Below, in pieces: positions 1 to 31,432 of a DNA stretch of 31,432 nucleotides. The notes under the pieces are model-generated. The model was not told where the DNA came from and made no database searches. It was given only the letters and a program-made list of their open reading frames with translations. Location of the stretch: assembly GCA_041498975.1 (NCBI GenBank), contig JBGQJI010000011.1, positions 1-31,432 on the forward strand, given 5' to 3'. The stretch's first letter is position 1. Each line of letters starts with the position of its first letter. The DNA comes from Candidatus Methylomirabilis sp. Lineage in GTDB: Bacteria > Methylomirabilota > Methylomirabilia > Methylomirabilales > Methylomirabilaceae. Made by a program: the position numbers and the translations under genes.

Positions 1-195
1 GCCCTGATCGGCTTCGCCGGTCCCCGGGTCATCCAGGACACGATCCGCCAGGCGTTGCCCCCGGGGTTTCAGCGGGCTGAGTTCCTCCAGGACCATGGAT
101 TCGTGGACCTCATCGTCGACCGGAGGCAGCTCCGCGGAGTGCTGGCGAACTTGCTGGCATTCTTCGCGGACGGCCAGTTGACCGGGACGCAGTGA
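1..195 (+). CDS. accD: Acetyl-CoA carboxylase carboxyltransferase beta subunit, 3' end (partial)
   Basis: Frame 1 reads [41 protein letters not shown], the AccD C-terminal signature; TGA at 193-195; classic accD-folC order. Confidence 0.93.
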
Positions 196-211
196 CCCTC
201 GCGGGGTCCTC

Positions 212-1540
212 GTGACCTATTCCCAGGCGATTGCCTATCTGTACGGGCTTCAACGCTTCGGCGTCAAGCTGGGCCTCGAGAACATCCGCCGGCTCCTCGA
301 TGCTGTGGGAGACCCACAGTGTGGTGTTCCGTCCATTCTGATCGGGGGGACGAACGGCAAAGGGTCAACCGCCGCTTTTCTTTCCTCGATCCTTCGGGCT
401 GCCGGCTATAGGGTCGGGTTATACACCTCCCCGCATCTCTTGGAGTTCACGGAACGAGTCCGGGTCGATGGCCGGGCCATCGGCGAGGCTGACGTCGCCC
501 GTCTCACCGACGAACTTCGTTCTGTCGTTGCCGATCTCTTCTCACTTCCCCGCACCCCGCACCCCGCACCCCCTACCGTGTCCCACCCCACCTTCTTCGA
601 GGTCACCACCGCCCTCGCCTTCCTGCACTTTGTCCGGAGTCAGGTGGATTACGCGGTGGTCGAAGTCGGGCTGGGCGGCCGGTTCGATGCGACGAATGTC
701 CTTGACCCCGAAGTGGCTGTCATCACCAATATCGCCCTCGAGCACGAGGACTACCTGGGCAAGACGCTTGAGGCCATCGCGGCAGAGAAGGCGGGGATTG
801 TCAAAGCAGGGAAGCCGCTCGTCACCGCCGCCGATGCGCCCGAGGCCTTAGCGGTCATCACGGAGGTGTGTCGGACTCGGGGGGCGCCTCTCCTCGATGT
901 CGGCGCGACGTGCCGGTGGGAGATCACCGGGTCCGACCTGTCAGGACAGCGGTTCGTCGTGGCCCAGCGGGAGCAACCGACCCAAGAGTTCGGGATCCGC
1001 CTGCTCGGCCGACACCAGGTCACCAACGCCGTGACGGCCGTCGTTGCGGCGAGGCTCCTTCGTGTCCGGGGCGCCGAAGTTCCGGAGCAGGCGATCTGGG
1101 AGGGCCTGTGCCGTGCGCGATGGCCCGGCCGCTTACATCTCTTCCCTGGCCATCCTCTCGTGATCCTGGATGGAGCTCATAACCCGGCGGGCGCCAAGGC
1201 GCTCCGGGCCTTTCTCGAGGAGCAACGATTCGCCGGTCGCCTGGTCCTGGTCTTCGGGGTGCTTCAGGATAAAGACTGGATCGCGATGTTGCAGGAGTTG
1301 GGGCCGCTGGCGAAGCGTGTCATCCTCACCCGTCCGGAGAGCGAGCGCGCCGCCGACCCGCGAGGGCTTGTTGAAGCGGAGCGTTTCTGCCCAAAGCTCG
1401 AGATCCTGGTGGATGTGGGAGAGGCGATCGCCCTTGCCAGGACAGTGGCTGACCGAGAGGACGCCGTCGTTGTCACAGGCTCCCTCTTCATCGTCTCAGC
1501 GGCCCTGCGTACGCTGGGGGTGCGAAGGGCGCTGATGTGA
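212..1540 (+). CDS. folC: Folylpolyglutamate synthase/dihydrofolate synthase
   Basis: GTNGKGST P-loop, YTSPHL, EVGLGGRFDATN, EKAGI, WPGR, DGAHN motifs. Confidence 0.96.
   Translation: MTYSQAIAYLYGLQRFGVKLGLENIRRLLDAVGDPQCGVPSILIGGTNGKGSTAAFLSSILRAAGYRVGLYTSPHLLEFTERVRVDGRAIGEADVARLTDELRSVVADLFSLPRTPHPAPPTVSHPTFFEVTTALAFLHFVRSQVDYAVVEVGLGGRFDATNVLDPEVAVITNIALEHEDYLGKTLEAIAAEKAGIVKAGKPLVTAADAPEALAVITEVCRTRGAPLLDVGATCRWEITGSDLSGQRFVVAQREQPTQEFGIRLLGRHQVTNAVTAVVAARLLRVRGAEVPEQAIWEGLCRARWPGRLHLFPGHPLVILDGAHNPAGAKALRAFLEEQRFAGRLVLVFGVLQDKDWIAMLQELGPLAKRVILTRPESERAADPRGLVEAERFCPKLEILVDVGEAIALARTVADREDAVVVTGSLFIVSAALRTLGVRRALM
548..572 (+). repeat. Heptamer tandem repeat (CCCCGCA x3.5) inside folC
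   Basis: ccccgca ccccgca ccccgca cccc, encoding PRTPHPAP just before the HPTFFE motif. Confidence 0.8.
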
Positions 1541-2283
1541 GGCGTCGTGCGAGGGCTTGGCAACCTGCACTGACCCTTGCTGCAGGTCTCCTCTCTTCCG
1601 CAATCCACCTCGGCCACGCAACCGTCGCGGAATCGAGCGAGACACTGAGGGGCTTGGTCATGTCCAGAGACGGGGTGGCGCTGGAAGGTGCGACGGTGAC
1701 CCTGGAGGGGATCGGCAGCGTCAACACCGACGCTGACGGCCTTTTCGCCTTTCGTGATGTGCCGCCGGGCAACTACCGCCTGACTGTCAACAAGGAAGGC
1801 TTCCCGGATGAGAAACGGCTCGTCCCCGTGCAGACCGGCCGCGCGAACACCGTTCAGATCATCCTGGCCGGTACCGGGCCCCTCCCGGCAAGGGCCGAGA
1901 CCGTGAGTGTCCCCATCCAACGACAGGGCTCGGCGATCCTCGTCGGCGGTCGCGTGAACGGGCTGGTGGAGACACTCTTCCTCGTCGATACCGGCGCGAC
2001 CTTCTGTGTCTTGACCAATGCTACGGCGGGCCGCCTTGGTCTCACCTCGAGCGCATTCGCGCGGACCGTCACGGTCCACACTGCCTCTGGAACCATCGAG
2101 GCACCCCTGATCTCGATAGACCTGATCGAGGTGGCCGGGGCCAAGGCGAGGAGCGTCGAGGCGGTCATCCACGATGTCCCGGGCCTGTCGTCTGCTGTCG
2201 GCGGGCTGCTCGGCCTGAGTTTCCTGAATCGGTTTAAGGTCCAGCTCGATCCCGCCCGGGGGATGATGCTCCTGAACCGCTGA
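1537..2283 (+). CDS. Secreted protein with carboxypeptidase-regulatory-like beta-sandwich plus retropepsin-like (clan AA) aspartyl protease
   Basis: Signal peptide-like N-terminus; GATVTL...TDADGLFAFRDVPPGNYRLTVNKEGF; catalytic FLVDTGAT and C-terminal GLLGLSFL. Confidence 0.82.
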   Translation: MRRRARAWQPALTLAAGLLSSAIHLGHATVAESSETLRGLVMSRDGVALEGATVTLEGIGSVNTDADGLFAFRDVPPGNYRLTVNKEGFPDEKRLVPVQTGRANTVQIILAGTGPLPARAETVSVPIQRQGSAILVGGRVNGLVETLFLVDTGATFCVLTNATAGRLGLTSSAFARTVTVHTASGTIEAPLISIDLIEVAGAKARSVEAVIHDVPGLSSAVGGLLGLSFLNRFKVQLDPARGMMLLNR

Positions 2284-2303
2284 CGATTCAACGCGCCGAA
2301 AAT

Positions 2304-2335
2304 CGCTTTTGCGGCAAAAGCGGGTGTGGTAGCAT
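2304..2335 (+). promoter_or_regulatory. Candidate glmU-glmS promoter with overlapping palindrome
   Basis: CGCTTTTGC-G-GCAAAAGCG (2304-2322); TG-n-TAGCAT extended -10 with the hexamer at 2330-2335. Confidence 0.4.
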
Positions 2336-2445
2336 CGGTATACGTCACGGCGGGAAGTCTTCTCGGGCGTACAGTGTAGGCGCCGCATGGACGCTTCGAT
2401 CGTCGAGGGTGATGTGATTCATTTCATGAAGGGGGAGACCAGGGA

Positions 2446-3834
2446 GTGAAAGAGGTATGTACGATGATCCTGGCCGCCGGCCAGGGGACCAGGATGCGCT
2501 CGAAGCTTCCCAAGGTGCTGCATCAGGTCGCGGGCCTGCCGATGATCGCCTACGTCGTCGAAGCGTGCCGCACCGTTCGGGCGAAACGAACCCTGGTGAT
2601 CGTCGGATATCAGGCCGAGCGGGTGCGAGAGGCGCTGGCGGGCGAGGCAGTGGAATTCGTCCACCAGGAAGAGCTGCGGGGGACAGGTCACGCCCTTCTG
2701 CAGGCAGAGGAGGCACTGTCCGGTTTCGATGGCGATCTCCTGGTTCTCTCGGGTGACACCCCGCTGGTGACACCCAAGACCCTCGAGGACCTGGTGCGGG
2801 TGCATCGGGAGGCGCAAGCGCAGGCGACCGTTCTCACGGCCCAGATGTCGGAACCGTCCGGATATGGGCGGGTAGTGCGGGATGGGACGGGGGAGCTGCT
2901 CCGGATCGTCGAGGAGCTCGAGGCCACGCCGCAGGAGCGGCTGATCCATGAAATCAACACAAGCGTCTATTGCTTTGCCGCGCTTCCCCTCTTCGAGACC
3001 CTCACGGCGATCCGTCCTTCTGCGGTGAAAGGCGAACTGTACCTGCCGGATGTGGTGGGATTGCTCCGTGAGCGCGGAGGGCGCGTGCAGGCCCAGCGCG
3101 CGGCCGATCCCGACGAGGTTCAAGGCGTCAACACCCGTGCCGAGCTGGCCGCGGTCCATCGGCGTCTCTGGCGCAAGAACGCCGAACGGCTTCTCTCCGA
3201 GGGGGTCACTCTCCTTGACCCCGAGCGCACCTACGTTGGTCCCTTCGTGAGGATCGGGTCCGATTCGGTGCTCTACCCCAACGTCACCCTCGAAGGGCGG
3301 ACCGTGATCGGGGAGGCGACGACGATCCACGCGGGCTGTCGCATCCGGGATGCGAAGGTCGGGGATGGGACCCTCATCCTGGACGGGTGCATCATCCAGG
3401 AGAGCGAGATCGGCGACGGGTGTCAGGTCGGGCCCTACGCGCACATCCGACCGCAGACGACGCTGAAGCGGAACGCCAAGGTCGGCAATTTCGTGGAAGT
3501 CAAGAAGTCGGTGATCGGCGAGGGGTCGAAGGTCCCGCACCTGACCTATATCGGCGACACCAGCATGGGGGAGCGGGTGAACATCGGCGCGGGAACCATC
3601 ACCTGTAACTACGATGGATTTGCCAAGCATCAGACCGTCATCGAGGACGACGTCTTCGTCGGGAGCAATACCAGTCTCGTGGCGCCGGTCACGGTGGGGC
3701 GAGGAGCGATCATCGCCGCAGGATCGACCATCACCGAGGACGTGCCAGCCGACGCCCTGGCGTTCGGCCGGGCGCAGCAGGTCAACAAGGCCGGCCGCGC
3801 CACGGCCATGCGGGCCAAGCGGCAGAAGAGGTAG
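2446..3834 (+). CDS. glmU: Bifunctional UDP-GlcNAc pyrophosphorylase/glucosamine-1-phosphate N-acetyltransferase
   Basis: LAAGQGTRMRSKLPKVLH, GELYLPD, GNFVEVKKS, HLTYIGD, CNYDG and hexapeptide repeats. Confidence 0.97.
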   Translation: MKEVCTMILAAGQGTRMRSKLPKVLHQVAGLPMIAYVVEACRTVRAKRTLVIVGYQAERVREALAGEAVEFVHQEELRGTGHALLQAEEALSGFDGDLLVLSGDTPLVTPKTLEDLVRVHREAQAQATVLTAQMSEPSGYGRVVRDGTGELLRIVEELEATPQERLIHEINTSVYCFAALPLFETLTAIRPSAVKGELYLPDVVGLLRERGGRVQAQRAADPDEVQGVNTRAELAAVHRRLWRKNAERLLSEGVTLLDPERTYVGPFVRIGSDSVLYPNVTLEGRTVIGEATTIHAGCRIRDAKVGDGTLILDGCIIQESEIGDGCQVGPYAHIRPQTTLKRNAKVGNFVEVKKSVIGEGSKVPHLTYIGDTSMGERVNIGAGTITCNYDGFAKHQTVIEDDVFVGSNTSLVAPVTVGRGAIIAAGSTITEDVPADALAFGRAQQVNKAGRATAMRAKRQKR

Positions 3835-3838
3835 GCGT

Positions 3839-5674
<1,836 letters not shown>

Positions 5675-5678
5675 AGAC

Positions 5679-5716
5679 AGGTGCCAAGTGCGAGGTGCGA
5701 GGTGCGAGGTGCCAAG
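5679..5716 (+). repeat. Intergenic heptamer tandem repeat (consensus AGGTGCG, ~5.5 units)
   Basis: aggtgcc aagtgcg aggtgcg aggtgcg aggtgcc aag, just after the glmS stop. Confidence 0.85.
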
Positions 5717-5756
5717 CAAAATATGAAGGGTTGATTCCCACGAATCCGAAGCTCTC

Positions 5757-5796
5757 AACCCCCCGGTTGCCTTCGCGAACGGGGGGGTTTTTCTTT
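5757..5796 (+). terminator. Rho-independent terminator after glmS
   Basis: AACCCCCC...GGGGGGTT stem followed by TTTCTTT. Confidence 0.75.
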
Positions 5797-5823
5797 GACA
5801 AGACTCTCCTGCCAGATTACAGT
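5795..5823 (+). promoter_or_regulatory. Sigma70-type promoter for pcrA
   Basis: TTGACA (5795-5800), 17-nt spacer, TACAGT (5818-5823). Confidence 0.65.
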
Positions 5824-5843
5824 TGGACCATGTTCGCCGATCG

Positions 5844-8087
5844 ATGGAGAAGCATGCCGAAGTGAGACTTGACGCGATCTTAGCCGATTTGAATCCCAGA
5901 CAGGAAGAAGCGGTCGTGCACAAGGAAGGGCCGCTTCTGGTCCTGGCAGGTGCCGGTTCGGGCAAGACGCGGGTGATCACCAGGCGGATCGCCTACCTGA
6001 TCGGCTACTGCGGGGTCTCGCCCTGGAACATCCTGGCCGTCACCTTCACGAACAAGGCAGCCGGCGAGATGAAGCGGCGGGTGGCGGATCTCCTTGACCA
6101 GGCATGGCCTGAGCCCGGTCGAAGGGATGGCCTGAGCGTGTGGGTCGGGACGTTTCACTCGACCTGCGTCCGGATTCTCCGGAAGCACGGCGGGACCATT
6201 GGCCTCAGGAGCTCGTTCGTCATCTACGACGAGGGCGACCAGTTGAGCCTGATGCGGGACTGCCTGCGGGCCCTGGGCTTGTCCGAGCGCGCGCTGAACC
6301 CCCGCACAGTCCTCTCCCGCATCAGCCGGGCCAAGAACGAGCTGCTCTCCCCGGAGGAGTACGCGCTGGTTGCTAACGACCACATGGAGGAGCGGACCGC
6401 CAGGGTGTACCGCATGTATCAGGAGCGGCTGGAAGGGTTGCAAGCCCTTGACTTCGACGATCTGCTGATGGGAACGGTGCACCTGTTCGAGCGTCATCCC
6501 GAGGTGCTGGCTGCCTATCAGGACCTCTGGCGCTACATCCTGGTGGACGAGTACCAGGATACGAACCATGCCCAGTACCGCTTGATTCATTTGCTGGCCG
6601 GCAAACACGGGAACTTGTGCGTGGTCGGGGACGACGACCAGTCAATCTACAAATGGCGCGGCGCCGACTTGGACAACATCCTGGACTTCGAGCGGGACCA
6701 TCCCGGCTGCGCCGTGATCCGGCTGGAACAGAACTACCGATCCACCCAGCGGATCCTCGACGGTGCGGGACGCGTGGTGGCCCACAACATCGGCCGGAAG
6801 GGAAAGACCCTCTGGACCGAGAACGAAGAGGGGGACCCGATCGTCCTGTACCGCTGCCTCGACGAAGTGGATGAGGCCCTATTTGCGGTCGGGACCATCC
6901 GAAGCCAGGTGGCCGACGAGGGATCGCGATACGACGACTATGCCATATTCTACCGGACGAACGCCCAGTCCCGTGTCCTGGAAGAGGCGCTGCGTCAGGC
7001 CTTGATCCCGTACATCATCGTCGGCGGGCTCCGCTTCTACGAGCGGAAAGAGATCAAGGACCTCCTGGCCTATCTGAGGTGGGTGGTGAACCCCGCCGAC
7101 CTCGTCAGCTTCAAGCGGATCGTGAATGCCCCGGCGCGCGGGATCGGACCGGCGACGGTGGCGAAGCTCGAGCTGCTGGCGATCCAGGACAAGAGTACGA
7201 TCTGGGAGGCGTGCAAGCGGGCCGTGGCGGAGAAGCTGCTGCCGCCCAAGCAGCGGGCGGCGATGGAGGGGCTGCTCCAGTTGATCGAAGAGGCCCGATC
7301 CAAATCAGGCGTCGTCTCGCTCCCGGAGATGGTCGACGAACTGATTACCGCCACCGGGTACGCCGAGGAGCTCCGGGCTGAAGGGACGCCGGAGACCCAG
7401 GGTCGCTTGGAGAACCTGAAGGAGCTTGTGACAGCCGCCCAGGAGTTCGTGGAACGGAGCGAGGAAGGCAGCCTTCAGGCGTTCCTCGATTCCGTCGCCC
7501 TGATCGCCGACATCGACGAGTATGCCGAAGGCCGGGGCGCGGTGACGCTCATGACGCTCCACATGGCGAAGGGTCTGGAATTCCCGACGGTCTTCATGGT
7601 CGGGATGGAGGAAGGGATCTTCCCCCACGCGTATGCTCTGTCCGACGAGCGGGAGCTGGAAGAGGAGCGCCGTCTGTGCTACGTCGGCATAACCAGGGCC
7701 AAGCGGCGGCTCTACCTGACGTCGGCCCGCCAGCGGCGCCTGTACGGAAGCCAGAGTTTCAACCTTCCGTCGCGGTTCCTGGATGAGATCCCGGCGGAGG
7801 TGCTGGAGATCCGAGATCGGTGGGCAAGCCACGCCCTTGCGAGTTCGGCCGCAGCAGCAGAAGGTCCTGCTGTCTATGAACGCTCAACTCTGAACTCTGA
7901 ACGACCAGAGGATGAGGCCTTCGTTGATCGCCTCTATCCCGGGGCTCGCGTCAGGCATCCCGACTTTGGGATCGGGGTGGTACGGGAACGGACCGGGAGC
8001 GGGGACAATCTGAAAGTGGTCGTGAAGTTCAACGGGGTCGGCGAAAAGAGACTGCTCGTCAAGTATGCGCAGCTAGAGCAGGGATAG
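5844..8087 (+). CDS. pcrA: ATP-dependent DNA helicase PcrA/UvrD
   Basis: LAGAGSGKT, VDEYQDTN, VGDDDQSIYKWRGA, LEQNYRST, TLHMAKGLEF, EERRLCYVGITRA, C-terminal Tudor-like RVRHPDFGIG. Start is ATG 5844 or GTG 5862. Confidence 0.95.
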   Translation: MEKHAEVRLDAILADLNPRQEEAVVHKEGPLLVLAGAGSGKTRVITRRIAYLIGYCGVSPWNILAVTFTNKAAGEMKRRVADLLDQAWPEPGRRDGLSVWVGTFHSTCVRILRKHGGTIGLRSSFVIYDEGDQLSLMRDCLRALGLSERALNPRTVLSRISRAKNELLSPEEYALVANDHMEERTARVYRMYQERLEGLQALDFDDLLMGTVHLFERHPEVLAAYQDLWRYILVDEYQDTNHAQYRLIHLLAGKHGNLCVVGDDDQSIYKWRGADLDNILDFERDHPGCAVIRLEQNYRSTQRILDGAGRVVAHNIGRKGKTLWTENEEGDPIVLYRCLDEVDEALFAVGTIRSQVADEGSRYDDYAIFYRTNAQSRVLEEALRQALIPYIIVGGLRFYERKEIKDLLAYLRWVVNPADLVSFKRIVNAPARGIGPATVAKLELLAIQDKSTIWEACKRAVAEKLLPPKQRAAMEGLLQLIEEARSKSGVVSLPEMVDELITATGYAEELRAEGTPETQGRLENLKELVTAAQEFVERSEEGSLQAFLDSVALIADIDEYAEGRGAVTLMTLHMAKGLEFPTVFMVGMEEGIFPHAYALSDERELEEERRLCYVGITRAKRRLYLTSARQRRLYGSQSFNLPSRFLDEIPAEVLEIRDRWASHALASSAAAAEGPAVYERSTLNSERPEDEAFVDRLYPGARVRHPDFGIGVVRERTGSGDNLKVVVKFNGVGEKRLLVKYAQLEQG
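6108..6125 (+). repeat. REP-like short repeat unit inserted in frame in pcrA
   Basis: CCTGAGCCCGGTCGAAGG encodes PEPGRR; resembles the CCTGAGCnnnGTCGAAGG dispersed repeat; lies in a variable loop before WVGTFHS. Confidence 0.45.
7877..7903 (+). repeat. Heptamer tandem repeat (TGAACTC-like x4) in the pcrA C-terminal linker
   Basis: tgaacgc tcaactc tgaactc tgaacg. Confidence 0.7.
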
Positions 8088-8099
8088 GGGAATCCGGCC

Positions 8100-9095
8100 A
8101 TGGCTTGCCCAGCCCTCAGCAGTGCGGACCAGCACCGCCACAGTCACGGTTCGGTGGATCCATCGGTCCTGGATCGTGGCATCAGGGCCCTGGTGGTCTC
8201 CAGCGTGGGCCTCCTGGCGACCTTCTGCCTGCAGATCGTTGTGGTGTGGATCGGGCGAAGCGCGGCGCTCCTGGCCGACGCCATCCACAACCTGGCCGAT
8301 GTCTTCACCTCGCTCCCGATCTGGATTGCCTTTATCCTCTCTCGCCGCCAGGCAAATCGGCGCTTCACGTACGGGTACTCCCGCGCGGAGGATATTGCCG
8401 GAGTGACGGTCATCCTTTTCATCGTGGCCAGCGCCGGCTTCGCAGCCTATGCCGCGGCCCAGAAGTGGTCCAGCTAGACGGCCACCACGCACCTTGGACT
8501 GGGGATGGCGGCCGCCCTGATCGGAGCGATCGGGAATGAGCTTGTCGCCAGGTATAAGATCCGGGAAGGCAGAGCGATTGGCAGCGCGGCTCTGGTCGCC
8601 GACGGTCAACATTCCCGCGCCGACGCGCTGACCTCCGTCGGAGCCTTCCTTGGGATCCTCGGCGTGTTTCTGGGTCTAACGTGGGCGGATCCGCTCATGG
8701 CGCTGTTGATCAGTGCGGCGATCCTCTATATCGCGTGGGATGCCGGTCGGGAGGTGTTCGCCCGCATCATGGATGCCATCGAGCCGGAGACGGTGGCCGA
8801 GATCGAACGAGTCGCGGCGGCGACAAGCGGCGTGTGTCAGGTGGATGAGGTTCGAGCCCGGTGGATTGGGCATCGGATGATGATCGAGCTTGCGATCCAG
8901 GTCGCCCCGCAATTGACGGTTGCCGAGGGACACCAGATCGCCGAGGAGGTACGACACGGACTGTTCCACCACATCCCCCGGGTAGCCGACGCCCACGTGC
9001 ATGTCAATCCAGCGTGGGAGGGGGCTGATCCATACCATGGCATGACGACCCACCACGATCTGCCCTTCTCCCCACAGGGGAGAACGCAGGGATGA
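8100..9095 (+). pseudogene. Cation diffusion facilitator (FieF-like) transporter split by one in-frame TAG at 8475-8477
   Basis: ORFs 8100-8477 and 8505-9095 share a frame with 9 sense codons (TATTHLGLG) between them; joined sequence has SAALLADAIHNLAD, FTYGYSRAE, ALVADGQHSRAD and the C-terminal HVHVNP dimerisation domain. Confidence 0.85.
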
Positions 9096-9096
9096 G
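9064..9096. repeat. Dispersed palindromic repeat, copy 1 (forms the CDF 3' end)
   Basis: CCTTCTCCCC-aca-GGGGAGAA-cgc-AGGGATGAG; differs from 20489-20521 only in the two 3-nt variable blocks. Confidence 0.7.
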
Positions 9097-9185
9097 CAAG
9101 GGGGCAGCGCGCCGAAGGAGGGGAGCCGCACCGGGACCGCTGGTCGGCCCGTGAGAAGCCTCGCTAAACCGAAAGGAAACACGCC

Positions 9186-9473
9186 GTGAAGATCACGATC
9201 AAGGAAGTCGAGCATGTGGCCCGGCTGGCCCGCCTGGAGCTGACGGAAGAGGAAAAGGAGCGGACGCGCGCGCAGCTCGACTCCATCCTGAGTTACATCG
9301 ACAAGCTGAATGAGCTGGACACCTCCGCGGTGGAGCCGACCTCGCACGTCTTGCCGATGACAAACGTGTTCCGGGAGGATGAGGTCCGCCCCTCGCTCTC
9401 TCAGGAAGAGGCCCTGGCCAATGCCCCCGACAGGCATGACCTCTTCTTCCGTGTCCCGAGGATCCTGGAGTGA
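9186..9473 (+). CDS. gatC: Asp/Glu-tRNA amidotransferase subunit C
   Basis: [13 protein letters not shown]...EPTSH...FREDEV...NAP...FRVPRILE. Confidence 0.96.
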
Positions 9474-9477
9474 CCTG

Positions 9478-10938
9478 GTGGAACTCTGCCGGCTGACCAT
9501 CCACGAGATGCAGGAGCTGCTCGCGAAGCGCGAGGTGAGTTCAACCGACATCGTCCGCTCGGTGCTCGACCAGATCGGGCGGCTCGATGGGCAGGTCCGC
9601 GCCTACATGACCCTCACCGAGGAAGGGGCCCTTGCGCAGGCTGAAGCTGTTGATCGCAAGCTCGATGCAGGCGATGTCCTCCCGCCGCTGGCCGGCATCC
9701 CCTTGGCGATCAAAGATGTCCTCTGCACCAAAGGGGTACGGACCACCTGCTCATCGAGGATCCTGGAATCGTACGTGCCCCCCTACGACGCCACGGTGGT
9801 TCGGCGCCTGAAGGCCCAAGAGGCAGTCCTCCTGGGCAAGACGAACATGGACGAGTTCGCCATGGGCTCCTCCACCGAAAACTCGGCGTTCTTTCACACC
9901 CGGAATCCATGGGCGCTCCACTGCGTGCCCGGCGGCAGCTCGGGGGGCTCGGCGGCCGCCGTGGCGGCAGGCTTCTGCGCTGCCGCGCTCGGCAGCGACA
10001 CCGGCGGATCGATCCGGCAGCCAGCGAGTTTCTGCGGCATCGCGGGCCTGAAACCGACCTACGGCCGGGTCTCCCGGTACGGCCTTGTGGCCTTCGCATC
10101 CTCGCTCGACCAGATCGGGCCTCTGGCGAAAGATGTCCGCGATTGCGCCGTCCTGCTGGAGGCGATCGCCGGGCACGACCCGTGCGATTCGACCTCGGCG
10201 GACCTGCCCGTTCCCGACTATTCGTCCGCGTTGACCGGGGACGTCCGGGGGATGCGGATCGGCATACCCGACGAATACTTCATCGAAGGGATGGACCCCG
10301 AGGTGGAAGCGGCGATCTGGACGGCCATCCGGACGCTCGAGGAGCTGGGCGGGAGGCAGGAGAAGGTTTCGCTTCCCCACACCCCCTATGCCGTCGCAAC
10401 CTACTACCTCGTGGCGACGGCTGAGGCCAGCAGCAACCTGGCCCGCTACGACGGGGTCAAATACGGGCATCGGATATCGAGACCCGCTGACCTGTTGGAG
10501 ATGTACCAGAAGACCCGCCGCGCGGGGTTCGGTGCGGAGGTCAAGCGGAGGATCATGCTCGGGACCTATGCCCTGTCGGCCGGTTACTATGACGCCTACT
10601 ATCTCAAGGCGCAGAAGGTTCGGACGCTGATCCGGCGGGACTTCGAGCAGGCCTTCGAGCGGTGTGACGTGATCGCCACCCCCACTTCCCCGACGCCGCC
10701 TTTCACGTTTGGGGAGAAGACCGAGGATCCGCTCCAGATGTACCTTTCGGACATTTTCACGATCTCGGTCAACCTGGCGGGCCTGCCGGGCATTTCGATT
10801 CCCTGCGGGTTCACCAAGGCCGGGCTGCCGATCGGCCTGCAGCTCATCGGGAAGCCGTTCGACGAGGCGACCATTCTCACAGTGGCGGACGCCTATGAGC
10901 GGGCGACAGGCTGGCATCTCCGCCAGCCTCCCCTGTGA
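9478..10938 (+). CDS. gatA: Asp/Glu-tRNA amidotransferase subunit A
   Basis: GTG 9478 with GGAG upstream; [52 protein letters not shown]. Confidence 0.97.
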
Positions 10939-10942
10939 ATCG

Positions 10943-11350
10943 ATGCAGGTAACGCTAAGGCAATTCGGGATGGCGCTTGCCCTGGTCGTCAGCGTGGCGC
11001 CTTGCTTGGCATCGGCTGCCAACAAGGATCTGGTAATCGTCAACTCGGAGCGGTGGATCGACACGATCAAGGGGACGGTGAAGAACGTCAGCGCCGATCG
11101 GGCCGAGGAGGTCGTCATCGTGGTTCGCTTCTACGGAGGTGCCGTCAGCACCACGAGGCCCCACGGCCGGAAGTCTGCCCCCCATCAGGAGATGGGACAG
11201 CAGACCGTTAGAATGGCGACGCTCGAGCCGGGCCAGGAAGCACCATTCGAAGTGGAGATCGCCGAAAAGCATCGCAAGGCGACGTCTTTCAAGTTTGAGC
11301 CCCATGCCATCTGGCGCAAGGGCAGTGGGACCCGTTCCCACGGGCATTAG
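10943..11350 (+). CDS. Secreted hypothetical protein, FxLYD-like Ig fold
   Basis: ATG 10943; signal peptide ending ASA; IKGTVKN...VVIVVRFY...LEPGQEAPFEV pattern. Confidence 0.65.
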   Translation: MQVTLRQFGMALALVVSVAPCLASAANKDLVIVNSERWIDTIKGTVKNVSADRAEEVVIVVRFYGGAVSTTRPHGRKSAPHQEMGQQTVRMATLEPGQEAPFEVEIAEKHRKATSFKFEPHAIWRKGSGTRSHGH

Positions 11351-11354
11351 CGAG

Positions 11355-11798
11355 ATGCTCTACTTTGCCTATGGCTCCAACATGGAGAGGGTGCAGTTGA
11401 AGCGACTTTGCCCGAAGGCCAGATTCGTGGCCGCGGCAGTCCTTCCCGACCATGAGTTGGTCTTCTCCGGAAGCTCGCGGATGTGGGGCGGCGGGGTCGC
11501 GGACATCCGCGACGGACCGAGGAAGAAGGTCGAGGGCGTTGTCTGGGAGATCAGCGAAGCCGAACGAACGGCATTGGACGAATATGAAGGGTATCCCGAG
11601 TTCTACGTCACCAAGGAGGTCCAGGTGAGCGCCACCTCAGGCAAGCTGCTCACGGCTTTTGCCTACGTGATGGCCAGACCGGGTCGCGAGATGCCCCCCT
11701 CAAAGCCGTATAAGCGGCTGCTGATCAGCGGCGCCGAGGAGCATGGCCTGTCCGAAAAGTACGTCGCTTTTCTCGAGTCGATCCGCCCGGCGAGCTAA
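11355..11798 (+). CDS. Gamma-glutamylcyclotransferase (GGCT/AIG2-like) family protein
   Basis: Starts MLYFAYGSNM; VEGVVWEI, LDEYEG, PSKPY...GAEEHGL. Confidence 0.9.
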   Translation: MLYFAYGSNMERVQLKRLCPKARFVAAAVLPDHELVFSGSSRMWGGGVADIRDGPRKKVEGVVWEISEAERTALDEYEGYPEFYVTKEVQVSATSGKLLTAFAYVMARPGREMPPSKPYKRLLISGAEEHGLSEKYVAFLESIRPAS

Positions 11799-11897
11799 TC
11801 CCGTTCCAACTTTTTCGGATGGACAATGACGCTATGCAGAGGTCGGTTGAGTTACGCACACGTCATCGTGTCGTGAGGCCAAATAGTTGGAACGGGA
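11799..11897. mobile_element. MITE-like 99-bp element with terminal inverted repeats
   Basis: TCCCGTTCCAACT (11799-11811) and AGTTGGAACGGGA (11885-11897) are perfect 13-bp IRs; flanks CTAA and CTGG are each one mismatch from CTAG; inner ATGACG/CGTCAT stem. Confidence 0.6.
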
Positions 11898-11920
11898 CTG
11901 GGCAGTGAAGGAGTTGATGA

Positions 11921-13393
11921 TTGCCAACGACAACCCCGTATGAAGCGGTCATCGGGCTGGAGGTGCACGCCCAGATCCTGACCCGGTCAAAGATCTTCTG
12001 CGGCTGCAGCGCCTCCTTCGGTGCCATGCCGAACAGCCAGACCTGTCCGGTCTGCCTCGGAATGCCGGGAGTCCTCCCGGTCCTGAACAAACGCGTGGTG
12101 GAGTTCGCCATCAAGACCGCGGTCGCGTTGGGGTCCGAGATCGCCGAGTGGTGCCGCTTCGCCAGGAAAAACTACTTCTATCCTGACATGCCGAAAAACT
12201 ACCAGATCTCTCAGTACGAATTGCCGCTGGCCAGGAAGGGGACGATCGAATTCCCCGTGGATGGGGTCACGAAGCTCGTCCGAATCCATCGGGTTCACCT
12301 GGAAGAGGATGTCGGAAAGCTGCTGCACGCCGGCGCCTTTCAGGCTGCAGACTACAGCCTCGTGGATTTCAACCGGAGCGGCGTCCCGCTGATGGAGATC
12401 GTGAGCGAGCCTGACATCCGAAGCCCTGAGGAGGCTGCCGAATACCTCCGTCAGCTCAGGGCGATCGTGGTCTACCTTGAGGTCTGCGACGGGAATATGG
12501 AGGAAGGCAGCCTGCGCTGCGATGCCAACGTCTCGGTGCGACGTGCTGGAACCGAGGAGATGGGCGTCAAGGCCGAGGTCAAGAACATGAACTCCTTCAA
12601 GAATGTTCAAAAGGCCCTGGCCTACGAGATCCAGCGGCAGGTCCGGGTCCTCGAGGAGGGAGGGCGGATCGTCCAGGAGACGCGGCTGTGGGACGCCGAC
12701 CAGGAGCTGACGCTTCCGATGCGGAGCAAAGAGTCCGCGCACGACTACCGCTACTTCCCCGAGCCAGACCTGGTTCCTCTGGCTGTCTCGAAGGAATGGG
12801 TCGATGAGGTCCGTGCGACGCTGCCGGAACTGCCAAGGGAGCGCCGCGCCCGGTTTGTTCGGGAGTACGGCATCCCGGACTACGACGCCGCGGTCCTGAC
12901 CACCTCAAGGCCGCTCGCCGGCTACTACGAGGAGGTGGTCAAGGCCTTCGCCGAGCCCAAGATCGCCAGCAACTGGGTGATGGTGGAGCTGTTGGGGCAG
13001 TTGAACAAAGAGGGCCGGGACATCGCCGAGAGCCCGATCCCGCCGGCAGGACTGGCTGCGCTTCTCAAGCTGCTGAAGAGCGAGACCATCAGCGGCAAGA
13101 TCGCCAAGACGGTTTTCGAGGAGATGTACCGCACCGGGAAGCCGGCAGAGACGATCGTCAGGGAGCAGGGACTGACACAGATTTCCGACCAGGAGGAGTT
13201 GCGTCGGATTGTCGAGGCGGTCCTCGCGGAGCACCCGGGGCCAGTTGCCGACTATCGGAAGGGAAAGGTGCAGAGCTTCACCTTCTTGGTTGGCGCGGTG
13301 ATGAAGGCCAGCCGGGGCAAGGCCAACCCCAAGGCGGTCAATGAGCTGCTCCGTGCCTGCCTGGAGCGAGAGGCGTCGGGGGCAAGCGGATGA
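11921..13393 (+). CDS. gatB: Asp/Glu-tRNA amidotransferase subunit B
   Basis: [51 protein letters not shown] start with AAGGAG. Confidence 0.98.
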
Positions 13394-15351
13394 GGAGGTA
13401 TCGGCGGAACCTGTTGCTCGGGTCCCTCCTGGTGCTGGGTGGTCTCGCGGCTGTGTTGCTCATCGTTCCACTTCTCTTGAACACCGAGCGGTATCGAGGG
13501 ATGCTGGCTAGCCGGGCCAGTCGCCTGCTGAACCGAGAGGTGACAGTGCAAAGCTTGCGCGTGCACCTCGTACCTAGGCCCGGCGCGACGGTTCTGGGCC
13601 TGACCGTTGCTGACCGGGCTCCGTGGTCCGGATCGTTTGTCGAGGCGGAGCGTTTCAAGATGACCATGAAGCTGCTCCCCCTCCTCAGAGGCGAGCTGCA
13701 AGTCGCGGAGGTTCGGATAGACCGCCCGCGGATCCGGCTGGCCCGTGGGCGAGATGGCTGGAATCTCGAAGACCTGATCAGGCCGGTTTCGCGGCCCGGG
13801 ACAACTGATACGCGACGTCCCGAGGGGACACAGTCGGTCAGAGGACAGCCTGCTCTGCCGGTCCTGGTGGCGGGGGCGCTGACCATCAGGGATGGCACCC
13901 TCCTCTTCGAGAGCTCGGCACGAGATCGTGGTTCGGCAAGGCTGGAGATCCGGGATCTGAATGTGGATGCCTCGGCACCGCAGCCTCAAAGCCCCATCCG
14001 TCTCCATGTCAGCGGGCGCCTCCCTGGCGAGGAGTCGGGCTTTTTTGACCTTACCGGGAGCGTTCGACCGGAAGAAGGGGATCGCCTGCCGATCGAAGCG
14101 CAGTTGAAGGTGAGAGGCCTGAAGGCCGCACAACTGGCGTCGCACCTCGGCCTCTCAGGCCCCTCTGCAGCGGCGTTCAATGGAACCTTGGATCTGCAGG
14201 GGAAGGCCGTTGGCGAGTGGCCGCGTATCGATGTTCAGGCCGATGTCGATCTGGAGGGTGTGGGCGTGGCGCTGGGAAGGGAGTCCGCCAAGGCGCCGGG
14301 GGAGAAGGCGTGGTTACGGGCGAAGGGACGGTGGGACGGAGAAGTGCTCGACATCCCGGAGGCGAGCCTGCGCTGGAAAGATCAAACCATTACCGGTCGC
14401 ATCAATGTTGCCGACCTCCAGGCGCCCAGGGTCCGCTTCGAGCTGAACAGTCCGGACCTCGCCGCCGAAACCCTGATGGCAATGGGGGCGGTGCTGGGCT
14501 CTGGGACAAATGGCTCTAGTGCACTCCGCGCCCCGCATTTCTCTGAGGACGCCACTCGCCCCCAACGGTCTGCCGGGCTGCAGGTAGAGGGACGAGTCCG
14601 GTCGGGAGCGCTCCACTGGAGTGGGCTGGCTCTGACTCCTGCCGAGGGGGAGATCCGCTATACAGGAGGGCTCCTCACCATCCGCCGGCTGCATGGAGGG
14701 TTCTACGGCGGGAGTTTGTCAGGGGACGCCGCGCTCGACCTACGCGGCCGACTTCCACACACCTCAGTGACAGCGCGATTGGAGGGGGTCCAGACTGAAC
14801 CATTGCTGAAAGCGCTCCATGAGGAGCGGTGGACGCTCCGCGGGATCATGACCTTGGACTCGAAGTTGGAGCTCTCCGGGCAGCCAGGGCCTGGGGCGCT
14901 CACCAGGGCCTCTGGCCAGAGCGAGCTGATCGTCACAGAGGGGCGCCTGACAGGGTATCCGCCCCTGGAACGGCTGTCCCAGACCTTCAGTCCCATCCTG
15001 AAAGGGGTGGGGATCTCCTCCACGCTCAACGAGTTCGATCGTCTCAGCGCCCACTGGACCCTCGATAACGGGGTACTGCGAACGAAGGATCTGCTGCTGC
15101 AGCGCGAGGGGGTCAGGCTCCTCGCCGCCGGGAGCATGACCCTTCAGGATCAGAGCCTGGACTTTGACGTGACGGCCAGGGTCACGAAGGGGACGCTGGA
15201 GGCCAAGGTGAGCGGGACACCGGCCAACCCGGTGGTGACACCCCAGCTCGCCCGCATTGAACAGCGCGTCAAGACGGAGGTGGGCAAGATCATGAAGGGC
15301 GAGAGGGGCGAGGCGCTCGGAAAAGTGCTGAAGGAACTCTTCCCCCGCTAA
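13390..15351 (+). CDS. AsmA family protein
   Basis: N-terminal membrane anchor, LLPLLRGEL...IDRPRIRL...GWN, C-terminal LYGG-like FYGGSLSG and [15 protein letters not shown] beta-taco segments. Confidence 0.82.
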
Positions 15352-15359
15352 CACGACAG

Positions 15360-16403
15360 ATGCGACTGGCCATCGTCACCCCCTTTTATTTCCCTTCCGT
15401 CCGTGGCAATTCGATCACCGTTCAGCGGATCGAGTCAGGGTTGCGAGACCAGGGCCTCGCGGTCCGAGTCTGGTCCCTAGAGCATGGAACCCCGCCAGAC
15501 GAGAGCCTCCGCGACCTGGAAGAATTCAAACCGGGTCTGGTCCACGGATTCCATGCCACGGCCTCGGGCCGCCTCGTGGTGGACGCCGCGGGACAGTTGG
15601 GCATCCCCTCGATCCTCACTGTCACCGGGACCGATGTCAACAACGATCTCTTCGATCAAGAGCGGAGGGCCGGGGTCATCGACGTCCTCCGGCAGGCCAC
15701 CCGGATCGTGGTTTTCCATGACGTGATGCGGGCGAAGATCGTCGGCGAACTGCCGGAGGTGGAGAGTCGGATACGGGTGATCGGCCAGACTGTCCGGTGC
15801 CCTGAGACTCCGTTCGACTTCCGCGGCCGACTGGGGTTCGGGGCCGATGATCTGATATTCTTCATCCCGGCCGGGGTCCGGCGCGTGAAGAACGTCACCT
15901 TCTGCTTGAAGCCGCTTGAAGCTCTCAAAGCGCGCTATCCACAGATCAAGGCCGTCTTCGTGGGACCCGTGATCGAGGTGGAAGAAGGGGTTCACCTGCA
16001 GGAGGCGGTGAAAGGCCGGCCCTGGGCGTTCTACCTGGGCCCGGTCTCTCACGAGGAAATGTGCGCCATGCTCAAGTCGGTGGATGTGGTGATCAACTCG
16101 TCTCTCTCGGAAGGTGGAATGGCCAATAGCATCCTGGAGGCGATGAGTCGCGGGCGGGCGGTCCTGGTCTCCGACATCGAAGGGAACCGCACGGTGGTGC
16201 GAGACGGGATCGACGGATTCCTCTTCGGGTCGGAGGCAGAGTTCTCCGAAAAGGCCGAACGCCTCATCCGGGACCACAACCTCCGCCACGAGCTGGGAAG
16301 GAAGGGGAAGGAGAAAATCGAGCGGGAGTTCTCCCTGGAAGGAGAGATCCAGGAGTATCTCCAGCTCTACGAGCAAGCACTCGGCGCCGAATCGCGCGGG
16401 TGA
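15360..16403 (+). CDS. GT4 glycosyltransferase, SenB (selenosugar synthase)-like
   Basis: IVTP...GNSITVQR, FHA, TGTD, GQT, RRVKN, SSLSEGG, ILEAM...SDIEGN follow the motif order I recall for SenB and the related GLT1D1-type GTs. GT4 is secure; SenB identity is inferred from motifs plus context. Confidence 0.7.
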   Translation: MRLAIVTPFYFPSVRGNSITVQRIESGLRDQGLAVRVWSLEHGTPPDESLRDLEEFKPGLVHGFHATASGRLVVDAAGQLGIPSILTVTGTDVNNDLFDQERRAGVIDVLRQATRIVVFHDVMRAKIVGELPEVESRIRVIGQTVRCPETPFDFRGRLGFGADDLIFFIPAGVRRVKNVTFCLKPLEALKARYPQIKAVFVGPVIEVEEGVHLQEAVKGRPWAFYLGPVSHEEMCAMLKSVDVVINSSLSEGGMANSILEAMSRGRAVLVSDIEGNRTVVRDGIDGFLFGSEAEFSEKAERLIRDHNLRHELGRKGKEKIEREFSLEGEIQEYLQLYEQALGAESRG

Positions 16404-16416
16404 TGGAAGGCAGATC

Positions 16417-17331
16417 GTGGATCTCCATGTCCTCGAGGTGTTCTGCAGGATCGTCGAATCGGGAAGCTTCTCGAAGGCCGCCGGCGCGGTCTACCTGACC
16501 CAGCCCACGGTGAGTGGCCACGTCAAGAAGCTCGAGGAGGAAGTAGGCGTCAGGCTGCTCGACCGCCTCGGACACCGCGCCACTCCCACCAAGGCCGGCG
16601 AGCTGCTGTATCGCTATGCGAAGCGGATCCTGGCCGTCCGCCAAGAGGCGCAACAGGCCCTCGACGAGTTCAAGGGGGGCCTCAGGGGCGAACTGGTCAT
16701 CGGCGCCAGTAGCATCCCCGGCGGGTACGTGCTGCCGCCCCTGGTCAGCCGGTTCAAGGCGCTGTACCCCGACATCTCCATCGTCCTCCGGGTCTCCTAC
16801 TCGAAGGAGATTCTGGATGCGGTGATCGACGGAGCGTACGAGGTTGGAGCTGTAGGGGCGAAATTCGATGACGCCAGGATCGAGTACCATAAATTCGCCG
16901 AAGACGAGATGGTCCTGGTGGTTCACCCCGGGCATCCATGGGCGGCCAGGGGGAGCGTCAAGCCGAAAGAGCTGCCCACTCAGCCGTGGTTCATCAGAGA
17001 GCGGGGCTCCGGGACGCGCAAGATGATGGAGCAGGCCCTGGAACAGCATAACCTCTCACTGAGCGCCTTCAGGGTGATCGGGGAGATGGGCAATAACGAG
17101 GCGATCCGGCAGGCGGTCAAGGCCGGAGGAGGCGTGGCGATCATCTCGAAGCTAGCCGTCGAGAGCAGCATTAAATGCCGCGAACTGGCGGCCGTCCGCG
17201 TCGCGGGCCTGAAGCTGACCAGGGACTTCTACCTCGTTACCCACCGCCACCGGTCGCGCTCCCCGATCTGCAAAGCCTTTCTCAAATTTCTCGGCATTCT
17301 CACTCCGCATAGCGATTCCCATCATTCGTGA
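16417..17331 (+). CDS. LysR-type regulator, CysL-like/selenium-metabolism-associated subgroup
   Basis: SFSKAA..VYLTQPTVSGHVKKLEEE HTH; IGASSIPGGYVLP; IRERGSGTR; EAIRQAVKAG. Confidence 0.85.
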   Translation: MDLHVLEVFCRIVESGSFSKAAGAVYLTQPTVSGHVKKLEEEVGVRLLDRLGHRATPTKAGELLYRYAKRILAVRQEAQQALDEFKGGLRGELVIGASSIPGGYVLPPLVSRFKALYPDISIVLRVSYSKEILDAVIDGAYEVGAVGAKFDDARIEYHKFAEDEMVLVVHPGHPWAARGSVKPKELPTQPWFIRERGSGTRKMMEQALEQHNLSLSAFRVIGEMGNNEAIRQAVKAGGGVAIISKLAVESSIKCRELAAVRVAGLKLTRDFYLVTHRHRSRSPICKAFLKFLGILTPHSDSHHS

Positions 17332-17387
17332 CCTCGCCAGCCACCCACTGGTGGCGCCTACCCTCCAGTCCCCCTCACCGACGTGCT

Positions 17388-17978
17388 TCACGAGACAGTG
17401 ATCTCGACCGCCCCTGTTCCGAGATCGTACCGAGCCCCGACAATTCTGATCTTCCCTTTTTCTATGAATTCCGCCAGGATCTTCGAACCCATCAATCTCC
17501 TCACAGTCAGTTCGACGTTTGCTTTGACCGCGTTGTCGAGTAGGTCGCCTGGCTGGCCTCTCACCTTCTGGACGGCTGGCTTGATGGCTTTGACCAGCGA
17601 GGTGACTGCGCCATGTGGCTTCGCGCGCTTTTCGACCGCTACTATTGTTGCAGCCACCGCGGCACATGTTTGATGACCAAGCACGATGACCAACGGTATT
17701 CCGAGTTCGTGTACCCCGAATTCGACGCTGTTCAACGATGCGCTGTCTAAGGCATGACCCGCCGTCCGGATCACTAACAAATCACCAATTCCACGGTCAA
17801 AGACGAGTTCCGGCGGTACCCGAGAATCCACGCACCCGAAGACGATGGCGAACGGCTTTTGGCCTTTAGCCACTTCTGCCCGCCGGTCCGCCGTCTGATT
17901 GGGGCGCGCCATCTCTTCGGCGACGTACCGCCGATTGCCTTCCTTCAACTGATGGAGCGCTTGATCAGCGTTTATCAC
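17388..17978 (-). CDS. Beta-class carbonic anhydrase
   Basis: LKEGNRRY, GQKPFA, CVDSRV, GHQTC Zn ligands, YDLGTG. The N-terminal leader may be out of frame (see findings). Confidence 0.93.
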   Translation of the reverse strand: MINADQALHQLKEGNRRYVAEEMARPNQTADRRAEVAKGQKPFAIVFGCVDSRVPPELVFDRGIGDLLVIRTAGHALDSASLNSVEFGVHELGIPLVIVLGHQTCAAVAATIVAVEKRAKPHGAVTSLVKAIKPAVQKVRGQPGDLLDNAVKANVELTVRRLMGSKILAEFIEKGKIRIVGARYDLGTGAVEITVS

Positions 17979-18238
17979 GGCAGCCTCTAGGTCAGTGCTC
18001 CCGGAGCGTTGGGGTTGGCGCGCCAGCCACGAGCGTCGCTCCAGCGGCCGGCACGCCTGCTAGCAACAGACAAGGATAGGAGCGGCGACGCTTTCGGTAA
18101 CGCATCAAATCGAAGTGAAATGGAGCCGGGCATGCGAAAGCCTGAAAGGATTTGGCTGGGGGCCTATAGTGAAAATCCGAACGTCTTAGGAACGAAATCG
18201 CCGCTTTGGGAAAGGCAGCCCGCTTGAATGGAGAGGCC

Positions 18239-18261
18239 GGGTGGACCTATGAGGCCCACCC
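18239..18261 (-). terminator. Hairpin downstream of the small peptide gene
   Basis: Minus-strand RNA GGGUGGGCCU-CAU-AGGUCCACCC forms 10 bp with one G-U pair, complete only on the minus strand; no U tract. Confidence 0.5.
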
Positions 18262-18280
18262 GACTCACAGGCTCAATTAA

Positions 18281-18388
18281 TTAGCCACAGCGGGGCGATT
18301 TCATCGGCCCACAAGAAGATGACGACGGCTTCTTGCTTGACGCCGACTTCTTGACCTCCTTTTTCTTCGAGCCTGATGCTTTGGCCAT
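18281..18388 (-). CDS. 35-aa Lys/Ser-rich peptide with two C-terminal Cys (not in ORF track)
   Basis: MAKASGSKKKEVKKSASSKKPSSSSCGPMKSPRCG*; perfect SD AAGGAGGTG 6 nt before ATG; upstream promoter-like boxes; downstream hairpin. Confidence 0.75.
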   Translation of the reverse strand: MAKASGSKKKEVKKSASSKKPSSSSCGPMKSPRCG

Positions 18389-18421
18389 CTCGCATCACCT
18401 CCTTCCACCTAGATCACTCAC

Positions 18422-18451
18422 AAGTTACTTCGCCGTCGGCCGGAGCGTCAA
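18422..18451 (-). promoter_or_regulatory. Sigma70-like promoter for the small peptide
   Basis: Minus strand TTGACG, 18-nt spacer, TAACTT. Confidence 0.5.
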
Positions 18452-18569
18452 GCTGAAAATAAACACAGTTCAACGAAAATGTCGGAACTTGATCAGGACA
18501 GGGGGAGACCGGGGATAACAGCAAGGGATTCGCCAGTGGTGTCGCCCTAAAGCGCCGGACCCAGGCTTT

Positions 18570-19316
18570 CTATCTTCGCGCGTGTACCTCTGCGGCAAGC
18601 ACCCGCGGGTTCCTCGTCCGGGAATTGCGAGTTCTTCGGAGAATAGTGGCTTCACGAAAACCAACCACCCGAAACTCTTCGAGGAAGGCGCCGCCTTCCT
18701 TGGCTCCAGCAATTCAGGCAAACCAGTTGGCTTCGCTGTCCAGAATCTCTGGAGGGAGGGGTTCGTGCAAGATCAGTTCGGCCGCGTAGACTTCGCCGCC
18801 CTGCCGAACTGCTCGTGCAAGTTCGTGGAAGATTTCGTCCCTTTCTGGGTTCAGGTTAAAGATGCCATTGACCAGGGCCACGTCGATCAAGCCGTCATCA
18901 ATTGGCAGCTTTTCCGCATCTGCCTGATAGAATTCCACGTGGCCAACCCCGACCTCCGCTGCAGACTGACGGGCACGCGCAAGCATGGCTTCGCTGAAGT
19001 CCACGCCGATCACCCTGCCTCTTGGACCAACCCGTTGTGCGGCAATCAAGGAATCGAGGCCAGCTCCGCACCCCAAATCGAGGACGACGGCGCCCACCGG
19101 AATCTCTGCGAAGACGGCCACGTTAGAAACTCCAGAAAAGGCATCTACAGAGACGGGTGGCAATGCAGCGAGGAGATTCTGCGGGTAGCCCAAGCTCTCC
19201 GCCAGAGCACGCCCTACAGGAAATGGATGCGTATCCTGCGGTCTTTCCGCTGCCGCAGAATATGCCCTTCGAACGCCATCACGAAGCCGTGTTTTCTCCA
19301 TCTTCATCCACCCCAT
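18570..19316 (-). CDS. ArsM-like class I SAM-dependent methyltransferase, predicted selenoprotein (UGA at 18714-18716 read as Sec)
   Basis: VLDLGCGAGLD, GRVIGVDFS, ADAEKLP; NWFA-TGA-IAGA aligns to ArsM WxxCIAGA; frame stays open for 47 codons (IAGAKEGGAFLEEFRVVGFREATI...EVHARR) to TAG 18570-18572; SECIS-like hairpin follows. Start could be ATG 19316, 19307 or 19301. Confidence 0.88.
18682..18700 (-). promoter_or_regulatory. Bacterial SECIS-like stem-loop
   Basis: 13 nt after the UGA: AGGAAGGC-GGC-GCCUUCCU, 8-bp perfect stem with G at the start of the apical loop. Confidence 0.75.
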
Positions 19317-19478
19317 GTTCGGAACACGAGCGCGAGGGCATCTGTTGCCAGTCTCTCGGCTTAGCCGGTAGAATACAAATCCGTCAGCATTCTATCGCAT
19401 TAGCAAACTATCCGTCAAATCAATAGATATACTATAACTAATCGGTAAAACAAATATATCTTGTTCTTCAAATGGTCT

Positions 19479-19706
19479 CCCAGTGTTTTGCCGGAGTATG
19501 TCGCTTGCATCCTCTGCTCCTGGGAGATCAACATCCGGGAGGCGGTCATCCTGGGCTACGTCGGCGCCGGGGGACTCGGCCAGCAGATCCAGATTGCCAT
19601 CAGCCTCTTCCTGGAGCACCGGCTGCTCACCCTGATCATGGCGATCTACGTGATCGTGACCCTCGTGGATTACCTCAGTGCCTACCTCCGAAGCCGACTC
19701 GTCTGA
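19479..19706 (+). pseudogene. C-terminal remnant of a PhnE/PtxC-family ABC permease
   Basis: PSVLPEYVACILCSWEINIREAVILGYVGAGGLGQQI...LVDYLSAYLRSRLV*; upstream is AT-rich non-coding DNA with no N-terminal half. Confidence 0.8.
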
Positions 19707-19790
19707 GCGCTCCCCTATCCCCCTCTCGGCCCGAGGTCCAGCGGACCACGCCCTGTTGCGAGGGCACTGTTATAGTTGCAAAAATGGCCC

Positions 19791-19819
19791 TTGACAGTTC
19801 TCACGATCCACCCTAGCAT
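19791..19819 (+). promoter_or_regulatory. Sigma70-type promoter
   Basis: TTGACA (19791-19796), 17-nt spacer, TAGCAT (19814-19819); GGAGG RBS before ATG 19871. Confidence 0.65.
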
Positions 19820-19870
19820 CCTCGTACCCTCAGTGGGTGCCACGACAACCTTCAGCATGGAGGTACAGCC

Positions 19871-20326
19871 ATGAAGCGTTCTATCTCTCTCGTGTTGTTG
19901 CTCGTTCTGTCCAGCATTTCCCTGACGGCGTGGGCCGGCGACAAGGAGGACGTGGCCGCCGCGACAGCGAAGTGGGCGGAAACCTTCGTCAACGATGATC
20001 CTGCACCGATCCTTGCCCTCTATGATCAGGAGGCCGTACTGTGGGGGACGATTTCTCCCACCCGGCGGGATGACCCGGCGGCGATTCGCGACTACTTTGT
20101 GAAGGCGTTCGCAGCCCTGCCCCAGCACAAGGTCACCTTTGGGGATCAGTTAATACGGGTCTACGGCAATACGGCCATCAATACCGGCTATTACACGTTT
20201 TCGTTCGTGAAGGAGGGCCAAGCCAAGACTCTGCCCGCGCGGTACAGTTTCACGTACGTGAATCGCGGTGGGAACTGGATGATCGTCGATCATCACTCCT
20301 CCGCGGTGCCCGCACCCCCCAAGTAG
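19871..20326 (+). CDS. Secreted NTF2-like SgcJ/EcaC (CaMKII association domain) protein, candidate iota-class carbonic anhydrase
   Basis: Signal peptide ending AWA; GTIS, DYF, GYYTF, ARYSFTY and C-terminal DHHSS. Confidence 0.8.
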   Translation: MKRSISLVLLLVLSSISLTAWAGDKEDVAAATAKWAETFVNDDPAPILALYDQEAVLWGTISPTRRDDPAAIRDYFVKAFAALPQHKVTFGDQLIRVYGNTAINTGYYTFSFVKEGQAKTLPARYSFTYVNRGGNWMIVDHHSSAVPAPPK

Positions 20327-20471
20327 ACAGAACAACGCGGGCTGCAAGCAGCCGGCTTGCGGTCGCCGGGACGGGTGAACCGTCCGTACTTGCATCTCAT
20401 GGGTTGCTGAGCGCCTTCGAACGTAGAGTTCTGCACCTTTCGAATATCATCGTGTGCCACCTTCCTCTCGA

Positions 20472-20526
20472 TTCCCCTCTCAACCCGACCTTCTCCCCTC
20501 CGGGGAGAAGGAAGGGATGAGGGGAA
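20472..20526. repeat. Dispersed palindromic repeat, copy 2
   Basis: TTCCCCTC...CCTTCTCCCC-tcc-GGGGAGAAGG...GAGGGGAA nested inverted repeat; core matches 9064-9096. Confidence 0.7.
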
Positions 20527-20634
20527 CCGAGAGGTCGCCGGGCGAATGGGTGGCCGCAAATGTGAATCCGGCTATTCGGCAACGGATGCCCCCGCTTTCG
20601 GTCACTGCAGATGAGTTAGCTGTTCAAGCCAAAG

Positions 20635-21981
20635 GTGTTCGTCAAAACCATGGAGACCACCGCTGCCGATCTAGCGCAGATGCTGGTAGATGCTCGCGCC
20701 AGAACCCTGGGGCTCGTCGGAGATCTGACCGATGAGCAACTGATCGGTCCGCGTTTGCCGATCGTGAACCCCCTGCTGTGGGAGATCGGACATCTCGCCT
20801 GGTTCCAGGAGCACTGGGTGCTGCGTCATGTTGGAGGCGAAAAGCCAACTTTGAAGGATGCCGATGGCCTGTACGACTCCGCCAGAGTGCCACACGACGA
20901 CCGCTGGTCACTGCCACTTCCTTCGCGGGCACGGACACTGCGATACATGGAGCAGGTCTTGGACCGTGTTCTCGATCGGATTGCAAGCAGGCCGTTAAAT
21001 GAAGAGCAGATCTATTTCTGCCGCTTGGTGACGTTTCACGAGGACATGCACTATGAGGCATTCGTCTATACGCGGCAAACGTTGGGGTATCCTCCTCCAC
21101 GCCTGCTGACTTCCGGTGCAGGTGAATTGTCCGCCACCGACGACCTCGCCGGACCCTGGCGAGGAGATGTGGAAATACCAGGTGGTCCCTACATGCTGGG
21201 CGGCACTCCCGATTTGCCTTTCGTGTTCGATAATGAGAAATGGGCACATCCGGTGGATATTCGTCCGTTCCGGATCGCGCAGGCGCCGGTGACCAACGGC
21301 GAGTTTGTCCAGTTCGTGGATGATCGAGGCTATGAACGACGAGACCTGTGGAGTGATGCGGGCTGGGCCTGGCGAGAGCGGGTCAACGCGAAGCATCCGG
21401 TCTACTGGCAGCCGGGCATTGGTGGAGCCTCGCTGCACCGCAGGTATGACAAATTTTTGCCGCTTGAGGAGCACTTGCCGGTGATCCATGTCAACTGGTA
21501 TGAGGCGGAGGCATACTGCCGATGGGCACATCGCCGGCTGCCGACTGAGGCCGAGTGGGAGATGGCCGCCTCTGCGGGACCGACCGCCGACGGTCAGGCG
21601 GTTCACACACAAAAACGCCTTTTCCCCTGGGGCGACGTTCCACCTGCCCCTGAACGGGCAAATCTCGACCTCGGCGTAGGGGGATGTATTCCGGTGAACC
21701 TGCTGCCGGCCGGCGATAGTGCCTTCGGCTGCCGGCAAATGATCGGCAACGTGTGGGAGTGGACGGTCAATGATTTCGACCCCTTCCCTGGCTTCGCGAT
21801 TGACCCGTACAAGGAGTACTCCGAGCCCTGGTTCGGGGGAACGCACAAGGTTCTTCGCGGTGGCGCCTTTGTCACCCGGTCTCGCCTCATCCGCAACTCC
21901 TATCGGAACTTCTACACGCCGGGCCGCCGCGATGTGCTGGCCGGTTTCCGCACCTGTAGTCTTGAAGACCAGACCAGATGA
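20635..21981 (+). CDS. senA: Selenoneine synthase SenA-like (EgtB superfamily: DinB-like plus FGE-sulfatase domains)
   Basis: VNPLLWEIGHLAWFQEHW (SenA-type rather than EgtB SPxKWHLAH), HEDMHYE completing the 3-His iron triad, FDNEKWAH, RLPTEAEWE, GNVWEW, PYKEYSEPWF, GFR. Start is GTG 20635 or ATG 20650. Confidence 0.78.
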   Translation: MFVKTMETTAADLAQMLVDARARTLGLVGDLTDEQLIGPRLPIVNPLLWEIGHLAWFQEHWVLRHVGGEKPTLKDADGLYDSARVPHDDRWSLPLPSRARTLRYMEQVLDRVLDRIASRPLNEEQIYFCRLVTFHEDMHYEAFVYTRQTLGYPPPRLLTSGAGELSATDDLAGPWRGDVEIPGGPYMLGGTPDLPFVFDNEKWAHPVDIRPFRIAQAPVTNGEFVQFVDDRGYERRDLWSDAGWAWRERVNAKHPVYWQPGIGGASLHRRYDKFLPLEEHLPVIHVNWYEAEAYCRWAHRRLPTEAEWEMAASAGPTADGQAVHTQKRLFPWGDVPPAPERANLDLGVGGCIPVNLLPAGDSAFGCRQMIGNVWEWTVNDFDPFPGFAIDPYKEYSEPWFGGTHKVLRGGAFVTRSRLIRNSYRNFYTPGRRDVLAGFRTCSLEDQTR

Positions 21982-22952
21982 CTGACACAGAACGGTATGC
22001 CAGCATTATTCTGCGGAGGGTAGAGAACGATCTGGCCCGTGACGTCCAAGAAGCGCTGACGGGCGAGTGTAAGTCGCTTCCGTGCAAATATTTTTACGAC
22101 CAGCAAGGCATGGCCCTGTTCGAGCAGATTTGTGATCTGCCGGAGTACTACCTGACTCGGGTGGAGACGGCCATTCTGAAGAACCGGGCCGATCGAATGA
22201 TCGAACTCTGCCCCTCGGACCTGGCCTTGGTCGAATTGGGCAGCGGCAGCTCTACGAAGAGCCGGTACCTGATCGAAGCGTGCCTCGGGAGACAGGAGCA
22301 ACTCATCTACTACGCGATTGACATCTCGCCGGGCGCCCTGGAGAACGGGGTTCGACAGCTCTTACAAGAATATGCGCAACTGCGGGTTGTGGGGTTGGTG
22401 GGAGAGTTTGCGGATGGGCTGAGCTATCTCGCCAACCATGCGAGTGGACCGCGGTTGGTCGCATTTCTGGGCTCCACGGTTGGCAACTTTACGGAGGCAG
22501 AGATCGCACGGTTTTTCACCATGCTTCGTCGTCACCTACGGCCCTCAGACCGGTTGCTTCTGGGGGTTGACCTGCTCAAAGATCCCTCAGTGCTCGAGGC
22601 CGCCTACGACGATTCCCAGGGTATCACTGCAGAGTTCAACCTAAATATCCTCGCCCGTCTTAATCGGGAGCTAGCTGCGGACTTCGATCTGGAAGCATTT
22701 CGGCATCGCGCGCTCTTCAACCGCGAGCGCAGCCGTATTGAGATGCACTTGGTCAGCTTGCGCAACCAGCGCGTAAGGATCAAGGCTCTGGGACTAGACA
22801 TCGATCTCCGTGAGGGTGAGGCCGTCCATACGGAGAACTGCTATAAGTATTCCGAGGATGGAATGAAGTCGCTGCTGGCATCCCACGGGTTCCAGGTCCT
22901 ACGCCGTTTCACTGACCCCCACGACCAGTTTTGCCTTTTCCTAGCCTCCTGA
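21978..22952 (+). CDS. egtD: L-histidine N-alpha-trimethyltransferase (hercynine synthase)
   Basis: LPCKYFYD, LPEYYLTRVE, ELGSGSSTK, FLGSTVGNF, AYDDSQGITAEFNLN, RIEMHL, HTENCYKY; ATGA overlap with senA. Confidence 0.95.
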   Translation: MTDTERYASIILRRVENDLARDVQEALTGECKSLPCKYFYDQQGMALFEQICDLPEYYLTRVETAILKNRADRMIELCPSDLALVELGSGSSTKSRYLIEACLGRQEQLIYYAIDISPGALENGVRQLLQEYAQLRVVGLVGEFADGLSYLANHASGPRLVAFLGSTVGNFTEAEIARFFTMLRRHLRPSDRLLLGVDLLKDPSVLEAAYDDSQGITAEFNLNILARLNRELAADFDLEAFRHRALFNRERSRIEMHLVSLRNQRVRIKALGLDIDLREGEAVHTENCYKYSEDGMKSLLASHGFQVLRRFTDPHDQFCLFLAS

Positions 22953-23048
22953 TCGGCCCGACCCGGGATGCTCCAGGTGCCCTCAACAAACCAACCATGA
23001 ACGAGTTGCCCGCCGCAGAACTACTCAAGTGCCCTAGCTTACCTCACA

Positions 23049-23801
23049 ATGCCAGCGTCGATTGAATTTGATCGCGTCTCTTACCGGCTTTCCGGCGGCG
23101 TCGCGGTCCTTGACGATGTGAGCTTCACCGTCGAGGGCGGCGAGGTGCTCGTGCTCGTCGGCCGGAGCGGCGTCGGCAAGACGACCGTTCTTCGGTTGAT
23201 CAATCGCCTCTTGGTACCCAGCGCTGGCGAGGTGCGGGTCGAGGGCCGCGCGACCACGGAGTGGGATCCGATCGCGTTGCGCCGGCGAATCGGCTATGTG
23301 CTCCAGGAGGTGGGGTTGTTCCCACACATGACTATCGGCCGCAACATCGCGGTCGTTCCCCGCCTGGAAGGATGGCCGGAGGACCGCATCCGCGCGCGTT
23401 GTGTCGAACTTCTCGAGCTTGTCGGACTCGACCCCGTAAGGTTTGAAGGTCGATTTCCCCACGAACTCTCAGGAGGTCAACGCCAACGTGTAGGATTTGC
23501 ACGGGCGCTTGCCGCCGACCCGCCGGTGGTCTTGATGGACGAACCGTTCGGTGCGCTGGATCCTCTCACCCGGTCTGAAATCCACCGGGAGTTTCATCGT
23601 ATTCAAGAGCGGGTCCGCAAGACGGTCGTGATGGTGACCCACGACATGGGTGAAGCCTTTGCACTCGCGACCAGAATGGGCGTCCTGGCTGAGGGTCACC
23701 TCGTGGCGCTCGACACCCCGGATGCAATCGCCAGGGCCAGCGATCCGATGGTCCGAATGTTCCTCGACGCGCTCCCGCCTGTGCCCGGACACGTTCGATG
23801 A
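23049..23801 (+). CDS. ABC ATP-binding subunit, OpuA/ProV (EgtV-like) family
   Basis: GRSGVGKTT, LRRRIGYVLQEVGLFPHMT, LSGGQRQRVG, LMDEPFGALDP. Confidence 0.92.
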   Translation: MPASIEFDRVSYRLSGGVAVLDDVSFTVEGGEVLVLVGRSGVGKTTVLRLINRLLVPSAGEVRVEGRATTEWDPIALRRRIGYVLQEVGLFPHMTIGRNIAVVPRLEGWPEDRIRARCVELLELVGLDPVRFEGRFPHELSGGQRQRVGFARALAADPPVVLMDEPFGALDPLTRSEIHREFHRIQERVRKTVVMVTHDMGEAFALATRMGVLAEGHLVALDTPDAIARASDPMVRMFLDALPPVPGHVR

Positions 23802-25336
23802 ACCTCATTGACTTCTGGCTCTCACATCGCGCCGAGATGCTGGGCGCGCTCTCTCAGCATGTCGTCCTTACGCTGGTGGCCACCGCCACGGCCATTGCGA
23901 TGGGCGTGCCGCTCGGGATCGTGGCAGCCCGACGGCCCCGGCTGGGCACGGCGCTGCTGGCCTTTGCCAACATCTTCCAGACAGTCCCCAGCCTGGCCAT
24001 GTTCGGGTTTCTGGTGGCCGTCCCGCTCATCGGAGGCGTCGGCGCACGAAGCGCCCTCATCGTTCTGATTCTCTATGCATTGCTTCCGGTCATGCGCAAC
24101 ACCGTCGCCGGCATCCAGGGCGTCGATCGGGCTGCCCGCGAGGCAGGTGTCGCCATGGGCATGACGGCGCGACAGTTGTTGCTCCAGGTGGAGCTTCCGC
24201 TGGCGACGCCCACGATTGTCGCCGGCGTGCGCGTCGCGGCAGTCATCGGAGTGGGAGCGGCCACGATTGCCGCCGCAATCGGTGCCGGAGGGCTGGGCGA
24301 CTATATCTTCCGGGGTCTCTCGATGACCGACCCGACCGTGATCCTCGCCGGCGCGGTCCCGGCGGCGCTCCTCGCGCTTGCGGTTGACGCGGCCCTCGGC
24401 TGGCTCGAGCGCGCCCTGACGCCAGGAGTCGCAAGGCGCCGGCGCGTGACCTTCCGGGTGGTGGCGGCCATCGCCATGACGCTTACGGTGATCGTGGCCG
24501 GCGCCTTCGCCCTGTCAGGACGCTGGGGGACGCGCGTCATCATCGGGTCGAAGAACTTCACGGAGCAGGTCATTCTCGGGGAGCTCCTGGCGCAAGTGGT
24601 CGAGCGGACGACCGAGCTTCGCGTCGATCGCCGCTTGAATCTCGGAGGGACATTCATCTGCGAGGAGGCGCTGCGCGCGGGCGCCATCGACGCCTACGTC
24701 GAGTACACCGGAACAGCGCTTACGGCGATCTTCCACCAGCCGGTGGCCAGGGATCGCGAGCAGGTGTATGCGCGCGTCGCCGCCGCGTACGCCGCGACTG
24801 GCCGCGCTGTACTGCCCCCACTCGGCTTCAACAATACGTTTGCGATTCTGATACGGGCCGCCGACGCGAGGCGGCTGCAGCTCAAGACCATCAGCGACGC
24901 GGCGGCGTACACGCCGAAGTGGAAGGCGGCATTCGGGTACGAGTTCCTCGAGCGCGAAGATGGCTACAAAGGGCTGTCGCAGACGTATCGCTTGCGTTTC
25001 GCCGAGCCCCCTCGCGTGATGGATCTGACGCTGAGCTACCGCGCGCTTGCCAGCGGCGCGGTCGATCTGATCGCCGGTGATGCGACGAATGGGCTCATCA
25101 AGGGACTCGATCTCTTCATGCTGGAAGACGATCGGCGCTATTTCCCGCCCTACGACGCGATTCCCGTCGTGCGGACTCAGACATTAGCGGCACACCCTGA
25201 GCTTCGGACGGCCATCGAGCGGGTAACCGGGCGAATCTCGGAGGAGACGATGCGCCAGATGAATTACGAGGTGGATGTCCGGCACCGCGACGCGGCGGCC
25301 GTCGTCCGCGAGTTCCTCGACAAGTTAGGATCATGA
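23798..25336 (+). CDS. Fused permease and substrate-binding protein, glycine-betaine/ergothioneine (EgtU/OpuBD-like) ABC transporter
   Basis: QTVPSLAMFG, EAA-loop-like EAGVAMGMT, GAGGLG; SBP with GSKNFTEQ, YVEYTGT, GFNNTF, REDGY, FPPY; ATGA overlap with the ATPase. Confidence 0.92.
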   Translation: MNLIDFWLSHRAEMLGALSQHVVLTLVATATAIAMGVPLGIVAARRPRLGTALLAFANIFQTVPSLAMFGFLVAVPLIGGVGARSALIVLILYALLPVMRNTVAGIQGVDRAAREAGVAMGMTARQLLLQVELPLATPTIVAGVRVAAVIGVGAATIAAAIGAGGLGDYIFRGLSMTDPTVILAGAVPAALLALAVDAALGWLERALTPGVARRRRVTFRVVAAIAMTLTVIVAGAFALSGRWGTRVIIGSKNFTEQVILGELLAQVVERTTELRVDRRLNLGGTFICEEALRAGAIDAYVEYTGTALTAIFHQPVARDREQVYARVAAAYAATGRAVLPPLGFNNTFAILIRAADARRLQLKTISDAAAYTPKWKAAFGYEFLEREDGYKGLSQTYRLRFAEPPRVMDLTLSYRALASGAVDLIAGDATNGLIKGLDLFMLEDDRRYFPPYDAIPVVRTQTLAAHPELRTAIERVTGRISEETMRQMNYEVDVRHRDAAAVVREFLDKLGS

Positions 25337-25377
25337 TCGCCGAGCGAATCTTCAACGCATCCTTCACATTTTGGGTG

Positions 25378-25430
25378 TGTAGGGGCGCTGCTTGCTGCGC
25401 CCTGTCCACAGGACCAGCCCTGCCCCTACA
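25378..25430. repeat. GTAG-family REP-like inverted repeat
   Basis: TGTAGGGGC...GCCCCTACA termini with inner GGGCGC...GCGCCC hairpin. Confidence 0.7.
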
Positions 25431-25481
25431 TTCCCGATCGTCATGCCAGATTCCCCGCTGTGGTGGGATGTGGGTTGGCGC

Positions 25482-26585
25482 GTGATCGAGGCACACACCG
25501 ACGTGGTCGGCAGCCTCCTCCGGCCCCCCGAACTCCTGGAGGCGCAACGGAAACTCTCCCATGCCGAGATCACGCCAGCCGAGTTCAGACGGATCGAGGA
25601 TCGCGCCGTGGACGAGGCGTTACGACTACAGGAAGAGGCCGGTCTCGATGTTGTGACCGACGGAGAGATGCGCCGGCTCTCCTTCCAGAGCCAGATGACA
25701 GCAGCCGTCGAGGGCTTCAGCGAGTGGGACCTCAACGCCTTCCTGTGGGGAAGGTGGCAGAGCGATGAGCTCGGGGAGATGGTGGTCGAGCGGCCGCCGA
25801 TCACCGTCGTGAGCAAGCTTCGCCGCAAGCGCTTCCTCTCAGCCGAAGAGTTCACCTATGCGGGCGGCCGAACAGCCAGGGTGTTAAAGGTGACGCTGCC
25901 GAGCCCGAGCCTATTTGCCAACTTCTGGGACTCCCGTCGCTCAAGCGGAGCGTACGTGCGCCTGGACGATTTCCTCGGGGACGCGGCAGAGATCCTCCGC
26001 GAAGAGGTCGAAGAGCTCGTGCGGCTCGGCGCGACCTACATCCAGCTCGACGCGCCGCAGTACCCGCTCCTCATGAACCCACGCTACCGGAGCTTTTACG
26101 AGAGCCGTGGCTGGCCGGCCGATCGCTGGCTCGAACTCGGACTCGAACTCGACAATCGCGTGATCGGCAACCACCCGCACGTGACCTTCGGCTTTCACCT
26201 CTGCCGCGGGAACCAGGCAAGCCGCTGGCTCGTGGCTGGCGGCTATGATTGGCTGGCTCCGCGCATCTTTCCCAGAATCCGCGCGCAACGGCTCCTCCTA
26301 GAGTACGACGATCGCCGTTCCGGGACATTCGAGCCGCTTGCCGCAGTCCCCGAAGACAAAATGGTCGTTCTCGGCCTCGTGACGACGAAGACGCCCCGGC
26401 GGGAGACAGTCGAGGAGCTGGTGGGACGCATCCGGGAGGCGAGTGTCCTGGTCCCGCTGGAGCGACTCGCGCTCTCCCCGCAGTGCGGCTTCGCCAGCTC
26501 CGTGATCGGGAACGCGATCTCCGTAGAAGACCAGCGGGCCAAGCTCAGGACAATCGTCGAGACGGCGGCGGCGGTCTGGGTATGA
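25482..26585 (+). CDS. Cobalamin-independent methionine synthase II (MetE C-terminal-domain-only) family protein
   Basis: GTG 25482; VVGSLLRP, VVTDGEMRR, YIQLDAP, Zn ligands HLCRGN, LEYD and SPQCGFAS. Confidence 0.9.
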   Translation: MIEAHTDVVGSLLRPPELLEAQRKLSHAEITPAEFRRIEDRAVDEALRLQEEAGLDVVTDGEMRRLSFQSQMTAAVEGFSEWDLNAFLWGRWQSDELGEMVVERPPITVVSKLRRKRFLSAEEFTYAGGRTARVLKVTLPSPSLFANFWDSRRSSGAYVRLDDFLGDAAEILREEVEELVRLGATYIQLDAPQYPLLMNPRYRSFYESRGWPADRWLELGLELDNRVIGNHPHVTFGFHLCRGNQASRWLVAGGYDWLAPRIFPRIRAQRLLLEYDDRRSGTFEPLAAVPEDKMVVLGLVTTKTPRRETVEELVGRIREASVLVPLERLALSPQCGFASSVIGNAISVEDQRAKLRTIVETAAAVWV

Positions 26586-26669
26586 CGATTGTCCTTTGAT
26601 ATCCCCCCCTGGCTCCGCTTCTCATTCGAGCCCCGATAGGCGACTCCACACGATCACCACGGACCTCGG

Positions 26670-26950
26670 AGCAAGAACCGGGTGGACTGACAAGGTCTAC
26701 GGGAGTAGAATGCCGACATGAATTATTATGAACGCATTGCGCGGGTCATTCGGTATCTGGACGAGCATCACACCCTACAACCCGGTCTGGGTGAGCTTGC
26801 AGAAACTGCAAGGTTGAGCCAGTTTCAGTTCCATCGCCTGTGTTCGACGTGGGCGGGTGTGACGCCGAAGGATTTCCTGCAATGCCTGACACTCGAACAT
26901 GCGAAGGCGCTACTGCGCCAAGGAGAGAGCGTCCTCGGTGCCGCGCTCGA
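26670..26950 (+). repeat. Direct repeat copy A (281 bp) of the ada promoter and 5' coding region
   Basis: Aligns without gaps to 27655-27935 at offset 985, with scattered substitutions. Confidence 0.9.
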
Positions 26951-26984
26951 AAAAACGAATTTGGACGCAAGAAACAGAGTGTGA
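26718..26984 (+). pseudogene. Truncated copy of the Ada-like gene (AraC HTH portion only)
   Basis: MNYYERIARVIRYLDEHH...TPKDFLQCLTLEHAKALLR is near-identical to the 27703 gene; diverges after 26950. Confidence 0.85.
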
Positions 26985-27047
26985 CGCTGGCGAGCAATGT
27001 GCTCAAACGGAAAGGTAACTCGGTAACTATCATCAGGAGGATAGATT

Positions 27048-27545
27048 ATGAGATCACGAGTCGTCGCTCTGGCCGGTGCCCTCATTCTAAGCACCGTGAT
27101 GCCGGCAAACGCAGTCGAAGTGAAAAAGAGGCTCGAGGCCCCTGGCAGTCCGGATGATGTCTGGAAGATCGCGAGCGAGTTTTGCTCGATCAAGACCTGG
27201 CACCCAGCCTTTTCCGGTTGCACGCAGTACATGGAAAACGGTGTGGTGTGGCGCGTGCTGACGCTGAGGGACGGAGGAGCGAAGATCAAGGAGAAGTTAA
27301 CGGACGTGGACGATCATAGCTATAGCTACTCGATCGTGGAAGGCCCGCTTCCGATCAAGAACCACACAGGAAAGTTTTGGGTGGAAAAGGGTGACAAGCC
27401 CGATCAGAGCACACTCCGTTGGGAAGTGTCTTTTGATGTGGATGCATCAGAGAGCGAGAAAACCACCAAAATCATCGACGGCATCCTTGCCAATGGCCTG
27501 GAGAGCATCAAAAGCATCGCCGCAAAGCGCGAGGGCTGCAAGTAA
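27048..27545 (+). CDS. Secreted SRPBCC/polyketide-cyclase-fold protein, MxaD-like
   Basis: AGGAGG RBS; signal peptide ending ANA; PDDVW..ASEF..IKTWHP, RVLTL.DGG..IKEKL, YSYSIVEGPLP. Confidence 0.8.
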   Translation: MRSRVVALAGALILSTVMPANAVEVKKRLEAPGSPDDVWKIASEFCSIKTWHPAFSGCTQYMENGVVWRVLTLRDGGAKIKEKLTDVDDHSYSYSIVEGPLPIKNHTGKFWVEKGDKPDQSTLRWEVSFDVDASESEKTTKIIDGILANGLESIKSIAAKREGCK

Positions 27546-27654
27546 CAACTCTCCTCTCTCTTCGCTCGCCGATCAAACGACGGCAATCTCTGTACCCTAC
27601 CCTCGGTTCTACCCGGCTCTTCCGGTCATTGCGAGCGACCAAATCGTAGATTGC

Positions 27655-27935
27655 AGCAAGAACCGGGTGGACCGGCAAGGTCTGCGGAAGTAGGATGGCG
27701 ACATGAACGATTACGAACGCATTGCGCGGGTCATTCGGTATCTGGACGAGCATCATATCCTACAACCCGGTCTGGATGAGCTGGCAGAAACCGCGGGGTT
27801 GAGCCCGTTTCATTTCCATCGCTTGTTTTTGACGTGGGCGGGCGTGACGCCGAAGGACTTCCTGCAATGCCTGACACTCGAACACGCGAAGGCGCTGCTG
27901 CGTGATGGCCAGAGCGTGCTGACTGCCGCCCTCGA
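27655..27935 (+). repeat. Direct repeat copy B of the ada promoter and 5' coding region
   Basis: Matches 26670-26950. Confidence 0.9.
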
Positions 27936-28587
27936 CGCGGGCCTGTCTGGGCCAGGGCGCTTGCACGACTTGTGCGTTGGCCTGGAGGCGGTGTCGCCAG
28001 GAGAACTGAAGGGTGGAGGTAGCGGACTGAATATCCTCTTCGGGTTTGCCGCGACGCCGTTCGGCGACTGTCTGGTCGGGGAGAGTGAGCGCGGGATCTG
28101 TCATCTCGCCTTCGTTGACGACGAAGGGCCTGATGCCGCGCTTGGAGAGCTGCGCCACAGTTGGCCGGAGGCGCACTTGAGACGTAGCGATCGGACCGCA
28201 GCAGGTCTCGCGTCAAGAATCTTTGAGAGACCCGGCGGCAACAGCAAGCGCCCGACTCTTCGCGCGTTTGTGACAGGCAGCACGTTTCAGGTGCGGGTGT
28301 GGCGCGCGCTGCTGCGCGTGCCTCCAGGCTCTCTCGTGACCTACGGGCAACTCGCGACGGCGATCGGCCAGCCGCGCGCCGCGCGAGCGGTCGGAAGCGC
28401 CGTCGGGCAGAACCCGGTGGCATATCTCATCCCCTGCCACCGGGTCATTCGCGAGACCGGCATCATTGGCGACTACCGCTGGGGGCGCGTCCGCAAGCAC
28501 GCCATGGTGGCGTGGGAAACATCCCACCGCACGGAGCGCACGCCATCGGCTGAGACGATCGCGGCGATCGCGCCCTTCGAGAGCTAG
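27703..28587 (+). CDS. Ada-like AraC-HTH plus methylated-DNA--protein-cysteine methyltransferase
   Basis: AraC HTH LSPFHFHRLF; GSTFQVRVW, ARAVGSAVG, active site IPCHRVI; no N-terminal Zn-binding Ada domain. Confidence 0.92.
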   Translation: MNDYERIARVIRYLDEHHILQPGLDELAETAGLSPFHFHRLFLTWAGVTPKDFLQCLTLEHAKALLRDGQSVLTAALDAGLSGPGRLHDLCVGLEAVSPGELKGGGSGLNILFGFAATPFGDCLVGESERGICHLAFVDDEGPDAALGELRHSWPEAHLRRSDRTAAGLASRIFERPGGNSKRPTLRAFVTGSTFQVRVWRALLRVPPGSLVTYGQLATAIGQPRAARAVGSAVGQNPVAYLIPCHRVIRETGIIGDYRWGRVRKHAMVAWETSHRTERTPSAETIAAIAPFES

Positions 28588-28932
28588 ATGCCTCGACGGC
28601 CCTTGAAGTGTTTTCTCGGGAATCCCCGCAGTGTCTCGCTGGGCATCCTGTTGGTCATGCTCCTCTGGGGAATGACAGCAGTCGCGCCCGGTGCCGAACT
28701 CGATTCGGTCGTCGTCATGGCGATCGATCCCGAGGCAGGACATCTCTTGCTTGCCAAACTGGGCATTGCGAAGTACATGATCCCCCTGAAGGTCGAACCT
28801 GGCACACACGTGGTTAACTCCTCCGGCAAGCCACTGGCGCTTTCTGACATCCGAGTAGGCGCCCAGGGCACCATCCGATATACGCGGAGTCCCTCGGGCG
28901 AATACACCGTCGAGAGCCTCGTGCTCGAATAG
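28588..28932 (+). CDS. Small secreted hypothetical protein (possible OB-fold)
   Basis: Hydrophobic leader; VVMAIDPEAG...LALSDIRVGAQGTIRY pattern. Start uncertain. Confidence 0.55.
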   Translation: MPRRPLKCFLGNPRSVSLGILLVMLLWGMTAVAPGAELDSVVVMAIDPEAGHLLLAKLGIAKYMIPLKVEPGTHVVNSSGKPLALSDIRVGAQGTIRYTRSPSGEYTVESLVLE

Positions 28933-29192
28933 CGGTTCCCGTAAGGACCTCCCCTTCATCTCCATTGCCGTCATAGCACTGCGCACGCGGCTTTCCATGG
29001 TGATCGACCACTATCGGTGCCTGCCCTCACTTTCCTCTTGACACCCCCTGTGAGGAATCGCATATGGTTACTTCGACGGCGCCCGTTTCGCCGGAAAGCC
29101 TGGGGTCTTATGCGGAACAATATAATTCATAGTTCGGCGTCACAGGGCAACCGCCCTCTTTCGGCTGTCTCTGGAATGGGAGGAACGGAAAC

Positions 29193-29612
29193 ATGAATGT
29201 CCGTCCGCGAGACCGCTTCTCGTCTCAAGTCACCTTGACCCCCACAAGCGTCGCGGAGTTCGCTCGCGGCATCGGGGACCTTAATCCTGTCCATCATGAC
29301 CCGGAGTACGCTGCTGGGACAAGATTCAAACGACCGATTGCCAGTGGCACACAGACGACCGCGCTCCTGATGGCGCTCACCGCGACACACTTCTCGCAGC
29401 GCTCGGCCATGGTTGGCCTCGAATTCTGGTTCCGCTTCCGGCGAGCTGTTTTCGCGGACGAGACAATCCGCTTGGAGTGGCTGGTCATCTCGGTGAGGCC
29501 CCATCCACGGCTGGGTGGTAACATGGTTGACTTGCGAGGTCGGGTTCTGAATCAAGCAGGCGAGACCGCGGTTGGGGCGAAAGGGCGCGTGCTGGTTACC
29601 GAGCACCTGTAG
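29193..29612 (+). CDS. MaoC-family (hotdog) dehydratase
   Basis: GDLNPVHHDPEYA...F..PIASG; GGAGG RBS. Confidence 0.88.
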   Translation: MNVRPRDRFSSQVTLTPTSVAEFARGIGDLNPVHHDPEYAAGTRFKRPIASGTQTTALLMALTATHFSQRSAMVGLEFWFRFRRAVFADETIRLEWLVISVRPHPRLGGNMVDLRGRVLNQAGETAVGAKGRVLVTEHL

Positions 29613-29687
29613 AGTATCTGGATGGCTGCAAGGTGAAAGGACTGCGCAGCGCGCTCTTTGCTCCATAGACACAGAGGAGGACACACC

Positions 29688-30098
29688 ATGGCTCAGCACA
29701 TCACGAGCAAGTACACGGCAGCGGCCCTCACGTTGTTGCGGATCGTCACCGGCTTTCTCTTCATGCCGCACGGGGCTCAAAAACTCTTTGGCTGCTTTGG
29801 CGGCATGGGAGGGGGTGGGGCGTCGGCGCCATTCCCGGGGTTACTGTGGTTTGCGGGCGTCTTGGAGTTCTTCGGGGGCTTGGGCATCCTGTTGGGGGTG
29901 TTCACGCGCCCGATCGCTTTCGTACTGTCGGGCTTCATGGCAGCGGCGTACTTCATGGGCCATGCTCCGCGGGGATTCTGGCCGCTACTCAATCGGGGGG
30001 AGATGGCGGTCCTCTACTGTTTCATCTTCTTGCTGTTGGCGGCAGCCGGAGGGGGACCGTGCACCGTGGAGCGCCTGTGGCAGAAACAGGCGAGATAG
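29688..30098 (+). CDS. DoxX family membrane protein
   Basis: GAGGAGG RBS then ATG 29688; LLRIVTGFLFMPHGAQKLFG, LEFFGG...GVFTR, AYFMGH, NRGE. Confidence 0.9.
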   Translation: MAQHITSKYTAAALTLLRIVTGFLFMPHGAQKLFGCFGGMGGGGASAPFPGLLWFAGVLEFFGGLGILLGVFTRPIAFVLSGFMAAAYFMGHAPRGFWPLLNRGEMAVLYCFIFLLLAAAGGGPCTVERLWQKQAR

Positions 30099-30130
30099 AT
30101 GTTCTGCCTGACCAAGTGTTGCAGGCGGAC

Positions 30131-30376
30131 GGGGCCACGTGGCAGGTGTTGCTAAGGTGAAAGGCTCCGCAGGCCTCCGGCCGCTGATCGGTGGCGAGAG
30201 GTTTAAGCTTGAAGATTGCCCCCCTCGCAGATGTCAAAGCGCGCTTGGTGCTGGCGCATCCACCGCGCTTTCAAGCTTTGTTGGGCGAGTCACGTGCGAG
30301 CATTGGGGCCGGTAAAGGGCTGGCGCGCAACGCGTTCTGGAAGGCGGTGGCCGAGCGCCAGCGCAAAAAGGGCTAG
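30131..30376 (+). pseudogene. Degenerate toxin-antitoxin relic: RelE/ParE-like toxin tail plus internally deleted Phd/YefM antitoxin
   Basis: Fragments GATW and VK...LIGGERFKL in different frames, overlapping TTG 30209 that begins MKIAPLADVKARL, joined directly to VLAHPPRFQALL...GKGL...FWKAV with no central PxxITRNG core. Confidence 0.6.
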
Positions 30377-30395
30377 GATGGACCATCGGTCCATC
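30377..30395. repeat. Perfect 8-bp inverted repeat
   Basis: GATGGACC-ATC-GGTCCATC directly after the antitoxin stop. Confidence 0.55.
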
Positions 30396-30721
30396 ACGCT
30401 CTTCATGGAGGAACCTCAACGATCTGTAGGATTTTTGAGACCTGTACCGCGATGACCCCCAACCCTTTATAGTAGGCGGCGCCCCACAAGCCGCCCGCCG
30501 CTGATCTCCGATATTAGCCATGACTAGACCTAGCGAAGATCACTTAGAAATGCGATACCATTATTCACCCACGACATATATAATCACCTCAGAGATTACA
30601 GGCGGTTTAGGCTCAAAACCTTAGACACAGTCAACTGCTTGTGAATGTGAAGGTGGAGGAGATCGGATTTGACACGTGGGATAATTTTTGAGGAACAGGA
30701 TCAAGAAAGAGGAGCATGAGA

Positions 30722-31432
30722 ATGCGCCAGTCAAAATTGAGACGAGTCAAGTATGAGAACCCCCCAATCATTGAAGCAGTATGTGAGTTTCGCTTCGTGC
30801 AGGGAGGGGTTCAGCCTTCTCTCATACCAGGGCGATTCTATGAGCGGGTGAAAACTGAGTATCCTGACATTGAAATGAAAATGGGTGTGGGAGTTCAAGA
30901 GGGAGGCGCAGAGCCGACGATTGTCACGCAAGAGCGGACAGTTTTCCGAAATCCAACTGCCAATCGGCTCGTGCAAATCAGTCCTGGTATGCTGGCGATC
31001 AATCAACTTCGCCCTTATTCTGACTATGCGACCTTTCACCGGGAGATAGAGGCTCGCTTTTCAGATTATAGCGCCGTAGCTGACATAAAAAGGATAACAA
31101 GAATTGGTCTCCGGTATATCAACCGCCTAACCGTGCCAAAAGGTAAGACTCTAGAAGCTGTCCTTCACCTCGGCTTTAAGGTTCCCCCGGGGCTCCCTAC
31201 GAAACCTGATACACACCTATTGCGGTTGGAATTCCCTTACCAAGCTCACCGGGATCGGCTAATCCTAATCATTGCCAGAAGTGGCGATGATCCTCAAAAG
31301 GAAGAGGTCATGTTGGATTTAGACTACATCGCCGTCAAGCCTGAACAGATCGAACAGGGAGAGCTTATGCGATGGGTAGACACAGCCCATGAGGCGATCG
31401 AGGATGTCTTTCATGCGTGCGTGACTCAAGAA
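30722..31432 (+). CDS. TIGR04255-like family protein, partial (runs off the window; not in ORF track)
   Basis: GAGGAG RBS; 237 open codons: YENPPIIEAVCEFRF, LVQI...INQLRPYSDY..F, RIGLRYIN, MLDLD, AHEAIEDVF. Confidence 0.78.
   Translation, partial: MRQSKLRRVKYENPPIIEAVCEFRFVQGGVQPSLIPGRFYERVKTEYPDIEMKMGVGVQEGGAEPTIVTQERTVFRNPTANRLVQISPGMLAINQLRPYSDYATFHREIEARFSDYSAVADIKRITRIGLRYINRLTVPKGKTLEAVLHLGFKVPPGLPTKPDTHLLRLEFPYQAHRDRLILIIARSGDDPQKEEVMLDLDYIAVKPEQIEQGELMRWVDTAHEAIEDVFHACVTQE

Follow-up and report, generated by a model that had tools for sequence, protein, structure and literature searches.

A 31,432-nt stretch of DNA (the window) from a Methylomirabilota bacterium carries a selenoneine operon, and the selenosugar gene is missing from that window. 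The feature under study, at 15360..26585, covers ~11 kb. We think it probable, though well short of certain, that this 11-kb stretch is three juxtaposed units rather than an integrated pathway island: a sen operon unlinked to SenB, a Sec-trait module, and housekeeping genes accompanied by a GT4 glycosyltransferase. The features, by position and strand, are as follows.

15360..16403, +: GT4 glycosyltransferase, 'GPMC system' type (NF038229, 343.7 bits)
16417..17331, +: LysR_Se, selenium-metabolism-associated LysR regulator (NF040786, 294.7 bits; cutoff 250)
17388..17978, −: beta-class carbonic anhydrase (PF00484, 125.4 bits), same strand as the Sec methyltransferase and downstream of it
18281..18388, −: 35-aa lysine/serine-rich ORF with C-terminal CGPMKSPRCG; Shine-Dalgarno, then GC hairpin
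18570..19316, −: ArsM-family SAM methyltransferase selenoprotein, motif U-I-A-G, in-frame TGA at 18714-18716
18682..18700, −: SECIS-like hairpin, 8 bp, GGC loop, first paired base 13 nt past the last base of the UGA
19389..19418, −: promoter-like site of the methyltransferase unit, TTGACG-18-TAGAAT, conserved in the near-identical relative L002
19871..20326, +: DUF4440/SnoaL-like protein with an N-terminal signal-like segment (secreted), between methyltransferase and senA
20635..21981, +: SenA, selenoneine synthase, non-haem iron selenoxide synthase, long form (NF041186, 512.2 bits; cutoff 420)
21978..22952, +: EgtD, histidine N-alpha-trimethyltransferase, which makes hercynine (TIGR03438, 367.7 bits; cutoff 290.9)
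23049..23801, +: ABC ATPase, ProV/OpuA type, in an EgtV-like position (TIGR01186, 260.6 bits, under the cutoff of 326.6)
23798..25336, +: permease fused to an OpuAC-type substrate-binding domain, EgtU-like architecture (PF00528 and PF04069)
25482..26585, +: MetE-II, cobalamin-independent methionine synthase II family, Cys form (PF01717; PDB 1YPX, 172 bits)

Much of a previous sequence-only reading of this DNA stands. It had named a SenA-like ORF at 20635 translationally coupled to egtD, an EgtUV-like ABC transporter and a zinc MetE-like enzyme, and had placed the senA-egtD pair next to a selenium-associated LysR and a UGA-containing methyltransferase; the family assignments above agree with each of these. 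It had also reported that egtA, egtC, egtE and selD are absent, and a profile scan of 31 window ORFs, 21 of which are not among the ten genes under study, gave no match to EgtA, EgtC, EgtE, SenB or SelD. No tRNA was found in the window.

The protein encoded at 20635 is a SenA and not an ordinary EgtB. While it exceeds the NCBIfam SenA cutoff, its score against EgtB (TIGR03440) is 322.5 bits, under the cutoff of 360. Its composite motif (N45 E50 H53 / H87 R90 / H135 M138 H139 / Y392 Y395 / N425 F426 Y427 R431) satisfies the published SenA rule xNEH--HRHxHYYN(F/Y)(F/Y)R and fails the EgtB-I, EgtB-II and OvsA rules. The 15 active-site positions read NEH/HR/HMH/YY/NFY/RR, a string identical in 38 SenB-linked SenAs. 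The best-scoring structures are those of OvsA, from the ovoselenol cluster (PDB 8U41 and 8UX5; 335 and 326 bits), with which the N-E-H / H-R donor-site residues are shared. However, in the accessible part of the OvsA paper (PMC11030361) the histidine-binding triad is M/Q/A and the partner gene is ovsM, whereas in the window the triad is Y395/N425/F426, as in hercynine-binding SenA, and the partner is egtD.

Positions 20635-26585 would form a five-gene operon, senA-egtD-ATPase-(permease/binding domain)-metE-II. The egtD gene overlaps senA by ATGA, as the permease gene does that of the ATPase. A promoter-like site was looked for immediately before senA, and none turned up. In the proposed pathway, EgtD would convert histidine and three SAM to hercynine, and SenA would combine hercynine, a selenosugar and O2 into a selenoxide that collapses to selenoneine. 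As far as the accessible text on V. paradoxus senABC goes (Kayrouz et al. 2022; bioRxiv 10.1101/2022.04.13.486033), that system has the same SenA active-site residues and likewise draws hercynine from EgtD. It differs in that the window has neither senB nor senC/selD in 31 kb, that the window SenA is a long form with ~55 extra residues, and that a betaine-type ABC importer and a MetE-II gene extend the operon. The same five genes are found in locus L001, and three Methylomirabilales loci (L005-L007) have the same gene set in a different order, egtD-metE-II-senA-ABC.

A trimethylammonium compound, whether hercynine, ergothioneine or selenoneine, may be the substrate of the betaine-type importer. 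Against PDB, its binding domain scores 188 bits with OpuBC-derived sensors, 157 with OpuCC and 153 with EgtUC. The arrangement resembles EgtUV (PMC9732360) in placing an ATPase gene before a permease/OpuAC-type fusion. It departs from that system in its higher scores against OpuBC/OpuCC-type binders and in its setting: in the accessible text EgtUV is described in non-producers, whereas the window importer sits in a biosynthetic operon. The same importer also stands beside SenB-containing clusters (L025-L027; 54% identical in L026) and is therefore no replacement for SenB.

The MetE-II ORF spans 25392-26585; initiation at the GTG at 25482, likely the true start, gives 367 aa, the length of its homologues. 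These come from several phyla and are 77-92% identical among the 120 matches listed. From family membership, MetE-II most likely remethylates homocysteine and would thereby recycle the three SAH produced per hercynine; the three SAM needed by EgtD would readily account for the operon including a methionine synthase. The zinc-ligand cysteine of its H-x-C motif is encoded by TGC at 26202-26204. In L005, L006 and L007 this codon is TGA and is accompanied by a SECIS-like hairpin that is absent from the Cys form. That substitution is consistent with MetE-II being instead a selenol methyltransferase, for example adding the methyl group of Se-methylselenoneine or methylselenide or taking it off, and hence the cluster's true tailoring or salvage enzyme. 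The gene stays with egtD and senA despite the reordering between the window and L001 on one side and L005-L007 on the other, and distant superfamily relatives are linked to methyl-selenium metabolism in the accessible part of PMC10418091. However, so widespread and conserved a family fits core metabolism, just 4 of 80 loci, every one from Methylomirabilota, have MetE-II close to SenA, and the demand of EgtD for SAM already explains its presence. We therefore regard a selenol substrate as unlikely and retain methionine synthesis as the probable role.

Those 80 related SenA loci formed our comparison set, with SenB called at ≥195 bits. SenB is on the same locus in 63, nearly always directly beside SenA, and the SenA clade as a whole is therefore selenosugar-linked. 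SelD, by comparison, lies within 10 kb of SenA in only 9 of the 80. The 2022 preprint, in its accessible text, counts 827 three-gene clusters among 2,353 TIGR04348 genes. The sequence-only reading had called this a non-canonical, dispersed sen system; the sen genes are indeed dispersed, but dispersal is common and not peculiar to the window. The form without SenB turns up again in Methylomirabilota and Poribacteria, and SenB-less loci fall into several separate groups of the SenA tree (6 changes on a quick tree, of which well-supported branches force at least 4). The active-site string is unchanged in 11 SenB-less rows.

It is quite unlikely, in our view, that the SenB-less Methylomirabilota 'SenA' is a sulfoxide synthase or a user of some other sulfur or selenium donor, with the operon leading to ergothioneine or a relative. 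No SenB was seen in the flanks covered for seven Methylomirabilota loci and three SenB-less Poribacteria loci (~5-10 kb on both sides in 6 of the 10), nor was SelD seen in the seven Methylomirabilota loci. Scored against M. thermoresistibile EgtB, the window protein also reaches 271 bits, slightly more than its 251 bits with V. paradoxus SenA, and its ~55-residue segment (315-370) is present in EgtB-I and OvsA and absent from V. paradoxus SenA. However, that segment occurs in the 38 SenB-linked enzymes as well, and the donor-site residues, identical there, are of the SenA type (N45, E50, H87, Y427) and not those of EgtB-I (S, D, R, D). The sub-cutoff EgtB score and the lack of EgtC and EgtE nearby point the same way, as does a putative selenate importer directly upstream of senA in L002, an arrangement reported for sen clusters in the accessible text of the preprint. 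We infer that SenB and SelD genes at other sites of the genome would supply the selenosugar of the SenA reaction. Among the 120 matches listed for a SenB protein query, none bears a Methylomirabilota name; as most are listed without a name, this says little either way.

The GT4 at 15360, previously read as SenB-like, is not a SenB. It scores 78.2 bits against SenB TIGR04348 (cutoff 300) and 71 bits against a SenB jackhmmer profile built from the related loci, versus 415-526 bits for 60 full-length SenBs; three partial SenB ORFs score 195-280 bits with the same profile. Its best NCBIfam match, NF038229 'GPMC system GT4', is under the cutoff of 400, and this family and SenB are each other's closest neighbours in NCBIfam. 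The GN, TGTD, R..K and EGG.AN motifs are retained, as are 35 of 66 SenB columns conserved at ≥90%. No SenB structure is among its 18 PDB matches. The GT4 thus lies outside the SenB clade, an outcome that the sequence-only reading had itself listed as counter-evidence, and the window is left without a selenosugar synthase. The gene closes a tight gatB-asmA-GT4 row as its last biosynthetic gene, 8 nt from the asmA-like gene, and would belong to that upstream row.

Positions 16417-19316 would constitute a separate Sec-trait module: LysR_Se and, convergent with it, a unit comprising the methyltransferase, the 35-aa peptide and the carbonic anhydrase. LysR_Se is thought to sense selenophosphate. 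As in the LysR_Se/HrsM system (PMC5322559), the window protein exceeds the NCBIfam equivalog cutoff and lies beside a selenoprotein gene; it differs in lying 13 nt after the GT4 and not beside selA, selB or selD. The accessible text of that paper reports the family only from SelD-containing organisms. LysR_Se together with a UGA selenoprotein gene indicates the Sec trait, and therefore SelD. It should also be noted that the carbonic anhydrase gene and the 35-aa ORF, between LysR and methyltransferase, had been overlooked; the latter has no Pfam match and is conserved in L002, with mostly silent or conservative changes.

Read-through of the methyltransferase TGA yields 248 aa, probably from a start codon at 19301-19307, and raises the scores against PRK11873 (141.9 to 168.1 bits) and ArsM_AhpD_UU (166.7 to 191.8 bits). 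Shuffled sequences fold as stably as the hairpin (z = 0.06), so its support is position and conservation: L002 has the same UGA and hairpin, and differs past the UGA by a 57-nt indel that keeps the frame. An arsenite methyltransferase selenoprotein with a UxxG motif is already catalogued in PMC13188914, in its accessible text with no selenoneine link. The window protein is likewise an ArsM-type SAM methyltransferase whose Sec, in U-x-x-G, takes the place that the third arsenite-binding Cys has in aligned ArsM structures. It differs in having Val and Gly at the other two positions, so that a three-thiolate As(III) site cannot form, and in scoring under the cutoffs of all NCBIfam ArsM models. 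The gene is transcribed away from senA, has its own conserved promoter-like site, and is close to a SenA in 1 of 80 loci (L002). The suggestion that this selenoenzyme tailors the product is thus unsupported, and the methyltransferase looks like a separate unit. An integrated, co-regulated selenometabolite island, with the GT4 as selenosugar synthase, SenA and EgtD leading to selenoneine and the Sec methyltransferase acting on the product or the selenosugar, could draw on the placement of every gene within 11 kb, LysR_Se close behind the GT4, the shared SenB columns and the recurrence in L002, but is very improbable given the SenB scores of the GT4, its packing with gatB and asmA, the lack of a comparable GT4 in any of the 17 other SenB-less loci, and the divergence, promoter, rarity near SenA and catalogued family of the methyltransferase.

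Some observations favour a looser 'selenium neighbourhood'. The DUF4440 gene between methyltransferase and senA, overlooked earlier, has a homologue in none of the 80 loci. In its place L002 has the importer (TIGR04553, a putative selenate ABC importer), a kind of transporter also reported for sen clusters. As the methyltransferase-senA adjacency recurs there with this importer in between, functional or regulatory coupling of selenium genes is still conceivable. The putative importer of L002 and the Sec MetE-II of L005-L007 lend new support to such a neighbourhood, and the UGA-containing MetE-II may represent an undescribed selenoprotein family.

Genes in the window (G+C approximately 62%) were mapped from an ORF listing combined with NCBIfam and Pfam scans. 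A tRNA scan of the window found none, and an Rfam scan matched zero families.

Features of the window (coordinates, strand, identity)
212-1540, +, folC
1537-2283, +, aspartic protease
2446-3834, +, glmU
to 5674, +, glmS
5823-8087, +, pcrA
8505-9095, +, CDF transporter
9379-10938, +, gatA
11139-11798, +, AIG2/GGACT-like (gamma-glutamyl-cyclotransferase-like) gene, between gatA and gatB
11921-13393, +, gatB
13390-15351, +, AsmA-like protein
15360-16403, +, GT4 glycosyltransferase
16417-17331, +, LysR
17388-17978, -, beta-carbonic anhydrase
18281-18388, -, 35-aa ORF
18570-19316, -, methyltransferase with in-frame TGA
19871-20326, +, DUF4440 protein
20635-21981, +, SenA-like
21978-22952, +, EgtD
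23049-23801, +, ABC ATPase
23798-25336, +, permease-OpuAC fusion
25482-26585, +, MetE-like
beyond MetE-like: AraC-like fragment, SRPBCC protein, Ada

We consider it probable that the window holds three juxtaposed units. The first would be a senA-egtD-importer-metE-II operon that is not linked to senB and would still need a selenosugar from elsewhere. The second would be a selenocysteine (Sec)-trait module formed by the LysR_Se regulator and a methyltransferase/small-peptide/carbonic-anhydrase unit, and the third would be the end of a housekeeping row, GT4 included. The sequence-only reading had taken 15360..26585 as a single selenometabolite island. Six of the seven items that it listed hold, and the exception is the GT4 as a SenB-like selenosugar synthase, which scores 78.2 bits with the NCBIfam SenB model (TIGR04348), below the cutoff of 300.

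HMM scoring supports the proposed SenA (selenoneine synthase): the protein scores 512.2 bits with the SenA model NF041186 (cutoff 420) and 322.5 bits with the EgtB model TIGR03440, under the cutoff of 360. Close homologues are already named SenA by NCBI, and the closest relatives, at 77-78% identity, come from Methylomirabilota MAGs, which makes that phylum the most likely origin of the window. A 17-position composite motif sorts this enzyme group, the SenA rule being xNEH--HRHxHYYN(F/Y)(F/Y)R and the EgtB-I rule xSDH--RRHQHYYNWDR (PMC11030361). The text of that paper names only M401/Q430/A431 of OvsA by position, and the motif positions were mapped here from alignments to OvsA, EgtB and SenA structures. 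The window protein (N45 E50 H53 / H87 R90 / H135 M138 H139 / Y392 Y395 / N425 F426 Y427 R431) fits the SenA rule. It departs from EgtB-I at six positions, with N, E, H87, M138, F426 and Y427 in place of S, D, R, Q, W and D, and from OvsA in the histidine-binding triad (Y395/N425/F426 vs M/Q/A), despite OvsA being its best PDB match. The Arg and Asp of EgtB are described as replaced by His and Phe/Tyr in all SenAs (bioRxiv 10.1101/2022.04.13.486033), and the window has H87 and Y427 at those positions. Among solved structures, the scores were 335 and 326 bits for OvsA, 271 for M. thermoresistibile EgtB and 251 for V. paradoxus SenA. A segment of approximately 55 residues (315-370) is found in the window SenA, almost all 80 relatives, EgtB-I and OvsA and is missing from the crystallised V. 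paradoxus SenA, which explains why OvsA and EgtB outrank SenA in these pairwise scores. NCBIfam and SenB/SelD profiles place no SenB or SenC/SelD partner with SenA in the window, and the earlier remark that selD is missing agrees with the lack of any SelD match in the window scans. A literature search found no paper combining "selenoneine" and "Methylomirabilis".

To place the window among related loci, an alignment of 24 homologues was used for a profile search of genome contigs. This gave 590 confirmed relatives, from which the best 80 SenA-bearing loci were kept (L001-L080), and their ORFs of at least 90 aa were searched with the window proteins plus profiles for SenB and SelD whose seeds came from NCBIfam-confirmed loci. 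Among these best 80 of 590, SenB (at least 195 bits) is in the same locus in 63/80, nearly always directly beside SenA, showing that the SenA clade as a whole is SenB-linked. In the same best 80 of 590, EgtD is present in 25/80 loci, the permease-binding-domain fusion in 11/80, SelD within 10 kb in 9/80, the MetE-like gene in 4/80, a LysR (only 35% identical) in 1/80, the methyltransferase in 1/80, and a DUF4440, AsmA-like or GPMC-type GT4 gene in 0/80. At L071:5999-8326 and L073:5603-7831, SelD lies beside SenB and SenA and bears a fused pyridine-nucleotide-disulfide oxidoreductase domain (TIGR03169) at its N terminus; NCBIfam confirms the fusion for L071 only, and ORF length indicates it for L073.

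The remaining operon genes bear out what had been proposed for them. EgtD, the hercynine maker, scores 367.7 bits with TIGR03438 (cutoff 290.9), senA and egtD are coupled by an ATGA overlap that recurs at the ATPase/permease junction, and the EgtUV-like importer has the architecture of an ATPase plus a permease fused to an OpuAC binding domain. One Methylomirabilota relative (L001) has the window order, senA-egtD-ATPase-permease-metE-like, and three others (L005, L006 and L007) have egtD-metE-like-senA-ATPase-permease, so the set has survived rearrangement. A comparison of the region upstream of senA in the window and in L002, a near-identical relative, gave no shared regulatory motif.

The importer binding domain falls in the OpuB/OpuC/EgtU group (188 to 153 bits against PDB), with EgtUC ranked 12th; the residues described as ergothioneine-specific in EgtUC are a Y-to-F switch, G244 and E375 (PMC9732360). 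Among the best 80 of 590 loci, 8/11 with the importer are without SenB and L025-L027 carry both, L026 having the second closest importer to that of the window (54% identity). This makes it an accessory of sen/egtD clusters rather than a substitute for SenB. We rejected a role for it in replacing SenB through selenosugar uptake, given its quaternary-amine type of binding domain and its occurrence with SenB in L025-L027.

The last gene of the operon had been called a MetE-like zinc enzyme, and it matches PF01717 (72 bits) with FHLCRGN, LLEYD and PQCGF present; its best structure is 1YPX (172 bits). It belongs to a very conserved "methionine synthase II" family, in which the 120 matches listed are 349-397 aa long and 77-92% identical. 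We take the MetE zinc site to be H-x-C ... E ... C, with the cysteine of FGFHL-C-RGNQ as the ligand of H-x-C. In three Methylomirabilota relatives, the MetE-like ORF has a TGA exactly at this cysteine (L005:9552-9554, L007:4497-4499 and L006:2199-2201), where the window has a TGC codon (26202-26204). Read-through of the TGA restores a full-length protein that is conserved to its end. A SECIS-like hairpin with a GGU loop follows the UGA by 8 nt in all three (in L006 one G-C pair is A-U) and is missing from the Cys form of the window. When the L005 protein was used for an exhaustive search, 3 of the 150 listed cluster representatives ended one residue before the UGA position (...FAFHL, ...FALHV, ...FSFHL), as expected where gene callers meet a Sec codon. 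In the available text of a 2026 prokaryotic selenoprotein catalogue (PMC13188914), methionine synthase, MetE, PF01717 and homocysteine all go unmentioned, and the sources seen in part in a literature search for a selenoprotein form of cobalamin-independent methionine synthase held no description of one. The UGA form of MetE-II may represent a selenoprotein family not yet described. Confirmation would extend the selenoproteins by one family and would place Sec in the rare role of zinc ligand. That MetE-II is the real selenol methyltransferase of the cluster is a doubtful alternative.

The SenB-less loci (n = 17) include the Methylomirabilota loci L001-L007, the Poribacteria loci L009, L038 and L060, and L019, L034, L054, L067, L070, L077 and L078. 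Several of their contigs are short; approximately 5-10 kb is available on both sides for L003, L005, L007, L009, L034, L038, L054 and L060. The flanks of L003, L005 and L009 hold no further selenium genes scoring above the cutoffs of their models. A protein search for SenB in Methylomirabilota, using the SenB of locus L014, showed none bearing the name of that phylum among the 120 matches listed; most of these are without names, making this result uninformative. On a quick SenA tree (79 rows; the partial L067 was left out, and the set has no SenA ORF for L056), the SenB-less label requires 6 changes, and well-supported branches force at least 4 of these. A SenA that had switched donor would also account for a missing SenB. 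However, 38 SenB-linked and 11 SenB-less rows (window included) of 80 carry exactly the 15-residue active-site string found in the window, giving no active-site hint of a donor change, and we regard a switch as unlikely.

Two loci have unusual senB arrangements. Only an 85-codon SenB-like fragment lies beside SenA at L078:9672-9956, which could reflect either decay of senB or a misassembly. In L016, the sister locus of the Poribacteria group that lacks SenB, a partial senB ORF, egtD and an ABC ATPase lie approximately 6.5 kb downstream of senA (17810-21377), a layout that could represent cluster dispersal at an intermediate step.

The glycosyltransferase that gave the locus its complete look is not SenB. 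It scores 71 bits with a SenB profile derived from the related loci, in which 60 full-length SenBs reach 415-526 bits and three partial ORFs reach 195-280, and the true SenB of locus L068 scores 428 bits with TIGR04348. The best NCBIfam match of the GT4 is the "GPMC system GT4" model (343.7 bits, under that model's cutoff of 400); a literature search for "GPMC system" found no mention. No SenB structure is among its 18 PDB matches. The gene starts 8 nt past the AsmA-like gene, which itself overlaps gatB. Key residues of SenB are N20/T23, T83/T85, K158 and an EGGAHV motif (PMC10891094); with V. paradoxus numbering mapped by motif only, the GT4 has GN..T, TGTD and R..K, and its EGG motif carries a one-residue insertion. 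GPMC-type GT4 and SenB are mutual second-best NCBIfam families, with GN..T, TGTD, R..K and EGG.AN common to both. LysR_Se begins 13 nt after the GT4 gene. An integrated island in which this GT4 serves as SenB and the methyltransferase does the tailoring would draw on that short junction, on the two models being nearest neighbours and on the 35/66 conserved SenB columns retained in the GT4, and we consider it highly improbable.

The regulator next to the GT4 had been assigned to the selenium-associated LysR type, and it scores 294.7 bits with NF040786 (cutoff 250). As described, LysR_Se occurs only in organisms with SelD, most of which decode Sec, and selenophosphate is its suspected effector (PMC5322559). 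The predicted UGA methyltransferase also stands. Reading its in-frame TGA (18714-18716) as Sec adds 47 residues past the stop and raises the ArsM-family score (PRK11873) from 141.9 to 168.1 bits. ArsM proper has three arsenite-binding cysteines, as known from CmArsM. The Sec residue aligns with the third of these in ArsM structures; aligned with 5EVJ and 4FR0, the protein has Val at the first position and Gly at the second, which leaves Sec at the third as the sole counterpart. The protein fits the "arsenite methyltransferase, UxxG" entry as given in the 2026 catalogue (PMC13188914) but lacks the two other arsenite-binding cysteines. The methyltransferase of L002 is 93% identical to that of the window, with the UGA and the following hairpin unchanged and an in-frame 57-nt deletion further downstream, a pattern typical of a coding region. 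The hairpin (8 bp, GGC loop, conserved in L002) is no more stable than shuffles (z = 0.06), and an energy test of the methyltransferase and MetE-like hairpins found none more stable than shuffles in this GC-rich DNA. The Sec evidence for the methyltransferase is therefore homology and conservation, not fold energy.

Between the Sec methyltransferase and carbonic anhydrase genes lies a 35-aa Lys/Ser-rich ORF (18281-18388, minus strand) ending in CGPMKSPRCG. The ORF has a Shine-Dalgarno sequence, lies behind a promoter-like sequence of its own and is followed by a GC hairpin; it is conserved in L002, and Pfam gave no match. L002 carries a four-gene PhnCDE-like ABC system (1648-5333) between the Sec methyltransferase and senA, where the window has the DUF4440 gene. 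The binding protein of this system scores 332 bits with TIGR04553, "putative selenate ABC transporter" (cutoff 250), and such a transporter is described near a subset of sen clusters (bioRxiv 10.1101/2022.04.13.486033).

The Methylomirabilota sen operon could have recruited a selenol-acting MetE-II that adds or removes the methyl group of Se-methylselenoneine or methyl-selenide, with Sec as zinc ligand in sister lineages; operon, selenate importer, Sec methyltransferase and LysR_Se would in that case belong to a single regulon that senses selenophosphate. This is a speculative proposal with a small chance of being correct. If true, it would join Sec decoding to small-molecule selenium chemistry.

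The pathway, the importer type and the families of the regulator and of the selenoprotein methyltransferase are already known. What is new is SenA without SenB, together with egtD, a betaine-type importer and MetE-II and, if confirmed, the Sec form of MetE-II in relatives. In 2022 the selenoneine pathway was defined by a senA-senB-senC cassette (bioRxiv 10.1101/2022.04.13.486033). That cassette is not the sole stable arrangement, as the window and 17/80 loci (best 80 of 590) keep a SenA with an intact site away from SenB. Its recurrent partners in the SenB-less form are egtD and the betaine-type importer and, in Methylomirabilota, also MetE-II. Genome mining begun from selD or senB would miss these predicted producers, which include nitrite-dependent methane oxidisers and sponge symbionts.

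Follow-up and report, generated by a model that had tools for sequence, protein, structure and literature searches.

An ArsM-like methyltransferase gene of Candidatus Methylomirabilis with an in-frame TGA and its place in a selenocysteine-dominated clade

Introduction

Does the methyltransferase gene on the minus strand of this locus end at a TGA, as its open reading frame suggests, or is that codon read as selenocysteine (Sec, U), and what chemistry would an enzyme built in this way carry out? The locus lies in a stretch of 31,432 nucleotides from Candidatus Methylomirabilis sp., referred to here as the window. The original prediction described a hidden selenoprotein and pointed out that ArsM-like selenoproteins are known in general. 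The latter point agrees with the available portions of the literature, where the selenoprotein families listed include an arsenite methyltransferase that has its Sec in UxxG (PMC13188914, PMC2398784, PMC9312934); the published members carry Sec in the same motif as the present protein (PMC13188914).

The explanation that best accounts for the locus as a whole is a Sec-recoded, ArsM-like methyltransferase of a Sec-dominated clade, including a proposed mechanism in which the substrate would be held by a single tether; we assign this explanation a probability of about 0.85. The evidence for recoding, the loss of the other ArsM cysteines and the possible substrates are discussed in turn below.

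Reading frame and gene structure

The minus-strand reading frame at 18714..19316 encodes 200 amino acids ending in NWFA, and its stop is the TGA at 18716-18714. When this TGA is read as U, the frame stays open for another 47 codons, beginning IAGAKEGG, and reaches a TAG at 18572-18570. The complete selenoprotein gene, 18570..19316 on the minus strand, thus comprises 248 codons plus the TAG, counted from the ATG at 19316, and the read-through protein of 248 amino acids has a single in-frame TGA and the C-terminus AEVHARR. The coordinates match exactly the predicted arrangement of a stop after NWFA followed by IAGA and 47 open codons. The ATG at 19301 (M6), which would give 243 amino acids, is the likelier start codon; the homologue N-termini MDK and MNRDK match the position of M4-M6, and GGGGTGG sits 6 nt 5' of this ATG.

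A sigma-70-like promoter match (TTGACG-18-TAGAAT, minus strand, 19389..19418), identified by its agreement with the consensus alone (10/12), lies about 70-85 nt 5' of the start codons, inside a low-GC spacer (GC 0.43 at 19300-19499). Four promoter-like sites occur in this region where 0.6 would be expected from shuffles. A terminator-like hairpin at 18683-18668 was rejected as not significant, with one site found and 2.0 expected. Extensions past the stops of the 21 other genes in the window were also inspected by eye for further hidden selenoproteins, and none appeared coding-like.

Recoding of the TGA codon

Relatives of the gene were collected from species-level genomes, yielding 80 kept loci (L001-L080); 78 MAGs lie behind this set, which also takes in the complete genome CP070639.1 (L071). 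The codon aligned with the TGA is TGA in 80/80 of them, across 14 phylum labels, one of which is "unassigned". The 47 codons that follow are open in 78/80 loci; in 69 of these 78, codon 248 is immediately followed by a stop. The recurrence of the same TGA, tail and hairpin in 80/80 relatives is more than chance would produce. Selection on the tail resembles that on the body of the protein, with pN/pS of 0.27 for the tail and 0.29 for codons 140-186. Rare homologues, P0006 and P0009, have Cys at the Sec site and the same conserved tail. Database proteins reflect the apparent stop: among the best 120, 114 end at the TGA and so cover no more than about 77-81% of the query, and the named ones among the best hits carry the NCBI label 'methyltransferase domain-containing protein'.

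The predicted 8-bp hairpin beginning 13 nt 3' of the TGA is present at its site, as a bacterial SECIS-type element on the minus strand (18682..18700). Its 5' arm, AGGAAGGC (18700-18693), and 3' arm, GCCUUCCU (18689-18682), enclose the loop GGC (18692-18690), and the element encodes K206-L212. Folded by itself, the hairpin has an energy of -12.3 kcal/mol (z = -3.1), a stability matched by 0/200 shuffles. The 67-nt context after the TGA is not unusually stable (z = -0.81, with 41/200 shuffles folding equally well), and the lower stem predicted in this context is absent from the RNAalifold consensus, which conserves a 6-bp core across relatives. In the available parts of PMC13188914, the bacterial SECIS model is given as a loop of 3-9 nt with G in the first two loop positions, a stem of 4-16 bp, a UGA-to-loop distance of 16-37 nt and a minimum free energy of at most -7.5 kcal/mol. 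With 8 bp, the loop GGC, a UGA-to-loop distance of 21 nt and the energy given above, the hairpin lies within all of these published constraints.

Comparison across relatives adds to the case for the hairpin. Paired bases fill 93.2% of 648 cells, against 49-66% in slid controls, double-sided changes occur in 4/8 stem pairs, and the covariation score is reached by 0/500 shuffles, although the alignment rows are related and these figures are not strict probabilities. The top stem pair (columns 24/28) is unpaired in 29/81 sequences. Because the stem-encoded KEGGAFL is also conserved in Cys forms, the nucleotide conservation is partly a matter of the protein. At the third base of codon 210, however, a pyrimidine is found in 72/72 Ala codons, compared with 53% (1661/3113) at the other Ala codons of the same genes; the hairpin forces a pyrimidine at a synonymous site. 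At gathering thresholds, no Rfam family matches anything in the window; at E <= 10, the only matches near the site are four at chance level, to miRNA, snoRNA and lncRNA families, with none for the hairpin.

Two other readings of the codon have to be set against these observations. If the TGA were a true stop, the gene would encode a truncated or decaying methyltransferase of 200 amino acids, with a downstream frame open by chance. Public gene callers annotate it so, TGA stops more genes in the window than any other codon (13/21 other genes), and no Sec machinery was seen there: the 31-kb window holds no tRNA and no selA/B/D-like Pfam hit, and the 8 tRNAs in the 80 related loci include no tRNA-Sec. 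A nonsense mutation would nevertheless not strike the same codon in every one of the 80 genomes, purifying selection acts on the tail just as it does on the body, the tail as modelled contributes two strands and a helix to the core sheet (pLDDT 95-99), and the hairpin is constrained at the RNA level. A true stop is already contradicted by these results and is barely credible. Equally improbable is the reading of TGA as Trp or Gly through an alternative code or a suppressor tRNA. Trp does stand at the site in four database proteins (P0033, P0074, P0077 and the fragment P0189) and Gly in P0123 and P0171, but in these protein records the letters would most simply reflect gene calling with a TGA-sense table. 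TGA serves as an ordinary stop in the window, and in 4 of the 13 genes that it ends it lies within an ATGA or GTGA overlap with the next gene. The phyla that carry the gene use the standard code, the site aligns with a catalytic Cys, true Cys forms exist, and a conserved SECIS-type hairpin adjoins the codon. Judged from sequence, therefore, this is a real selenoprotein gene, in which the UGA at codon 201 (minus strand, 18714..18716) is recoded to selenocysteine by a hairpin within the coding sequence. The prediction of a hidden selenoprotein stands on the conserved TGA, the constrained tail and a hairpin at the SECIS position, and the homologues bear it out with TGA or Cys at the site and conserved sequence beyond it.

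Fold and active-site residues

The AlphaFold model of the read-through protein is of high confidence (pLDDT 96.2, pTM 0.92), with pLDDT 95-99 for residues 201-248. Its best 12 PDB matches are all ArsM/AS3MT structures, with TM scores of 0.61-0.72 and identities of 22-26%. The model portrays a class-I SAM methyltransferase of ArsM-like fold with 248 (or 243) amino acids. The 47 codons past the TGA (minus strand, 18573..18713) contribute helix 208-217 and strands 222-229 and 239-247, and the post-TGA tail is predicted to be needed to finish the methyltransferase sheet.

Residues were mapped through HMMER alignments to solved ArsM chains. The query segment G62-V63-S64-N65 is aligned with G-C72-G-S/N, so that codon V63 (minus strand, 19128..19130) occupies the position of ArsM Cys72, with GCGN replaced by GVSN; this column is fixed by comparison of the 5eg5 C72A chain with the wild-type chain. 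Likewise, N150-G151-I-F-N-L is aligned with N-C174-V-x-N-L, which places codon G151 (minus strand, 18864..18866) at the position of Cys174, where SNCVIN has become VNGIFN; every row of alignment A4 has N150 and G151. The third segment, U201-I-A-G-A, is aligned with C224-L-G/A-G-A, and U201 takes the place of Cys224. HPFPVG occupies the region of the ArsM N-terminal Cys pair, and the sole Cys of the protein is C83, in the SAM-binding loop LDLGCGAG. These alignments uphold the prediction that Sec sits at the third ArsM Cys position and that the other ArsM cysteines are gone.

Family placement

Among the best 150 representatives of 50%-identity clusters, 39 have Cys at all three ArsM positions, 27 have Cys at the third position only, and 42 are truncated at the Sec site, without Cys at the other covered positions. 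Neither of the first two positions holds Cys in 99 of the 150, counted over rows covering both, and the corresponding figure for Cys at these positions in alignment A4 is 0/51 rows. In a tree obtained by a quick search (LG+G4, midpoint root), the present protein falls into a 38-row clade with SH-aLRT support of 100, composed of 33 Sec or truncated rows, 3 with Cys and 2 others; all 37 rows with three Cys fall into another clade, with support of 94. The score of the protein on the arsenite methyltransferase model NF008823, 168.1, is below the cut-off of 263, a mark that the three-Cys relatives P0172 and P0211 exceed, with 303 and 319.

As far as alignments and tree can establish, the gene is a member of a widespread Sec-dominated clade in which Cys72, Cys174 and the N-terminal Cys region are replaced by V63, G151 and HPFPVG, and in which only the position equivalent to Cys224 is kept, as Sec. 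The residue pattern had been singled out as interesting; it is not peculiar to this gene but common to a large clade that holds both Sec and Cys forms.

Genomic neighbourhood and fusions

The genomic context had likewise been singled out as interesting, but the relatives show it to be uninformative. When the 3240 ORFs lying up to 8 kb to either side of the gene in the 80 loci and the window were clustered all against all, no partner was shared by more than 13 loci; the two clusters larger than this consist of antisense shadows of the gene. The ORF of greatest size upstream of the gene was scanned against Pfam in each of the 80 loci, with heterogeneous results. The recurrent minor neighbours are RND pumps (13), CDF (7), MerR (6) and HMA P-type ATPase (5), and no ars operon genes are among the recurrent neighbours of the 80 loci. 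A tblastn search with eight window proteins located EgtB and EgtD near the gene in 1/80 loci (L001), about 4.3 kb away and behind a phosphonate-type ABC transporter. The link to EgtB/EgtD was therefore rejected as a functional clue.

Some Cys-type relatives are fused to NifS-like cysteine desulfurase, ArsR, MerC, DsbA-like or AhpD-like domains. These fusions occur in distant Cys-type relatives, not in the Sec-dominated clade. A search for longer forms returned 13 proteins at E <= 1e-20, the best of which, P0271 (662 aa), was discarded as a frame-shifted spurious ORF. The other longer forms are fusions found in more distant proteins: a radical-SAM domain is present in seven, OsmC, a low-molecular-weight phosphatase domain and PF18978 occur once each, and one protein has no domains other than methyltransferase ones.

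Proposed mechanism and alternative functions

By homology with ArsM alone, U201 would face the methyl group of bound SAM. In ArsM, As(III) is chelated by two or three thiolates, whereas here the substrate would be held by a single Se-X bond only, and the proposed substrate is consequently a soft atom that needs one tether. Candidates would be chalcogen species, namely selenide, sulfide or tellurium bound as Se-Se, Se-S or Se-Te, or a metalloid that already bears substituents, as in dimethylarsenite. Attack of a thiol or reductant on the Se-X bond would release the methylated product. Compared with Cys, Sec would provide a tether that is fully ionised, strongly nucleophilic and easily re-reduced, properties that would explain the near-universal Sec in the clade. 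The gene would stand alone under its own promoter, apart from the neighbouring ergothioneine cluster. Taken by itself, this part of the explanation, in which a stand-alone gene outside the ergothioneine cluster encodes an enzyme that uses SAM to methylate a soft atom held by one selenolate, is offered tentatively, at a little under even odds. According to the available text of one study, inorganic As(III) is bound by three Cys, MAs(III) by two and DMAs(III) by one (PMC3877260). The observations counted towards the one-tether logic were the binding of DMAs(III) by one Cys, the domains fused to Cys-type relatives and the minor RND, CDF, MerR and HMA neighbours.

The prediction had also held that the enzyme is probably not a standard multi-thiol As(III) methylase. 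With the other ArsM cysteines gone and Sec at the third position, such an activity is indeed unlikely, and the protein lies under the NF008823 cut-off and outside the three-Cys clade. A related possibility is that the selenoprotein is an ordinary ArsM after all, in which Sec together with glutathione or other ligands replaces the missing Cys. ArsM accounts for all of the nearest solved structures and best named families, metal-efflux or MerR genes lie near some loci, and 'arsenite methyltransferase' with a UxxG Sec figures as a selenoprotein family in what is available of PMC13188914 and PMC2398784. Against this stand the score of 168 on NF008823 where 263 is needed, the V and G that replace Cys72 and Cys174 throughout the clade, the separation from the three-Cys clade and the lack of ars operon genes among the recurrent neighbours. 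As(III) methylation by ArsM needs both Cys72 and Cys174. We regard an ordinary ArsM as improbable, though less so than a methyl-selenide relay, in which SAM would methylate the selenolate and the methyl group would then pass to a second substrate. A selenolate makes an excellent nucleophile for attack on SAM, and we infer that one nucleophile beside the SAM methyl would suffice for a relay. A selenoether, however, is a poor methyl donor unless further activated, ArsM-family enzymes pass the methyl group straight to the bound substrate, and no result obtained here supports a relay, or selenoneine or ergothioneine as substrates; the relay is very unlikely. Methylation of a substrate tethered by one Se-X bond is thus preferred to both.

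Implications

The family is widespread in bacteria and routinely mis-annotated, since its members are systematically truncated at the TGA in public databases. As a result, a selenoprotein goes unseen in this clade, and with it evidence that many lineages from soil, peat and groundwater decode Sec. Counts of 'arsM' as a proxy for arsenic methylation may include this Sec-dominated clade or silently drop it. The almost constant presence of Sec in a scaffold with one chalcogen contrasts with the marine GOS survey of the arsenite methyltransferase family, which, in the available portion of the source, lists 8 Sec and 245 Cys forms, an approximately 30-fold excess of Cys (PMC2398784). This near-constancy points to chemistry that cannot do without selenium and to a substrate that is not inorganic arsenite.

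A broader proposal goes further and is correspondingly doubtful. The clade could represent a large, unrecognised class of Sec-dominated enzymes, distributed across many soil and groundwater phyla, in which the ArsM scaffold has been stripped to one selenolate and would methylate, through one Se-X bond and beyond the scope of canonical ArsM, either a chalcogenide or perchalcogenide, with selenide, sulfide and tellurium in view, or a mono-valent organometalloid, for instance dimethylarsenite. If this were true, it would constitute a new route to volatilise selenium, tellurium or arsenic, and Sec decoding in Acidobacteriota, Chloroflexota, Planctomycetota and Methylomirabilota would be much commoner than annotated.

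Comparison with known systems

The closest described relative is the arsenite methyltransferase selenoprotein family, for which Fomenko et al. 2007 in Science is reportedly the reference. As presented in the available parts of PMC13188914 and PMC9312934, this listed family is of PRK11873/NF008823 type, with WP_011987699.1 as exemplar. Going by the same partial descriptions, it shares with the present protein an ArsM-like SAM methyltransferase and a single Sec in U-x-x-G (here U-I-A-G), and the Sec site of both corresponds to AS3MT Cys206 and CmArsM Cys224. The present protein differs in lying under the NF008823 cut-off and in belonging to a separate Sec-dominated clade; it has also lost the other ArsM cysteines, a possible further difference from the exemplar.

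Canonical ArsM/AS3MT enzymes (CmArsM 4FR0/4FSD/6CX6, CrArsM 5EVJ and human AS3MT 8XT7) have the same fold, and they share with the present protein the SAM-binding motifs and the CxxGA active-site turn. Relative to them, Cys72 has become V63, Cys174 has become G151 and Cys224 has become Sec, and the N-terminal Cys pair is missing. The protein is also shorter (248 aa) and lacks the domain that the algal and human enzymes have at their C-terminus.

For the methyltransferase domain, the NCBIfam models that score best are multi-Sec families, NF041537 (ArsM/AhpD), NF047649 (methyltransferase/UXPK-star) and NF041536 (ArsM/DUF2284), whose source paper is said to be Haft & Tolstoy 2025. The scores are 191.8 against a cut-off of 510, 181.1 against 460 and 160.8 against 575, respectively, with matches that span the methyltransferase part only. 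These families also carry Sec in UxxG, as stated in the available sections of PMC13188914; the present protein is without their second domain, second Sec or UXPK tail.

No clade of single-cysteine or single-Sec ArsM proteins turned up in the literature search, although supplementary tables of selenoproteome surveys may list members; BSepDB (PMC13326102), PMC1976440 and PMC2375036, in the parts available, held nothing relevant. Unnamed single-cysteine ArsM-like methyltransferases (P0169, P0205, P0133 and P0245) also lack the first two Cys and keep the third (SFAGVGN, SNGVI and CIGGA), and they score 183-215 bits on NF008823, likewise below the cut-off. Identities to the present protein in alignment A4 are 31-38% for P0133, P0149, P0169, P0205, P0222 and P0245. 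The single-cysteine type differs in having Cys for Sec and an N-terminal FHF rather than HPF. Thus, Sec at UxxG in ArsM-like selenoproteins is already known from the available text of PMC13188914, and what appears to be new is the distinction of a single-Sec subfamily.

The gene, its read-through frame and the decoding of TGA

The mechanical ORF list places a 200-residue ORF on the minus strand (18714..19316), with C-terminus ...SEANWFA and a TGA stop (18716-18714). When TGA is translated as U, the frame runs on via IAGAKEGGAFLEEFRVVGFREATILRRTRNSRTRNPRVLAAEVHARR up to a TAG at 18572-18570, yielding 248 residues with U at position 201. The coordinates at which the original prediction placed a hidden selenoprotein (18570..19316) are therefore exact. 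The third ATG (19301, M6) is likely the true start of the gene; in alignments, homologues start with MDK or MNRDK at the M6 position, and GGGGTGG lies 6 nt upstream. A sigma-70-like match (19418..19389, minus strand) is located in the low-GC spacer upstream.

Of 8000 candidates scored in a search of 5.8 billion proteins, 3533 were relatives at E <= 1e-10. Query coverage is only about 77-81% for 114 of the best 120, which places their ends at the TGA, and reaches 96-99% for the other six. Alignment of 14 of these 120, including the six long ones, revealed Cys at the Sec site of two database proteins, P0006 and P0009 (DWFACISGAKE...), both of which continue into the conserved tail. In P0033, P0074 and P0077 the protein record shows W at this site, as expected of a gene call that reads TGA as Trp, and P0110 shows local divergence resembling a frameshifted assembly. 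Among database translations more broadly, the Sec position is also W in P0189, G in P0123 and P0171, and R in P0126; W and G could be the output of code tables in which TGA is sense, and the R could be a real CGA.

A genome scan with one genome per species identified 205 relatives among 260 pattern matches, and the best 80 loci were kept (L001-L080). The aligned codon is TGA in all 80; a first pattern found 75, and the other five, seen as '*' by tblastn, proved to be TGA with a second pattern, which recovered 77. The 47 codons past the TGA are open in 78 of the 80 loci, with an immediate stop after codon 248 in 69 of those 78. Compared with the window, this tail has a median pS of 0.72 and pN of 0.20 (ratio 0.27, uncorrected proportions), indistinguishable from body codons 140-186 (0.72, 0.20 and 0.29). 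The original prediction had anticipated TGA or Cys at the site in homologues, with conserved sequence downstream. An alternative genetic code was rejected, since TGA terminates 13/21 other recognisable window genes. Short of seeing the Sec machinery, selenoprotein status is very likely (probability about 0.9).

The 80 loci derive from 78 MAGs, two of which (L003/L004 and L021/L023) each contain two copies of the gene on different contigs. They span 14 phylum labels, one of them "unassigned", and most belong to Acidobacteriota (31) and Chloroflexota (14). The nearest, L001, comes from a Candidatus Methylomirabilota MAG (92% identity). About 19 conserved-tail codons are missing from L001 at 6687-6761 (...REATVYARR*), a gap that would take out strand 222-229 and the RNARTKNP loop, through either in-frame deletion or mis-assembly. 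A Nitrospirota orthologue, L065, reads U-V-C-G (10592-10603), with Cys two residues past Sec, and is the only one of the 80 loci with a possible UxC pair.

A SECIS-type hairpin downstream of the TGA

Past the TGA, the RNA reads AUUGCUGGAGCCA, then AGGAAGGC-GGC-GCCUUCCU, forming an 8-bp hairpin with a G-led triloop that begins 13 nt downstream of the TGA. The hairpin alone is unusually stable (-12.3 kcal/mol, z = -3.1, equalled in 0/200 shuffles); the whole 67-nt context after the TGA is not exceptional (z = -0.81, 41/200 shuffles equally stable). The bacterial SECIS model, as outlined in one review, comprises a loop of 3-9 nt, a stem of 4-16 bp, a G at loop position 1 or 2, a UGA-to-loop distance of 16-37 nt, and MFE <= -7.5 kcal/mol (PMC13188914). 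The corresponding values here are 3 nt (GGC), 8 bp, G-G, 21 nt and -12.3 kcal/mol. No Rfam family matches the hairpin, a point against the assignment.

Conservation was evaluated on an ungapped alignment of 81 sequences, for which RNAalifold gives a 6-bp consensus core (columns 17-22 with 30-35). The 8-bp structure is paired in 93.2% of 648 cells, versus 48.8-65.9% with the 3' arm slid by 1-3 columns, and four of the eight pairs show changes on both sides (8 cells). Shuffles matched the covariation score in 0/500 cases, the percentage paired in 1/500 and the number of doubly changed pairs in 6/500. The top stem pair (columns 24/28) is unpaired in 29/81 sequences, so the actual loop commonly measures 5-7 nt. 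Compensation sometimes alters the protein, for example GAU...AUC in L039 (E to D with F to I), and A at column 22 (Gly to Ser) occurs in three sequences, all with U at column 30.

The third base of codon 210, whose partner in the stem is the first base of codon 208, allowed a test at a synonymous site that does not depend on the encoded residues. The codon 210 base is a pyrimidine in 81/81 sequences and in 72/72 Ala codons (65 GCC, 7 GCT), compared with 1661/3113 (53%) of other Ala codons in the same genes; the naive binomial value of 2e-20 ignores relatedness, though synonymous sites are near saturation. The third base of Ala205, just outside the stem, is ordinary (44 C, 17 G, 12 A, 8 T). As a counterpoint to selection at the RNA level, the KEGGAFL residues are conserved in Cys forms too.

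Fold, active-site residues and family

Pfam assigns only generic SAM methyltransferase domains to the protein. The best NCBIfam models are all ArsM-type, and it falls under every cut-off: 191.8 of 510 bits for the ArsM/AhpD selenoprotein, 181.1 of 460 for the methyltransferase/UXPK-star double selenoprotein, 168.1 of 263 for arsenite methyltransferase (NF008823), and 160.8 of 575 for the ArsM/DUF2284 selenoprotein. Among solved structures, the top matches are ArsM chains (5EVJ, 7.7e-17; the 4FR0/4KW7/5EG5 set, about 6e-15), whose alignments equate Cys72 with V63, Cys174 with G151, and Cys224 with U201; 5EG5, a C72A mutant chain, differs from wild type exactly in the Cys72 column. The sole cysteine, C83, lies within the glycine-rich SAM loop. 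U201 is the only active-site chalcogen of this Sec-containing ArsM-fold SAM methyltransferase. An AlphaFold2 model (51-row alignment) has a mean pLDDT of 96.2 and pTM of 0.92, and its 12 best Foldseek matches in the PDB are all ArsM or human AS3MT (TM 0.61-0.72, 22-26% identity). In this model the tail past the TGA (residues 201-248, pLDDT 95-99) belongs to the core sheet: it folds into helix 208-217 plus two strands (222-229 and 239-247).

HMMER, run exhaustively against 1.84 billion cluster representatives, returned 274 matches at E <= 1e-30 and 4699 at E <= 1e-10, and the best 150 representatives were classed by pairwise alignment at the Cys72, Cys174 and Cys224 positions. All three cysteines are present in 39, and only the third in 27. 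Another 42 (38 + 4) have no Cys at either covered position and end <=3 residues from the site, marking them as probable Sec forms; the Cys224 site lies outside coverage in 34, and eight have other residues. Not one three-Cys representative among the 150 is truncated at the Sec site. NF008823 passes three-Cys forms (P0172, 303 bits; P0211, 319 bits) and fails single-Cys forms (125-215 bits).

A tree (quick search, LG+G4, midpoint root) was built from 122 rows: 105 of the 150 representatives, the window protein, 14 of 42 read-through loci, P0006 and P0009; the other 45 representatives were left out for not covering residues 45-195 or the site. The window protein falls within a 38-row clade (SH-aLRT 100) of 33 Sec or truncated rows, three Cys and two other, in which P0006 and P0009 are nested among Sec forms. 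The three-Cys rows (37/37) occupy one separate clade (support 94). The residue pattern that the original prediction singled out is thus confirmed, as the mark of a whole family rather than a quirk of this gene. The prediction's view that the enzyme is probably not a canonical ArsM is supported by the NF008823 score and by placement outside the three-Cys clade.

Genomic neighbourhood and domain fusions

The gene is divergent from a plus-strand block (20635-26585) comprising an EgtB-like gene (DinB_2 and FGE-sulfatase family matches, 20635-21981), an EgtD-like histidine methyltransferase (21978-22952) overlapping it by 4 nt, an OpuA-type ABC ATPase, a fused permease/binding protein and a MetE-like gene. 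This block plausibly encodes ergothioneine synthesis and transport and, judged by conservation, is unrelated to the selenoprotein gene. EgtB and EgtD lie near the gene only in L001 among the 80 loci, and the proposed link to an ergothioneine context is not borne out.

On the other side are a beta-carbonic anhydrase and a LysR regulator; no ORF with a family match occurs in the ~590 nt (17979-18569) that separate the selenoprotein stop from the carbonic anhydrase gene. In the spacer (19317-19870), an 81-residue plus-strand ORF (19461-19706) within a low-GC stretch (0.43) is a C-terminal remnant of a PhnE-type ABC permease, with 44% identity to residues 268-338 of the L001 permease and a match to BPD_transp_1 positions 104-182 of 184. 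L001, L062 and L073 have an intact, divergent phosphonate-type binding protein upstream of the methyltransferase, so the transporter was seemingly lost in the window. A CDF cation-efflux gene is split between two plus-strand frames (8100-8477, Cation_efflux profile 1-92; 8505-9095, profile 108-198 and ZT_dimer), reflecting either a frameshifted pseudogene or an assembly error.

Clustering of 3240 flanking ORFs found no partner in >13 loci. Recurrent neighbours are RND pumps (13 loci), sigma-54 response regulators (9), ABC ATPases (8), CDF transporters as the adjoining gene (7), LysR (7), MerR (6), HlyD-type proteins (6) and HMA P-type ATPases (5). Across the 80 loci, the largest ORF on the upstream side is of varied type. 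A metal-efflux theme is present among these neighbours but weak, and common descent could account for it. Credible fusions were not found in the window's own clade when longer forms were sought. In distant relatives of the Cys type, the methyltransferase is joined to a NifS-like cysteine desulfurase (P0143), ArsR HTH (P0144), MerC (P0178), a DsbA/thioredoxin-like domain (P0248), an AhpD/CMD domain plus a second methyltransferase (P0121), or DUF2652 (P0229). All six lack the first two ArsM cysteines, and their partner domains are a hint that the wider family deals in sulfur/selenium or soft-metal chemistry.

Proposed mechanism

In ArsM, the Cys174/Cys224 pair, aided by Cys72, chelates As(III) facing the SAM methyl group; these residues are named in titles of the matched PDB entries and in PMC3877260. 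Inorganic arsenite is bound by three cysteines, methylarsenite by two and dimethylarsenite by one, in the account of PMC3877260; a single selenolate can therefore offer one bond. Ordinary As(III) methylation is unlikely. The proposed substrate is a soft atom tethered through one Se-X bond, with chalcogen species (Se, S, Te) and metalloids that already bear substituents as candidates; it would be methylated in place and then freed by thiol or reductant attack. Under this scheme, Sec would be near-universal because the tether has to be fully ionised and easily reduced again. This general scheme of one Se-X tether and methylation in place is put forward tentatively, as the favoured candidate at somewhat less than even odds. 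The methyl relay of the original prediction seems highly improbable.

Comparison with known selenoproteins

Since 2007-2008, lists of selenoprotein families have included 'arsenite (S-adenosyl)methyltransferase', with 8 Sec and 245 Cys sequences in GOS counts (PMC2398784). Reviews describe the family as experimentally verified, with the motif UxxG and the exemplar WP_011987699.1, citing Fomenko et al. 2007, and add three multi-Sec ArsM-like families from Haft & Tolstoy 2025 (PMC13188914, PMC9312934). The literature searched does not describe an ArsM clade with a single Cys or a single Sec. Members of the named selenoprotein families may share the residue pattern of the window protein. Because UxxG is already listed, the Sec position in the window protein is the known one. 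The window protein differs from these ArsM-like selenoproteins in having lost every other ArsM cysteine, in belonging to a separate, Sec-dominated clade, and in failing all curated cut-offs.
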